Shown here: positions 1 through 64,000 of the stretch, piece after piece | Layout of the letters: every line of letters starts with the position of its first letter | How positions within the stretch are numbered: the stretch's first letter is position 1 | Assembly: GCA_963575745.1 (NCBI GenBank) | Contig: CAUYUJ010000096.1 | Coordinates: forward strand, 1 to 64,000 | Reading direction: 5' to 3' | Source of the DNA: Prorocentrum cordatum | Lineage: Eukaryota | Length of the DNA: 64,000 bases | Made by a program: the position numbers and the translations under genes | The notes under the pieces: model-generated | Told to the model about the DNA's origin: nothing | The model's database searches: none | The model's input: the letters and a program-made list of their open reading frames with translations, nothing else

Positions 1-108
1 GGAAGAGGAGGAGGAAGGGGGGGAGGAGGAGGAAGAGGAGGGGGAGGAGGAGGAGGAGGAGGAGGAGGAGGAGGAGGAGGAGGAGGAGGAGGAGGAGGAG
101 GAGGAGGA
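1..108. repeat. (GGA)n microsatellite
   Basis: Near-perfect GGA/GAG trinucleotide run. Confidence 0.95.
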
Positions 109-1784
109 GTCCAGGATCGCGGAGGTGTTCGTGGCGGCTGCCTCGCCTTCGGCTACCTCCGAGCTGGGGGCTCGCCCGAAGCCCAAGGCTGGGCCCCGCG
201 GCAAGACGGCCGCGCAGGGCGGCGACGAGACGCTGAGGGCCAGCGCGGACGATGGAGATAGAGCTGCTGGGCTGCCGAGGAGGCGAGGCCAATCGTTGCC
301 AGTCATGGGGGAGCCATGCGTGCGCGCGCTGGCGGCGGACCCCAGGCTCTTCATGGGCGCGAGCGGGACGCGCGGGTACTTGACGTGCCACTGGTGCCTG
401 CCCGACAAGGTCGGCATCCACGTGGTCAAGGCGCACGTGACCAGCGGCGAGGAGCTTTGGAAGTATCTCACGGCATGCTTGCTGTTCACGCCGAGGGGCA
501 GGATGATCTTCCCGGTGGAGGCGGCACCGGCGGCGTCTACAAGGGCGGCTTCGTCCTCCACTTCGACGGGCGCTGCGCGGTCAGGCATGCACAACCGAAG
601 CGCGCCCAAGGTGAGGCTCGCAGCGCAGGAGGTTATCACCAAGAAGGCGATGGAGATGAGGGTGCCGTCCGACGACGAGGAGTGGGGCGCGCTCCCGACC
701 GCCGATGAGTACCCGCACGAGGAGGACCGACACGATGAGCAAGTGTTCGTGGTCTACCCGGCGGACTGCGACCAGGACGTCAAGGGCCTCGACATTGAGA
801 ATGTCCCCCCATCGGCGGCGAGAAGATCAAGTTTGGCAGGTACAGGGGCTACACGTTCGTGGAGTTCGTGGAGAGTGGCCCCGCGGCCCGCGTGTATGGC
901 AATTCTCTCATCAGGACGGCGATGGCTAGCGACCAATCCCGGCTGTCCGTCGACCAGTACCGGCTGGCCTGGTTCCTGATCTACCTGATGGCGCTCGGCG
1001 AGTGGGGCCCCCCGTCACAGAATGAGGACGGGGCGCTCCAGGTGCTGATGAGCAACGGTTCCCAGGATGGCGCTGAGGTCTACGGCTCCTGCTCCAGGGA
1101 TCCTCCTGGCACTGCGGTGCTTGACGCAGCTTGCCAGATGACAATGCATGGCGCGCCCTGGAGGGTCAGGTACGAGGAGGAGCTTTTCTCCAGGTAGCTC
1201 AAGACGGCCCCAAGGTCTCAGCATACCAAGTTCCGAGGAGTCGGCGGGGGCGCGCGCGGCGACGCGGTGTGCGACATGCCGGCGGGCATCGCCAGCGTCC
1301 CGTTCGCGATCGAGTCCGCAGAGCTCGATCAGGATGCGCCTCTGCTCATCTCCAAGGGCGCGCAGTCCACGCTCGGGGCGGTCATCGACGCGGCGAATGC
1401 GGTAGCCGACTCCACCGAGATCGGCGCCTACAACGTACCCCTATTTAAGACCAGCGGCGGCAACCTGAGCGTCAATCTGCTGGTCTTCGGTCCGGAGTTT
1501 CAGGCCTACATTGCCGAGGACGGGCTCGGCGGCGGCTTCGACGCGGTGGAGCTCCCGGAGGCGGAGGTGGTGATGCAGGCGGTCGAGGCGTTGGCGACGG
1601 AGATGGCCTTCGAGAACCCGAACGAGATCGAGTGGGACAATGGCGAGTCCGTCAGGGTGGCCAGCTCGAGGCGCGCGAAGAAGGTAAGGGCCATGCACGA
1701 CGACCCGTGCACCATCGACTCCTGGTCACTCGACATCATGATGGGCAGTACTACCAGGAAGAGGCGACTACCCAGGGGGAAGAC

Positions 1785-2445
1785 CATGCTGAAACAGATC
1801 TTCTGCGGGCAGTTCGGCCTCGCCCTGCTCGCCTCCACCACCTGTGGCTATGACTGCGGCCAGCCCTGGGGCATCGAGGACGGCTGGGGTGGCGCTTCCA
1901 GGAAGGGCCGACAGACGGCGAGGAGGCAACTGCTGGAGGAGGACCCCTATGTGACGATCATCACCATGCCTTGCGGCCCGTGGGGCGAGTGGGGCCGCTG
2001 CTACCTCTCCAAGGGCGGAGCGGCGGCGGCTGCAGTTCAGGAAGCTCGGGAAGCTACGAGGCCGTTGCTCGCGCTCTCCGACCAGATCGTTGCTGACTGG
2101 GTAAGACGGGGCATGCGCGTCTTGATGGGGCAGCCCCTTGGTTCAAGCGCCTACTTCGAGCCCGAGATGACCAAGACGCAGGAGCTGGCAAGGAAGGGCT
2201 TGCTCCTAGAGTGCACCCCGCACGGATGCGAGCTCGGCTATGCCGACGTGGAGACCAAGGAGCCGCACTACAAGCCGATGAGGTTCCTGACGACCAGCGT
2301 GGCAATCTACGCGGCGCTGCAGGACGAGAAATGCTCGAGGGACCACTACCGCCTGCCGTTGGGGAACCAGAAGAAGACGCGGGCGGCAGCGAAGTGGCCC
2401 GACAAGCTAGACAGGCTGGTACTACACGCGATCGAGCAGCAGATC
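1785..2445 (+). pseudogene. C5-cytosine methyltransferase-like domain within retroelement pol (degenerate)
   Basis: ORF 1267..2688: KQIFCG (motif I-like), ITMPCGPW (PC, motif IV), VLMGQP (EN/EQP motif VI decayed), YKPMRFLT, AAAKWPDKL. Confidence 0.6.
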
Positions 2446-2739
2446 GACCTCGACGTCGACGAGCACATCTCGCAAGGGCTCGGGATCCTGGAGAGCTACG
2501 CCGTCGAGGGCCAGCGCGAAGCGAAGAAGCGGGGGCTGCGTGGCAAGCAGCCCCCGAAGCGTCCTCCAGCTGTGGGCGGGTGTCATGAGCCGCAGGGCCC
2601 GGACTTCCACCCGAGGACGGGCCGGCGAGGGATCCTGGCGGAGTTGGGCAGAACATGCCGCGGGCCTCGAACCCGCGCTTTCTGCTGAGGAGCGAGGCCG
2701 TCGGGCGAGATGGCTCACCTACGACCCCGCGGTCAGACG

Positions 2740-3860
2740 CGACATCGGGAACTTGCGCGTCAACTTCGGCCACCCGACCAACGTGACGCGGGTGAGGTGC
2801 CTGAGGAGGTCTGGCGCTAAGAAGGAGTTTCTAGGCTGCGTCTGGGATTTTAGGTACGACGCCTGCGGCGACGTGATCAGGGCGAAGCACGTCCGCCTGG
2901 TTCGCGTGCCGGGACGCTATCAGTTCAACTGTCACGTGATGCTCGACACGCTGTTCGCTCACGATGCCGAGGGCAACGCCCACGCTTTCCTCAATATTGT
3001 CTGAGACAGCACGAGGTCCCAAGTCGTTTGGTACCTCCGCAAGGGCACGCACGCCCCTTCGGCCAAGGTCGCACTAGACACATTCCTCGCGGTGTGGGCG
3101 AGCTGGGCGGGGCTACCCCAGTCTATCTTCGTGGACCGTGGCGAGGAGTTCGCTAATTAGTTCTTGGCCATCATGCGCGAGAACGGCGTAGAGATCCAGA
3201 GCGCAGCCCTGGAAGCACACGAGCAACTCGGCAGGATCGAGTGGCTGGGCGGCGTCGGTGAGGAGGCGTGGCATCGCGTGGTGCAGGATGCCCAGATCAC
3301 GAAGGACAAGGGCTCCAGGAGCGCTTGCGGTGTCATCAACCAGGTGCGCAACGAGACAGTGATCTACGACGGCTACGCTACCGCCAACTGGGTGCTAGGT
3401 ACTCGCGGCCTGCGCGGGCCCGGGTCGATAATGCAGGACGCCGAGGCCGAGAAACTACAGGTGCAGGAGGCGGCGCTCGACCTGGAATCCGCCATGGCAC
3501 CCGACCTGCTGTGGCGCGAGCGCGCCAAGGTCGCCTTCGTGAAGATGGACAACGACAACCGCGTGAAGAGGGCAAAGCTGGCGAGGTCAACGCCTACGAG
3601 GGGAAATTTCCCGTGGGCGCCTACGTGTACTTCAGGCGCGCCCGCGGAAGGCCAGGCGCGCCCTCTACCACCGTTGGTTCGGCGTCGCGCGCGTCGTCGG
3701 CCACGACTTCCCCGACCCCGAGAAGATGGCGGACGGACTCGAGGCTACGCTCCGACCTGCGGCCGTGCAGGGGAACCCTCGCGCGATTTAGGTACGGTAT
3801 GGCGGCGATGCGGTCATGGCAAGACCGGAACAGCTTCGGTTCGCGACAGAGGGCGAGCTG
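2740..3860 (+). pseudogene. Retroviral-type integrase (Zn finger, DDE core, SH3-like tail), disrupted
   Basis: VNFGHP...YDAC zinc finger; VMLDTLF; FLNIV*DSTR; WASWAGLPQSIFVDRGEEF; EAHEQLGRIE; VGAYVYFRR. Stops at ~3002 and ~3158. Confidence 0.85.
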
Positions 3861-3962
3861 ATCACCTGGGACCGGATGCCCGCTGATCAACGTGGAGCGG
3901 CACTTCCGCGAGGGCCTCGTCGGTTCCTGGACGCTCGTCGCGAAGGTCTTGAGGGCGCCTGC

Positions 3963-4960
3963 AGACATCTCGACTGCCCACTCGGATGATGACCTGACCC
4001 CTTTCGGGATCATTCTTTAGAGCTGGGAACGGGCCATTCCAGCCTCCCCAGTCATCCTTCGTGGTCGTGGGGCGATGATAATCGACCAAGTCTTCTTCGT
4101 CGTAATAGTGCCAGCCAGTAATCGGCGTTTTAGTGCGTAAGGCACGATTTGTCTTAGCTACCGCTGTGGCCTGTGTGCTAGCTTTAATACATACCCTGCG
4201 TATCGTCTGTTCACGAGAGTGGTCCGACGTTTCCGTCGGCTGTTCGTGGTCCAAGACAGTTAGATCAGGGAGCATTGCTGGTTGCCGTCCAAACAAAGCG
4301 CTATATGGTGACACCTCGTTATAGAAGGTGAACGCGTTGGCGGCGAACAGGGCCTCGTGCAGTAGTCGGGTGAACACGAGAGGTATATCTACCCTATTGA
4401 GTTCAGCTTCCATGACGTGAAGTAGATGGCGTAGGATGCTATTTCTGGCCTCGGTCGTTGTAGCGTGTTGTCCGCGCGCACGTATCCTAAGTTCGGTGCC
4501 TTTTGCCTTGGGGACTGCTTTCGCAGTGTCGTTGTTAAGGGCACCCTCTCCATCATAATATAACACCTTTGCCAGTCCAAACTGCAACCAGCACTGATGA
4601 TGTGCATCCAGGATGCTGGTCATAGTCTTGTCTGGTATCTCAGTTCCAGTAGTATATCGTACACAGCGATCGATGATATGGCAAATCTTATGTTCGTGTT
4701 TGTAGAATATCAGATCACATTCCGCTTCCTCTTTAAATTTACCAGGTAGTGCAGGTATGACAGTGTGCCCAGGCTTGTCCCAAGCGCTGCACTCTCGGCA
4801 TGTGTCGCAGACACCTTTAATCAGGTTGAGGTTGACCTTGTCCAGACCTATCTTGCTTAAGATGAGTCTCATCTTGGGCTCTTTCGCATGGGACCAACGC
4901 AAGTGTAGCTTCCGCAACTCGCGTGTTACCACGCGGGGGTCAAGGCTTCGTAAATTTAGT
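3963..4960 (-). pseudogene. Integrase of copy A
   Basis: C-terminal part of ORF 3862..6093: LHLRWSH...CREC (HHCC), EAECDLIF, HIIDRCVRY, LYYDGEGAL, HATTTEARN, WNGP. Confidence 0.88.
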
Positions 4961-5689
4961 GGACTGATTTGTACATCGAACCGTGGCCAGTCTGGTAGTC
5001 GTGGTCGTGCAGCAGGGTTCCCCGCTGGTGGTGGTGGAGGTGCTTCTCTACCTTGTTGTCGACCACGTCTGACTCTAACCTGTGGTAATCGGAGATGGCC
5101 ATCCGAACTACCAGCTCCGCTCGAGGCAGGTTGCCCTGCAGCAGGTTCAGCAGCATGTCTTCCTACGCTAATGTCGTGACTGCTTGCGCCCGCTGTAGGT
5201 CCGGCTCTGGTGCCGGGTCTCGGTGCTCTCAGCCGCGTAAGCGGTGATGCGGCTGGCGCCTCGGGTGGTGGCGCTGCTAACTCAGCAGGGGCCTGCGGTG
5301 CAGGTCCTGCTGCCGGTCCAGCAGGAAGCGGCGGTATCTGTCCATGATTGTCGGGCAGTTTCGAAGGCTTGGCAAGCTTGCGTTGGCCAGGTGTTAGTGC
5401 GTGTCCAGGCTTGTTCTTCCCATAGTTCTTCTTGCAGCTCGGACCTCCCCATTGGTGGTCGCCCTTATCGTGCCGCCTGCAATGTCTCGGACCTCTATCA
5501 TGAGAGGGAGAATGCATGTTAACGTTGTCCGCGCGCGCAGGACGCCCGAGCCCCCCCGATGATGGTCTCGCAATCGAGCCATCAGGTTGTCGAGGGGGAC
5601 TCGGGTCATCCAAGTCGTATCCCCTTACGTTAGTGGCCAGCGCGGTGGACGAATACGGGTAGCCATGGGAAGAATCACGAGTTACCTGG

Positions 5690-6230
5690 AAGAGATCGTG
5701 CGCGATCTGAACAGCATCGGCAAAGAGCGACTGCATCTTTTGAGTATATTGTGCAGCCACGGACAGTTCCTTGTTACATGCCGACGCGTGCTGATGATGG
5801 CCAGTACATCGTTTTCTTTCAAAAGGCTCTCGTATCAGTACCCCATGGGAGTCACGCAGGCCAGTAGCGCATTCATCCATGTTCACCTTGCAAGTGCCCT
5901 TGCTTTCACAACGTAGTCCATGGTGGCATCTGATCCACCCAAGTCCCCACTGGTTGTTCTCGTAAGTAGAATCGTCGAATATCATTTTGACGTACAACCA
6001 CCCTCCCACATAACTTAATCTGTGGCAGCTCTTCTTTATGATGTTCGTGCCACGTGTCGTAGTTAACCTTTGCGTTGACATGAGAAGCATCACTGCATCT
6101 TGGACATCCTTGTTGCCAAGGTCAACAGAGGTGCGTTTGTCGAGGTTTCCCCCAGAAGACAGACACTCGGCTGAATGCTAATTGAGAGATGCCTCCAGTT
6201 CCTCCGCGCGATTCCAACATATCTACCTTG
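5690..6230 (-). pseudogene. Methyltransferase-like domain upstream of integrase (frameshifted)
   Basis: Hand translation of 6230-6090 gives VDMLESRGGTGGISQLAFSR / SSGGNLDKRTSVDL; downstream MDECATGL...CTGHHQH...AAQYT. No clear PC motif seen. Confidence 0.5.
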
Positions 6231-8157
6231 TTGTGTCGTCCGTAACACAAGGTGGGGATTATGGAGAATACATCTGCGTAGGATTCAGCAGGTTGCCCCG
6301 CAAGTAGTGTGATGAAGGCCTCCTCTTCATCGTCGCTGTCCGTGTCGGAGTCAAGAGGTGCGTCGGTGTAGTGCGCGCTACATTCGAGTCCTTTCAGGTT
6401 ATCTCCACAGTCGTCGTTGCTTTCTTCGGCTATTTTGGGTATCTTGCGTGGCTTGATGTCAGCTTCTTTGTCTGCTTTCTATTTTTCTGTGTTTACTTCT
6501 GGCATCCGTTGGTAGTGCTGTCTGTTGTCCTGTCTCAGGTGGGCTAAGTGTCGGAAATTCGGGAATCGAGGGGAGCGCGCGGCCGCGCTCAATCGAAAGG
6601 GGAGGGGGGCGATCGTCATCGATGATCGCCACTCGCCTTGAGCGTGGACGTGAGCTGCTATCTCCCAGGAGAGTCGGTTCCGGCTGCTCCCAGTACAGTC
6701 GGGTACGAATGCTAGTAACACCATTGGGTAATGGTGCGTTGTAATTGTGCCCGATAGGCTGGTCCTGGGTCTTGATGTCTTGGATGATCGTGTTCTCGCC
6801 CAGGTTCATCGTCACCCGTCTAACAACATGATCCCACTCGGGGCCATTCTTCCGATACTGAATGTAAGTTCGAGCTCCTTTATCGACTCGAGTATGGATA
6901 CTAAGATCTGCAGCGCTTGTGTGATTCCTCTGCGTTGTATGTAGATCCATCAGATCAAATAACCTTGCGGTCATGATCGCGAGCGTCTTGTTGCGCCATT
7001 CGGCCTTCTGAACACCTTGTCCGTGCCAATCTAGGATCTGCTCAGTAGGTTGTGCAGGTTTCCCTGCTATGTTGCATGCGCATCGCCATAAGTTGGTCGG
7101 GATGCGCGTGCAGGTAGTCGCCACTTGCAGATATGATCTGCTGGGCAACGAGTTAGCGCGGTCGTACTTGAGGCCGAAGTGGCAGAAACGCATACGCATG
7201 ACTCGTACATCAAGATCTTCAATAGCTTCTCGTATGGGACATTGTTTCCAGAAGTATCCCGGTGGTCCAACAAGTACAAGAGTCATACATAGAGCCCGAA
7301 CTTTGGACATCAAATTTTGGATGCCCTGGTAGTGTGGCCCTGCCCTCTTGCCAGGCAGCCTCGCATGCCAATCAGCAGGTGTTGCCACCCGCAACAGTTG
7401 GTAATCGCCCGAGAGAAATGCACCCAAATACTGTGTGCCAGTGGAGGTCATTACCTCTGTATGTGTAATACGGTCGCACATGTATCCACGGGCTCGGAGT
7501 TCAACGCAAGCTGTCCGTATATCTTCAATAACAAATGCACGAGAATCATCATGATGCGGCATTTTTTGTTGTTTCTGCAGCGGCCACACAGCCGGGTCCA
7601 CTGCTGGTCGTGGCAGCCGCGCAGCCGGGCTTGCCGCGGTCCCTGGCACGCGCAGCCGGTGCCTGGGAAAAGAATGCAGCATTCCCCGCGTTTGCTGACA
7701 GTACCTGGGTGTTCGGCCTGTCTGAGCAAGCGCGAGTGGCCGTGGCGCGCGCCTGCCCCCGTCGCTCGTTTGGCGATGGGGGCGTCCAAATGCCTGTGCC
7801 ATGCTTTTGCCATGCTGCGCTGCAGAGCCGCTGCTCGAAGTAAAAACATCAAACTTCTCAGCGGCATCATCCCCTTCCGCAGGTGTCCCTGCCTGTGCAT
7901 CGGGCGGCGTCCACTTCGTGCCTTCCTCGTATATGGCCTGATATACCTTCGCCTGCAAATTGCGTAAGGCGAAGTCCTTGTCGGCCGAGGTCGGGTTAGT
8001 CCCGAAGGACGTACTCCTGCGATGCCAGGTCTTCCAGGTGTTGTTCACCAAAGACTGGATCGTGAAAGCGAACGTCTCCTCGTTGATGGAGAAACTGATG
8101 CCCTTTGTGTTTTGTGACATCATATATGCGTGGGCATCGCTCACAGCAGGTGTCCCT

Positions 8158-8548
8158 GGGGTTGGCTCCGGATCAGATGCCTCTTTGACGAGCAATGGAT
8201 CATCTTCGCAATGAGGGTTGGCCGTAATGGTAAACGACATCGACGCTTTACCCTCAGTAGCCGTCCCGCACTCGTCAGCCATGAGTGCCAGATGTCCAGG
8301 AAGTGTCTTCATCAAATCAAGTACTCTAGCACCCTTTTCACATCGGATCTTGTACATCTCCGCGCCAGGGATGATCATCTTCTCGTGCCCCTGCTCCAGG
8401 GTCAGGATGGCCCTCATGTTGGACATGCTCCTAAGACCCAGGATGGCAGGGAGGTTCCCACCAGAACCCTCAGCGACATTTGCAGAATGCGTTTCAAGTC
8501 TCGGAGCAGCAGGTGTCCCCGCCGGATCTCCCCTTTCTTTGCGCGCGA
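8158..8548. repeat. ~390-bp diverged direct repeat, copy 1 (partner 12800-13188)
   Basis: Visibly collinear sequence. Both encode MSNMRAIL.LEQ.HEKMI.PGAEMYKI...EDDPLLVKEASDPEPTP. Confidence 0.95.
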
Positions 8549-8552
8549 TCTT

Positions 8553-11500
8553 TTTGGTCGCGGCCGCGAGCGAAGAGCGCAGGCAACGAACAGGATGTCC
8601 GGGCCGACGGGCAAGCCTAATTAGTAATTAGCTACAAGACGCACCGCTAGCCGGCCGGCCCACTTACAAAGCAGCCGTGGGGCTGTGCGGGAAGCTGACG
8701 GCAGAGGCATCCTGGGGGGCTCGGGCACGTGCAGTCTGACAAAATGTAGAGAAATTCGTTGCCTGCCGTGAGGCATAGACCACGCAGAGACATGGCGTGC
8801 ACCGGGGCTGACGTGCCCGTCATACAGGGTGGGGGCAGGCGCGAAGCCCGATGAGCGGGTCGCCAGTGGGGCGCCATGCCCAATCCTTCCCAACGACGTG
8901 TGCTGGCTAGGGGAGCTGAGCTGCCGAGGAACGTGGAGCGTCGCAAACCTGCCGGAGGAGGGGGGATGAGCCCGGGGTGTTGTTGCGGCTGCGAAAAACT
9001 AAACCACTCCGGCGCGGTCACAGCACCCGAAAGTCCACCAGGCAATGCACGTGGTAGGCCCGGGCGACCGCGAGCCGGCCCCGTCGACAACGGCGCAGCG
9101 CCAGGCCAGATGGACTAGAGGAGAAAGCCAGGCAGGCGTGGTGAGCATCGCCAGCGAGGCAGGGGGATCCAGGGGGGTGCTGCGCAGGGGGCGCGGCAGC
9201 TGCCGCCTGAAGTACGCCGAAGGCCACCGTGGGGCGGCCTTATCCTCCAAGTACACGAAGCTGGCTGTGCCTCCAGGGGCGGTGCGTGGCGTGTGTCCAA
9301 GCTAGTGGGAAAACCATTGCTAGTAGGATGGGGCGACCTGGGTGAGGCTGCGCTGTAGCAGCCGCGCGGGGCCGACGGCCACAATGGGCCGACCTTGTCC
9401 GCCGCTTCCGCCCTTCCCCGCGGGAGTCCAGGGCCGCCGTCAACCGCGCGCCAAGTTGGCCTCCAGGGTCGCAGCTAACCGCCGCTGAAAGTGAGGAAAC
9501 TTACCGCGGTCAGCGGGGGTCCAGGGCGGCCCTGGGGAGGGGGGGCGAAGCCGTCGAAGCCAGTCGGCAAGCCTGGCGAAGCCCCGCCAGTAGAAGGCTC
9601 GAGGGGAAGGGGGGGGGTAGATGCGACCGACCGCTCCCGCAGGGGGCCACCGAGGGGAGCGCCGGGTGAGGGAAGCGCAAGGAAGCGAGCCCCGAGGGCC
9701 AAGGGCGGGCGGGGGGCACCCGCCCGGCCCGAGAGGGGCCCGATGGGGAGAGGCGAGGAGGAAGCACCTCAACGCCCTTCGAACGGGCCCCAGATCTGCC
9801 TGTCAAGGGACACGGCCGCCAATCTCGAGAGTCCTCCAGGGTCGCAGCTAAACGCCGCTGAAGTGCAAATAGTAACGAGTGATAAGTCCTTCGCCCGGTG
9901 TTGGTGCAGCTCGATGGTGTGGTCCAGAATGGTCATCCTGCCACGCTGAATGCTGGTCTGCCAACGCGGAGACTGGCACGTCTGTGGGGGCCGTGTGCGT
10001 TGGTTCCTCCAGGGTCGCAGCTGACCGCCGCTGATGTTCGGGCGCCTGCGGTGTGACAAAACTGTGACCTAGCTAAGTCGAGCTCGCCGCCGGGCAGGCG
10101 GGGGGGATGCTGGGGCCCACCTCCTGCCCATGGCCCGCGAGCTGGCTGTCGTCATCGGACAGCACTGTCTGGGGGCCAGGGGGGCCTGCTTGCGCGAGCC
10201 AGGCGGGCCCCGCCGTGCCAGTGAGGGTGAGATGTCGGGTGCAAGTGGGGGGTCCCCCAGTGTCGGGCCCAGAAAGGTGGATGGTGGTCCACTTATCCAG
10301 CGTGGGCTGTCTAGCTAAGCTGCGCCGTGGGTGAGATGTGGGGGTGGGCCTTCGCCCCGGCGGAGGGTGGCCCCGGGCGTTGCGGCCTCAGCTGGGCGCG
10401 GCAGGGTGAAACAAGCCCCTTCGGGGCAACGGGTGGCTGGAGGTGGGGGGGGCAGGTGTCCATGGGCAGGTCCCTGCTATGGGCGTTGAGGTAGGCCGTG
10501 TCGGGAGCGCGGCAGCCTTGGGTGCCGGAGTGGCTCTTAGCCCACCAGCGGGCCCGCTTGTCCGAGTCGCGGTCGTCCCCTCGTGGGGAGTATCGTTTGC
10601 CCCTGCCTTTCCAATCGGAGTCCGTCCATGGGGTATCTCGCCACTCCCACGAGGTCCACTCTTGCCAGCCCCGCCACTGGCTGGGGGTGGCAGTTCCAAT
10701 GGCTCCAGCCCAGGAGTCCCGTGCAGCTGCATGCGCGAATGCTCGGCTCTCGGCAATCCGGGGGGCCAGCTCGTCGCGGCTGCTGTGCCGCGTGGGGCGT
10801 GTGCGTGAGCGTCGTGCCGCGCGGAGTCCATGTGCTTGTCCCTAACTGCGACCCAATCTACGCCGAGCCTGAGTTCTCGATCCATCCGATATGCATCATG
10901 GTCGGCGTTGGTCCATGCTCCCAGGAAGTCCGAGCAAGTTTTGGGTGTGTTGAGTTTGGGATTGCTCTTGTAGCCTCCCTTGGGGTCCTGACACAGGGCA
11001 GCCCGCTTAACCCACGCATGCCAGATGCCGTTGAAGGAGCCTCCCAAGGTCTTTTGCCGGCGTGTAATCTTGTCCTGGATGGGCTCGTCCCTTTCCACGT
11101 CTGCAGCTGCAATAGTGCATCTGTACATGGGGCTGCCGCCCATGGGGTCGTTAAGGTTCTCGTAGTATGGCTGGGCACCCCTGCTGTCCTTCCCGGGTGC
11201 CCAGCGGGCCTCTGTGCGCATGAGATTACCCCTGGGTGACTTGACGGCGCGCCCTCTCCCGTCTTCAATATCTCCCGAGGCGGGACGGTCGCGTCCTCGG
11301 TCCCATGAAGTGCGGTTGGGCGTGCGGTCGATCCTGGCTCCCGCGCGATCCCAGGATGATGCGCTTCCCCTTCCAGAGCTGTCTTTGGCCCTCCGGAGTT
11401 CCAGGGCAGCAACTAGGTCAACGGTCCGGGAATAGGGGGTCCAGGCCTTGCCGCTTGGGGGCGCATCCGTTAATGCACCGAGGGGGTCGAAGAGGTCTGC

Positions 11501-12785
11501 TCCTTCGTCCTCGTCGTCGGCCAGTTCTGGGCTCGCGATCGGGCTCGTTTCCTTGGTTGTGGCTCATGCTGTTCCTGGGTCGTCCCCCCAGTCGGGCGCA
11601 TCGTGCTCGCCCTCGGTCTTGCATGCCTGCTCGCGCGAGTCCTGCACGTCCGTGGGCGGGTCGTTGGCCCCTTCGTTGCCGGGGGCCTCATCATCCGCCC
11701 TGGGGGGGTGACCTGGAGGTGCCTCTTGCTCCCGAACCTGGCTGTCCGATGGGGGGGCGTTTGCTACATCGGGTCTGTTCAGCCAGTATGCCGCCGGAGA
11801 GTTTGCCGTGGTTGCGGTCTCCATGGCGGTCTGAACTGGGCCCAGCTTCGCCAGTGATTTTATGGTGCCGTCGGCGAGGGTCGTGGGGTCCATGCCCACG
11901 AGGTATTGCACTAGGGTGCTGAGCCTGTGGCGAAGAGGGCAGGCGCCTCGCTGCTCATCAAGGTTGGCTGCGTATGCCTGCCATTTGCTCGCATGCATCA
12001 CGTTGGCCCGCGCCAGGTGGGACACCGCGCGTGCCGCTGCCGCTCGATGGCTGTCCCATGGGATACCTGGGGGATGGCTATTGTCCGGGATCGTCTCTCC
12101 GTAGATGTTGACCAGGAAAAGGCGCAGACACTGGGGGGGCCAAGACTCCTCGTTGGTCTTCGCGCCCGTGATCCCGAAGCCGTATTCCGCCACGTAGTCC
12201 ACCCACTTTTCGTAAACAGTGGGGTTCCACTCTAGCAGGAACTTGACCAATGAGCGCAGGGCGCTATGAGACCCCTGTCCTGTGAGCCCAGAGCTAGAGT
12301 GGGTTGGTAGGGCGGGCCCCGAGGGCGGGGGAATGTAGGGGGACAGGGACTTGATGTCCCGAGCCTCGGCATCTTGCCCGCTCCCCTCACCGTCGGGGTA
12401 GGGCTGGCCGGTGCTGGTGGGGAGGGTCAACCCTCCGGCTGGGGAAGCTGGTTTTGTGTAGGCGTCTGGAGCTGCGGCGCTGGCGCAGTCTGGGGTGAGG
12501 TAGACGGCGATGTCGTGGCGCTCAACTACCATTTCCGTTGTCGCTTCCCGCTTGGCTGGTGCCGTGGGGTAGATGCGCGAGGACTGCTGCCGCGTTCCAG
12601 ATGTGCGTGAGGCACCGCCTACAGGCCCAGCCGGCGTTCCACCTCCGTTGGGTCCAGAGGGCGAGCATGAGATCCCATGGCGGTAGACCAGTACTGTCAT
12701 CGACGGGTGCTTCAGGCTCTGGGTTCCGCAGGAAGCATCCTAGCGCTGGGCGGGTCGCTGCCCACTCCAACAAAGGTGATCCCGC
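8553..12785 (-). mobile_element. Unclassified GC-rich insert with two ORFs of unknown function (10388..11221, 11564..12700)
   Basis: Compositional shift between the two Copia-like copies. ORFs contain a loosely repeated ~50-aa helical unit. No catalytic motif recognised. Confidence 0.35.
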
Positions 12786-12799
12786 TGGGCAGGTTTCGC

Positions 12800-13188
12800 T
12801 GGGGTTGGCTCCGGATCAGATGCCTCTTTGACGAGCAATGGGTCATCTTCGCGCTGAGGGTTGGCCGTCATAGTAAACGACATCGGCCCTTTATCCTCAG
12901 TAGCCGTCCCGCACTTGTCAGCCATGAGTGCCAGATGTCCAGGAGGTGTCTTCATCAAATCAAGTACTCTAGCACCCTTTCCAAATAAGATCTTGTACAT
13001 CTCCGCGCCAGGCGTGATCATCTTCTCGTGCCTCTGCTCCAGGATCAGGATGGCCCTCATGTTGGACATGCTCCTCAGACCCAGGATGGCAGGGGGTTTC
13101 CCCCCAGAACCCTCAGCTACATTTGCAGAATAAGTTACAAGTCTCGGCGCAGCAGGTGCCCCCGCCGGATCTCGCTTTCTTTGCGCGC
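12800..13188. repeat. ~390-bp diverged direct repeat, copy 2 (partner 8158-8548)
   Basis: Collinear with copy 1, with scattered substitutions. Confidence 0.95.
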
Positions 13189-13829
13189 ACTCTTGCGGTG
13201 CAGGGATTTATCGATATCGCGGCGCCATGTCCCACTCCTGACACGAGGAGCCTCTTCGTCAGGGTCAGCCTCTTGATGGCGTGTCCGTGGGAGCGAGATA
13301 CCTGTTCAAAGGTCTGTGTCGTCTTCAAACCAGTGATATTGATATTGCTGCCAATATCCAGAAAAATCGTCAACATACCATTTCTCATAGTTCCACTGTT
13401 AGCTGCCAAGGCTAGTTCGTGGCGTTCACCAAACAGTCCAAGCACTTCATACAATGTCGCGCCGTGCATGCCTTTGCGGCGCCTCTGCTCCGACAACCAG
13501 TCGTTTCGTGACAAAGATGTAAAGGCATTCATATAGCCACGAGCCTCCTCTTCGGTCGTAGGATTCCTTTCAAAAAAGATCCAGGCTGTAGGATACTCGT
13601 CGTAGGTATATGGGTGTGATGCGGAGGTGGTGGGCAAGTTCAGGAACGTGTCCTCATCCGCGCGCATGCCCATTTGACCATCCGTACTTACCATAAACAC
13701 AATATGCAGCATATCGCGTTTGGATATCACACTACTGCCACTACGCGCGCTTACAGGGCTCTCCGTCCTGCGCTGATTGCGTGGGCGGAGGTCTCGCCCA
13801 TGCATCGCCGTGACGAAAGTTTCTTTCAA
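13113..13829 (-). pseudogene. Retropepsin-like aspartic protease region
   Basis: IFLDIGSNINITG (D-[TS]-G-like) followed by LLVSGVGHG. The LPAILG-type segment follows after a frameshift. Confidence 0.7.
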
Positions 13830-15929
13830 TTTGCCTTTTGGAATGACGCGCTCGTGCGGAGTTCGGAGTAATTTTACTAAAACTACTCCGCGCGCAGTCG
13901 CATCCCGCTCAATGATTTATATGGCTTGGTGCGGAGTAGTTTCCGATCCCGTTTCGGGGTGACGGAAATATTCACGTCTCCGGGATCGGAAACTACTCCG
14001 CCGAATGATCCCAGCACCATGTCATGTTAGGAATTTTGAGAGGGATGGGAGAGATCTTCATCATAGCAAAGTGAAGCAACTTTTGTCACTGCTGTGTATG
14101 GCACGTATGTATTTGGAGACTGAAGCCACTGAGCGCTCCTGCCAGTAGCCCTCTCCGTGCGCCTCAACCGCGTATCGTTCACTGGCACCGAAGGTGGTGC
14201 TGATATAGCAGGTGCCCCTGCGTTGTTGTCGGTCTCTGCCGCCAATGGCATGGGCGTGTCTATTGCAGGTGTCCCTGCAACTGTGATTGCCGCCGTTACT
14301 AGCCCCGCGCTGGCTGATAATGCAGGCTGCCCCGCTGGTGTCGTCATCGAGACTGCCACGTTGCCCGTCATCATCGCCGTGGCGCAGTTGAGCTCTTCGC
14401 GGAGGTCCCTGAGCTCGTTCGCCCCTCGGAGTATAGCTTCATGACGATTGAGTGACTCCTGATCTCCGGCAAGGGCGTAATGTAACCCGGCAGTAATTAA
14501 GCCAACACCCCGCAGATAGCGCAGGGGGCCTCACTTGCGAAACCTTCCATGTACCCAGCCAGCTGTCTACCCGCATGAGCATGTGCCTCTGGATCCCAGC
14601 AGTGTGCGTGGAATATGTGGCCGCACTGGAGCCCCCAGATTTTTATCATGGTTCATCAAAAAATGTCCAAGCATATGGCGCACTTGTTGAAGTCGCCGTC
14701 ACTGATGATGGGCGGTGTTGCCGATGGCCTGGTACGCGTCTGACGCTCCAGGGTGCTCTCACCAGCCTCGTACCGAATCGGTGAAACGTCGGTAGCTTCA
14801 TTGCTGCAAGCGTGGCTGGACTGATCGCAGGTGTCCCTGCTGTATTGGGATTGGCAGGTTGCCCCGCGCGGCTCAGCATTCTATTGGCCTGACGCTCCTG
14901 ATTTCGACGCTGAAGGGCAGAATGCGTCTCCAGGTTGGCCTGCTGCGCCTCATGTATGGCTAGGATTTCAGGGCGCAGCCCTCCCATGGTCGATGGCAGT
15001 ACTAGGCCTGGGGCCTGTTGCTGCACATCTTGATCCATGGGGGCGGCCAGATATCCATAGTGAGGGATCTGGCCTGGCACGCCTGATGCATGCCCTGAGC
15101 CACGCGTCAGCTGCGACTGGTGGAAGTCGTCGGCCGTCGCCCGAACATATGGGTTCTCGGGCTGTGCTCCCACTCGGGGAGTACCACTCACCTTTGCGTG
15201 ATAGTCAGGATAGAGTGGGTGATCCATTGGTGCTGCTGTTGAACGGTCAGCAGACGTTGGATCGTATGTCGGATGACTGAACAATCCTGGCACGTATCCA
15301 AACCGATTGGGGTTGTCCGGTGATGGATTTGGATCCGTAACATACTCCCAAGGCGGCGTCCAGTTGGCACTAGGGAGGTCAATGCCGTCCCTACGCGTAC
15401 TCTGAGCGGCTTCACGCATCTGCCGATGCATCTTGCTGACCAACCAAACTCTCGGTTCTCTGTGCAACATATTGGTCGGGAAAAGCAGGGTGCCCCGCAT
15501 GTGGGCATGGCGATGCAAATGGCGATGTCGCCTGTGAAGCCTGATAGAGCTGCGGATCCATTCGAATGCTTTGGAGCCTCGCCTGCAGGCTGTTCGTGCT
15601 CCCAACATTCTGTGGAGTACCAAATGGTGTGGTAGCTCCGCTCATTGGAGCAGATGAAGCAGGTTGTCCTGCAGGCACTGGCAGTTGTTGTACATGAGCA
15701 CGCCACGGTTCGTTAACGTACAGCGTGTCGGAGGGCGTGATGCCACTTGAAGTAATGCCTGTCACATCTGCGTTCTGAGCCTGTATCCGAGATCCATTAG
15801 ATCCCCCTGCAGGTGCCCCCGCGTAACGCGCGTCCTGTATCATAAGCACGCTTGAGAACTCGACCTCCTGAGCTGGAGGCGGACCGGGACACTTCAAATT
15901 TTAGGGGGTCATTGGGATGAATCAATCCT

Positions 15930-18041
15930 TCAAATATGATGCGTCGTTACGGAACTCGTACATTTTTCAATAGAAATATTACCACCCGGATACGGCTGAT
16001 TGCTGTCCCGCCAATATAAAGGATTGACCAATTTCCGTCCCACACGATTGTACAGACAATTGCGGTTGGGCAGAATCCCGATCAACTGGACCATGTGGGT
16101 CGGAGGAATCCTGCCGTTGCGGCCCGCTGGCATGACGATGTCATTTGCTGAGCGCCAAATCGGAATGTTGCCCCGAAGCAATTTCTTCAGGCTAACCATG
16201 GCCAACACCTCGGAATCAACGCGCAGGCCGGACTGGATTCGACTGTCACAAGGAAGGTATGGGCAACTGTGTACAAACTGTCTGCCCCTCTTCTTGCTGG
16301 TGTCGTCGGAACGGCATGACAATCCAATGCTAAGTATACTCGGAATATTTCCCCATTGAGTTCCATACATGAAATAACAAGGTGCACCAGGAGCGGACGC
16401 ATCAGTAATTCTCAAATATAATGATTCAGGGCACAATACACCAGGGCTGATGTGTCCGATACTTGGACGGATGAAGTGCGTGTCGTGCTTCTCGGAGGCG
16501 TACTTCAACTTCTTGAGCTGCAGCCTGTTCTTTTTCATTCCAGTCTCATCAACCGTGCCAATACATTCCAGCACAGCGTAAGCCTGGTACGCCCAATGCT
16601 TGTCCTTGAGCTTGTAGCGTGCAATCTCCAGGTGCTTGTAGAGGTAGGTCTCATATGGTTCAGCCGGCAAATTTTTGAGTAACTGTGATATTTCTGCCCA
16701 TCCGACGTATTCGTCGTAAGATGGTACTCCCCGCAGAAACATGTCCGAACGTTTACCTTTATGAAAAAAAGGTTTGAGACGGAGGGCAGTCGGCAGCCAC
16801 CCTGAAATCTGGCGCTGCTTCCCATAGCTGAACTTCGGCTTGTGAACATATTCTGATATGAAGACCCCTTCCAGATATTGCTTCTCAGAGTCAAGCGTGA
16901 GTAGTGGGCGTTTCCACAAAAGGTTGCGCACAACTTGGCGCGTGTGTGACTCTGGGTCATGATGAACGGCAGTGTCCACGAGGTTGCATTGGACCACCAT
17001 GTATCGATCAGACCCGTCGTCAATCTGGGGATTATACGCTGGGTGGATCTTTGTGCGGTTGGACGTGCGTATCCTTTCCCAGTACTCTCGGCACTCCAAT
17101 GGCACCCCCAAAGTGGGGGCAGGTTGTCCCGCTGAGCTCTGAGCAGGTTGCCTCGCGGAACTCTGAGCAGGTTGCCCCGCGGAGCGTGGGGCTGCCACTG
17201 GTGCGGCAGGTGCTGCGGCGCTCGCCGCCGATATGGCAGCGCCAGCAGTTCCCCTGGGCGTCCGTGGAGTTCCTGTGGGGGTACTGATATCGAAATCCTG
17301 AGGTGTCTTTTCCTTGATGTTATCAGACTCGACTGTCTTATCTTTGGGCGCCGTTCCTGGCGCCTTCGATGAGGTGGCCAGTAGCTTTCCAGCACCGCGT
17401 TTCGTAGAGGAAACATTCCTTGTCCGTCCTTCCAGCGTGGGCGCCCATCGTGTCCGGTGCGTCCGACCTGGTGCAGGGCCGCGACGTGCCACAGGTTCCT
17501 TTGGAGTAGGCGTACTGCTGCCCTGAAATGCAGCTGCTGCGGCAGCCACTGCTGGTCCTCTGGATCGTTGTCGATCAGCAGGTTGCCCCGCATGTCGCTG
17601 CTGCTTGCTGACCTCAGGGTTGGGATCATCTGGGCTCATTCTCTGCTTTCTCTTGGGTCTGAACTGATCGGGGCCAAGAGATGGGCTTGATGAATCAGAA
17701 GATGGGGGAATATCGATGATCGCCTCTGGCTTTGGCTTAGGAGTTGCCTTTGCCGTGGCTCCTGCCGGCGCCCCTTGTGCATGACGTATGGGGCCTCGGT
17801 CAGGATTCAGATCGACATTATCCGGCGCCCTGAGGGCCATGTTTTTAATGATGGTTGTGTGCTTACCTGAAACAAGTAGGCATTGGCGTTTCGTCTTTCG
17901 ACTATGCTTGTCTTTATCCAGCCAACACTCTGAGCACTGTAGGCAATCCGCCTCCCAGGAGATAGATCCATATCTCCTGTGACATCGTGCGCGGGGTCGA
18001 TCGGGGTATCCGTCTGACACGTGACGTCCGTAAGACCCCAA
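15930..18041 (-). CDS. Polyprotein segment with a Tpt1/KptA-like NAD+-dependent RNA 2'-phosphotransferase domain (~16080-16830), probably decayed
   Basis: Ordered motifs: ISGWLPTALRL, GWAEISQLL, KNRLQL, FIRPSIGHIS, MYGTQWGNIPSILSIGLS, GRQFVH, SGLRVDSEV, IWRSANDIVMPAGRNGRIPP. Confidence 0.8.
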   Translation of the reverse strand: MGSYGRHVSDGYPDRPRARCHRRYGSISWEADCLQCSECWLDKDKHSRKTKRQCLLVSGKHTTIIKNMALRAPDNVDLNPDRGPIRHAQGAPAGATAKATPKPKPEAIIDIPPSSDSSSPSLGPDQFRPKRKQRMSPDDPNPEVSKQQRHAGQPADRQRSRGPAVAAAAAAFQGSSTPTPKEPVARRGPAPGRTHRTRWAPTLEGRTRNVSSTKRGAGKLLATSSKAPGTAPKDKTVESDNIKEKTPQDFDISTPTGTPRTPRGTAGAAISAASAAAPAAPVAAPRSAGQPAQSSARQPAQSSAGQPAPTLGVPLECREYWERIRTSNRTKIHPAYNPQIDDGSDRYMVVQCNLVDTAVHHDPESHTRQVVRNLLWKRPLLTLDSEKQYLEGVFISEYVHKPKFSYGKQRQISGWLPTALRLKPFFHKGKRSDMFLRGVPSYDEYVGWAEISQLLKNLPAEPYETYLYKHLEIARYKLKDKHWAYQAYAVLECIGTVDETGMKKNRLQLKKLKYASEKHDTHFIRPSIGHISPGVLCPESLYLRITDASAPGAPCYFMYGTQWGNIPSILSIGLSCRSDDTSKKRGRQFVHSCPYLPCDSRIQSGLRVDSEVLAMVSLKKLLRGNIPIWRSANDIVMPAGRNGRIPPTHMVQLIGILPNRNCLYNRVGRKLVNPLYWRDSNQPYPGGNISIEKCTSSVTTHHI

Positions 18042-19539
18042 TCGCTGGACTCGTAACCTTCAGGGGCAGCGTCCGTAGGATCAACTTCTTCAGCCATCTC
18101 ATCATCTTCATCTTCACCAGCTTCTCGTTGGCCTTCTTCTTCTGATTTGTGATCAGCAGGTTTCTCTGCGTGCCAATCGCGATTGAACTGCGCCAAATAG
18201 TGAGTGGGTGTCAAGTTTTTCCAAACGAGGCTTATGCGGGCTATGTCGTCAGCTGTGGCATGGTCGTAATCGCTCTCCGTCAGCTGCTCTTTATATGGCG
18301 TAGTATTGGGATCGGTGCAATGACCCCGACCTTAACCATGAGACCAAATCCACGGTGTTCTTCTAAAACTCGTGCTTCTTGATGGACGTCTCATGGGGCA
18401 ACCAAGCCTGTCGCCAAAATATATTCGGGGCATGAGCAACGCACGTTTCTGTAGAGCTTCCGTTCCTCGATGATAGCCCTCTTGACGTTGCGCGTGGCCA
18501 TCTTATCTTGTGATTTGGTAGGTCCTGTCCTCGTCGAGCGTATGATCTTGCCTGCCTCATCTCGTTTGACCTTGTGAAGAGAATGCCAATGCTGGATTTG
18601 ATGCTCTCTCCAACCCTGATCCAGCCAGTATTCCATCTGACCTGAGGGTGTGTGCAGACGAGCCAATCCAGCTTCCGTGTAGCCTTTGAGACGCTGTATG
18701 CTATCCGCTGGACATTCCTCTCCTCGCGGTTGGTCAACTAGAGGCGGGCGTCCCCGCGAGCGCTCCCTCCCTGGATGAGTATCCAGTCAATTCGCCTGCC
18801 GTGGCGGGGCCTTTGGGGCCCCCCCGCGCCAGGGGGGTAAGGGCGTTGAACGCCGCTAGAACGAGCGCCACTGGAGCGGGCTCGCCTGCGATGTGGTGAG
18901 CGGCTGGGAACCCGACCGCGACGTATCGTGCGGTCACTGTCTTCCCGTTCGTCGTCCTCGCCGTCGTCGCGACAATTCTCCTTCCCCCAGGCTGGGCGGC
19001 TTGGAGATCGCTTCTGGCGGCTGATGGGTCGATCTGATGCAGCAAAAGTGTATTGAAATTCTTCAATATGACCGAGCTCATATTGAATGCGCTCAGATAG
19101 ATCACCAGCGTCTCGCGGGCTTCCTCGCAGAGGATCACCAGCAAGTAATAACATGTCTGTCGGATTTCCAATCGCCCGAGGATAGGGCACCGCAGGTATT
19201 TCTTCATCTGTTGCAGGCATAATAGATTCTGAGTCTGCGGGTGCCCCCGCCATGCCAAAGTCTCCTTCGGCGGGCGCGTGGAAGTTCTCGACAAAGTCAA
19301 TATCTGCAGGTTGCCCCGCGATGGGTATACCCAGCCATTCTGCCAAATCGATGCCGTTGTGGCCAGTGAACACCTCCTCGAAAAGCTCGTCGGCGTAATT
19401 CTCGAAGGTCATGCTGGCACTGAGATACCTGGCAGCCATGAAGTGAACAATTGTGGCTGAGCTGTCGGCAGAGTCGGCTAATAGCGACTCCCAATCAACA
19501 TACTCTACGTCGGAGTCTGTTTGAGCCAAATGCATTGAC

Positions 19540-21411
19540 GGACCCCTGCCTCTTCCATCACCTTGGGGGCACTCACGTCGAAAATGCTGTGTGCTGTGGC
19601 ATATGTCGCGCTCCATTGTTTTTACCGTTGGCATCCTTTGGATTTCCCCGCCATCCCTTGCCTTTGCCTGTTGTGTGCCTGCGGTTTCTGCCAGCGCCAA
19701 AGCGCATTTCTTCATGCTGAGGTCCAGTAAGAGACGCCGAGAATGCTAGTATGCCTCTGCCATGTAATGGCCAACGCTGGCCTTTGCCTTTACTTCGACC
19801 CTTGCCTTTTCCCTTAGTTGATCGTCGTACAATGCGTCTTACTTTTCGGACTGGTTTCTTCATGAAGCTCCGCCAACGACGCTTGTGTTTTTGATAGCTT
19901 AAAAAATAAGCATTGAGCTTGTTGCTCTTCAGTAAGGTATGTAGGCATATCAGAATAATCCAGGGCGGTAGCTTCGTCATCTGAAGACGTAACCGTATCG
20001 GTGCCGGAGTCGAAGTCGGACTCGGAGGGTTGCCCCGCTGAGCCCATTAGGATCATGGCTTGTATGGGGGAGACCGCGTCGGGCGGTCCCCTAGGTCTGG
20101 CCCAGGAATCTTGCGACCCCGAAGCCGTTCCACCATTCTGAGCCAGCTGTGTAGTGGTCTCAGTTGACTGTGGATCATCATTCCAGACGTTGTTGGCAGG
20201 TTGCCCTGCGTTGGCCTCCACATGGAAGGTCTCGGTTCGGTGACCGTGACTAAAGATACCACCAATACTGCCGGGGGTTCTCTCAGCAATGTGAGCAGAT
20301 GACCTCATACGTTCAAGTAGAGCGTCAAATTGTTGAAGGTCTCTCGGCATGTGGTGGTTCAGAGGCTGCAGGAGTTGTTGTGCACGCGATGTCCCCACTC
20401 CAAAGGCTCTGAATATAATCGCTGTTAGGATTTGGAAATTGGGGATGTTGAAGCCGGCTCTTTCAGCTTCGTAGCGGGCTATCTCAAGCCGTGCTAACGT
20501 CTGGTCGATACGTTCACCCGCATGGACTCGAAAGTCAATAAGAGCCGTACCAGAATTGAGTTAGCGCTCCTCTTCTAGGCTCTCGAACTTCGTGCTTAAG
20601 AGGAACATAATGTGGGTGGCGCCATCGGTGTGGCGACCACCTATGTTGACGCCAAAATGGATAACTGCTGGGGGACTCTCATGGCTATGGTCTGTGCGAG
20701 ACCTCCCAAACTTCGCTGCAACGCTGCAGCCTGCTGGGAGGGCGTCGTATTGCCTGTGGTCACACTGATCCAGGCATGTACTTCGCGGACGAATTCGCGA
20801 AAAGGTACTTGACCGGCAGGGTCCCGATGGGGGCCGGTCGTTCTTGTGTCGTCTCCGCCACGCATATGTCCTACCGCACACCCAATAGCGACCCATGCGA
20901 GCCCAAATATAGTAACACCAATCCAACGGCCTCGTAGGTCGTAATCGGATGTAGTCGGTTGGGACTTCTGTTGTTTAGTCGTAAGTCTGCGTGGGGTCGG
21001 AGGCGGCAATATGTCGTATCGCATGTTTCCATGGATTATGTCTTCGAAGAAATTTCCAATTGGAGTAAGTGGGTGGACTCCAGGAGTGTAGTAGCGCAGG
21101 GATGTAATATGTAAGTAAGAGACCTCCGCTTGGACAGAGGTATCGCTGCAAGTTTCCTTGCGGTACTGCGTAGTTATATTCATTCCTCCGCGCAAACCCA
21201 CTGCACCCTGATGTTCCACCATATCTGTAATCCACCAGAAAGTGCCGTGGATGGTGAGGAGTAGAGCAAGAACTGAGCACCATAGGCCAGATCCGCTACC
21301 AAGTTTGAAGGGGGCTGGGAGGCCCAGCCAGCAGCTTCGCCTCAAGCGAAGCCAGACTCCCGTTCTGCTGTACCGTAGTAGCCATAGTCCCGGTATGAGA
21401 GGATGTGCCAT
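19540..21411 (-). pseudogene. gag-like region with N-terminal hydrophobic segments and decayed CCHC knuckle
   Basis: PFREFVREVHAW...QQAAALQRSLGGLA; GKGKG runs; GNPKDANGK; (R)DICHSTQHFRRECP. Frameshifted. Confidence 0.7.
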
Positions 21412-21559
21412 CTCAAGCAGTAGGAGGATCCTTTTGGTCTCGATAGCGATTGTGTGCCTCGCAATGAAACGCAGTCATAGTTGGGCGGCCGGCCGCTTGA
21501 GCCGACGCGGCCGCAGGCGCACGCTCGCTTCCACTCCTTACGTCCCTCATCTCGCTTTA

Positions 21560-22295
21560 GAGTTCCCCAGCCCCCACGAGGACCCCCAACGGGCCTCAAG
21601 AACTCAAGAGGGCCCACAGATGCGATTTTGATGGCTCTAGAGGGCGAGGCACATGGGGGACCCTCCTTTCTTTTGATGGATGGCCTCCAAGATGGCTCCA
21701 AGAGACCCTCCAGAGCTCCCAAGAGGGCCCCAGGGGAGCCTCAAAGGCCCACCTTAAAAAACCTCAGAAATGCCTCGAGAGGATCCCTAAGAGGACCCAA
21801 GAATACCACCAGATGGTTCCAGGAGTCCTCGCCCGTGTCGCCCTCATCCTCGTCCCCGCCCTCGTCAATGTCCTCAATGTCCTCGTCGTCCTCCCCTGTC
21901 CTCGTCGTTCTCATCCTTCTCCTCCTCCTCGTCCTCCTCCTCCTCGTCATCGTTATCATCCTCGTCCCCCTCCTTCTTCGCCTCTTCCTCCTCCTCCTCC
22001 TCCTCGTCCTCCTGCTTGTCCTCGTCCTCGTCCTCCTTCCCGTCGTCCTCATCCTTTTCCTGATCCTCGTCAATCTCCTCCTGCGCCTCCTCCTCCTCCT
22101 CCTCCTCTTCCTCCTCCTCCTGCTCCTGCTCCTCCTGCTCCTCCTGCTGCTCCTCCTCCTCCTCCTCCGCCTCCTCTTCCTCCCCTTCGTCGATCTCACC
22201 AATGTTGCCCCCCTTGCTTCACTACATACTTACCAACGTCCCTCCTTCAGACAACTCCCCTGGGCATCGTGTCTGGATGGGCTGGCGGGGCTCCT
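21560..22295. repeat. Dispersed composite repeat (CCCAAGAG-rich, (CTC/GTC)n, conserved ~95-bp tail), copy 1
   Basis: Tail ACCAATG...CAGACAACTCCCCTGGGCATCGTGTCTGGATGGGC matches ~24713-24808. Related CCCAAGA-rich tracts at ~36.1-36.5 kb and ~43.1-44.1 kb. Confidence 0.8.
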
Positions 22296-22962
22296 TTTTG
22301 TCGCAACCGCAAGCGAAAACGCAGGCGGCGAGTAACGGAACTGGCGGGCCGCGCGCGAACATAATTGCCTAACGCGCCAGCGAAGAGAGCCTGGGCGGCA
22401 CCTCAGATCACCGGAAGCGGAAGGGGGTGTGGGCTGCAGCTGCCAGGAACCAGGTCCAGGAACGCGCGCGTGCAAAAGCCAACCGAAGTCGGGGCGCAGC
22501 CAAGCGCGGGAACGAGACCAGGATGAAGCCAAGAACGCCACCACAAAGGATCGCAGAAACCGGCAAGGCCGGGGGAACTCACTGACCAGGAACCTGGGCA
22601 TGGAAGTGGCGCCACCAAAGTCGCACGCAACGCTGACAAGTTGCCGCAGAGGGCGAGGACAAGACGCAGGATCAACCCCACGAGTCCTCATGCACCCACC
22701 CCCTGAAAGGGGGCAGCTCGCTTGCAGTGCATACCAGGAGGTAAAGCTGTCACCGATGGCCAGGAAGACGTCACTGACCAGGAGCCAGCACGAGTGGCGC
22801 CACTGAAGTCGCACACTCGCTCCTGAGGACACGCGCGCTCCCGAACACGGACGCCGACGTATGAGGAGAACTGACCAGGAACTGGGCAGGGGAACGCCTC
22901 AAGCACGTGGACGAGTGAACACGAATACCGTAGACACTGCCGTCAGAAAACCGTGGACGTAG

Positions 22963-23067
22963 TCAACACAGTCGGCCAACGGCCAGGAGAGCACAGGTTG
23001 AACCACGTGAACTCAGGGGCTCCATGCACCAGCCAGCAAATGGGCATGTGGAGCCAGGCCCGGCTGC
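22963..23067 (-). CDS. Candidate terminal exon 4 of the EF-hand/ART gene
   Basis: Pyrimidine tract, then CAG|G acceptor in phase 0, then 34 codons to TGA. No homology support. Confidence 0.3.
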   Translation of the reverse strand, partial: AAGPGSTCPFAGWCMEPLSSRGSTCALLAVGRLC

Positions 23068-23363
23068 CTGAGGAGGGGGGGAGGCTGGCGGGGCTACGCG
23101 GAGCGTGAAGAATATCACAGCGAGGGTTTGGGGAAATAACTACCCAAAACCAAGAGTGTTGTTCAGTCATAGGTCCAGGTCGCCCTCTGAGGCGACTCGG
23201 CGCCCGAGCCCGTCCGGCCAGCGAGCGGGCGCGGGATCGAGCCTGTTCGGCACCCGGCAGCCATCGTCGTCGTCGTCGTCGTCGTCGTAGTCGTCGTCGT
23301 CGTGAGCAACGTCTTCAACATCGTCGTCGTCGTCGTCGTCGCCGCCGCCGCCGCCGTCGCCGC

Positions 23364-23405
<42 letters not shown>

Positions 23406-23716
23406 GGTCGTGGTCGTCGTCGTCGTCCTCCCCCCCCTCTTCCTCCTCCTCCTCCTCCTCCTCCGTCCTCCACGTCCTCCTCCTCGTTCTCCTCGTCGTC
23501 GTCGTCCCCACCCTCCCCCTCCTCCTCCTCCTCCGCTTCCTCCTCCTCCTCCTCCTCCTCGCAGCACGGCAAGAGGGCGAGGTCTAATCAGACCTCCCAG
23601 GGGTACGTGGCAGAGGCGACTGCTGCACGCCCGAGGCAACACCCAGGAAGAGCGAGGTCTAGCCCGGCTCTGCGTGTATCACCACTCCGCCAGAACCCCC
23701 AAAAAGGCGCAGGATA

Positions 23717-23892
23717 CAGTGGGGGCGTTGACCTAAGGAACCCTAAATAAGGAACGAGGCCCCTATTTTCCATAAGTTGAACTTCGATTTCGTATCGAAA
23801 ACCTAAGGAAAATCCAAGGCAAGCTGCGAAACCATTAAGGAACACGGAGCCCCTCCCCAACGAAAAGGGTTCCTGCTTCAGGGCCCCGACTG
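23717..23892. mobile_element. 176-bp MITE, Tc1/mariner-like
   Basis: TA flanks at 23715-16 and 23893-94. Imperfect TIRs: left CAGTGGGGGCGTTGACCTAAGGAACCCT, reverse complement of right CAGTCGGGGCCCTGAAGCAGGAACCCT. Confidence 0.7.
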
Positions 23893-24099
23893 TATCACCA
23901 CTCCGCTAGAACCCCCCAAAAAGGCGCAGGACAGTGGCCGCAGATGCGCGCCTTGCAGACCCGGGGCACGGCGAGGTCCAGTTTGGCTCCGCGCGTGTCG
24001 CCGCTCCGCTGGTCACGGGCGCAGAAGAACGGCGATACTTGCATCCCTGGCGGCATCCAGGAGGGCGAGGCCCAATGTGGATCATAGTTGGTCCGCACT

Positions 24100-24990
24100 C
24101 CGCTAACCCCCTAAGGGGCCCAGCGAAAAGGGCGACACTTGCGCGGTTGGCGACGCCGAGGAAGGCCTCAAGAGTGCCCCGAGAGAGCCCCAAGAGGACC
24201 CCAAAAGGGCTTCAAGAGGGCTCAAAGAGGCGATGTCGATGGCACCATGTGGGGGAAGCAAATCGGGGACCCCCCCCTCTTGTGATCCATGGACTCCGAA
24301 ATGGCCCCAAGAGACCTCCAGAGCTCCCAAGAGGGCCCCAGGACCCCCCAAACGAGCCCCAAGAAGACCCCAATCTTCTAAAGAGCCTCAAAAGGGCCTC
24401 ACGAGGGCACCGAGGGAGTTCCAAGAGGACCCCGAGGAGGACCTAAGAATACACCAAGATGTCTCCAAGAGGCATCGTCTGCGTCGTCCTCATCGTCGTC
24501 TCTCCCCCGTCATTGTCCTCGTCGTCCTTCTCGTCCTCGTCATCCTCCTCTTCCTCCTCCTGCTCCTCTTCGTACTCGCCCTAGTTATCTCATCCTCGTC
24601 CCACTCCTCCTCCTCCTCCTCCTCCTCCTTCTCGTCCTCGTCCTCCTTGGCGTCGTCCTCCTCCTCGTCCTCGTCCTCGTCCATCTCTTCCTGCGCCTCC
24701 TCCTCCTACTCGACCAATGGCACCCCTCCCTGCTTCATTACATACCTATCTACGCCCATCCTCCAGACAACTCTCCTGGGCATCGTTTCTGGATGGGCCA
24801 GCGGAGCTACGCACAGCGTGAAGAATATCACAGAGAGAATTTGGGGAAAGAGTCACCCAAAACTCAACCCAAAAAGAGACATAACAACTACGAATTGTTA
24901 AATTCAGGATCTGGTTACCCTCTGAGGCGACTCGGCGCCCGAGGCCGTCTGGCCGGCGAACGGACGCGGTTTTGAGCCTGTTCGGCAACC
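24100..24990. repeat. Dispersed composite repeat, copy 2
   Basis: Matches 21560-22295, and ~24805-24990 matches ~23095-23255 (AGCGTGAAGAATATCACAG; CCCTCTGAGGCGACTCGGCGCCCGAG). Confidence 0.8.
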
Positions 24991-25138
24991 GAGCGGGCCA
25001 GATTCCCACAAACCCTGTTGGAGTTGAGCCCGCTCGGCCGACCCCCCGCTCGGCGATCGCCGCGGGCTCGAACGCCGAACCGGGCCCAGAAGAAGGGAGA
25101 CCTCGGATGAGGCCGGGGCTTCTGTGGCAGCCGCCCGC

Positions 25139-25269
25139 CTGCATCACCATCTCGTCGTCCCGGAACACAGCGGCCCGCTCCTGGAGCTTCGCAGCCGTGG
25201 CGCCATGCGACTTGTCAGCGAGCACCTCCAGCAAGTCCGCCTGCTGATGCTGGACCGCCCCAGACACGC
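25139..25269 (-). CDS. Predicted exon 3 of the EF-hand/ART gene
   Basis: GAG|GC acceptor whose phase matches the exon 2 donor. Encodes VSGAVQHQQADLLEVLADKSHGATAAKLQERAAVFRDDEMVMQ. CAG|GC donor. Confidence 0.55.
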
Positions 25270-25318
25270 CTCGGAGGGGGCTACGCGTGCAGTTCCCAGG
25301 AAAGTCGTCGTCGTCGTA

Positions 25319-25368
<50 letters not shown>

Positions 25369-25662
25369 GGTCGCCCTCGTCGGGGGGGGCTTAAATTTTT
25401 TCATTTTTTTTCTTATTGATTTTCTGACTCTCTCGGGCACCCGGAGGCCTCTCCGGGCCTCTGGCGCCCGGCGGAACTGGAAACTTCAAACCACTAGGAG
25501 CTCAATCCGCCCATACGGGCGGGGTAGGGTTGAGCTCCAAACGTTCTTCGTTCCCCCTCCCTGGGGCCGGAAGGTTAAGGTCGGCCGGGAGGATCCAACA
25601 ATTCCCCCCCCCCAGAGAATCTAGTTTCTTTCCGGGCAACATGCACGCCCCCGCCCCCCCGC

Positions 25663-27211
25663 CTAGGAACGCTCGCACGGCGTTCTGGAAGACGTCATCC
25701 TTGTTGAAGTCCTTCTCGGCACTGGCGGTGAACGCTCGGTCGAGCTCGTCGCACGCGTGCTGCTCCACCAAGAGTTGGAAGGCCTTGCCCTCGCCCAGCT
25801 CGTTGAAGAGGGCCTGCCAGGAGACACCGGCGAGACTCTGGACAACCTCGCGCTTCAAATTCTCCAGCATCTCCTCCATGACCCGCTTCCGCTTGGCGAT
25901 CACCTGCTCGATCGTGAGAGCGGTCAAATTCACGCTCAGGCGCGTCTGCACGATGAGCACCGAGGCCTCCACCCTACCAGACACGATTTCGATCCCTGTC
26001 AATGGAGCGAAACATATCTCCCTCTCATGAGGGTACTGAGAAAGCACAGAGAGGTCTGCACCCCGGTCGACCATGCCCATCTGGATCTCCAGCACTGTGC
26101 TGACGCCTCCTTGTGCATACGAAAGTGCGACCTGCTTCTCCACGGTGGTGCTCATGAACCCGAACTCGATCCCGCCACGCACGCCATCCCGATTCTCCTC
26201 CCAGAACTCTTTGGGCAACACTCCACCGGAGAAGCCTCGGTACACCGTGACCGCCTTTTGAAGTTTGCTGAGCTTCAGGAGGCAAGAATTGATGGCGTGG
26301 ATCGTGGTCACGTATCGGTTGCCCAGGCAAGTCTTCTGGAACTGCTTCTTGGCGTAGTCGCCCTGCTCCACGTTGATGGCCCCGCCGCGGTTCACTGCGT
26401 TGTACTTTACGAACAGTGGGCCGGTGTAGAGCACGCCGCCGACCATCTCCTCTCGCATCAGTGTCGCTTGCTCGGCATTCTTTAGTTTCGAATTGAGGTC
26501 CTTCAAGATGAAGTCCAGCTCTGCTGAGGTACGCACTTGTCGGCATTTCGCGATGTCGCCCGAATCCACCAACTTCTGCTCCCTTGGCCACTGTTGCAAG
26601 CCGACCTGCTCAGGCCCGCCCTCCGGATTTGCTACGAATAGCCACTCCGCCTTTGATGTAGTAGTGACGCCATAGTTGCCTGTCGTAAACTCCTTGGACG
26701 AGTCCTTCTCCTCGCAGTGCTCGTGCACCATGGCCTCCAGCACTCTGGCGCTGGGCGAACCGATTAGGGCTTCCAGGCCACCGTAGAAAACGTTCAGACC
26801 ACCGAACGCCATTGTGAATTTGGCGTCTTGGGCAAACTTTCCGTTCAACTCTTCTGCAGTAACAGCGGTCGCGTCCTTGAGAACCTGTAGCTCGCCCCAG
26901 ATCTTGTCCGCCATGGACTCAAGCACGGCCTTGCTCCGCAGCAGGTCCAGTACCATGTCCCGATTGCCCTTCTCCGCCAAAGACTTCATGAACAACAGCT
27001 GCAGCGCAGGATCCGTGTCAGGGGCGATCGGGGAGTTGAGCGCGTCGGCAACGATGGGGCTCGTCAGGGAGGTGCCCAACCACTTCTGGGTCGTCCACGT
27101 CTCCTGCCCAGGCGCGACGCCAGCCTCGGAGTCCAACTTCTGCTTCGCCGCCTCCACGCACTCCGAGAGCTCGGCATTCTGAGAATGCGTAGTCGCCGCG
27201 GAGGGTTGCTC
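25663..27211 (-). CDS. Mono-ADP-ribosyltransferase, R-S-E class; large exon 2
   Basis: Uninterrupted ORF 25502..27373 with LYTGPLFVKYN, TVYRG (R), FMSTT (S), SQYPHEREICF (E-x-E). CCAG|GAG acceptor at 27211 in phase 0, TAG|GC donor at 25663. Confidence 0.85.
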
Positions 27212-28301
27212 CTGGAGCGGGCGAAAGCGAGTGTGCCCACTGTCGCGGTGGTCGGACACCCCCCTAGGGCACGAAGCATACGAGAGGTGCGCCCAGACCG
27301 ACAGGGTCCTAAGTCGAGTCTCCCTGGGGAGTGTGCGACGCGTGTGAAGGGTGTGCCCAAGAAGTGTGCCCACGAGTCCCCGCCCCCCCGCCTCCTCTCC
27401 CCTCCCCCTGTGATCTCGCCGACACCTTCCCCTAGGACGCCTCCAGCCTCCTCTGCCTGCCCGCCGCCGCTCTGGACGCAGTGGACCTTGCGAGCCCAGG
27501 GTACTTAGCCCCGGGAACCACAGTCAATCATCCAACCTGCTGGCTGCGTGATGCTGCGGGATGCAGGCCAGCGGGGGGCCAGAGTGGCTTCCCCACCCCG
27601 TCTCCGCCCGCATCCCCATCACCCCGTCCCCCCTCCCCCAGCTCCCTCCCCCTCCCATCCCCCGTCCCCTCCCCATCACCCTGGCACCCCAGCCCCCCCT
27701 AACCCCTTCCGCCGCCCCGATCCCTCCCCCCCTGCCCCGCTCGTCCCCCCCCTTCCCTGCAGACGGCGATGCTTGCTTCGTACGGCCCGGAAAACGTAGG
27801 GAGAGTCACGGGGGGCCTCTGCATGCATTCTCACGTTGTTGTGTTGTTCACATGTCACGTGCATACATTCTCGTGTTGTGGCAATTGGCGCTGCTTGCAT
27901 TGTTCACGCATTCGCAGGTCATTGCGTTGCTTGCCTTGTGCATTCATTCCTCGTCGCCGCAAGTTTTGGGTTCGAACCGCAGGTTTCGGGAAAGCATCCG
28001 GGCCAGGGTCCCACCCCCTGGCCCTTGAACCCACCCACCCGCCCCGGGTGCAGGCCTTGGGCTGGGCTGGGGAATATGCACCGTTAAAGCCCCTTGTTGG
28101 TGCCGGGTCGGTGTCGTTTGTGTGCGTGTGTGTGCGTGACGCGTCACTGGCACAGCTACGGAAGCCCGCGGCCGCTGCCCCCCGCGGCCGCTGCGCCCCC
28201 CGCGGCGCAGGCCCCCCGGGGATTCGAGTCTCGTTTTCCACGTCCACCCTTGACTGTCCTCCCTTCCATCCCGCAACCTCTCATCATGAGTACCCACCCC
28301 A

Positions 28302-28302
28302 C

Positions 28303-28334
<32 letters not shown>

Positions 28335-28497
28335 AGACGACGACGACGACGACGACGACGACAACGACGAAGGCGACGACGACGACGACGACGAAGCCGA
28401 CGACGACGACGATGAAGGCGACGACGACGACGACGAAGGCGACGACGACAACGCCGACGATGACGACGACGAAGGCGACGACGACGACGACGAGGAC
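28302..28497. repeat. (GAC)n microsatellite, intronic
   Basis: Imperfect GAC run. Confidence 0.9.
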
Positions 28498-28510
28498 TAG
28501 GACCAGGGTC

Positions 28511-28741
28511 CTCCGCGGACTCTTCGTAGACCCACGCGAGGAAATCCTCGTACCGGACGTCGTCGCCGACGCCCGCGCGGGCCAGCGCGAGGTCCAAGGA
28601 CTCCGGCCCGGCGGGGCTCGCCCGGCACACGTTGCGCATCACGCCCTCGAAGACCGGGCGGGGCAGACGGCCGGTGCCGCCGGGGTCCAGCCTGCGGAGA
28701 CCCTCCACGAGACGCTCCTTCGCAGAGGCCATCGCGGGCAT
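28511..28741 (-). CDS. Predicted exon 1: EF-hand-pair-like domain
   Basis: MPAMASAKERLVEGLRRLDPGGTGRLPRPVF...GDDVRYEDFLAWV. GAG|GA donor in phase 0 matches the acceptor at 27211. Confidence 0.6.
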
Positions 28742-29259
28742 GGACTGGCCCCTCCGATTTCGCTGAAGCTCGAGGTCAGCGCAACCTGAGGCGAACCGAG
28801 AGAGCTCGAGCCTGCTGAACCGAGACGGCTCGAGCCCGCCCTTCATTGGCTGTCCGTGCGTGGTGTCGTGCCTCTCCTCCTCCTCCTCCTCCTCCTCCTC
28901 CTCCTGGCTCTTCCTACCCCCCCCCCTTGCGCCCGCCTCGGCGCACGACAGTCCACCCCGTGCTAAGGGCTAAAGAGCCAGCCAAGGCTGAGGGGCCAAG
29001 GCCGAGGTCCCCGCCCGCACACGAGCCGGAGGGCCGCGACAGGGGCCCGAGAGCGCCCGGCGCCCCCTTCGCGCCGAGCGGAGCACGGCTTCTCCTCGCA
29101 CTCTCGGGCTCTCGCACCGCCCCCTCTCGACCTGGCCCTCCTCGCAGTCGTGAGAAACATCACGACGCGAGGTGTCTTCGACCGCTCCTTCCTCTGGCAG
29201 CCGCTCCTGGGCCCTAGGGACCGTCAGACATCGGCTCAGGACGAAGAAAAAACAGCCCT

Positions 29260-30352
<1,093 letters not shown>

Positions 30353-30649
30353 CGGTCCTGAGATGCACCGTGCGAGGGGTGGCTGGATGGCGCCTGCACC
30401 GGGAAGACTTATGGCCACCTGGTGCGCGTCCACACGGGGAGGGGTGCACCAGTGCTCGAAACGCCTTGCCCCATATCACGGTGCCAACCACCCGCGCCCG
30501 TGCGCTCGCGCGCCCAAGACACCGAGCACCAACGGCGGTAAAGGCGGCAAGGGTGGCAAGTCCAGCAACAGCAGCAAGGGCGGCAATGGTGGCCGCGGAG
30601 CTGCCTCTGGAAACGCCCTCGGCGAGCGCGGCGCAGGCGGAAGGAGCAT

Positions 30650-33600
30650 GAGAGGTGCGCGCAGCGCGCCAGCAAACCCGCACCGAGGAAATGACGCTGC
30701 TGATGGATGAAGACATCATTGCTGTAGCTCCGCTTGCGGAAAACAGGTTGTCTGATGGCTTGGCTGCGTCGTCCTTGTCTGCCGCACCGCCCGCGGTCAC
30801 CAGTATTTTGTACTTCTGCTCCGGGCCAGCTGGCCGAGCGGATGGTTTCGACGCGTTCCTCGTGCACCTCGGTGCCGATGTCGACATGCGCGACCTCGCC
30901 TTTAGTAGGGCTATCGGAGATCTTGCGGACGACGTGGTATGGGGCCAGCTTCGCCAAGCCTTGCTCCAGGGCGTGTACCAGGGAACTCTGATCGCACCTC
31001 CGTGTTCGACGTTCGTCGAGGGGCTTCCCCTGGGCGTGGGCGAGACGCACCCTAGACCGTTGAGGGGCGCTTCCGTCCCAGAGATCTTTTGTCTTGCTGG
31101 TGGCTCTGCAGAAGATCGGAAACGCGTCCGAGTAGGCGCGCTTCTGGGCTACCGCGCCGCTTAGGTGGCGAGCATCCTGCTGGGGTGGCAACTGCCTTGG
31201 ATCTTTATCGCCACAAGTACCGAGGAGGGCGAGCCCGGCATCCTCAGGATTCCAGATGTCACGGCCTTGGACAAGCAGGAGGGCGTCCACAACAAAACCA
31301 TGCTCCAGGGCGGCCTGGGCACGCCGACCGCCAGGCCGACAATTTTGAAACACTTCGGAGCGCGTCTGGCTGATGTCCCGGAGTCGTGCAGCCACCCGCC
31401 ACGATGGTGGCGCCTCCCAGGCCCTATGAACGAGCTCCTCGCCCGGGCGCTGCTCGCCGCCGAGGGGAACGGCTCGCGGAGGACCTCGCGGGAAGCCGTG
31501 GGTTCTCGCCCCGATGCACTCGATGATGAAGCCCCGGCCGAAGTCTTCGTCCGCGTCGGGCGCTGGAAAAATCAGCTGGTCCTAGCTGTCGACGCCGTGG
31601 CGCCGAGCTGGCAGTCTTCACCACCGGCGCTCCAGGTTGGCTACACTGCTGAAGGATCCCTTCAACGGTTGCGATCTCGAGTCGTCCAGTCTCAATCCCT
31701 GCGCCCCCTCTATCCCGACCCCATGGAGACCCGCAGGACAGAAGACGAGCAGGCTCTTGGCGGTCTCAGGGGAACCACGAGGGCGACGACATGTCTAACC
31801 CGAGGAGTCGAGGCGTCGACTGGTTGCCGACTTCCTGGCTGGTTTCCTCGGCCGCCACCCTGCCATGGAAGACGGCCTGATGGATGCTATCGACAACAGG
31901 CGCCGAAGTCAGGCGTCGGTCGGTCAACGCGCGATGGGGCCGTCGGACGCTAGCATATGGCGGAGCCTCGCCGTGAGCTTCTTGCGTTGTTGAAGTGTCT
32001 CTGCCCGCGCGGTCGGGGATGGCCCCGGCGAGGCGGAAGCCGCCGCGCCCGCCTCCGTCGACGTTCGGTGTTCGACCTGCATCCGCCACGATCTGTCGCA
32101 AGCTTGGGGCACCGCTGCTGGCGACCCCAGTTCCGGGGTATGCCAGTGGCTCCAGCGCGGTGCCCCTGCCGGCGTTACGTCCTTCCCTGACCTCGACGGC
32201 ATCTTCCCTGTTGCGGACTGGGGTAACGAGGAGCAGATCGACCCGAGGGAACTCGCCATCGAGGACGTCAACTTCTGCAGCTACCACAGCCTCGAGACCA
32301 ATCCCGCAACAACGGAGTTGGCCGAATTCGTCCCGAAGGGTTGCCTCATGCGCTTCGAGTCTCACAGGGACGTGTGCTCCGGCCTGCGAAGACGCCCCAT
32401 CCTCTCGAAATTGGCATTGCTTACGAAAAAGAAGGATGGGCGCCATAAGCGCCGCGTCATTTTGGATCTCCGGAGGTCGAGCGTCACCGCCGCGACTCGG
32501 CAGACCCATCGCGCGCCACTCCCAAGAGCCAGCGACGCCATCTCCGACACCCTCGAGCAGCTCATTCCCGCCTCCTCCTCCTTCTCCTCCTTCTCCTCCT
32601 CCTCCTGCTCCTCCTCCTCCTCCTGCTGCTCCTCCTCCTCCTCCTCCTTCTCCTCCTCCTCCTCCTCCTAATCCTCCTCCTCCTCCTCCTCCCGACTTAC
32701 AGGACGCGTTCTGGACCATGCCCTTGGCCTCCTCGGAGCGCTCGTGATTCGTGGTAAAAGCGTTCGGAGCATACAATGTGTATGCTCGCGCTGCCCAAGG
32801 TCCCAGGAGTGGCTCTTCCTGCTGGGCGGACGTTGCCTCGCCGTGCCTGCGCCGCACGCGGGCAATGTTTTTCGAGCCCGCCGAGCGCTCTCGCAAGTCG
32901 GCCACATGTCTTCGCTCGCAGATGCACGTGGACGACTCTGCGGCAGCAGTGCGCGGCACGCCGCAGATGCGCAGGAGGCGCATTGCACTGCTGGTGTTCG
33001 CGTGGCGCCTCCTGGGATTTCCGATGGCTTTTTGGAGAGTGCAGCGGGGCCGTGGCACGATCTGGATTGGGTATCGTTCCACATATCCCGAACATCGCTG
33101 GAAGTCGGAGTGACGGCAAACATCGACCCTGCGAAGCTCGATGAACCGAAGGTCTCCACGGACGAGTTTCTGTCCGGGAGCGTCATCAGCATCAAAGAGC
33201 AGAGGAAGTACATCGGCTTTGCAGGCCACGTCGCCAACATCTTGTACCCCTGGCGAGCGTGTCTGGGTGAACTATGGGGCACCTCGGGGGATGCCAGATC
33301 CCCTGAATCTTCGGCGCCGCCCGGCTTCTTGATGCTTCTTGTGGACGAAGCAGGTCAGCGGGGCATTGCGATGGATTTCTGCTTTCTTGGCTGGGAGCGC
33401 AAGCTGCCTCAACATCACCCTTCTCGGTAGCTTCGTACTTGGGCCGCACGATTCCGGTAACCATCGTCACGGACGCCTCGCCATGCGGGATAAGTGGGCA
33501 TCTGCTTATAAACAATAAGCTGGTCGAGTACTTCGCCGGGACCATCACCACGGAAGACGCGGCCATCTTACAGACCGAGATCGGGAACCATACCGACCAG

Positions 33601-33780
33601 CAAGACTTCGAGTCCTTGGCAATTCCGGCAACCATGCGGTTGCGGAAGGGGCATCGGGAAGCCTTTCCGCAAAAGCCAATAAAGAGAAACTCTCTCGAAA
33701 CGACCCACCCGACGCCGCTGGCCACGCGCACCATCGCGCCGGGAGGGATCCCCAGACCCCTCCCTGGATCCAAGCGCACC
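30650..33780 (+). mobile_element. Decayed DIRS-like retrotransposon (methyltransferase-like, RT, RNase H; recombinase not present)
   Basis: LYFCSG...DL...APPCSTF (30740-31020); RRVILDLRRS; DLQDAFWTMPL; AQGPRSG; MHVDD; VTDASPCG...QQDFESLAI (DIRS-type RNase H). Many stops and frameshifts. Confidence 0.8.
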
Positions 33781-34077
33781 AGATTTCGGCGTCGCGTCCA
33801 GCTGGAGGAGGAGGAGGAGGAGGAGAAGGAGGAGGAGAAGGAGGAGGAGGAGGAGGAGGCCCCCGAGGGCCAGGAGGCCTAGAACCTCGAGCCTGGCGGC
33901 TCGAGGCTCGAGCCTCGACGTGCACCTTGGTCGGATTTCGGGTCGTAGCTCGAGGCTCCGGCAGCCGCCCGGGACGATCCCAGCACGGCCCTGGGGCCCG
34001 AGACGAGCCTCCAGAGGCTCCACCCGACGAAAAACGCCAGAAGGCAGAAAAAAGGCACGAAAAACCGTCGAACAATT

Positions 34078-34083
34078 AACGAA

Positions 34084-34118
<35 letters not shown>

Positions 34119-34394
34119 ACGACGAGGACGACGACGACGGACGACGACGAGAACGACGACGACGGACGACGGACGACGACGGACGACGGACGACGGACGA
34201 CGACGGACGACGGACGACGGACGACAGACGACGGACGACGACGACGCCGGCGACGACGATTACGACGACGACGACAGCGGACGACGGACGACGACGGACT
34301 ACGGACGAAGACTACCACGACGACGGACGACGGATGACGGACGACGGATGACGGACGATGGACGATGGACGACGGACGACGGCCACGGCGACGA

Positions 34395-34426
<32 letters not shown>

Positions 34427-34700
34427 TCGGCGACGGCGACGGCGACGGCGATGGCGACGGCGACGGCGGCCGCGACGGCGACGACGACGACGACGACGAT
34501 GACGGACAACGGACAACGGACGAAACACGACGACGACGACAACGACGACAACGACGACAACGACGACGATGACGGTGACAACGACGACGGCAGCGGCGAC
34601 GACGACGACGAAGACGACTGAAAACGGACGACGAACGACAGACGACGAACGACGGACGACAAAAGACGGATGACGACAACCACGACGACGGCGACCACGC
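34078..34700. repeat. (GAC)n / (GACGACG)n low-complexity tract
   Basis: Directly visible. Confidence 0.9.
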
Positions 34701-35955
34701 CGTGCGCGGTGGTAGATGGTGTACCAATAATTCTTTCTTCATTGTTATCCAGAGAGAAGAATTGGCCACTTTCCTGAACGACTTCCTGGCTCGGTGGTGG
34801 ATGCGCAGTGGTGGATGAGCGGTAGATGGGCGGGCGGTGGTCGATTGTGGTGGATGGTGGTCGATGAGTGGTGGATGACTGGTGGATGCGTTGTCGATGG
34901 GTAATCGATGGGTGGTCGATGGGGGTCGCGGTGGTGGATGGCGGGTGGTCGATGGGTGCGCGGCGGTGGATGGTGGACTGGCAATTGTTTCCTCTTTTCC
35001 ATTTAGAAGAAACAGTTGGCCACTTTCCCGGACGAGTTCTTGGCTCGGTGGTGGATGCGCAGTGGTGTATGAGAGGTGGATGGGCGGGCGGTGGTCGATG
35101 GTGGTGAATTAAAGTGGTTGGTGGTCGATGAGTGGTCAATGAATAATCGATGGGTGGTCGATGGGTGCGCAATGGCGGATGGCGGGTGGTCGATGGGTGC
35201 GCGGCGGTAGATGGTGGACCGGCAATTGTCTCCTCATTTCTATTAAGAGAATTGGCCACTTTCCGAAACGAGTTACTGGCCCGGTGGTGATGCGCAGTGG
35301 TGGATGAGAGGTGGACTGGTGGGCGGTCGTCGATGGTGGTGGATGGTGGTCGATGAGTGGTGGAAGAGTGGTCGATGAATAATCGATGGGTGGAGAATAG
35401 GTGCGCGGTGGTGGATGGCGGGTGGTCGATGGGTGCACGGTGGTGGATCGTGGACCAGCAATTGTTTCTTCTTTTTCTGTTCAGAGGGAAGAATTGGCCA
35501 CTTTCCTTGACAAATTCCTCGCTCGGTTGTGGATGCGCAGTGGTGGATGAGAGATGGACGGGTGGGCGGTGGTCGATGGTGGTGGATGGGGGTGGATGGT
35601 GGTCGATGAGTGGTCGATAAGTGGTGGATGAGCGGTCGATGAATAACCGATGGGCGGTCGATGGGTGCGCGGTGGTGGATGGTGGACCGGCAATTGTTTC
35701 CTCATTGTTTTTTTGAGGAAAGAATTGGCCACTTTCCCGGACGAGTTCCTGGCTCGGTGGTGGATGCGCAGTGGTGGATGAGAGGTGTACGGGTGGGCGG
35801 TGGTCGATGGTGGTGGATGGTGGTCGATGAGTGGTAGAGTGGTGGATGAGTGGTCAATGAATAATCGATGGGTGGTCGATGGGTGCGCGGTGGTGGATGG
35901 CGGGTGGTCGATGGGTGCGCGGTGGTGGATGGTGTACCGGCAATTCTTTCCTCAT
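34700..35955. repeat. Tandem satellite, ~5 diverged units of ~230-255 bp
   Basis: Anchor TTGGCCACTTTCC near 34762, 35016, 35252, 35494 and 35725, with a GGTGGTCGATG-rich body. Confidence 0.9.
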
Positions 35956-36756
35956 ATATGTATGTATATATTCACATGTACATCTACTTCGACAGTGCCT
36001 GCGCGGAATGGGCGTGTTAGAATGCCTAGTCTGTTGTCTGGGAGTTTATTCATGTTTTCTAGCCCCCCCGTCCCCTCGACGCAGACGTGCCTCTGAAACC
36101 GCACCCTTTGAGCTTGCATTCAGGCGCTCATTTCGGCCTCCAACGGCCAAGATGGCCTCCAAAACGGCTTCCAAGGCAGTCAAGATGACACCAGGACGGC
36201 CAACGATGACCCAAGACGGCTCAAGCGGCTCTCAATACGTCCTCAAAACAACTTCAAAGGCTCCCAAGGCGGCCCAAGAGGCCCTCAAAGAAAGCCGGAG
36301 GAAGCCGCAACCATTTATTTTCTCAAGTTAAATCTAACATATTTTGGGGTTTCCGACCGCACCCCCAAAGTCGGGTCCCAAGTTGCCCCCAAGAGGCTTC
36401 AGGAGGCCCCCAAGCCCCCAAGAGGCCGCCCAGGAGGCTCTCAGGAGGCCCCCAGAAGGCCCCAAGAGGGCCCCAAGAAGCTTTCTACTCCTCGTCCTCA
36501 TTGTCTCCTCCTCCTCCTCCTCCTCATCCTCCCTACCGCGCGGACGAAAACGTTATCGGGATCACGACTCTCCCTAGTTTAGACCACGCGCTGAGCTGCC
36601 GCGGGGTGTGAACCCGCGCGGATGAAGACGAAATCGAATTCACTACCCGTCCTTCTCAGACCAGTCGCCAGCATGCGCTATTCCTGCACTCAGCCTCCTT
36701 CCTGCTGCGCTATTGCACAGGCACGGTGACGGGGTTTGCCGCAAGCAACTGCGTTA

Positions 36757-36872
36757 TTGTTGTTGTTGTTGTCGTTGTTGTGGTTGTGGTTGTGGTTGTC
36801 GTTGTTGTTGTTGTTGTTGCTGTTGTTGTTGTTGTTGTTGTTGTGTTTCCTCGGTGCATGTACCATGCTCAG

Positions 36873-36905
<33 letters not shown>
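36757..36905. repeat. (GTT)n and (TA)n microsatellites
   Basis: Directly visible. Confidence 0.95.
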
Positions 36906-36908
<3 letters not shown>

Positions 36909-38683
36909 ACATGTACCATGCATTCCTGAGGGTATAGACTAGTGCATGTAAAATCTGTAGCCCTGATGGCTGTGCGCCCAATGCCGCCCGAAACATGTGC
37001 GGACGCGTGCAACGACAACATCTTCGACAAGCTTCGGCGAGGTGCTCCGCCCACGTTATCTCTCGTCCCATCCTTCATCCGCTCATTGCCTGCCTCCCTC
37101 CTCCCTCTTCCTCTTTCGACCTCTTCCGTTTTCTCTCTCCCTTCCATCCTGTTATCCCCCTGTGGGCCCACACGAGATGGAAAAAACATGCTGCCAATAG
37201 AGCTGGTGAGCTCTGCAAAGCACTTGTCATTGGAGCTCTGCGACATCGATCAAGACAACTTGGACTAGGAGGGGAGGCGGCGGGGGAAAATGTGGAGGCG
37301 GAGAAGGGGCTTGCTGGCAATTCCAAGCACATGGAAATATGACGAACTGCATTATCCTTCTGGGAGGACAACGAACACGTCCTTGGGGAGACCCGACAGA
37401 GCAACTGGGCAAGATCAGTATCGACCAAAACTACAAGCACGCACAAAACACGCGCAAGTGTGCAAACACGCTTGGGACGCACGGAGTGCACGCACAACGG
37501 ATATGCAGATGCAAGGAATGATAATGTCGATTCTCCTCCATAGGCTATGCTCTACACCACTTGTTTGTCCTCCAACGCGTGGATATGCTGTGCTTTATTG
37601 TATCGTGCCCACGGCTTTCCATTTTGAATGCGCTCTGGACTTTTTCCGACTCATATCTTGATAACGATGCAGTCAATCACACCGACTGTCATGGATAGCA
37701 AAACCGATAAACTTAAGAAAAGTACCCGCGCCTAAGGAAGCCCTACATTCAGGAAAGAGGCAACCGATGATAAGAAGTTCGGCAACACTATTGGCAAGGT
37801 AAGGGCAATGGCAACCACAATTGTCTTGGACAGAATGGTGACAAAGCAATAGCGATACTGATCAAGATACCTACCGTCACCGCGCCACTCCATGGATTTG
37901 CCTTCGTGCACATTCTCGGCAACGGAAATGTTGCATGTGTCTGACCTGTGCGTCGCTAATGCATCTGTCCAATCTTGGGACTGACAACGAACAGAAAGTG
38001 TACGATACTGTCACGTGGACCCCAAATAATGACAAGGGGGCTGCCAACTTCAACAATGCCAGAAACGTATGGGCGGGACCTTGCTGTCAAGCACCAATGG
38101 GCATCGGCTCCCCCCCCGCGAAAAAGAGTCTCCATTGTCGATGGCTGGACCTCCACCAACACTGGACCCTGTTGGCGGGGACTTTTGGGCGGGATGCGCC
38201 TGGCAACCCTGAGATCCGACGCTGCGAAAAACTTGCAGCATCGCGAAAAACCACGAACGGAGCCCTGGACCCTATACTCTCTGGGGCAATTCTCGAAGCG
38301 GATCGATCTGTGAGGCTCAGTGGCCAGAAACGGAATGAAAACGGTGGTTGTGAACAAAAATGCCATGCCTGGCTCTCGGCGGGCCCCCCTTGGGCAAGAC
38401 CTCACGAGTGGAGCCCCTGTGGGCGGCGGCTGGACGCCCAGCAGCGCACGACCCCGTGGGCGGGTCCCCGAGAGCAGCGAGATCCTGCCGGCGACGGCTG
38501 GGCCACGCTGGCAACGGGACACTGGTGGCTGGGGGCACCGTTGGCACGATGCCGCGATGCGATGGCCAATCCCTGAGATTCGGGCGTTGTGATTCCCAAC
38601 CATCCTGTGGTGTTGGGTGGGTCCTCGTTTTGAAGAGACAGCGCCCCGCACCACTCCCCTCCTCTCCTCCTCCCTCCTCTTCT

Positions 38684-38722
38684 CATCATCGTTATCACTA
38701 TCATCATCATCATCATCACCAC

Positions 38723-38753
<31 letters not shown>

Positions 38754-38982
38754 GTCATCGTCATCGTCATCGTCATCATCCATCATCGTCATCGTCATCA
38801 TCATCATCATCAACAACGTCATCATCATCATCATCACCATCGTTATTGTCATCATCAGCATCATCATCATCATCGCCGTCATCATCATCATCATCATCGT
38901 CATCGTCGTCGTCATCATCATCATCGTCATCATCATCATCATCACCATCATCATCATCGTCGTCGTCGTCATCGTCGTCGTC
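38684..38982. repeat. (ATC/GTC)n microsatellite
   Basis: Directly visible. Confidence 0.95.
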
Positions 38983-40165
38983 ACACCAATTTCGGCACAC
39001 CCATCACACGTTTCGTGGCCCCATAGGGAGCTCCACCGAAGGCCCCAGCGGCGCAGCCCGCATGCGTCACGCACACACATTTCGGCACACGCCTCACACG
39101 TTTCGTGGCCCCATCGGGAGCTCCACCATAGGTCCCAGAGGCGCAGCCCGCATGCGTCACGCACACACATTCCGGCACACGCCTCACACGTTTCGTGGCC
39201 CCATAGGGAGCCCCACCGAAGGTCCCAGTGGCGCAGCCCGCATACGTCACGCACACACATTTTGGCACACCCCTCACACGTTTCGTGGCCCCATCGGCAG
39301 CTCCACCGAAGGCCCCAGCGGCGCAGCCCGCATGCGTCACGCACCCATACACACATTTTGGCACACCACTCACACGTCTCGTAGCCCCCTCGGGAGCTCC
39401 ACCGAAGGTCCCAGTGGCGCAGCCCGCATGCGCCACGCACACAAATTTCGGCACACCCCTCACACGTTTCGTGGCCCCATCGGCAGCTCCACCGAAGGCC
39501 CCAGCGGCGCAGCCCGCATGCGTCTCGCACCCATACACACACATTTTGGCACACCCCTGACACGTTTCGTAGCCCCCCAGGGAGCTCCACCGAAGGTCCC
39601 AGTGGCGCAGCCCGCATGCGTCACGCACACCGATTTCGGCACACCCCTCACACGTTTCGTGGCCCCATAGGGATCTCCACCGTAGATCCCAGAGGCGCAG
39701 CCCGCATGCGTCACGCACACAAATTTCGGCACACCCCTCACTCGGTTCTTGGCCCCAAAAGGAGCTCCACCGAAGGCCCCAGCGGCGCAGCCCGCATGCG
39801 TCACGCAAACCCATGTCGGCACACCTCTCACACGTTTCGTGGCCCAATAGGGAGCTCCACCGAAGGTCCCAGTGGCGCAGCCCGCATGCGTCACGCACAC
39901 CCATGTCGGCACACGCCTCACACGTTTCGTGGCCTCATAGGGAGCTCCACCGAAGGTCCCAGTGGCGCAGCCCGCATGCGTCACGCACACACATTTCGGC
40001 ACACGCCTCACACGCTTCGTGGCCCTATAGGGAGCTCCACCGAAGGTTCCAGAGGCGCAGCCCGCATGCGTCACGCAAACCCATTTCGGCACATCACTCA
40101 CACGTGACGTGGCCTCGTAGGGAGCTCCACCGAAGGCCCCAGTGGCGCAGCCCGCATGCGTCACG
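38983..40165. repeat. ~90-bp tandem minisatellite, 13 units
   Basis: Unit CACACGTTTCGTGGCCCCATAGGGAGCTCCACCGAAGG.CCCAG.GGCGCAGCCCGCATGCGTCACGCACAC...TTTCGGCACAC with 90-98 bp period. Confidence 0.95.
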
Positions 40166-41582
40166 CACACACACACACACGCACACGCACACGCACACAC
40201 ACAGACACACAGACACACAGACACACAGACACACACAGACACACAGACACACACACAGACACACAGACACACAGACACACACAGACACACACAGACACAC
40301 AGACACACAGACACACAGACACACAGACACACAGACACACAGACACACAGACACACAGACACACAGCACACACACGCACACACGCACACACGCACACACG
40401 CACACACGCACACACGCACACACGCACACACGCACACACGCACACGCACGCACACACACGCACACGCACGCACACACACGCACACACACGCACACACACA
40501 CGCACACACGCACACACACGCACACACACACGCACACACAAACACACGCAACACACAACACACAAAAAACACAACACACCAAAAACACGCACACGCACAC
40601 GCACACGCACACGCACACGCACACGCACACGCACAGGCACACGCACACGCACACGCAACACACACACGCACACGCACATGCACACAGACACAGACACAGA
40701 CACAGACACATACACACAACACACACAACACACACCACACACACAACACACAACACACACAGCACACACAACACACACAACACACACAACACACACAACA
40801 CACAGAACACACACAACACACACAACACACACAACACACACCACACACAACACACACAACACACACAACACACACAACACAGACAGCACACACACAGCAC
40901 ATACACAACACACGCAACACACAACACACAACACACACACACCACGCACAGAGCACACAACACACATAACACACATAACACACAGCACACACAGACACCA
41001 CACACACAACACACACAACACACACAACACACAACACACAACAAACACACACACACCACACACAACACACACAACACACACGCACACACCCAACACACAC
41101 AACACACACAACACACAACACACACAACACACACAACACACACACACCACACACAACACACACAACACACACAACACACCCAACACACACAGAACACACA
41201 CAACACACACAACACAAACACAANNNNNNNNNNNNNNNNNNNNNNNNNNNNNNNNNNNNNNNNNNNNNNNNNNNNNNNNNNNNNNNNNNNNNNNNNNNNN
41301 NNNNNNNNNNNNNNNNNNNNNNNCACAGACGCACAGACGCACAGACGCACAGACGCACAGACGCACAGACGCACAGACGCACAGACGCACAGACGCACAG
41401 ACGCACACACGCACACACGCACACACGCACACACGCACACACACACACGCACACACACAACACACACACAACACACAACACACAACACACAACACACCAC
41501 ACACCACACACCACACACAACACACAACACACAACACACAAGACACAACACACAACACACAACACACAACACACACACACAC
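40166..41582. repeat. CA-rich compound microsatellite containing a 100-N assembly gap (41224-41323)
   Basis: CACAGACA, CACACG and CACAA variant runs, plus the N run. Confidence 0.95.
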
Positions 41583-41915
41583 ACGTTTCGGCACACCTCT
41601 CACACGTTCCGTGGCCCCATAGGGAGCTCCACCGAAAGTCCCACTGGGAACGCCTGCAGGCGTCCGCCACACTCATTTCGGCACACTCCTCACACGTTTT
41701 GTGACGCTTCGTTGCCTTATGGCGAGCTCCACCGAATGCCACAGTGCCGCCGACCGCATGAGTCACGCACACCCATTTCGGCAGACCCCTTACAAGTTTC
41801 GTGGCCCCATAGGGAGCTCCACTGGAGGTCCCAGCCACCGCCCGCATGCGTCCGCCTCACCCACGTCGGCACACGCCTCACATGTTTCGTGGCCCCACGG
41901 GGAGCTCCACCGAAG
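41583..41915. repeat. Four more diverged units of the 90-bp minisatellite
   Basis: GAGCTCCAC anchors near 41624, 41724, 41813 and 41902. Confidence 0.9.
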
Positions 41916-44900
41916 ACGGTATTTACAAATGCGGTTCTCACAACTGCATATGGTTGGGTACTTCGCCAGGCATTTTTTTTGGGGGGTTGTCTTTTATCGC
42001 AGTCAAACATTTTCGCCTGGTGTTGGGCCCTGGAGCCATCACTGATCGATCCGGCTCGAAAAACTGCCGCAGAGAGATGGGGTCCAGGGCTTTAGGTCGC
42101 GCTCCTTCACGATGCCGCAAGTCCCACCGCGACGTCGGATCTCCGGGGAGCCCCGGGCGAGCACGGGGGGGCACCGCGTGCGGGACGACGGGTGGGCACC
42201 CGCCAGCACGGGACCCTGTGGGCGGGACCTCGCCGCCAGCCCCGATTTCTGGGCGTGCGATCCGCAGTCACCGCCAGGGCAGCAGCGGTCGCAGGGTGGA
42301 AGTGGCCGGATCTTTGCGCGCGTGCGTGTGATCGTGTGACCGTGTGCGGGTATCATGGTCCCCGCTGCTCTTGTGCACGACACGGGGTGCGCGAATCCGT
42401 CACGTAGGCATTCGGAACAACCCATGGGCACCCGACCCGAATTGCATATCGGCATCTTGCCCTTGCCTCAATATTGGCAAGGGCTTTGCACTATGGTCTC
42501 GGAACTCATCTTGACGGTGTGCTCAATTCTGACTTCTCGTTGAAGGGAGCCCCCCTGTACGAAGAGAGAAAAAGAAAGAGAGAGAGGGAGAGACAGAGAG
42601 GGGGGGGGGGAAAGAGAGAGAGAGAGAGAGAGACAGAGACAGGGAGAGGGGGGAGAGACTGATAGAGGAACTCTCGTGGAATAGCCGCAACCGCACGCTG
42701 CAAGGTTGCGGCAAGAACTGGGAAATAACGCATTGCAGAAGTGTAGCGGCCGGCTGCGGGAGGAGCCCTGCTCGTTCTGAGTATCTCGAACGCGATCGGC
42801 CCAAACCATCCTTATCCACTGCATGGGATCTTACCCTGTGCTTTTGCCCTCGGATTTTATGCTCGCCAAGCAGCTGTCAGGAAACACCTCTCGTCGAGCT
42901 AAACCTTCACGCTGAACACATAAAACAAGGGACGCCCAGGGGGACGTACGTAAACAAATGACAGTAAACAGCTGGTACCTACGTCGGCAACACATAATCC
43001 CACCAGCGCTCTGGGCGTATGTGGTTTAACGAATTTTGTCTTCTCCCTGCCAAAACCTTCCCTTCCCCTACCCACTCCCCTGGGTCTGGACGGGGCGCCC
43101 CGAGAGGGGTTAGAGCGTCCAACATGGCCCAAGATCGCTCCAAGAGGGCCTTAAAGAGTGCAAGATGGTCACCAGAATGACCCAAAATACCTCAAGACAG
43201 CTCAATATAGCCTCCGACAAACATCCAAGAGGCATCAAGACGGCCCCAAAACGGTTTCAAGTGCCCTCCGAGGCCTCCAAGGACCCGCCCAAGAGACCAG
43301 AGTGCCTCCCAAACCCAAGGAACATCAATGCTTTTGGCCTTCTCGCTTTTTCGCTTTCGACTGGCTCTTGAGGCCTCCAGGTAGCCCCACGACGGCCCCA
43401 GAGAGTCCGAAGAGGGGTCCAAGAGGACCCCAAGAGCGCCCAAGAGCGCTCCGAGAGCTCTTGAAGATGGCCCCAAGACGCCATTTTTGAGCCTCCCAGG
43501 TGGGGGGGGGCAACGTTTCCTACCCCCCGCCCTTCTGTTTGAGTCATGGGAGCCAAGGGGCCTCGCACACCCCTCCAATGAGCCCCAAGAGGGCCCCAAG
43601 ACCACCAAAATTAGCCCCACGAGGGACCCCCAGAGTGCCCCAAGAGGCCCCACGGATGCCCTAAGAGAGCCCCCTAACATGGCCTTCGTCGTCCATCAAG
43701 CAGCTCTCACAACAACATACCTCCAAAGCCCGACTTCCCATCCTCCTTGTCATCGTCCGTTCCTTAACTTCTCCTTTCCTGCCTCCTGCCTCCTCCTCCT
43801 CATCCTCCCCATGTTCCTCGAGCCGCATTCTTCCTCCTCCTCCTCCTCCTACTTCTCCTCCTCCTCGTCCTCCTCCTCCTCCTCCTCTTCGTCCCGCTCT
43901 TCCTCCTTCTCTCTTCTTCATGGTACTCCTCCTCCTCCTCCTCCTCCTCCCCCTCCTCCTCCTACTCCCAAGATGGCCCCAGGAGGTCAAGCATGGCTCA
44001 TTATAGCCTCCGACAGACCTCCCAAAGGCCTAAAAACAGCCCCAAAACGGTCCAAGATAGCTGACCATGTCTCAAGATAACCTCCTGCACCCTCTAGCCT
44101 AACATGGCCCACTATAGCCTCCAAGATGCCTCACGCCAGCCTCCGATTGTGTCTGGATGAGCTGGAGGGGATAGGATAAATGTCAAGAATCGCAATACCG
44201 TGCTGGAGCTCTGTGGGTTTGCGCAAAGAAAACCACAGAACCGCTCGACCCCGCACATTGACTACCGACGATTTCTTTCGAGGCGCACCTCTCCGCAAGC
44301 TGGCAACCGAACGAACACCTGCCTTCTCACGCCCAAGTGTGCTCGTTGAGCCGCCTCCCCAACTGTCTTTTGAAGCATGGCCGTGCAACGTGCTGAATCG
44401 CCCCCCCCCCCCTCCACGACCAGCCAGCCCAAGCCTGTGGAGGCCGTACACTTCTGTAATTGTCCAAGGCAGGCGGCTCACGGCATTTCACAGCGCTAAA
44501 CAATTCACAACGATGCATCAGCAGCGCGCTGAGGCGCTGTGGGCGCTGCAGCGGAGCTCCTGCATTGCATCGTGCTATCGCTGTCTGGCTACCAGCATGA
44601 TTCATAACTTCTCTTCCTCCGCCTCTTTGTCCTCCACGTTCAACCCTCTTCTCTTCCGCCATATGGCCGGACGAGATGATAGACACCACATCAATCCATG
44701 TAGCATGTGCTGGCGAGCCGCTACATTCCGTCTGTTGCTCATGGGCAACTGTACTCTACTGATCGGTTCGGACCCGTGTTGAAGACCACAGCGACTCATG
44801 CTGCGTGCTGCTTGCGGCTGCTGCTCGTTGCTGCTGTTTGCTGCTTGCGGCTGCTGCTTGCTGTTTCCACTTGCTGCTCTAGTTGCGCGCCGATCTACTT

Positions 44901-46723
44901 GGCGATGCTGGCTGCCAGTGGACGCTGCCACTGCTGTTGCCGCAGGCCGCGGGATTCCTGTGCAAATCTGCACAAGATCTCGGAGAGCAAGATTGGCGGA
45001 GACGGGGCTCGGCGAACATAACGCGGAACGGAGCAGCATCGCCTCTGAGAGGACAAGCATGCTAGCGGCACGGAAGGGCGGATGCAACAGAATACGGCAG
45101 AACACAACATCTGAGGGGTTGCATGGGCAGCGCAACTGCCCGCGCGGCCCCGCGGCTTGATGCGTGCTGCTGTCGCGCGTTGCCACTTGCTGCTGAATTA
45201 TGATGATTGCTGACGCTCGCTGCTGCGTGCAATTTCTTGCTGCTGCTTGCCGCTGCCTTCGGCTGTTCGCTGCCGGCAGCGGCGTCTTGCTGCTTTTTGC
45301 GGCTGCTCGCCGCTGTTAGCTGCCGATCACTGCCGTGTGTTGCTGTCTGCTGCGGCATGTTGCTTGTGATTGCTGCTGCCAAAAGCTGATGGCTGGCCGC
45401 TGATTGTCCCTTCCGTGTGCCGTCTCTGATGCTTCCCCTACTGCTGCTTGAAGGTCTTGAAGTCCGCCCGTCGGGCGGCGGGGGAGTTGGATCTAATGGG
45501 GACCTCTTGAGACACTCTGGAGTGCTCTTTGGATCACCTTGGACACTCGGGCTGCCCTGGGGTTGGGAACGGGTGTAGATGTCTTGGGGTCCCCTTTCGG
45601 GCAAGACGCGGGCCATCTTGGAACTAACTGGACGTTTCTTGGGTCGAACATTGGGTCCTTGCTTCGCTCTCGTGGGAACTGCCTTGGGGGCATCTTGGAG
45701 GCCGGCCTGGGCTGTCTGGGGTAATCTTGTGGAAGTCTCAGGCGCTCTTCTGCACTTTTTGGGCTCTCTTCCAGGCCTTCGTGGAGCCGTCTGGAACTGT
45801 AGAGTGGAGAAGACCAAACACGCCTGAAAGCCCACGCAAGAGTGACGATCTTCATCTCTTGGGGGCCTTGCACAGTGCCATCTTGGACGCACTTGGGGGA
45901 ACGTGAACGCCATGTGGCTCTGTTTGGCGGCTGTGGGCGGCCCGGGCACGTCATGGTGGTCATTCGGTTGTGGCGCCCTCCTCACACGCTGGTGGAATAA
46001 ACACTCCAAGACAGATGACATCGGGATACGGTTGTGCCTGTATCTCAATCGAGGCACTGAGGTCCGCTGCCACTTCCCGCCCAGAAGCGCCGTGCCCGAA
46101 AAGGTTCGGTTTCACTTTCGCCTCCCGCGCCTGGCCCATCGGCGCCACAGCAATGGCAACGAGATCGCCTAGACTGGCTTTGGAGCCCACTTGAGACGCT
46201 TCGCACAAGAAATGAAGCGCTGCGCTCTTCAGCTGTCCTCCTAACCCGATGGCCGATTCGAAAAAAATAAGCACCGTGGCCTGATTCTCGACGGAGGATT
46301 GACAACCGAAGGGTTCCTGCACCACGATGACCCCAACTTTCGTTTATCATCCACCCTTCCTCCGCCCTCCTACCTTTGGCCTCCTCCCTCCTCCCGCCTT
46401 CTTCATAGTCCCTCCCCCTGACACTTCTCTCCCAAATGCCGTCGCCCCTCCCTTCACACCCTTCGCTCCTCCCTCCCCTCATTTCCCGCCTCATCCCTCC
46501 CTTCTCTTCCTGCCCACCTTTCACCACTTGATCATGGATGTTGCGCTGTGGAATCGAAGCGCCCCCCTCTCCCCCTCCCTCCTCTTCGTCTTCCTCCTCT
46601 CCCTTCCCTTCTCCCCTCCTCTTCCTTCTCCTCCCCCTTCTTCCTCCGCCGCCTTCTCCTCCTCCTCTTCCTCCTCGTCGTCGTCGTCGTCCTCCTCCTC
46701 CTCACGTCCCAGCGTGCGCACCC

Positions 46724-46968
<245 letters not shown>

Positions 46969-47220
46969 CAATATAACTACAGAGAGATAATCACTGTTTG
47001 CGTGAATTTTTTCCAAGAGTCCAGCGTCCACCACTAGACTGTGACCATCACCATGGCTGCGAGCGTCGCGTGGGCCGTAGTGATCCCTGGATAGGCTCCA
47101 GCCCGAGACGGCAGCGGCGCAGCACGTGCGAACGAAGACAGGACAATAAACGAGCGGGGAGAGGGATATATAGAAGGAACATGCGGATTTATGGGCGGGT
47201 GATCTCTATATATATATATA

Positions 47221-47251
<31 letters not shown>

Positions 47252-47391
47252 TATATATTACCTCCAGTCTTCTCGCGCGCGAGATGGGGGGGGGGGCGCT
47301 GCTCCCGGGTGCAGCCAGGTGACCGTTCGCGCAGGCAAGCGCACGAGAAGGGCGGGCGCAGGATAGATACATGGGGATGACAGAGGGAGAT

Positions 47392-47479
47392 ATATTCCCT
47401 CCAGCCACGTTAACTGTCCGAGAGGAGGGAGGGCCGTTTTCTGGCGACGACCGTGAGCACAGCCGCAGGCTCTCCGCCC
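47392..47479 (-). repeat. Split direct repeat B2 (88 bp)
   Basis: Identical by eye to 47711-47798. Confidence 0.95.
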
Positions 47480-47596
47480 GCGTCGAGGGTCACTCCAAGG
47501 CGCGGGGTTGGCACCCGAACGACCCTCCGACTGACGGAAGGGCCGGTGGGGCGCGGCTTCATTAAAACGAGATGTGGGGTGGGAGGTGGAAAAAAG

Positions 47597-47798
47597 CACA
47601 GCTCTAAGCACAGAAGGCTGCGGAAGAGGGGAAAGGAAGGAGGAGGGGGAAGCCTGAGCACTACGGCCTAGGGGGGAATATAACCGTTTAGGCTTTGGCC
47701 AAACGAAACCATATTCCCTCCAGCCACGTTAACTGTCCGAGAGGAGGGAGGGCCGTTTTCTGGCGACGACCGTGAGCACAGCCGCAGGCTCTCCGCCC
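47597..47798 (-). repeat. Internal B1-A2 junction (A2 47597-47713, B1 47711-47798)
   Basis: A2 matches 60700-60816 with 5 mismatches counted. A2 and B1 overlap at ATA. Confidence 0.95.
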
Positions 47799-48350
47799 AC
47801 GCCCGTACCGGGCCGCTCCCTCCGAGAAAAAGGCCCCCCCCCTGCGCGCCACGCGCGCGGGCGGCTGGAGCCCGGCAAAAAGGAGGGGGTCGATCGCACG
47901 ACTAGCCGCGAGCCGGCTCCCCAGCCAAGCTCACCCCGCGCAAGACCCTGGGTGCCAAGCGCACTAATCACAGTAGCGCGGCACCGCAACTAGCTGCAGC
48001 TGCAGAGGGGTAACGCGAATACTAGAAACAGTATTGCGGAAAACAGAAACCGCACCTCCGGGGGCACTGCGGGGCGGGGCTTACAGCAACTGGGCACCGT
48101 CGAAAACAGCGGGTTCCCCCAGATTGGAGCCCGAGGGGTTCGCAAGGCCGCCAGCTTGGTGCCAGCTGCTTGCGGGAAACAGGCATACGGTGAGGGGGTA
48201 ACACCCCTCCGCTTACTCATGCTACGGCCAGCCCGCCATGGCTTCCACGGGCATCCCCCCGCCCCAGCTTTCCGTCCCGCCACCGGGCGGGGCGGGGAGG
48301 GGGCTCGCGCGGCAGGAGGACAAAGCTGCTCCCGCTGGGACTCCTCCGGG

Positions 48351-49470
48351 TCAGCCGCGCGCGTGGTATTCTTCCGGGGGCTCCTCCCGGAACTTGACCC
48401 GCTCCCCTTCCTTCTCGGGTGGGGTCTGCCCCAGGCGGTTCGAGCTTCCCAAGGTGAGGTTGTAGTTCTGGGCGGACATCGCCTCCGAGAGGCTTTTCTG
48501 GGGTTCGTGCGCCTCCCGGAGGTACGCGTGGAAGGCGCCCGACCTCCACCTCCCGAACCGCTTGAGCCGCTCCAGGTCTGGTATGGCGTGGTACATAGCC
48601 GTGGCGCCTCCGATCCTCAGGGAGTGGCTCCCGATGTGCGAGGGATGTATCCCCGCCGCCTTCGCCGCCTGGCCCAAGAGGTCGGTGATGTCTTTCCGCC
48701 GGATGGGGTTCCCATCCCCGTCTCGGAAGAGAGGGGGGTCTCCCTCCGAGGTCCACCGCTGGGGCGCCAACCTCTCCAGCTCGGCGAGGGCTCCGACAGG
48801 GCAAAGGGGGTTGCCCGTGGCGTAGTGGTTGCGGCAGCATCCGAAATTGTACTAGTCGGTCTTGCTCCCCTTGATGTAGATAACCACCTCGTCCGCGGAC
48901 GCGAAGGTGGGGCAGACCGCGCCCTCCCTCCTCGGGGTGGCATCTCTCCCGAAGAGGACCCGCTCCGCCGCCCAATCCCTACCCCCGGAGGTGTCGGCGA
49001 GGTACTCGGAGGCGCGCAACATAAAGAAGAAGGCGGTGGTGAGGGCGGCCCAGGCGGCCGCGTCTCCTACCCTCCCGGTGTCCAACTTTCCCCTTAACCA
49101 GTGCATCGTCTCAATGGTGACAGGGTACTTCCGGTTCTGCTTGGCGCCCATCCTCCTTTGCCCCCCCAGCGCCAGCGCGAGCCTGGGGGCCAGCTCCAGA
49201 GGGTCCGGGTATCCCGCCGCGATATGATAGTGGCGGACCGCCATCAGCTTTCCCCGGATCGCCCCCTCCGAGCGATGCTGGACGTGGGCCAGGTGGGCGA
49301 TCCAGTCCAGGAGCACGTCCTCATCCTGCCGCCGGCCCTCCCTCCCCAGCCCCGTGAGGAGCGGACTCCCGCCCCGGGCTTTGAGGAAAAGGCACCGCTG
49401 CCTCCATGCCACGGCGTAAGAGGTGCGCGTCCCCTTTGCGAGGTTCCCGAAGATGAGGCTGTCCCGTAGG
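48351..49470 (-). pseudogene. Tyrosine recombinase, interrupted by one in-frame TAG (48852-48854)
   Basis: LAKGTRTSYAVAW (N-terminal domain), FFFMLRASEY, IKGSKTD*, LCPV, HSLRIGGATA, FGRWRSGAFHAY. ORFs 48852..51605 and 48351..48770 share a frame. Confidence 0.92.
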
Positions 49471-50019
49471 CGCTCCCTCTCGTCCGCCAGGTGGCCTCCC
49501 CCAATCTGGGGTTGCCCCCCCTCCGCCGTCAGCAGAGGGCACTGGGGCCCCGCCTGGGCCTGGGGTTTCCGGCCGCGAGGCGCCGCCGTGAGCGTCCCCA
49601 TGACCTCCTCCTCCTCCTCCTGGGCGAGGCGCCTCAGGCGCGGGCTCCTTGCCCCCCTCTCGGTCCACGTCGTCCCCGTCGGGGGGGCGGTGCTGGAGGG
49701 GGCGAAGGAGTCCCCAATCCCCCGCGTCCGGGGCCCCGGCAAAGGGGGAGCGGGCCCCGCCAAGTGGGGGCCGCCCAGCAGGCCTGCACCTCCGCTCTGC
49801 GGGGCCCCTCCGGGTGGCCCCCCAGCCCGGGCCCCGCGAGCCTCTCGGAGCCACCGCTCGTAAGCCGTCCGGGGGTCCTCGGGGTTAGCCTTCCAGGCGC
49901 TGAACCACGTCGCGTTGGCCGCGGCCATGAAGTCCTCATCAGGGTCTCGGCACACCCCTGCCCGGGCTCCCTCCGCGAGGAGGCCCTCCCTCGCGCTGGC
50001 CGCTGCCCACAGCGCTTGG

Positions 50020-50950
50020 TGTGCGGAGACGGGCGGCATGGGGCGGGCGGCACCCATGAGGAGCACCTCCTCAGGTACCCCCGCACGGGTTCCCTCCCTC
50101 CAATCGTGAAGGAGGCCCCCGGAAATCTGCCAGGCCTCCTTGGGATCGAAGCGCCTCACCCGAGGGGTGCCATCCCCCCGCGTGTCTTCCAATAGCACGG
50201 GGTAGTGCCCGGAGACTTCGTCAGGGTGCCAGAGTGGGTAGTCAGGCCCGCTGCTCATCGGGCTAAGGATGACCCTGACGTCTCCCTCCGACTCCCGGGT
50301 GCTCTTCCAGGTCCCGGCCGCCTGGAGGGCGGTGGGGCGCCCTCCCTCCCCGCGGTCGGCCCTCTCAGGGACCTTGAAGTGGCGCCAGTGGGCCCTTCCC
50401 TCCTCCTCCTGCATGTAGAGCTCCGGGGGGGCCGCCTCGGGCGTTAGCAAGGCGCTACTGAGGTTCAGTGGGGCCAATCGCTCGCTCCGCCGCAGGAGTG
50501 CGAGTGCGGCGCCCCCCCAGTTCCCCCCGTCTCTCCAGGCCAGGAGGAGGCGGCGTGACCTTGCGCACCGGTCCCCAAGGAGGTGGGTGTGCACTACGCC
50601 TTCCGCAGTGTCGTACCCACCCTCCTGCAGGTCCTCGCGGGCTTCTCCCAGATCCTGGTCCAGGGGTCCGTCCAGCACGACGAAGGTGGCGGCGTGGGAG
50701 AGCGCGTACCGCACGAAGTAGAGGGCCTCTCGGCCGGTGGGGTCGCTGCCACCGGAGCAGGTGACCCAAGTCTCCTTCACCGCGGTCCTGGCCCGCCCGG
50801 CCCGGTCGGCCACGAGTCGATTCTGGTGGACCTCCCACCAGGGGTGGCTCACAGCTGAACCGGGATTGGGGGTGGTGGCTCCGATCCGTGCCCCCATCTC
50901 CCCGGCCACCCGGCAGTAGGGGGAGAGGGTCGCACGCCACTCGAAGACCT
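50020..50950 (-). pseudogene. Second, degenerate C5-methyltransferase-like domain
   Basis: FVVLDGP, LQEGGY...HTHLLGDRCARSRRLLL (motif VIII-like), VRRFDPKEAWQISG (motif IX-like), MGAARPMPP. No PC motif. Confidence 0.5.
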
Positions 50951-51149
50951 GCGCCCCGGCCAAGGGTCCGGCGGGCGGTCCCCGCGCCCGGCGGCGCTCC
51001 ACCAGCTGGTAGGCCAGCCGGCGTCCCTCCTCCGAGTCTCCAGGGAGGACCAAAGGGCGGCCTCTCTCCGCCCCCGCGAGCACTTCCCTCCAGGGTCCCT
51101 TGAGGTCGATCTCCTCCAAGCCGAGGCGGTTCATCTCCTCTTGGACTAC

Positions 51150-52800
51150 GCTCCTCGTCTTTTGGGCGATGAGGTCCATGCTGCTATTGTGCTTGGTCCA
51201 AATTCCCGCCGTAACCGTGTGGAACCCATGGCGGGTCTCCAGGAGTTGGAGGAGGCGCAGTCCGTAGCGGGCCAGGCGGTTCTTCGCCGTCCGCTTGTTG
51301 AGCCAGATCTCCGTGTTGGTGTTGTCCGTGACGTAGATGACCAGGCGCCCCTCCCATCTCGGGGCCTGGGCCACCGCGAGCACCAGGAAGGTAAACAGCT
51401 CGCAGATGGCGATGATGTCGGCTCCCTCCCCAAAAACCGCGTGGAACGGCTCCATGACCTCCTTGACCTCCATGACCCCGCACACCCCGTTTGACCAGTC
51501 GGCGGCCCCCACCCGGGTCTCGGTGGCGCCCCCTCCGGTCCAGACCAGCTCCTCCATTCCGCCGGGGAGGGCGAGCCGCTCCTGGGGTTGGAGGACCCCC
51601 TTCAAGCCTGTATTAAAGTGGGTGGTCCAGGCCTGGGGCGCTCCCGCGTATAGGCGGAAAACTTCCAGCGCCTCCCGCCAATCATCCCACGCGTCCTTCT
51701 CCCTCCCTTCGCTGCTTTCCTTGATCTTGACCCAAACCCCAGCCGGGTCCGCAGTGCGGAGGAGCCGGTCTACCGCCCCCAGCTCGGGGCGGAGGGGGGG
51801 CAGGTGATGGCCGCGACGTTGAGGGTGCCGCGAAGGACCTGGACATCCTTCAGGGCTACCTGGGTGTTCCCCGTGTCGTAGGCCGGGCCACTCAGCAGGA
51901 TCCGGATCTTGTTGACCTTCTCCTCGGGAAGCCGCAGGGTCTCCTCCTCGGTGTTCACGTGGACCCCCCAGCAGATCTGGTCCACGCGGAACTCTCCCTC
52001 CTCGTCCTTCTTCTCCGCGTTGATCGCCAGAGGGCCGAATACCCTACGGGCCCCCTCCTCGGCCAGCCTAGCGGCCATCCAGGGGCGCCGTCCCAGGAGG
52101 GGCTCGATGAGGACGTCGTCGTCCATGAGGAGGTGCGAGTGGTGGGGCACGTCGTCGTGCCATCCTGGGTCGGCCGGCCGGTGGCGGTCATGGTACTGCT
52201 TCAGGGCCGCCCCGAAGGCCATGTACTCCCCCGGGCTCCCGATCCACCCGAAGGTGAGTTGAGGACGAGGTAGATGGCCACCAGGTTGCCCTCCATCCCA
52301 ACCACCTTGCCAGGGAGCTCCGTGGCGAACATGCCGGCATCCTCCGCCCGTAACCAGATCCAGCGGAAGGCCTCCGCTATGTCCCGCTTGGCGATCACGG
52401 GTGCCGCTCTTTCCACCAGATGATCTCTCTCGCCAGTCCCCGATGGCGGGGCTGCAAGGCTGGGGGGTGGAGGTACCTGTGCCCCGTCTCGTTCATCGCC
52501 CTCTGGTCGTGGATAAACCTTCCTTCCTCCGAGATCGTGCGGTCGGGGTTCATCTTCGGCACCCTTCCCCATGGGGAGGAGAGGACCCCGCTTAGGTAAG
52601 GTTCTGAGTCCTTTCCGCAGAGGAGGACCCTCCCCCTCTTGGCGCCCTTCCACAACTTCTCCATCGCCTCCTCCATGTGCCCCTGCACGCTCATGTGCGG
52701 TTTGGAGGGGGCCCGAACCTGGGCCAGCGGTTGGCGGGCGGGAACCCCGTCCTTCACCATCTGGTGGAAGTAATCCCTGAGGTCGGGGTCGAGCAGCTCG
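51150..52800 (-). pseudogene. Reverse transcriptase and RNase H (frameshifted)
   Basis: SSPWGRVPK...GRFIHDQR; AKRDIAEAFRWI; FGWIGSPGEY; LLMDDDVLIEP; IAICELF...YVTDNTNT...HNSSMDLI. Confidence 0.9.
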
Positions 52801-52933
52801 CATAGCTCATCCTTGAAGACCCCGTCCAGGTTGTTCCCCCACCGGCTCGTCCAGGCCTCTCGGTAGCAGTCGACTGCTTCCTTCCAGCCTCCCGCCGCCT
52901 GGATTAGGCCATCGCCGAGTCGGGCCCCCTCCT

Positions 52934-55900
52934 TCACAACCTTGGGGGAGTACTTGGGGTTGTCCGCGCAATGAGTGCACAGCTCCTGCGCCCAGTCCTG
53001 AGCGGTTCGGCCCGCTCTCCCCGGCGCCTGGTTTCCCGATTCCGTCCCGCTTTCCAGGTTGCCAGCTGCCCGTTGGGGAGGCATCCAGGGCCCCTCTCCC
53101 TCCCCATCCTGGCTCCCTCCCGCATCGTCCCCTCCCTCACCTGAGGGCCTGAGTTTACCATCTCCCGTGGTTCCCCCCCCCTCGAGGGCGTGGTGGGTGG
53201 GTGTTTCGTGGCCGTCCAAATGGCCAGCGCCACGGCGCGGGCGAAGCGCGGGGGGTATTGGGCGGCTTCCCTTGTCCGCTTGATGCCTGTCCCTGGGACG
53301 TTATCCCTGAGTTCCACGTGCTGGTGCATCGGGGAGAGACCGGGACAGGGTCTCCGGAGCTTCGTGAAGAAGGGGGCCAGGTTCGCGGAGACGACCAGCC
53401 AGTACCCCTTGCGATAGAACTGATGGGGGGACGAAGCGTCTGAGGGGTGGAGGCCCCAGGCGCGCATCGTTCCCGGGATGATCACGGCACCGGTCTCCTC
53501 CAGGATTTCCAACCAGTCGAGAAGGTCGTAGACCTTGGGATATATCCCTCTGTGCTCCTGGTTCTCGAAGATCCATCCCTTCCCCCATTTATGAAGGTTC
53601 CGTATGCACCTTACCGTGGTCTGGGAGAGGGCGTTTCCCAAGACCTCCTTGGCGTTTACACCGGTCCCCTCCGGCTTCTCCCAAGTGCGGGTGCCCCCTT
53701 TGGTGTTGTGATCGCAGAAGGAGGTACACGGGTTTTCGAACATCCACACGTTGGCCACTCCCGGGCCCGGGGGAGTATCTGCCTCTTGGACCAGGGCCTC
53801 GGCGACGTCGGGGTTCGAGAGGTCGTGGTCCTCGCTCCTCTCCGACTCCTTGGGGTGCAAGGGGTTCCGGTACAGCTCCACAGGCTCATCCGCTTGGATG
53901 CCCAGCTGCTTCACCGCGCGGGTCACCCCCGCGGTTCCCGCGAACACTTCCTTGAAGCGGGGTCCCCAGCGGAAAGCGGGCGTGCCCCCCAAAGCTCCGG
54001 GGTGCTCCGAGACGAGCTCCTCCCACAGCTGGAGGGCGGCCCTGATTGCGGGTGCCCGGGCAGGCTCTGCCGTTGCAGCCCTCCGGCCAGCCCTGAGAGC
54101 CACCTCCCTCGCCGCGGGGCGCTCCTCGCATGCCTGGCACTTGACGTAGGTGCTCCAGGAGACCTCCGTGCCTCGGGCGTCGCGGTTGAGGAACGCATCC
54201 CCTCTCGCTTCTCCCGAGGTCGGGGTTCGGGGGCGGAGGGCGCGGGCGTGCCCCCGGTGGATCAACATCCAGGCCTGAGGTGGGCCCTCCCCGGAGCGGG
54301 CTCCTTCCAGAAGGTGCGTGGTCACTTTTCCACCGTAGTCCATCATCACTACGTGTAGGACGACATCCTCCAGGAGGCGGAGGGGGAACACGACCAGGGT
54401 GCGGTAGACCTTGTCGTGGTGTGGGGCGGCCGCGTCGTGGATGAAGATCCGGAGGTCCGCCTCCCCGACCGCCAGCTTGGCCCCCGGAGGCCCCAGTGAT
54501 TCTTCCGCCCGAACTGCTTGGTCCAGCTGCTCCGCTCTGGCCGTGAGCGTGTGCGCCCAGACCTCCGAGAGGCTGGGCGGCCCCCTTCCCTCGCGGGCCC
54601 AGAGGGCGGCGCCCGCCGCGCTCAGGAGGGTACACTGCTTTCTCTCACAGTCCTCCTGGATGCCCAAGCGCTCCGCGAGGAGAGGGTCCTTTCCGAGGGG
54701 GAGGCGGTCGTGGAAATCGAGCACGTCCCACTCCCCTCCATCCATTTGGAGGGTCCCCCGCCCTACCCCGTCCCCCTCGTCCGGGGCTTGGAGGAGCTGG
54801 GCGTAGCCCCTGCGGTCTGGGGGGCGGACGTCCCCCCCTCGGGTGCCGCCGGGCTCAGGCGCGAGCCGATCGAGGCAGTCGGCGGCCTCCCTGACCAGCT
54901 TCCAGTTGGGTCCGTCCACGATCCTCCGGAGTACGGCAAGCACCCCTTCCGTCGCCGTCGAGGCCAGGTGCTCCTCCAGGAGGTGGTTCTTGACCGCGGT
55001 CTCCAGGTGCCGGGAGGGCCCCCCCTTGAGGAACTCTCGCACATCGGGGCGCGCGTTAATGGCCTGCATTCCGGCCTCCCGCGCCTCCTCCTCTGGGTCG
55101 TCCGGGTCTCCCACTGGGTTGAAGCGATGCGCCTTATGGTGGTTCTCGGTGAAGCTGAAGTCCGGACCGTTGCAGTGCTGATCCAAGACGTCTTCCCGCC
55201 CGGGGAGGGGGGTGAACCAGTCATATTCCCCCCTGGTCGGGTCCCAGGCCCGGACGTGCGTGGGCGGCTCGCCCCCCCGCTCGGTTGAGGGCCCCCCATG
55301 GAGGGCGGCCAGCCGCGCCGGTTGATCCTGTTCCGCCACCACGGGCTGGTCCTTCCAGCCCCCTCGGCGCACCAGCTCCCCCATGAGTGGGGCCGGCAGT
55401 CCCCGAGCGGGTCCCAAGTCGCAGTGGGCGTGGGGGCAGGCCCCTCCTCCTCCCTCACACCCCCTGTGGCTGGCGTAGTCCCAGCAAAGCAGGAGCCCCC
55501 TCTGGTCCCTGGGAGTAGCCCCCCGCGCCAGTGCCTTCCGCACCGCTCGGGCGTAATCCGGGGCCGTGGTGGGGGGGAGGGCTCCCGCCACGGGGGCTGT
55601 CCCCTCCCATTCCCCCTCGATCCCCGGTGAAGGACTTCCTGGCTGACCTTCCCCCGGCTCCTCCTCCCGCAGTGTGCCGGCGGTAGTTTGGGCGGCGTGG
55701 AGGTGGCCACCCGGCATCTCCCCCTCCTCCGAAGTGGCGCTCTGGCTTCCCGCTCCGTCCCTTCCCGCCTCGAGTGGCGCATCGGGGGCCGGGTTGTCCC
55801 CGCCGGCCCGGGCGGCCGCCTCGTTCGGCGCGTCCAAGGCCTCCTGGGTAGGGGGAATCAGGTAGCGGATCTCGCTCTCTTCGTCGGCCAGGCAGGTGTG

Positions 55901-58735
55901 GTTCTCGTTCAGCACGGAGCCTCCCGGCGGCGCACTCGCCGAGCGAGGCTGCCGAGCTCGGCCTCCCGTGGCCCCTTCCCTCCCACGCGAAGGGGGGGGG
56001 GGGGCTCCGGCGACGCCTGCCCCGCAGCCGGCCCCACCTCGTCCTCTTCCGGGTGGGGGCTCAAGGCGGCGTCCCACTCCAGGGGGTCCACCGGCGGGCT
56101 TGATGCTGCCGCCTCCTCCCCCACAGGAGGGGCGTCCTCCTCGTCCACCTCCTGCGCTCTTCCGCTCGTGCGCGGGTAGGCGCAAAGAAGGGCGTGGCCG
56201 AGGAGGGGGGAGGGGCCCATCGGCGGAGGGCCCCCGATTGGTGTTCGGAGGGGGGCGCAGGAACGCGCCAGGCCCGCGGGGGGGTTCTTCCCACCCACGT
56301 CCGCCCCTCGGGCGCACGAACCCGGGCCCGGGGAGGGTTCCCCCGCCCCGAGACTGGCAGGGCCCGATCCTCCCCCGACGAAGGCGCGGGGCAACGATCC
56401 GATGGTAGTACTCCGTGGGGTCCTCGACGACGAACGTGCGGGGGATCTTCGCGCGGGCTCTCCCGTGCGCATCCGGGGCTGTGGCGTAGGCCGTCAGCTC
56501 CGGCAGCGCGGTTGGGTGGGAGCCAATCTCGGCCTCCACGGACTGGAGCTCGTCCCGCATCTTCGCCCACCAGTGCCACGTGAGCTCCTCCCAGACCTCC
56601 ATCAAGTCGGCGAGGGACAGGTACTCCGGCCGGTCCTGATGTTCCCGTAGCAAGAACCGTAAGGCGGTGGTCCTGGGCAGTGAGTGCTCCTGTCCATAAG
56701 TCAAGGCGAACACCTGGATCTGCGCCTGGGCGGCCTCCGCCCACGTGCCAAGGTCTGCGGGGGCTGGCGAGGGGGGCTCCCTCCTGTGTCCTTCCGCGGC
56801 GACGAGGGGCCCGGCGCCCGCGCCCCTTGCGACCGCGAAGTCGGCCACCGTGAGGGCGTTCGGGTCGGCGGGTCCCGCCTTAGGGGCACCCATCAGGCAG
56901 GCCGCCAAACCATACGCAATCCGGTTGCTGAGCGGGAGGGGCCAGCCGACCCCTTCCAGCAAGGCGAGGGCCCCCCGGCCGTGCCCGCGCAGGGTCAAAT
57001 AGAGCTCCCGCCCAAGATGGGCAGGTCCCACGGCCACCTGGAAGGTGCCGCATCCCCGCGCGAGGTGGCATACCCTCCGCGAGGCCCCTTGGAGGTATAT
57101 GAGGTTCCCCCCCCCGTCCTCTCCCTTCGCAGGGGGGCGGTGCGCCCGCAGGAGCGCGGGAACGGAGGAACCCTTTCGCTTCCTTTCTCCGGGGACGACG
57201 GCCTGAGCCGATTCGGCGGGGGTTCCTTCCACCGGCTGGAGGGCGCGGGGGCTCTCCCCCCGCCCCCAGGGGGGTGTGGGGCGGGGGTTCTGGGGCTTCA
57301 GTGGCAGCTTGGGGGAGGTCCCCCGCGGTCGGAGGGCGAGGGCCCGCGCCGCGCCCCCTGCCCTTCCCCGTAGGTCAAGTTGGGCAGTGACCTCCTCCAG
57401 CCGAGGACGCACCGAGGGGAGGAGGAGCGGATTCTCCAGGTGCTCTCGGGCCTGCTCCAGAATCGCGGTCCGCGCTCGGTGTGGCTTCCGGCCCACGGCT
57501 GCCGCCACCTCCAGCATCTTCGCCCCCGTCGGCTTGCCTGGGGCACCCGCCTGGAGGTGCAGCCCCAGCTCCGTGCTGTTCGGCTCCATCACCGGCGTTC
57601 CCCCCGCTCGGCGCCCCGGGGTGTGGCCCCTCCCCAACCTCAGCAGCTCTTCCTTGCTTGAGGGCGTGTGGAGCAGGCGGGCGATGCGACCGCCTCGAGG
57701 GGGCGGGGAGGCAGATCTCCCCTCCGCGCGCAGGATGGAGCGCGGCTCCCCAAGGGCGTTGCACAGCGCTTCCCCTCCCCGAGCTTGCTGCCCGGGAGGG
57801 GCGACCCGCGCGTAGGGGTGGAGAGGGCACCTACAGGTCAAGAACTTCGCCCACTGCAGCAGGTCGGCCAGCGTACAGGGCTTCCCCCCGCCCTCACTTG
57901 CCTCTCCCAGCTGGGCATAGGTGGCCTCCGTGATTTCCTGGGCATCAAATGGGGGGCGGGAGGCGTTGAGGCGCCCCTCGGGCGAGAGGCTCCAGGGTCC
58001 CACCGCCCATAGTGGGAACGTCAGCTCAACCTCCACTCCTGGCATCCAAATCCCCGCCCAGTGCTTCTTCCCTCCTCTCCCCCGCGCCTCTCCCCGCCCT
58101 ATCCCTCGGGCAGTAGTGTAAAGGCGGGCGCCTTCCCCTGTGTCGGCGGGCTCGTAGAGGCGGATCAAGTACTTCCGTCCGACCGTATCTTCCGCCTGGG
58201 TGGGGATGGTCGGAGGTGGCGCAGCCCTTCCCCCATTCACAGTCGCGGGGGCCTCCCTATCACCCTCGGGGGGGCCTTCAGACACGAGTGCGCCCGGGGC
58301 GCCGTGCGTCAGCTGGGGGCAGTCAGGTCCCACCGGCACGCCAGGGGCGGCCGCTGGGTTGGGGGGCGCCTCGCTGGAGGCGGCCGGCTCCGCGGGCGGG
58401 AGGGAAGGAGGCTCCCCGGTTGTCCCCCGTGCGGGCCTCCCCTCCACAGGGCCCGCAGTGGGGGCCGCGGAGGGCTCAGGGGTCGGCCCGGCGTCACTTG
58501 GGCGCGCTGGGTCAAGGGGGGACTTGCTAGTATCCGCCCTTCCCCCCCCTCTCGAGCAGGCTGAGGAGAGGGGTTCGCGTGCCTGAGGCAGAGGCGCTTC
58601 CCACCGAAGCCGGGTTCCCCGATGTGCCAGCAGCCTGGCTCCGAGCACTGGAGGCTCAGGCGGAGGTTGTGGTACTCCAGGCCGTGGTAGCGGCACAAGC
58701 AGGCCATCGGTGCCCCTCCCCCGTTGCGCGGCCAT
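52934..58735 (-). CDS. 1933-aa gag-like polyprotein segment with CCCH finger and C5-methyltransferase-like domain (~53215-53965)
   Basis: LCWDYASHRGCEGGGGACPHAH; FKEVFAGTAGVT, HDL, FENPCTSF, WIFENQ, YRKGYWL, CPGLSPMHQH, AAQYPPRF. Confidence 0.8.
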   Translation of the reverse strand: MAAQRGRGTDGLLVPLPRPGVPQPPPEPPVLGARLLAHRGTRLRWEAPLPQAREPLSSACSRGGGRADTSKSPLDPARPSDAGPTPEPSAAPTAGPVEGRPARGTTGEPPSLPPAEPAASSEAPPNPAAAPGVPVGPDCPQLTHGAPGALVSEGPPEGDREAPATVNGGRAAPPPTIPTQAEDTVGRKYLIRLYEPADTGEGARLYTTARGIGRGEARGRGGKKHWAGIWMPGVEVELTFPLWAVGPWSLSPEGRLNASRPPFDAQEITEATYAQLGEASEGGGKPCTLADLLQWAKFLTCRCPLHPYARVAPPGQQARGGEALCNALGEPRSILRAEGRSASPPPRGGRIARLLHTPSSKEELLRLGRGHTPGRRAGGTPVMEPNSTELGLHLQAGAPGKPTGAKMLEVAAAVGRKPHRARTAILEQAREHLENPLLLPSVRPRLEEVTAQLDLRGRAGGAARALALRPRGTSPKLPLKPQNPRPTPPWGRGESPRALQPVEGTPAESAQAVVPGERKRKGSSVPALLRAHRPPAKGEDGGGNLIYLQGASRRVCHLARGCGTFQVAVGPAHLGRELYLTLRGHGRGALALLEGVGWPLPLSNRIAYGLAACLMGAPKAGPADPNALTVADFAVARGAGAGPLVAAEGHRREPPSPAPADLGTWAEAAQAQIQVFALTYGQEHSLPRTTALRFLLREHQDRPEYLSLADLMEVWEELTWHWWAKMRDELQSVEAEIGSHPTALPELTAYATAPDAHGRARAKIPRTFVVEDPTEYYHRIVAPRLRRGRIGPCQSRGGGTLPGPGFVRPRGGRGWEEPPRGPGAFLRPPPNTNRGPSADGPLPPPRPRPSLRLPAHERKSAGGGRGGRPSCGGGGGSIKPAGGPPGVGRRLEPPPGRGRGGAGCGAGVAGAPPPPSRGREGATGGRARQPRSASAPPGGSVLNENHTCLADEESEIRYLIPPTQEALDAPNEAAARAGGDNPAPDAPLEAGRDGAGSQSATSEEGEMPGGHLHAAQTTAGTLREEEPGEGQPGSPSPGIEGEWEGTAPVAGALPPTTAPDYARAVRKALARGATPRDQRGLLLCWDYASHRGCEGGGGACPHAHCDLGPARGLPAPLMGELVRRGGWKDQPVVAEQDQPARLAALHGGPSTERGGEPPTHVRAWDPTRGEYDWFTPLPGREDVLDQHCNGPDFSFTENHHKAHRFNPVGDPDDPEEEAREAGMQAINARPDVREFLKGGPSRHLETAVKNHLLEEHLASTATEGVLAVLRRIVDGPNWKLVREAADCLDRLAPEPGGTRGGDVRPPDRRGYAQLLQAPDEGDGVGRGTLQMDGGEWDVLDFHDRLPLGKDPLLAERLGIQEDCERKQCTLLSAAGAALWAREGRGPPSLSEVWAHTLTARAEQLDQAVRAEESLGPPGAKLAVGEADLRIFIHDAAAPHHDKVYRTLVVFPLRLLEDVVLHVVMMDYGGKVTTHLLEGARSGEGPPQAWMLIHRGHARALRPRTPTSGEARGDAFLNRDARGTEVSWSTYVKCQACEERPAAREVALRAGRRAATAEPARAPAIRAALQLWEELVSEHPGALGGTPAFRWGPRFKEVFAGTAGVTRAVKQLGIQADEPVELYRNPLHPKESERSEDHDLSNPDVAEALVQEADTPPGPGVANVWMFENPCTSFCDHNTKGGTRTWEKPEGTGVNAKEVLGNALSQTTVRCIRNLHKWGKGWIFENQEHRGIYPKVYDLLDWLEILEETGAVIIPGTMRAWGLHPSDASSPHQFYRKGYWLVVSANLAPFFTKLRRPCPGLSPMHQHVELRDNVPGTGIKRTREAAQYPPRFARAVALAIWTATKHPPTTPSRGGEPREMVNSGPQVREGTMREGARMGRERGPGCLPNGQLATWKAGRNRETRRRGERAEPLRTGRRSCALIARTTPSTPPRL

Positions 58736-60663
58736 CCCCGGGTGTCGGACGTGGGCCCGTCCTCGATGAGCAAGGGGGTGGGTTTAGGTCCCCTCCGATC
58801 CTCGCAAGTGCCATGCTTCTGGAGGCAACAGTACCCTTCCTTCGCGTCTACCCAGCCCACTGCTTCGGCCATGCAGGGTTCCCAGTCGTCTTCTTCCTGC
58901 TGAGGTCCCCGGGGGTTCGCGGTGACCTGGCGCGGTCCCGGCCGGCGCAGGCGGGCCCCCCGCCGGCAGCAGCAACAACCCCGGGCCAGGAAGGAATGGG
59001 CGATGCGCTGGACCCCACCCCAGAATGCCCTCCAGAGGGTGCGGAGGCCGGCCAGGAAGGGGCTTCCCAGGTCCCTGTCCTCGGCGAGGTCGAGGATGGC
59101 CTTGGCGTCGACCGCGGTATATTTCCGGAAGTGCATGGCGAAGGCGTCCACGCTGGAACAGCTGTCCACGGGTCCCGCCCTGCAGAGGTGGACCACCTTG
59201 GTGTCCGCACCCTCCAGGCGGCGTCGGAGGTCAGGGTCCGTGCAGTCATGCACCCGGGCGTGCGGGAAGTCCTGGCCCGCCCGCTTCTCCTTCCGGATGG
59301 GGTCGCCGTACTGCCCTCGATCCAGGCGTACCCGCTGCCCCTCGACCTCAGCTACGAGGTGGTTGGGCAGCCTCGGGGGCTGGTCGCTCCTCCCACGGAT
59401 GACGTCCTTGAAAAACTAGTCGTCCACGGGTTGGGCATCAGGCCCCCTCCAGTCGAGGTCGAGGAGGAACCGGCGATTGTCCTCCACCCGGGTGCAGAAG
59501 TCGGGGAAGGTGGGGGAGCGCCTCAGACGGCGGTAGAACCAGAAAAAGAGGCGGGCCAGGTGGTCGAGGAGGAGGACCAGAAAGCAGATTCCCATGGCGC
59601 CCAGGAAGGAGCCCAGCACGTACACGCCTACCTTAAAGCTCACCCACCTTTCCCCTACAAAAACGGTCAGGCCGGCATCTAGCCATCCGTAGGACCACGC
59701 GATGAGGCGGAAGACGAAGTTGGGGCTCGGGACGCTCCGGACCTCCAGCACCACTTCCCGGCGGCGGCCGGCAAACCAGTGGTTCTCCCACCAGGGGGCC
59801 TCGCCCGCCTCCTCCTGCCCCTCTTCCGTGGGGGTGGGGGAGGCCCACCTCAGCCACTCCACGAACTCCTCCGCGGGGATTTGCTTGGACCAGGGTAGCC
59901 GGTCCCCCGGCTGCGGAGCGGGGGAGGTGTGTCCCCCGCGGAGGGCCGTATGCGGCGGGGGGGCGGTTCCCGAGCCTGGCCCCGCAGGTGCGGGTGGTTC
60001 GGCGGGGGCGGAGATGCTCCACCAGAACGGGGTCGGTGTCCCACCTGGGGTGTTCTTCGGCGGGGTCGTCGAGGGCGTCCCCCCTTCGGCGGGACTCACC
60101 GCCGGCGTGGCAAACGGGGGGGCTGGCGTGCGGGCCCCCCCAAGGGAGTCGCCCCAGCGCCCGGGCGGCAAATCCATGATTGTGGGGCCGGCCTGCGGCG
60201 ATGCCGGGGCGAACGCGAACGACGCGAGCTCCCCCCACCAGAAGGGGGTAGGCGTGCCACCCGGGGCGGCGGATCTCCCCGGGATGGGGGAGAGGATGGG
60301 AGTCAAAGTGGGGGCGGCGAGGTTGGAGGTGGTGGGGGCGTCCCCTCCCTCCCCGAGAGATTGCTCGGGGTGGTTCCCGGCCTGAGCGGCGGCCGGGTCT
60401 GGGGCTGTGGGGGCGTCCAGCCCAAGGGCTCCCCGTCGAGGGGGAGACTGCCCCTTGGGGTCGCCACCCGGATAATGCTCTAGTGGATCAGGCGGGGCGT
60501 CATCCAGCCCGCAGGTGATAGGGTCCCGTGATAGCCAAACGGGGTGCCCGTATCCCCTCCGCGCCCCGTGGGGCGGGTGGGTCCCTGCGGCGAGACGGCC
60601 AACTCCACAGAGGGCCGAGGCCGCCGCGCCCAGCGGAACCGCCAGCCAAGCCAGGCCAAACAT
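58309..60663 (-). pseudogene. ORF1 N-terminal part: hydrophobic leader, TM segment and Cys/His clusters; in-frame TAG at 59416-59418
   Basis: ATG at 60663 MFGLAWLAVPLGAAASALC; VGVYVLGSFLGAMGICFLVLLL; CLCRYH...CSEPGC...LCLRH. ORFs 59416..61059 and 58309..59253 share a frame. Confidence 0.6.
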
Positions 60664-60699
60664 GAGTTGAGGGGGCACCCCCTCCGCAAAAAAAAAAAA

Positions 60700-60816
60700 C
60701 ACAGCTCTAAGCACAGAAGGCTGCGGAAGAGGGGAAAGGAAGGGGGAGGAGGAAGCCGGGCCACTACGGCCTAGGGGGGAATATAACCGTTTAGGCTTTG
60801 GCCAAACGAAACCATA
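60700..60816 (-). repeat. Split direct repeat A1 (5' terminus of the element)
   Basis: Matches 47597-47713. Confidence 0.95.
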
Positions 60817-61468
60817 CAAATGGGCGGACCTTTGGAGGATCGGAGGAAGGAGGGGGGAAGCTTCGCCACTGGGGGGCGGCCCGCGCAGCCTACCACAGCG
60901 CACTCCTAGCTCCAGCGTGTCCTGGGGGGGGCGGGGTGGGGAGAGGGGGGAAGGGGATCGCGCCCAAGGGTGAGGGGGGGGAGGGGGAGGGGGAAACAAG
61001 CCAGGTTCCAGGAGGCCCTGCAGGTCAGGTCTGAGGCTAATCCGCCTCCAGAACTTCACGGCAGCGAGGCCTCGGGGTAGACTGCTTGCGGGAGAGAGAC
61101 AGGGCTATGGAGACTGGAGCTCCTCCAAAGTATCCTACGGCCTGACAGAGGGCCACCCTAATGGCCCCCGAGGCCGCATTCTGAACTATTGCACTTTCAC
61201 CTGAACTACACGCAATAAAAGGAAGCTCGAGGGCATTCACTACCTTCTGAATGCAAAAAGCCTCCCTCGCGTGGGTCCATCAAGACCCAGTGGGCTCTAG
61301 AAGCTTCTAGGTGCCGCGCTCCTCCAGCTTCGAGGATGATGAAAAGAAGAATGCCTACGAAGACCCCTAGGGTAAACGGGATGGCACAACGTCGGGGCCG
61401 AGGACCTGAGAGGGCTTCGCTTTCAGGTGGGGCCTGGTGGGGACTCAGAGCTTCTAAATGGATGAAAC

Positions 61469-64000
61469 TCAACCTTGCTTCCCAAGGGCGATATCCAGCA
61501 GCAGGGAAGCCTTGTCCTCATGGGGGGTGGGCAGCTTCTTGCGGGGGACTTTCGCGAGGATCACCTTGTTCGCCGATCCTGTGGCATGCTTGTCGGTGGC
61601 CAGGGCCTTGGGGATCATGGCGTGGATCTCCTCTCGGGTGCCTGACTGCGGTAGCTTCACCCTCGCGCCGACGACAGACTGGATCCATCCCGGCTCCGAG
61701 CGGGAAAGAGCAGAAGATGGTAGGCGGCTCGGGGGCGCCGGGCGAGCTGGCGGCGTCGGCGGGCACCCATCGGGTGCCAGGGCTTTGCGCAGCTCCTCTG
61801 CCTGGCTGGTGAACGCGGGTTTGAGTGCCGCTGCCGCGTATGCTCCCTGCTTGCGAAGCTCGCGCTCCCGAGCGAGCGTGGCCTTGTCGCGTAGGTGCGG
61901 CGCGTGCTCCTTGTCCCTGGCCTCGAGCTGCTTGCGCGACGTCTCGACCTCGTGCTGCTCGACGCCACGGTTGTCGGAGTGGTCGGAGCGGCGGCCCTTG
62001 TCTCTGCTCGTGCCGCGGCGGTCGCGGTCTCGATCGCGATCGCGGTCGCGGTCCAAGCTGGAGTCACGGCCGTCCCTGCGGTCGCAGCGATCATAGTCTC
62101 CATCTCGGCGGTCATCGCGGTAGTCCCGACGATCGCGGCGGTCGCGGTCGCGGTCCCGATCTTGCTCGTAGTTCTTGTCGAATCCGCGGTGGCCGTTCCA
62201 CGAGTCGTCGCCCCGGCGGCGCTCGTAGCCCTTGCCCATGGTGTCTGCGGTAGGAGAGGTGGAAGCGGAGGCAGAACGAAGGTGGTGTCGCCAAACTCGC
62301 AAGACTGCTCGAACCCTTTGAACAGAAACGCTCCACGGAGCGGCATGCGCAGCAGCAGGGATGAGGTCCATAGGGTACCCCAGCAATAATAACTCGAATG
62401 CCAGTTCGAGAGCCCAGCCCGTCGTGGGCCCAATGGATAGCTTAAGATACTGGGAACGCGCAAACCTGCTAGAGAACAAAGAGACCACCATAGCGAACTT
62501 GCGCGGGAGTCGGCCTGGCCACGTAATGATGTTGGCACCGGGACGGGCTTCCACTTCGCCTGCTTGCCGAGGCCTGTTGAGATTCTTGGGGAAGACCAGG
62601 ATATCGGGGCCAACCGTGCGGATCTCAAGATCAACCCAAATGCGCGGTTCCGTAGGGCCCGCGATTGTGGAACCCGCACTCAGGCGTATATGATATACTT
62701 CTTGTAGGTATACAAGTGTACATGCACGGCCGCAATGTGTACTCATCCCAAGAAAATCATCCACATAACGACATTGGCCTAGAGGGGGCCTATCTTGATC
62801 ACGGAGCCGTCGGAACCCAGCGGCACCCAGCCGAGCCTCATCTCGAAGGGCCTGGAGCTCAAACCAGCACGTAAGCACGGAGAGGGCAGCTCCAGATAGA
62901 ACACTACCTATATGGGGGCCCCTTCATTTCATACATGATGCCACCTAGCGAGGCGAGGGAAATCCAGGAGACCGCCACGAGTGCCTTGTGCACGTCATGC
63001 GCCGAAATCTTGAACCTGCCAGGGGGAGTTGAACCCGTCCAGGGCTTGGTCAGGGGTGTCCGTGCATGCTTGGCGAGGGTGGCATCTACTCCAAAGTCCC
63101 CGAACAATCTCTGACGCCGCGCCCATCCATGCCTGCGACGCTGCCGCTGCACTGCGCTGTTCAAAAGCCTGGTCGGCGTCTGCTACGACCGCGCTGAGCC
63201 CTGAGAGGGGTGTGGCGCAGCGCCCGCAGCGCGTTCCTAAAGCTTGTGGAAGGGGCTCGAGGAGTCGGCGAACCTCATCAGCTGCATGGTTAGTGATAAG
63301 GACCTCCGAACTCACCTTACTCCTGGATAGAAGGTCGCGTGCAGCGCGGCTGATGATCTGAAATCCGCGCGGTCCTGGGACCTGGGGGCAATTTATAACC
63401 CTTCGGAGACAACTGTGAAAAGGGCTTGCCGCGCGTCCGCTCTCCCGATGGGGAGGGGCATTTTCCTTTGACCGTTGGGGGGACATACGGCGGCTTCGCG
63501 TCCGCCGAGGGTGCGGGCGTCAGGCGTGGGGCGCGCGGCCAAGGCGGAAGCGCCGCCGCCGCGCGGCCCCGCATCGACGCGGCAACGTCGTGCGGCGAGA
63601 TGTCGGGCCTGAGGGTCCAGTCGGGGTCCGACATGGCCAGCTGGTGGAGGTGCCTCATCATGTCGTCACCGTCGCACGCCCGCACCTTGTCGCACTCTTT
63701 GTCATCGGCGATGATCGCGCAATCCCCAGCCTCGCCCAGGCTCCTTGATAGATCGTGATCGACCTGCTGCCAGGCTGGTGGTGGGGCAGGTGTCGCGATC
63801 CATCTGTTCGAGATCCACTGCTGTAGATGCCGAAATTACGTCGTAGCACGCGGGGGGGAATGCGCGCCTTGGCCGCCCGCGTGCTCAGCGCCGCCCGCGC
63901 CTCGCGCAATGCCCTGTGCGGGCGGGGCCGCGCCGGTGGCCGCCGGGGGCCGCCCAGGCGGCGTGGGCGCCAAGGGGTTGACGGCGGGCCCTCGGGCGGA
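61469..64000 (-). mobile_element. Decayed non-LTR reverse transcriptase, probably Penelope-like, followed by an R/D-rich region
   Basis: HSCLRRVINC, VVADADQAFEQ, MYEMKGPP, CRYVDDFL, WVDLEI in correct order across frameshifts. Runs off the window end. Confidence 0.6.

What the first reader, a model, noticed from the sequence alone, without database searches (positions are those of the whole stretch)
5012..20209. At least 22 dispersed 14-nt hairpins with sense-strand-only G-U wobble throughout one retrotransposon family
Seen: GCRGG-N4-CCYGC starts at 5012, 5126, 6288, 7054, 7879, 8509, 13152, 14208, 14265, 14322, 14827, 14854, 15485, 15659, 15809, 17119, 17167, 17578, 18744, 19237, 19306 and 20196 (near matches at 8146, 17143, 18156, 20025). 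I did not notice it in the 8.55-12.8 kb insert. By hand count, 8 are GCAGG/CCTGC, 2 GCGGG/CCCGC, 12 GCAGG/CCCGC and none GCGGG/CCTGC. The 12 mixed copies give an A-C mismatch on the + strand but a G-U pair on the element's sense (-) strand. Sense loops are GNNA in 16 of 22 (GCAA x7, GACA x4, GGCA x4, GAAA x1). It usually reads AG(Q/T/A)PA, with Pro as CCT in 20 of 22. Known: GNRA tetraloops stabilise RNA hairpins, and some ssRNA viruses use many dispersed packaging stem-loops. Inference: a multi-site cis code overlaid on the coding sequence, such as Gag packaging/compaction signals or binding sites for an element-encoded enzyme.
Basis: partly seen in the sequence, partly recalled or inferred. 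Interest (0 to 1): 0.82.

Follow-up and report, generated by a model that had tools for sequence, protein, structure and literature searches.

The report
In-frame hairpin code in algal retrotransposon
One large copia-like retrotransposon carries more than twenty copies of the same 14-base palindromic motif written into its protein-coding sequence with fixed "silent" bases, which points to a repeated RNA signal of unknown function layered over the protein code.

Summary
GCRGG-N4-CCYGC occurs 23 times in the window, against 1.2 expected. All 23 lie between 5012 and 20209, and all read Ala-Gly-X-Pro-Ala in frame on the minus strand.

The motif is set at the nucleotide level, not the peptide level. 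The sense consensus is GCR GGG NNA CCT GCN. Gly is GGG in 20 of 23 sites (background 18%). Pro is CCT in 20 of 23 (26%). The first Ala is GCR in 23 of 23 (51%). The last Ala codon is free. Codon-preserving shuffles give 0.27 strict matches against 16 observed. The strict consensus occurs only on the sense strand.

In other copies of the family (protein fragments labelled Pyramimonas sp.), the A, G, P and A residues are more conserved than the flanks, and X varies. Distant relatives carry a copia-type reverse transcriptase but lack the motif.

My best reading is a repeated sense-strand RNA hairpin: a 5-bp stem with a G·U-tolerant middle pair and a GNNA loop. It probably serves as a recognition site for an element protein. 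This reading is inferred, not shown. There is no covariation, no DNA from other copies, no RNA data, and no sign that the flanks favour the fold. The G-U pattern is consistent with a hairpin but does not prove one.

The parts
3862..8627 (-). 3' part of the element copy: unknown 722-aa ORF, linker, divergent integrase. The RT is missing because the copy is cut off near 3862.
   Evidence: ORFs; weak rve hit, E=0.1; integrase relatives; family depth in run X1
8628..12739 (.). Foreign insert of 64-66% GC with no motif. It is flanked by a ~480-nt internal duplication of the element (8136-8561 and 12779-13201).
   Evidence: two X1 contigs join 8552 to 13216
12740..21474 (-). 5' part of the element copy: 5' ORFs, CCHC-like knuckle, Tpt1 domain, remnant of RING region, protease-region ORFs. 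It is broken by several frameshifts.
5012..5025 (-). motif GCGGGGAACCCTGC, AGNPA
5126..5139 (-). motif GCAGGGCAACCTGC, AGQPA
6288..6301 (-). motif GCGGGGCAACCTGC, AGQPA
7054..7067 (-). motif GCAGGGAAACCTGC, AGKPA
7879..7892 (-). motif GCAGGGACACCTGC, AGTPA
8146..8159 (-). decayed site CCAGGGACACCTGC, PGTPA (paralogue at 12789-12802, PAKPA)
8509..8522 (-). motif GCGGGGACACCTGC, AGTPA (same site as 13152 in the duplication)
13152..13165 (-). motif GCGGGGGCACCTGC, AGAPA
14208..14221 (-). motif GCAGGGGCACCTGC, AGAPA; AG.PA intact in 14 of 14 homologues
14265..14278 (-). motif GCAGGGACACCTGC, AGTPA; intact in 12 of 14 homologues
14322..14335 (-). motif GCGGGGCAGCCTGC, AGQPA; intact in 13 of 17 homologues
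14827..14840 (-). motif GCAGGGACACCTGC, AGTPA
14854..14867 (-). motif GCGGGGCAACCTGC, AGQPA
15485..15498 (-). motif GCGGGGCACCCTGC, AGHPA
15659..15672 (-). motif GCAGGACAACCTGC, AGQPA
15809..15822 (-). motif GCGGGGGCACCTGC, AGAPA
17119..17180 (-). three motif units 24 nt apart (17119 AGQPA; 17143 ARQPA, decayed in this copy and AGQPA in 5 of 5 homologues; 17167 AGQPA). The unit number varies among copies.
17578..17591 (-). motif GCGGGGCAACCTGC, AGQPA. An out-of-frame homologue, P0024, shows the same four silent bases.
18156..18169 (-). decayed site GCAGAGAAACCTGC, AEKPA. The out-of-frame homologue P0029 implies an intact site in another copy.
18744..18757 (-). doubtful match GCGGGGACGCCCGC (other frame, CCC)
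19237..19250 (-). motif GCGGGGGCACCCGC, AGAPA (G-C pair)
19306..19319 (-). motif GCGGGGCAACCTGC, AGQPA
20025..20038 (-). decayed site GCGGGGCAACCCTC, AGQPS
20196..20209 (-). motif GCAGGGCAACCTGC, AGQPA
16131..16535 (-). Tpt1/KptA RNA 2'-phosphotransferase domain inside the polyprotein (aa 509-643 of ORF 15930-18059)
   Evidence: Pfam PF01885, E=4.6e-9; PDB 7yw3, E=1e-9
19563..19604 (-). CCHC-type zinc-knuckle remnant. Read from the sequence as R-x2-C-x4-H-x4-C, with the first Cys replaced in this copy.
   Evidence: zf-CCHC_2, E=0.6 only; translation
3940..4923 (-). integrase core region (aa 419-746 of ORF 3862-6177)
   Evidence: best hit 2.7e-88; rve E=0.1

Best explanation
The motif is a nucleotide-level cis element of the element's sense transcript, 5'-GCRGG-GNNA-CCUGC-3'. 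It can fold into a 5-bp stem whose middle pair is A-U or G·U, capped by a GNNA tetraloop. It can only sit where its forced translation, Ala-Gly-X-Pro-Ala, does no harm, which means in disordered linkers between folded domains. It is kept there by purifying selection in the active lineage of this one family.

Because the stem sequence is the same at every site, the element is probably read by a sequence-specific partner. I take the most likely partner to be an element-encoded RNA-binding protein: the Gag/nucleocapsid zinc-knuckle protein, or less likely the Tpt1-domain protein. About twenty identical sites would mark and condense a very long genomic RNA for packaging. I estimate 16 kb or more from the 13 kb seen here plus the missing RT.

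Shown: the motif, its strand, its frame, fixed silent bases in this copy, conservation of position and of the A, G, P, A residues across copies, and absence in distant relatives. Inferred: RNA as the active form, hairpin folding, the protein partner, and the packaging role.
For: Enrichment and confinement:
- 23 matches against 1.21 expected, all inside the element.
- The strict consensus gives 25 hits at one mismatch or fewer, all on the minus strand and 24 in the element.

Nucleotide rather than peptide constraint:
- All 23 AG.PA peptides in the element use GCR for the first Ala and CCY for Pro. The 6 AG.PA peptides elsewhere in the window use GCT or GCC there.
- GGG 20/23 against 18% background (p=1e-12). 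CCT 20/23 against 26% (p=1.5e-9). GCR 23/23 against 51% (p=2e-7). CAA 10/11 against 40%.
- The fifth codon is not different from background (p=0.11). First Ala against last Ala, R/Y, gives Fisher p=2e-6.
- 2000 codon-preserving shuffles: loose pattern mean 5.9, maximum 13, against 25 observed. Strict pattern mean 0.27, maximum 3, against 16 observed.

Hairpin-like anatomy:
- The arms are reverse complements.
- The two unconstrained third-codon positions 3 and 12 form a standard or wobble pair in 22 of 23 sites.
- The loop ends are G (20/23) and A (18/23), while the two middle loop bases vary.
- The asymmetry between position 3 (A9, G14) and position 12 (T20, C3) has p=0.0018. This argues against a symmetric double-stranded DNA site and fits G·U tolerance.
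- In +-50 nt context the stem is in the minimum-energy fold at 11/23 sense sites (mean pair probability 0.51), against 5/23 (0.22) for the antisense strand.

Selection across copies:
- At three sites, the A, G, P, A residues are identical in 174/180 cells, against 473/706 for the flanks. X is identical in 27/45.
- Over 13 sites, the fixed positions match in 272/312 cells against 804/1235 for the flanks, and AG.PA is intact in 57 of 79 site-by-homologue cases.
- Two homologues predicted in a shifted frame expose the silent bases at two sites. All 8 positions fit the consensus.

Family specificity:
- 150 relatives of the integrase ORF hold 12 AG.PA in 102,386 aa, about 0.12 per 1000 aa. The element holds 21 in 4,460 aa.
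- A 62%-identical relative lacks both linker sites.

Retroelement nature:
- Long relatives have RVT_2 downstream of the integrase match. This holds in 5 of 12 scanned above Pfam's cut-off, with one more below it.
Against: - There is no covariation. The stem has the same sequence at every site, and the 12/8/2/1 pair classes equal independent expectation, so folding is inferred only from palindromy, the loop ends and the strand asymmetry.
- The flanks do not favour the hairpin. Native mean stem probability is 0.51 against 0.60 (sd of replicate means 0.056) with shuffled flanks, and 9 of 23 sites are above the shuffled median.
- Only 8 of 23 loops are true GNRA.
- The most stable variant, with G-C at positions 3:12, is rare (2/23). 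Stability as such is therefore not what is kept.
- Codon-level data come from one decayed copy plus two glimpses. No DNA of other copies could be obtained.
- No Gag family was recognised by Pfam. There is only a knuckle remnant at E=0.6.
- In the known multi-site packaging signals of ssRNA viruses, as I recall them, the loops carry the shared motif and the stems vary. Here it is the reverse.
- CpG decay combined with selection on the peptide could by itself produce the R at position 3 and the T at position 12 from a GCGGG/CCCGC ancestor. It would not produce their unequal frequencies.
Confidence: 0.4

Rival explanations
1. RNA-RNA pairing code. Every site carries the same two complementary arms. 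Any 5' arm can therefore pair with any 3' arm, in the same RNA (compaction) or with the same site in a second RNA (multi-point dimer linkage, by extended duplexes with G·A-flanked internal loops). No sequence-specific protein is needed.
For: The arm sequence is invariant at all sites, which a purely local hairpin does not need. Neighbouring sites compete, so local hairpin probability is low in the tandem groups 14827/14854 and 17119-17180. The flanks do not favour the local fold. The strand asymmetry and G·U tolerance fit as well as they do for the hairpin.
Against: Five-base-pair contacts are weak, and the local hairpin is kinetically favoured. The conserved G and A loop ends are better explained by a tetraloop. 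Nothing was tested directly.
Confidence: 0.15
2. The hairpin, or its linear sequence, recruits a host factor rather than an element protein. Possible roles are nuclear export of the unspliced RNA, translation control, or protection from decay or silencing.
For: The same sequence evidence as for the best explanation applies. No element protein has been shown to bind it. No Gag family was recognised.
Against: The motif is absent from distant relatives and from the rest of the window. A host factor's site might be expected elsewhere too. Only 64 kb of host sequence was seen.
Confidence: 0.13
3. The motif acts as DNA. It could be an asymmetric double-stranded site for a DNA-binding protein, or a hairpin in single-stranded plus-strand cDNA during reverse transcription or integration.
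For: Fixed silent bases show nucleotide-level constraint but not which nucleic acid carries it. G·T wobble and GNNA-type loops also exist in DNA hairpins (my own knowledge). The plus-strand cDNA has the sense sequence.
Against: A symmetric dimer site is disfavoured: position 3 against position 12 gives p=0.0018, and the spacer ends G and A are not complementary. An asymmetric site gives no reason for 5+5 reverse-complementary arms. Binding sites for DNA factors usually sit in LTRs, not in ORF linkers (my own knowledge).
Confidence: 0.12
4. AGxPA is a peptide signal, such as a protease cleavage site or flexible linker. The uniform codons are left over from recent spread of one 15-nt unit by duplication or gene conversion.
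For: The motif sits in linkers between domains. The A, G, P, A residues are conserved while X varies. One group is a true tandem repeat with variable unit number.
Against: The sites are old. The same positions occur in copies only 58-79% identical in protein, yet the silent bases are still uniform at 20 or more sites in this copy, while the fifth codon has drifted. There is no flank similarity between sites. The silent bases are shared by two other copies.
Confidence: 0.1
5. The motif is a functionless by-product of a mutational process, for example repeated insertion of one short palindromic oligonucleotide (a footprint or templated insertion), kept only when in frame.
For: It has a palindromic form and the same length at every site, and all sites are in one frame.
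Against: No copy in the alignments lacks the five residues at any site, apart from changes in unit number within the tandem group. The fixed residues are more conserved than the flanks, 87% against 65%, which a neutral footprint would not be. No target duplications flank the sites.
Confidence: 0.07

Closest known systems
Multiple dispersed packaging signals, or 'repetitive structural motifs', of ssRNA viruses (listing and abstract starts of PMC6281560 and PMC8206606, seen)
   Same: Many short stem-loops are spread along a genome, inside coding sequence. They share one recognition feature and are proposed to bind capsid protein cooperatively.
   Different: This case is in a retrotransposon. Here the whole stem sequence is invariant and the middle of the loop varies, whereas in the viral cases as I recall them the loop motif is shared and the stems differ. 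Every copy is in one reading frame with one forced pentapeptide. No binding has been shown.
Phage lambda/P22 boxB hairpin bound by the N peptide (recalled, not from a call)
   Same: A 5-bp G+C-rich stem is capped by a GNRA-type loop and read by a short basic peptide.
   Different: boxB has a pentaloop and occurs once or twice per transcript in non-coding RNA. Here there is a tetraloop at about 22 coding sites, and no N-like protein has been identified.
Retroviral packaging and dimer-linkage elements: palindromes and tetraloop hairpins in the 5' leader (recalled; reviews listed were not read)
   Same: These are sense-strand RNA, short palindromes or tetraloop hairpins, and nucleocapsid zinc knuckles act as the readers.
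   Different: They are clustered in the 5' untranslated leader and are few in number. Here the sites are spread over 15 kb of ORF.
Viral polyprotein cleavage motifs of the Ala-Gly-X type (recalled)
   Same: A short Ala-Gly-X peptide recurs between domains of a polyprotein.
   Different: Cleavage sites leave synonymous positions free. Here they are fixed.

Membership tests
Peptide cleavage/linker motif | Conserved at the amino-acid level with free synonymous codon choice | tested here: not met
   GGG 20/23, CCT 20/23 and GCR 23/23 against a near-uniform background. Codon shuffles give 0.27 strict matches against 16 observed.
GNRA tetraloop hairpin | Loop is G-N-R-A closed by a Watson-Crick stem | tested here: inconclusive
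   8 of 23 loops are GNRA (GCAA x7, GAAA x1). 8 more are GNNA with C at the third position. The 5-bp stem is present at 22 of 23 sites, counting G·U. Folding was only predicted.
Structured RNA element supported by covariation | Compensatory changes on both sides of stem pairs | tested here: not met
   The stem sequence is invariant. The only variable pair (positions 3:12) shows classes 12/8/2/1, equal to independent expectation. Homologue variants that break a pair are not compensated.
Dispersed packaging signals of ssRNA viruses | Many sites along the genome sharing one motif | tested here: met
   About 22 distinct sites over 5012-20209, on the sense strand only.
Dispersed packaging signals of ssRNA viruses | Specific binding of the sites by the capsid or Gag protein | not testable with these tools
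Gag itself was not recognised by Pfam.
Symmetric double-stranded DNA site for a dimeric protein | The two half-sites tolerate the same changes, and the spacer is symmetric or free | tested here: not met
   Position 3 is A9/G14, while the complement of position 12 is A20/G3 (p=0.0018). The spacer ends are G and A, not complementary.
Ty1/copia LTR retrotransposon (the host element) | Integrase upstream of an RVT_2-type reverse transcriptase in one polyprotein | tested here: inconclusive
   No RT is present in the window because the copy is cut off at about 3862. Relatives of the integrase ORF have RVT_2 downstream in 5 of 12 scanned above the cut-off. The window's own rve hit is only E=0.1.
Ty1/copia LTR retrotransposon (the host element) | Long terminal repeats and a primer-binding site | tested here: not met
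   No direct repeat pair flanks the copy in the window. This is expected for a truncated copy, so it is not informative about the family.
Known RNA families (Rfam 15) | Match at gathering score | tested here: not met
   0 matches in the whole window. A 14-nt hairpin is below what such models can detect.

The most novel reading that the evidence does not exclude
A lineage of very large copia-like retrotransposons has evolved a genome-wide 'address code'. About twenty identical 14-nt RNA hairpins are written in frame into the linkers of its own polyprotein. Its nucleocapsid or its captured Tpt1-type RNA-binding domain reads them to select and condense an RNA two to three times longer than usual for this class. 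This would be the first multi-site packaging code described in a retrotransposon. It would also be a clean natural case of a protein sequence (AGxPA) dictated by an RNA structure.
Probability: 0.3. Interest if true: 0.85.

Novelty: new variant of a known kind. Interest (0 to 1): 0.68.

Why it matters
If the motif is a functional RNA signal, it shows a retrotransposon using the many-weak-sites strategy known from small RNA viruses. It would offer a simple, sequence-defined handle (one 14-mer) for studying how very long retroelement RNAs are recognised and packed. It is also an unusually clear example of overlapping codes: four silent codon positions are fixed at more than twenty places, and the RNA dictates a pentapeptide that is tolerated only in linkers. 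In practice, the 14-mer is a diagnostic marker for this family and for its strand in genome annotation. The three full-text searches I ran listed no paper describing such a feature in a retrotransposon. I saw only listings and abstract starts, and subscription journals are not covered.

Tried and rejected
- **DNA of other copies.**
  - The search for related loci with the 709-aa ORF found no relative in viral contigs or metagenome contigs.
  - A DNA pattern of three sites at 57-nt spacing, using only first and second codon positions, returned 120 metagenome loci. None was related by blastn or tblastn, and none held two strict motifs. These were chance hits in G+C-rich DNA.
  - As a result, synonymous-site conservation across copies was not measured. 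R-scape-type covariation analysis was not done either, and would be uninformative with an invariant stem.
- **Sequencing runs.**
  - One DNA run (X1) holds the family at very high copy: 17,698 contig pieces laid at 80-99% likeness. A metagenome run (X2) holds a little.
  - The output lists only the best-supported 40 of about 5,300 differences, none of them within a motif, so per-site variation could not be read.
  - No RNA holder was listed, so nothing can be said about expression.
- **Protein searches.**
  - The first protein search, with the whole 709-aa ORF, found nothing because the collection holds only short fragments. Shorter queries worked.
- **Other searches with no result.**
  - Rfam: no hit.
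  - PDB sequence search of the 722-aa ORF: no hit, so no methyltransferase could be confirmed.
  - Earlier findings of this scan: none.
- **Ideas considered and dropped.**
  - 5' splice sites on the antisense strand (CAG|GT): positions +3 to +6 do not fit.
  - E-box or DRACH-type motifs: they fit only some loop variants.
  - Half-sites acting alone: ACCTGC outside full sites occurs 11 times against 3.8 expected, and at least five of these are the decayed full sites.

Full report
**1. The observation**

The pattern GCRGGNNNNCCYGC matches 23 times in the 64-kb window. One hundred dinucleotide-preserving shuffles give a mean of 1.21 and a maximum of 5. Every match lies between 5012 and 20209.

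One more match, at 18876, was missed. The four near matches are real. The 8628-12739 insert has none.

Sites 8509 and 13152 are one site seen twice, in a 93%-identical internal duplication. Sites 18744 and 18876 are in another frame than the neighbouring long ORF and deviate most from the consensus. I treat both as doubtful.

**2. The motif is a nucleotide motif, not a peptide motif**

All 23 matches read Ala-Gly-X-Pro-Ala in an open frame of the minus strand. I then searched the other way, for the peptide AG.PA in all six frames. The element has 23 on its sense strand, and all 23 use GCA or GCG for the first Ala and CCT or CCC for Pro. The six AG.PA peptides on that strand elsewhere in the window use GCT or GCC for the first Ala.

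The element's background codon usage, with motif codons left out, is close to uniform: GGG is 18% of Gly, CCT 26% of Pro, GCR 51% of Ala, CAA 40% of Gln.

| Codon position in motif | Observed | Background | p |
|---|---|---|---|
| Gly = GGG | 20/23 | 18% | 1e-12 |
| Pro = CCT | 20/23 | 26% | 1.5e-9 |
| First Ala = GCR | 23/23 | 51% | 2e-7 |
| Gln = CAA | 10/11 | 40% | 7e-4 |
| X codon ends in A | 18/23 | – | – |

The fifth codon is GCT 10, GCA 6, GCC 5, GCG 2, which does not differ from background (p=0.11). The first and last Ala differ in R/Y use with Fisher p=2e-6.

Two thousand codon-preserving shuffles of the element's ORFs give 5.9 loose matches (maximum 13) against 25 observed. They give 0.27 strict matches (maximum 3) against 16 observed. 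Overlapping ORFs are counted twice in both the shuffles and the observed values. From amino-acid composition, 0.24 AG.PA are expected and 21 are seen.

The sense consensus is therefore GCR GGG NNA CCT GCN. In that strict form it has 15 exact and 10 one-mismatch hits. All are on the minus strand and 24 are in the element, against 1.58 expected. There are no hits at one mismatch or fewer on the plus strand. The sites share no flanking similarity.

**3. What carries it**

On the minus strand the region encodes a long, frameshifted polyprotein.
- Pfam recognises only a Tpt1/KptA RNA 2'-phosphotransferase domain, at E=4.6e-9. PDB entry 7yw3 confirms it at E=1e-9.
- Pfam also gives a weak integrase core (E=0.1) and a weak zinc knuckle (E=0.6).
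- An exhaustive search with the integrase ORF found 1464 relatives. Of 12 long relatives scanned, 5 have a copia-type RT (RVT_2) above Pfam's cut-off, downstream of the integrase match, and one more has it below the cut-off. One 3301-aa relative also has a RING finger upstream.

The host element is thus a large Ty1/copia-like retrotransposon. Its RT lies beyond the truncation near 3862, where another element in the opposite orientation begins. The copy is interrupted at 8628-12739. Two contigs of run X1 join 8552 to 13216, so other copies lack the insert. The family is very abundant in that run, with 17,698 contig pieces at 80-99% likeness.

**4. Other copies**

Short queries retrieved 29 protein fragments that their source labels Pyramimonas sp. 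(EukProt). In the alignments they are 48-79% identical to the window (alignments).
- At the three sites 14208, 14265 and 14322, the A, G, P, A residues are identical in 174 of 180 cells. The sixteen flanking residues are identical in 473 of 706, and X in 27 of 45.
- Over all 13 sites covered by any fetched protein, the fixed positions match in 272/312 cells and the flanks in 804/1235. AG.PA is intact in 57 of 79 cases. The failures are mostly the more distant relatives in the pre-integrase linker.
- The window's ARQPA at 17143 is AGQPA in 5 of 5 other copies.
- The 24-nt tandem unit around 17119-17180 varies in number between copies.
- Two fragments were predicted in a shifted frame, in which the motif's silent bases become second codon positions. 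At 17578 (P0024) and 18156 (P0029) all eight exposed bases fit the consensus. This is the only codon-level evidence from outside the window.

Distant relatives do not have the motif. There are 12 AG.PA in 102,386 residues, and no other recurrent gapped pentapeptide appears in them. A 62%-identical relative lacks both sites in the hypervariable linker before the integrase. The motif is therefore a lineage-specific acquisition. It sits in poorly conserved linkers.

**5. Hairpin or not**

For a hairpin:
- The arms are reverse complements.
- The unconstrained positions 3 and 12 pair in 22 of 23 sites.
- The loop ends are G and A while the middle two bases vary, as in GNNA loops.
- Position 3 is A or G, but position 12 is almost always T. 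This asymmetry (p=0.0018) does not suit a symmetric double-stranded DNA site and does suit G·U tolerance on the sense strand.
- In context, the stem is in the minimum-energy fold at 11 of 23 sense sites, against 5 of 23 antisense.

Against a hairpin, or neutral:
- The pair classes 12 G·U, 8 A-U, 2 G-C and 1 A-C equal independent expectation, so there is no covariation.
- The stem sequence never changes, so sequence rather than shape may be what is read.
- Shuffling the flanks does not lower the stem probability: native 0.51, shuffled 0.60.
- Only 8 loops are true GNRA.
- The most stable G-C version is rare.
- CpG decay under peptide selection could generate both the A at position 3 and the T at position 12 from GCGGG/CCCGC. 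It would not generate their unequal frequencies. The T is also shared by the two other copies glimpsed.

**6. Mechanism**

I commit to a sense-strand RNA element. It is a small hairpin of fixed sequence, repeated about twenty times, placed where AGxPA is tolerated, and read by a sequence-specific partner. The most likely partner is the element's own nucleocapsid-like protein, which would select and condense a very long genomic RNA.

I am about 90% confident in the nucleotide-level constraint, about 65-70% confident that RNA is the active form, and 40% confident in the full statement.

The rivals are:
- inter-site or inter-molecule RNA pairing through the shared arms;
- a host RNA-binding factor;
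- a DNA-level site or cDNA hairpin;
- a peptide motif with recently spread codons;
- a neutral insertional by-product.

**7. Comparison and novelty**

The nearest known idea is the multiple dispersed packaging signals, or repetitive structural motifs, of ssRNA viruses. I saw only the listings and abstract starts of PMC6281560 and PMC8206606. This case differs in four ways: the host is a retrotransposon, the stem is invariant, the loop middle is free, and the frame is strictly fixed. Three full-text searches listed nothing describing such a feature in a retrotransposon. One search listed nothing on Tpt1 domains in retrotransposons. I read no paper in full and opened no supplements.

I rate this a new variant of a known kind, with interest 0.68.

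Noticed in passing
window 16131-16535 (-), inside ORF 15930-18059: A Tpt1/KptA RNA 2'-phosphotransferase domain is embedded in the retrotransposon polyprotein, between the knuckle region and the protease region (Pfam E=4.6e-9; PDB 7yw3 E=1e-9). Other copies keep its N-terminal part (P0020, P0027, P0028). One literature search listed no report of this. Its role and any link to the hairpins are unknown.
   Followed up: partly
window ~14530-14650 (-); proteins P0012, P0017, P0004; P0064 aa 884-936: Family members and a distant 3301-aa relative carry a RING-H2 finger (PF13639/PF17123) upstream of the three-site cluster. The window's copy is broken there.
   Followed up: partly
window 8628-12739, with 8136-8561 and 12779-13201: A 4.1-kb G+C-rich insert carrying two 391-aa minus-strand ORFs of no known family splits the element. 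It is flanked by a ~480-nt duplication of element sequence (93% identical over 300 nt). This is too long for a target-site duplication.
   Followed up: partly
window 13798-14114: Several X1 contigs replace this ~315-nt stretch with 16-22 other letters, so the window's copy has an extra insertion or substitution here relative to other copies.
   Followed up: no
window 1198-3886 (+): A second, unrelated element lies in the opposite orientation. A 496-aa ORF has FxGxG-like and PC-containing stretches that recall a cytosine methyltransferase (my reading only, no Pfam hit). It is followed by an integrase-C-terminal-like ORF at 3161-3886.
   Followed up: no
window 25502-27523 (-): A 673-aa ORF has an ADP-ribosyltransferase domain (PF03496 E=2.8e-6, PF01129 E=3.2e-6).
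   Followed up: no
window 38600-42000 and 21850-22230, 28230-30120: There are large arrays of short-period repeats (8, 9, 12 and 90 nt), strongly skewed in composition. A run of 100 N lies at 41224-41323.
   Followed up: no
window 14208-14335: The three motif sites are spaced exactly 57 nt apart. This spacing is kept without gaps in all homologues that cover them. Other groups are spaced 27 nt (14827/14854) and 24 nt (17119/17143/17167).
   Followed up: partly

What the first reader, a model, noticed from the sequence alone, without database searches (positions are those of the whole stretch)
15930..18041. LTR retrotransposon carries a Tpt1/KptA RNA 2'-phosphotransferase domain between gag and protease
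Seen: the Tpt1 motifs appear in order (ALRL, GWAEI, KNRL, IRPSIGH, YGT..NIPSIL..GL, RQFVH, SGLR, SANDIV..G..G.IPP). Two expected histidines are each one base away (CTC vs CAC in LRH, TAT vs CAT in HGT), which fits recent decay. The segment is collinear with gag and protease and carries the family hairpin motif, so it is part of the element. Known: Tpt1 uses NAD+ to remove RNA 2'-phosphates, and some homologues ADP-ribose-cap 5'-phosphorylated DNA or RNA ends. It is not a canonical Copia domain. Inference: the element may heal primer tRNA or RNA, or cap cDNA/RNA ends against host defence.
Basis: partly seen in the sequence, partly recalled or inferred. Interest (0 to 1): 0.8.

Follow-up and report, generated by a model that had tools for sequence, protein, structure and literature searches.

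The report
Tpt1 RNA-repair domain in Copia retrotransposon
A dead, broken copy of a very large jumping gene (a Copia-type retrotransposon of a GC-rich marine eukaryote) carries inside its main protein a copy of the cellular RNA-repair enzyme Tpt1, and intact relatives keep that enzyme under strong selection, so the element family appears to use it.

Summary
The open frame 15930-18059 (-) has a Pfam PTS_2-RNA (Tpt1/KptA) hit above the curated cut-off. All the listed motifs are there, and the two missing histidines are CTC and TAT codons.

The domain belongs to a high-copy element, not to a host gene. A metagenome contig (L001) has one unbroken 2653-aa frame collinear with window 21309-12935. 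It carries a full-length Tpt1 domain (61.8 bits), a CCHC knuckle, a RING finger and a protease-like stretch. Relatives of the window's integrase are fused to a Copia-type RT and an RNase H-like tail.

Family fragments keep the Arg-His-Arg-Arg tetrad and HGT. Between two intact copies, dN/dS in the domain is 0.12. The nearest structures are eukaryotic TRPT1.

The window copy is dead. It has lost two histidines that the literature reports as essential, has several frame breaks and a 4.66-kb interruption, and has no RT, RNase H or LTRs.

The most likely role is NAD+-dependent clean-up of 2'-phosphate RNA ends or junctions for the element. This is inferred, not shown. I found no published report of Tpt1 in a retrotransposon. 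Verdict: a new variant of a known kind.

The parts
15930..18059 (-). Stop-to-stop open frame of 709 aa (P0001). It has a low-complexity linker with three hairpin/AGQPA motifs, then the Tpt1-like domain.
16050..16811 (-). Tpt1/TRPT1-like domain with both lobes (P0001 residues ~417-670). The Pfam envelope is 16131-16535.
   Evidence: Pfam 37 bits vs cut-off 26; PDB TRPT1 1e-9; motif positions
16776..16778 (-). CTC (Leu) where the tetrad His of the LRH motif should be.
   Evidence: Relatives have His in 8 of 8. The His-to-Ala mutant of TRPT1 lacks both activities.
16365..16367 (-). TAT (Tyr) where the His of the HGT motif (NAD ribose contact) should be.
   Evidence: Relatives have His in 21 of 32. 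The H/T double mutant of TRPT1 is lethal.
12935..21309 (-). 5' part of the element copy. It is collinear with residues 63-2653 of the L001 polyprotein and broken by several frame shifts.
   Evidence: tblastn, 38-66% aa identity
21310..21680 (-). Upstream non-coding end of the element. The boundary is placed only by the drop in contig depth. No LTR or PBS was identified.
19563..19604 (-). Remnant of a CCHC zinc knuckle. The first Cys is replaced in this copy; L001 has it intact.
14512..14781 (-). Remnant of a RING finger, split by a frame shift.
   Evidence: tblastn to L001 residues 2098-2182; RING Pfam hits in L001 and P0166
13212..13778 (-). Putative aspartic protease region (FLDIGSNINITG). 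Not verified.
   Evidence: No Pfam or PDB hit. Atlas leads to RVP families score 0.82-0.83 only.
8628..12739 (.). GC-rich piece that interrupts the element. It is flanked by a duplicated element segment (8146-8445 ~ 12789-13088, 93%) and is absent from other copies.
   Evidence: Joint 8552->13216 seen in 2 X1 contigs.
6459..8627 (-). Frame P0003: a domain of unknown family, possibly methyltransferase-like. It is also present in P0156 and P0168 upstream of the integrase.
3865..4920 (-). Integrase (residues 420-771 of frame P0002). The element ends near 3940, where relatives continue into RT.
   Evidence: rve only E 0.1; 12 homologues at 38-56% identity, 4 of 12 with PF07727
17119..17591 (-). 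Three copies of the 14-nt sense-strand motif GCRGGRCAACCTGC at 17119, 17167 and 17578. The other six are at 5126, 6288, 14854, 15659, 19306 and 20196.

Best explanation
The ORF is part of a degenerate copy of a giant Ty1/copia-like retrotransposon of a GC-rich marine eukaryote. The Gag-Pol-type polyprotein of this family has the order: N-terminal region, CCHC knuckle, Tpt1, RING finger, putative protease, two unknown (possibly methyltransferase-like) domains, integrase, RT, RNase H-like tail. It carries a eukaryotic-type Tpt1/TRPT1 domain as an integral, selected module.

In intact family members the domain keeps everything known to be needed for NAD+-dependent attack of a nucleic-acid phosphate on NAD+: the R-H-R-R tetrad, HGT and SGxR. 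It is therefore most likely an active enzyme made as part of the polyprotein.

The most likely job (inferred, about 0.4) is removal of 2'-phosphates from RNA. These could be internal junction phosphates, or terminal ones left after cleavage by metal-independent RNases and opening of the cyclic phosphate. The substrates would be the element's own RNA or its tRNA or tRNA-half primer, so that reverse transcriptase can prime on and copy them. The same role is proposed for KptA domains in phages and in a few RNA-virus polyproteins.

The window copy itself is dead. It has the tetrad His changed to Leu, the HGT His changed to Tyr, frame breaks, a 4.66-kb interruption, and no RT, RNase H or LTR.
For: Domain identity:
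- Pfam 37 bits in the window. In L001 61.8 bits over profile positions 5-177 of 177. In P0166 62.9 bits.
- An AF2 model of the L001 domain has pLDDT 83 and pTM 0.76. Its 21 Foldseek hits with E<=0.001 are all Tpt1/KptA. Best is mouse TRPT1 at E 5.8e-12, TM 0.72 normalised to the target.

Part of the element:
- The single 2653-aa frame of L001 is collinear with window 21309-12935.
- 15,794 contig pieces of run X1 lie on 3000-22900, including the Tpt1 bins.
- 83 of the 150 listed hits of the exhaustive search are family fragments.

Copia type:
- 12 integrase homologues were found; 4 of 12 carry PF07727.
- RVT_2 scores E 4e-6 to 3e-5 in 3 of 3 IN-RT proteins scanned.
- P0168 is one 2020-aa frame running from the unknown domains through IN and RT to the RNase H-like tail.

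Function kept in the family: R 8/8, H 8/8, K 25/30, R 29/32, HGT His 21/32, fourth R 28/33.

Selection: L001 vs L002 gives dN/dS 0.116 over the 234 domain codons, against 0.68 in the 228-codon linker upstream. P0166 is 98% identical to L001 and also open.

One clade: the family falls on one side of a branch with SH-aLRT 97, apart from 38 other Tpt1 homologues.

Eukaryotic type: the PDB profile search hits only human, mouse and yeast TRPT1. Bacterial KptA equivalog models reach 25.6 bits at most, against cut-offs of 231-239.

Precedent for the role: KptA is proposed to clean RNA ends in phages and is embedded in a few RNA-virus polyproteins (passages). A subset of Tpt1 enzymes removes terminal 2'/3'-phosphates (abstract). 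Drosophila copia primes from a tRNAiMet half (passage). The third tetrad Arg is essential for 2'-phosphotransferase activity but only partly needed for ADP-ribosylation. It is kept in 29 of 32 family fragments.
Against: - No activity, expression or processing data exist. No RNA run was listed as a holder.
- No single record shows Tpt1 and RT in one frame. The link is a chain of overlaps: L001, then the window, then P0156/P0168.
- In the window the Tpt1 part and the integrase part are separated by 4.1 kb and may be two partial copies (93% identical in their overlap).
- LTRs, PBS and PPT were not found. RVT_2 scores lie below Pfam's gathering score (24-27 vs 31.6 bits).
- The RNA lobe differs from cellular Tpt1. 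It has about 39 extra residues between the LRH and KxR motifs. The RNA-binding Ser-Lys pair is Ser-Glu in 7 of 9 family sequences. The Ser-Lys double mutant of mammalian TRPT1 is lethal in yeast. The substrate may therefore not be a canonical 2'-phosphate junction.
- dN/dS rests on one pair of sequences with dS near saturation (0.92), and dS is unequal between the two regions compared.
- One X2 contig joins 15772 to 19235, so some copies may lack the Tpt1 segment.
- The good structure model used cellular Tpt1 rows in its alignment, so it is not independent of the sequence evidence.
Confidence: 0.6

Rival explanations
1. The same domain works mainly as a nucleic-acid ADP-ribosyltransferase. It would cap 5'-phosphorylated ends of the element's cDNA or RNA with ADP-ribose, as TRPT1 and KptA do in vitro. 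This would shield the ends from exonucleases, ligation or host sensing, or mark host nucleic acids.
For: TRPT1 ADP-ribosylates nucleic acids (abstract; section 27). The R, H and fourth R of the tetrad and the HGT motif are all needed for this activity too, so their conservation fits it equally well. The changed RNA-lobe residue (Ser-Glu for Ser-Lys) and the ~39-residue insertion suggest a substrate other than the tRNA splice junction.
Against: The third tetrad Arg is dispensable for ADP-ribosylation: the mutant keeps 20-50% activity. It is nevertheless kept in 29 of 32 fragments. No hydrolase partner such as Macro or NADAR was seen in the polyprotein. No direct evidence exists.
Confidence: 0.25
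2. The Tpt1 segment is a passenger. It would be a piece of a host TPT1 gene captured once and carried along with no use to the element, now decaying everywhere.
For: The window copy has lost two essential His. Among family fragments 11 of 32 lack the HGT His. One metagenome contig seems to lack the segment (joint 15772->19235). Depth over the Tpt1 bins is lower than over the neighbouring bins, though the tool warns that depth cannot rank parts.
Against: dN/dS is 0.116 in the domain against 0.68 next to it. Long frames are unbroken in L001, L002 and P0166. The tetrad is kept across lineages only 45-55% identical to the window copy. The family forms one deep clade with long internal branches.
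Confidence: 0.07
3. It is a host TPT1-like gene, or part of another kind of mobile element or endogenous virus, that merely lies among retrotransposon debris.
For: The window holds no RT, RNase H or LTR. Pfam finds no gag or protease.
Against: One continuous frame in L001 joins the N-terminal region, CCHC, Tpt1, RING and the protease-like part. The window continues collinearly into the integrase, whose relatives are fused to RVT_2. Thousands of diverged contig pieces cover the stretch in run X1. The strand-specific 14-nt motif runs through the Tpt1 ORF and through the rest of the element.
Confidence: 0.03

Closest known systems
Eukaryotic tRNA 2'-phosphotransferase Tpt1/TRPT1 (PF01885; PDB 7yw2, 7yw3, 7yw4)
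   Same: Two-lobe fold. In the family: the Arg-His-Arg-Arg tetrad, HGT, the SGxR donor-loop motif, IRAxxGH and RSAN(D/G)(I/V).
   Different: It is embedded in a retroelement polyprotein that I estimate at >4000 aa, is multicopy, and forms its own clade. There are about 39 extra residues in the RNA lobe between LRH and KxR. The Ser-Lys RNA-binding pair is Ser-Glu in 7 of 9 sequences. Identity to TRPT1 is only 25-27%. The window copy lacks two essential His.
[quoted passage not shown]
   Same: A Tpt1 domain carried by a selfish replicator, in some cases inside a polyprotein. The proposed role is NAD+-dependent clean-up of 2'-phosphate or cyclic-phosphate RNA ends.
   Different: That survey covered viral proteomes, not retrotransposons, and calls KptA 'absent or rare' in eukaryotic viruses. 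Here the carrier is a reverse-transcribing Copia-like element with many genomic copies.
Ty1/copia LTR retrotransposons of marine protists, e.g. the ~10-kb SmTCL elements of Symbiodinium (PMC5776459, passages read)
   Same: Integrase upstream of RT, then RNase H. High copy number in a marine protist genome.
   Different: The polyprotein is much longer and carries Tpt1, a RING finger and two unknown domains. No LTRs, PBS or RT are present in this copy. RVT_2 similarity in relatives is weak (24-27 bits).
Retrotransposons that captured host nucleic-acid-modifying enzymes: DNMT-retrotransposons of dinoflagellates and charophytes (PMC5890265, passages read)
   Same: A host-type nucleic-acid enzyme built into the coding region of a retrotransposon and kept there.
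   Different: The enzyme class differs (an NAD+-dependent phosphotransferase/ART, not a methyltransferase). That paper states that the Copia superfamily in Symbiodinium lacks any DNMT domain, and it does not mention Tpt1 (0 occurrences).

Membership tests
Tpt1/KptA (PF01885) | Profile match above the curated threshold | tested here: met
   Window ORF 37 bits vs 26; L001 61.8 bits over profile 5-177/177; P0166 62.9 bits.
Tpt1/KptA (PF01885) | Two-lobe fold: a winged-helix RNA lobe plus an ART-type NAD+ lobe | tested here: met
   Tested on the intact relative, not the window copy. Model pLDDT 83.1. The 21 Foldseek hits at E<=0.001 are all Tpt1/KptA, aligned over 246-257 columns; TM to target is 0.72 for the best hit. 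The alignment used for the model included cellular Tpt1 rows. A first model from 13 rows failed (pLDDT 46).
Tpt1/KptA (PF01885) | Arg-His-Arg-Arg catalytic tetrad (CthTpt1 R18, H19, R68, R121) | tested here: not met
   The window copy has R-L-R-R, with Leu428 encoded by CTC. The family does meet it: R 8/8, H 8/8, R 29/32, R 28/33. L001 and L002 are intact.
Tpt1/KptA (PF01885) | HGT motif contacting the NAD+ adenosine ribose | tested here: not met
   The window copy has YGT (TAT). In the family His is present in 21/32 and Thr in 23/32.
Tpt1/KptA (PF01885) | SGxR donor-loop motif and the RSAN..V/I nicotinamide contacts | tested here: met
   The window has SGLR and RSANDIV. In the family: S 29/34, R 32/33, N 24/31.
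Tpt1/KptA (PF01885) | NAD+-dependent 2'-phosphotransferase or ADP-ribosyltransferase activity | not testable with these tools
   This needs a biochemical assay or yeast tpt1-delta complementation.
Ty1/copia LTR retrotransposon | Reverse transcriptase of RVT_2 type | tested here: not met
   None is found in the window: 76 minus-strand frames in 1-24000 plus 8 frames beyond 24 kb were scanned, and tblastn stops at ~3940. Relatives of the integrase have RVT_2 at E 4e-6 to 3e-5, 24-27 bits, below the 31.6 cut-off.
Ty1/copia LTR retrotransposon | Domain order with integrase upstream of RT and RNase H | tested here: met
   Seen in relatives P0154, P0159, P0160 and P0168. The window has only the integrase.
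Ty1/copia LTR retrotransposon | Long terminal repeats, PBS and PPT | tested here: not met
   No direct repeat pairs the two ends. The 5' non-coding part does not align with L001. The window has no tRNA gene against which to test a PBS. The copy is 3'-truncated, so absence here does not exclude LTRs in the family.
Ty1/copia LTR retrotransposon | Gag with a zinc knuckle, and an aspartic protease | tested here: inconclusive
   A C-x2-C-x4-H-x4-C pattern is intact in L001 (zf-CCHC E 0.23). The protease rests on a DIGS motif only, with no Pfam or PDB hit and atlas RVP leads at 0.82-0.83.
Ty1/copia LTR retrotransposon | Dispersed, diverged multicopy family | tested here: met
   15,794 contig pieces of run X1 lie on 19.9 kb. 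Identity classes >=99 / 95-99 / 90-95 / <90 hold 1088 / 3052 / 6909 / 4745 pieces.

The most novel reading that the evidence does not exclude
A lineage of giant Copia-like retroelements has made reverse transcription depend on its own NAD+-using RNA-end repair enzyme. The polyprotein-borne Tpt1 would remove the 2'-phosphate left on a cleaved tRNA-half primer, or on nicked or re-ligated genomic RNA, inside the particle. It would act together with the element's strand-specific GNRA-type hairpin motif, a RING finger and methyltransferase-like domains. This would be the first retrotransposon-encoded RNA repair or nucleic-acid ADP-ribosylation activity, and a natural setting in which the long-obscure non-splicing role of Tpt1 can be tested.
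Probability: 0.25. Interest if true: 0.85.

Novelty: new variant of a known kind. Interest (0 to 1): 0.72.

Why it matters
Tpt1 is nearly universal, yet its role outside fungal or plant-type tRNA splicing is stated to be obscure (abstract). Here a selfish element has kept a Tpt1 domain under strong constraint, which implies a substrate that matters for retroelement replication. That substrate can be looked for among the primer tRNA, the genomic RNA and the cDNA ends.

For transposon biology, this adds an NAD+-dependent nucleic-acid enzyme to the short list of accessory enzymes captured by retrotransposons. It also defines an unusually large Copia-like polyprotein carrying Tpt1, a RING finger and unknown domains in marine eukaryotes.

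I found no paper describing Tpt1/KptA in a retrotransposon in the library searches. Neither the review of accessory retrotransposon domains nor the DNMT-retrotransposon paper contains the word Tpt1.

Tried and rejected
- No whole genome is held for the window, so family copies could not be collected from the host assembly.
- The word-indexed homologue search with the Tpt1 part found nothing among proteins of 389-1241 aa. The exhaustive search was needed.
- No match in phage records.
- Earlier scan notes held nothing for this genome or sequence. The word search returned only phage Tpt1-like modules, which have no bearing here.
- No RNA holder was listed among the sequencing runs, so expression is untested.
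- The first structure model, from 13 rows, was unusable (pLDDT 46.4).
- P0003 has no Pfam or NCBIfam family. The atlas gives only a DNA_methylase lead at 0.81. The 'methyltransferase-like' label also rests on motifs I read by eye and is not a finding.
- Protease region: no PDB hit at E<=10, and atlas leads score below 0.9.
- LTR and PBS: the two ends share no repeat, the 5' non-coding part does not align with L001, and the window has no tRNA genes.
- The integrase frame gives no meaningful PDB hit.
- I first suspected a non-LTR integrase-bearing DNA element, because the window has no RT. I dropped this when integrase relatives proved to be fused to RVT_2.
- The supplements of PMC5890265 and PMC9503650 were not opened. 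Domain tables there could mention related elements.
Full report

Yes. On the minus strand, 15930-18059 is a 709-aa stop-to-stop frame. Of the first 8 neighbouring frames scanned against Pfam, only this one hit. The hit was PTS_2-RNA (Tpt1/KptA), E 4.6e-9, 37 bits against a curated cut-off of 26, at residues 509-643. phmmer against PDB finds TRPT1 7yw3 (1e-9) and 7yw2 (3e-7).

The two 'missing' histidines are CTC (Leu428, 16776-16778) and TAT (Tyr565, 16365-16367). Two intact relatives have CAC at both sites.

**2. What surrounds it?**

The region 12-22 kb and the region 4-8 kb have 54-58% G+C in a 61-72% background. No Pfam RT, RNase H, gag or protease was found in 76 different minus-strand frames of 1-24000 or in 8 frames beyond 24 kb. 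Frame 3862-6177 looks like an integrase by eye (zinc-binding residues, D-D-E, an SPYSALFGRQP-type motif), but scores only E 0.1 with rve.

The only long direct repeat here is 8146-8445 against 12789-13088, at 93% identity. The two ends of the element share no repeat, so no LTR pair is present.

**3. It is a high-copy element.**

Contigs of four public runs were laid on 3000-22900, and all four were laid. In the DNA run X1, 15,794 contig pieces matched. By identity class (>=99 / 95-99 / 90-95 / <90%) these number 1088 / 3052 / 6909 / 4745.

Summed depth by bin was as follows:

| Bins | Summed depth |
|---|---|
| 3000-3663 | 30 |
| 3664-8311 | about 950-1550 |
| 8976-12295 | 60-80 |
| 12960-21591 | 147-2454 |
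| Tpt1 bins 15616-18271 | 181-663 |

The tool warns that depth is not copy number. What can be said is that many diverged copies exist and that they include the Tpt1 part. For example, 8 X1 contigs cover 16439 and 32 cover 17450.

Two X1 contigs join 8552 to 13216, so other copies lack the 4.66-kb piece. The window therefore holds either one interrupted copy or two partial copies. One contig of metagenome X2 joins 15772 to 19235, so a variant without the Tpt1 segment may exist.

**4. Relatives show the architecture.**

The exhaustive HMMER search with the 290-aa domain region found 242 proteins at E<=1e-3, 61 at <=1e-10 and 14 at <=1e-30. The best are short fragments, 45-76% identical. One 79-aa fragment is 100% identical and comes from a eukaryote protein collection.

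A scan of metagenome contigs gave 3 loci. L001 (8780 bp) carries one unbroken frame of 2653 aa that runs off the contig end. It is collinear with window 21309-12935 at 38-66% amino-acid identity, while the window needs several frame changes. Pfam on that frame gives the following:
- PTS_2-RNA at 1.1e-16, 61.8 bits, profile 5-177/177, residues 1387-1620.
- RING fingers above cut-off, residues 2130-2183.
- A CCHC knuckle, weak by score but with the pattern intact, residues 636-652.

L002 (1487 bp) is open over its whole length and has intact LRH and HGT. P0166 (1627 aa) is 98% identical to L001 and has the same Tpt1 and RING hits.

**5. It is Copia-like.**

The integrase part found 12 homologues at 38-56% identity, and 4 of 12 carry precomputed PF07727 (RVT_2). 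My own scan of three IN-RT proteins gave RVT_2 at E 4e-6 to 3e-5 over nearly the whole profile, but at 24-27 bits, below the 31.6 cut-off.

P0168 is one 2020-aa frame containing the P0003-like domain, a second unknown domain, zinc fingers, the integrase, RT and an RNase H-like tail. The first 694 bases of L001 encode that same RNase H-like tail. This fits a contig that runs through a collapsed LTR, or two tandem copies; that reading is inference.

tblastn shows that the window covers P0156 residues 38-1092 (7541-3940) and then stops where relatives go on to RT. The window copy is therefore 3'-truncated.

The full order is an overlap chain: L001, then the window, then P0156/P0168. No single record contains both Tpt1 and RT.

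**6. Is the domain kept for use?**

The 150 listed hits were each aligned to the L001 domain. 83 were at least 42% identical and were counted as family. At the sites each fragment covers, the counts are as follows:

| Site | Canonical residue kept | Other residues |
|---|---|---|
| LRH Arg | 8/8 | none |
| LRH His | 8/8 | none |
| KxR Lys | 25/30 | E 2, N 1, T 1, M 1 |
| KxR Arg | 29/32 | W 1, I 1, K 1 |
| HGT His | 21/32 | Arg 8, Pro 2, Tyr 1 |
| HGT Thr | 23/32 | A 3, I 2, C 1, S 1, D 1, N 1 |
| Fourth Arg | 28/33 | K 2, I 1, G 1, T 1 |

These are the residues shown to be essential: the Arg-His-Arg-Arg tetrad contacts the junction 2'- and 3'-phosphates, and His/Thr contact the NAD ribose (PMC6333775 passages; PMC10415124 section 27).

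Nei-Gojobori estimates between L001 and L002 are as follows:

| Region | Codons | dN | dS | dN/dS |
|---|---|---|---|---|
| Tpt1 domain | 234 | 0.107 | 0.917 | 0.116 |
| Linker upstream | 228 | 0.235 | 0.347 | 0.68 |

Caveats: this is one pair, dS is near saturation, and dS is unequal between the two regions.

A quick maximum-likelihood tree used 54 of the 62 aligned rows; 8 rows with under 120 residues were dropped. It puts the 13 family rows, plus three unlabelled fragments, on one side of a branch with SH-aLRT 97. The 38 other Tpt1 homologues lie on the other side. The careful search did not finish, and the tree is unrooted and unnamed.

**7. What kind of Tpt1?**

A profile of 13 family sequences hits only three PDB sequences: 7yw3 (2.6e-15), 7yw2 and 7yw4. 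These are human, mouse and yeast TRPT1. Bacterial KptA equivalog models reach 25.6 bits at most, against cut-offs of 231-239.

An AF2 model of the L001 domain from a 62-row alignment has pLDDT 83.1 and pTM 0.76. All 21 Foldseek hits at E<=0.001 are Tpt1/KptA structures. Mouse TRPT1 is first (E 5.8e-12, TM 0.72 normalised to the target), followed by human TRPT1 and Clostridium thermocellum Tpt1.

Differences from cellular enzymes:
- There are 84 residues between the LRH His and the KxR Arg, against 45 in human TRPT1 (numbers).
- The Ser-Lys pair upstream of LRH is Ser-Glu in 7 of 9 family sequences that cover it. It is Ser-Lys in 1 and Ser-Gly in the window.

**8. How it most likely works.**

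Shown: a complete, selected Tpt1 domain sits in the polyprotein, after the CCHC knuckle and before the RING finger and the protease-like part.

Inferred: it is made with the Gag-Pol-type protein and acts on nucleic acid close to reverse transcription.

The most likely reaction is NAD+-dependent removal of 2'-phosphates from RNA, for these reasons:
- The whole tetrad is kept, including the third Arg, which is essential only for the phosphotransferase reaction.
- Some Tpt1 enzymes also remove terminal 2'/3'-phosphates.
- The analogous viral KptA domains, including those in RNA-virus polyproteins, are proposed to clean up ends left by metal-independent RNases.
- Drosophila copia primes from a tRNAiMet half.

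The main rival is ADP-ribose capping of 5'-phosphate ends, which needs most of the same residues. A passenger role is unlikely given the constraint.

The window copy cannot be active. Alanine mutants of the LRH His lose both activities, and the HGT double mutant is lethal in yeast.

**9. The 14-nt motif (noticed, partly followed up).**

GCRGGRCAACCTGC occurs 9 times in the window, all on the minus strand and inside the element, with 0.03 expected. It occurs 11 times in L001, all on the sense strand, with 0 expected. As RNA it folds into a 5-bp stem with a four-base loop, at -7.6 to -9.5 kcal/mol.

In 10 of the 11 L001 sites it encodes AGQPA, in linkers that flank the recognisable domains. In L001 these lie at 1083 and 1737 on either side of Tpt1, and at 1938 and 2197 on either side of RING. 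At nt 7053 the motif is read in another frame. The synonymous positions are nearly fixed. The nucleotide sequence itself therefore seems to be constrained.

**10. Novelty.**

Library searches found no report of Tpt1/KptA in a retrotransposon. The DNMT-retrotransposon paper and the review of accessory retrotransposon domains contain no occurrence of Tpt1. The closest precedent is KptA in viral genomes and RNA-virus polyproteins. I rate this a new variant of a known kind.

Noticed in passing
window 5126, 6288, 14854, 15659, 17119, 17167, 17578, 19306, 20196 (all minus strand); L001 2137-7538 (11 sites, plus strand): A strand-specific 14-nt motif GCRGGRCAACCTGC is shared by two element lineages. 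It forms a 5-bp stem with a GCAA or ACAA loop and usually encodes AGQPA in the linkers between domains. Synonymous positions are nearly fixed, and one L001 site is read in another frame, so the RNA or DNA sequence itself seems constrained. It could be a packaging, processing or recognition signal, and the peptide could mark protease cleavage sites.
   Followed up: partly
window 25502-27523 (-): A 673-aa frame outside the element hits the Pfam ADP-ribosyltransferase families ADPrib_exo_Tox (27.2 bits vs 23.4) and ART (27.1 vs 22.3) at residues ~393-515. This is a second NAD+-using transferase domain within 10 kb of the Tpt1 ORF. I did not determine whether it is a host gene or part of another repeat.
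   Followed up: no
window 6459-8627 (-) and 4920-6177 (-); P0156 residues ~30-560; P0168 residues ~1-560: Two domains of no known family lie between the protease-like part and the integrase. By eye the second has methyltransferase-like motifs (ELCGGAGR / LQPxC / REQP). The only tool lead is an atlas DNA_methylase cluster at 0.81. There is no Pfam or NCBIfam hit.
   Followed up: partly
L001 7207-7368 (residues 2130-2183 of its frame); window 14512-14781 (-): A RING finger (zf-RING_11 33.8 bits, zf-RING_2 29.5 bits) lies inside the retroelement polyprotein, between Tpt1 and the protease-like part. It is another unusual accessory module. In the window copy it is broken by a frame shift.
   Followed up: partly
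window 8628-12739: A GC-rich (64-66%) 4.1-kb piece interrupts the element and is itself moderately repeated in run X1 (depth 60-80). It holds two adjacent same-frame stop-to-stop frames of exactly 391 aa each (10388-11563 and 11564-12739) with no Pfam hit.
   Followed up: no
window 3664-3940: The element ends against another high-depth repeat. Its plus-strand frame (3161-3886) looks by eye like the C-terminal part of a different integrase. This would explain why depth stays high for ~280 bp past the end of homology.
   Followed up: no
window 38890-42100 and 21850-22230, 23220-23470, 28230-30120: There are large tandem arrays (90-nt period at 38.9-40.3 kb, 8-9-nt periods at 40.1-41.5 kb) and long triplet-type repeats. 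Composition is strongly skewed at 40-42 kb (GC skew -0.52, AT skew 0.72).
   Followed up: no
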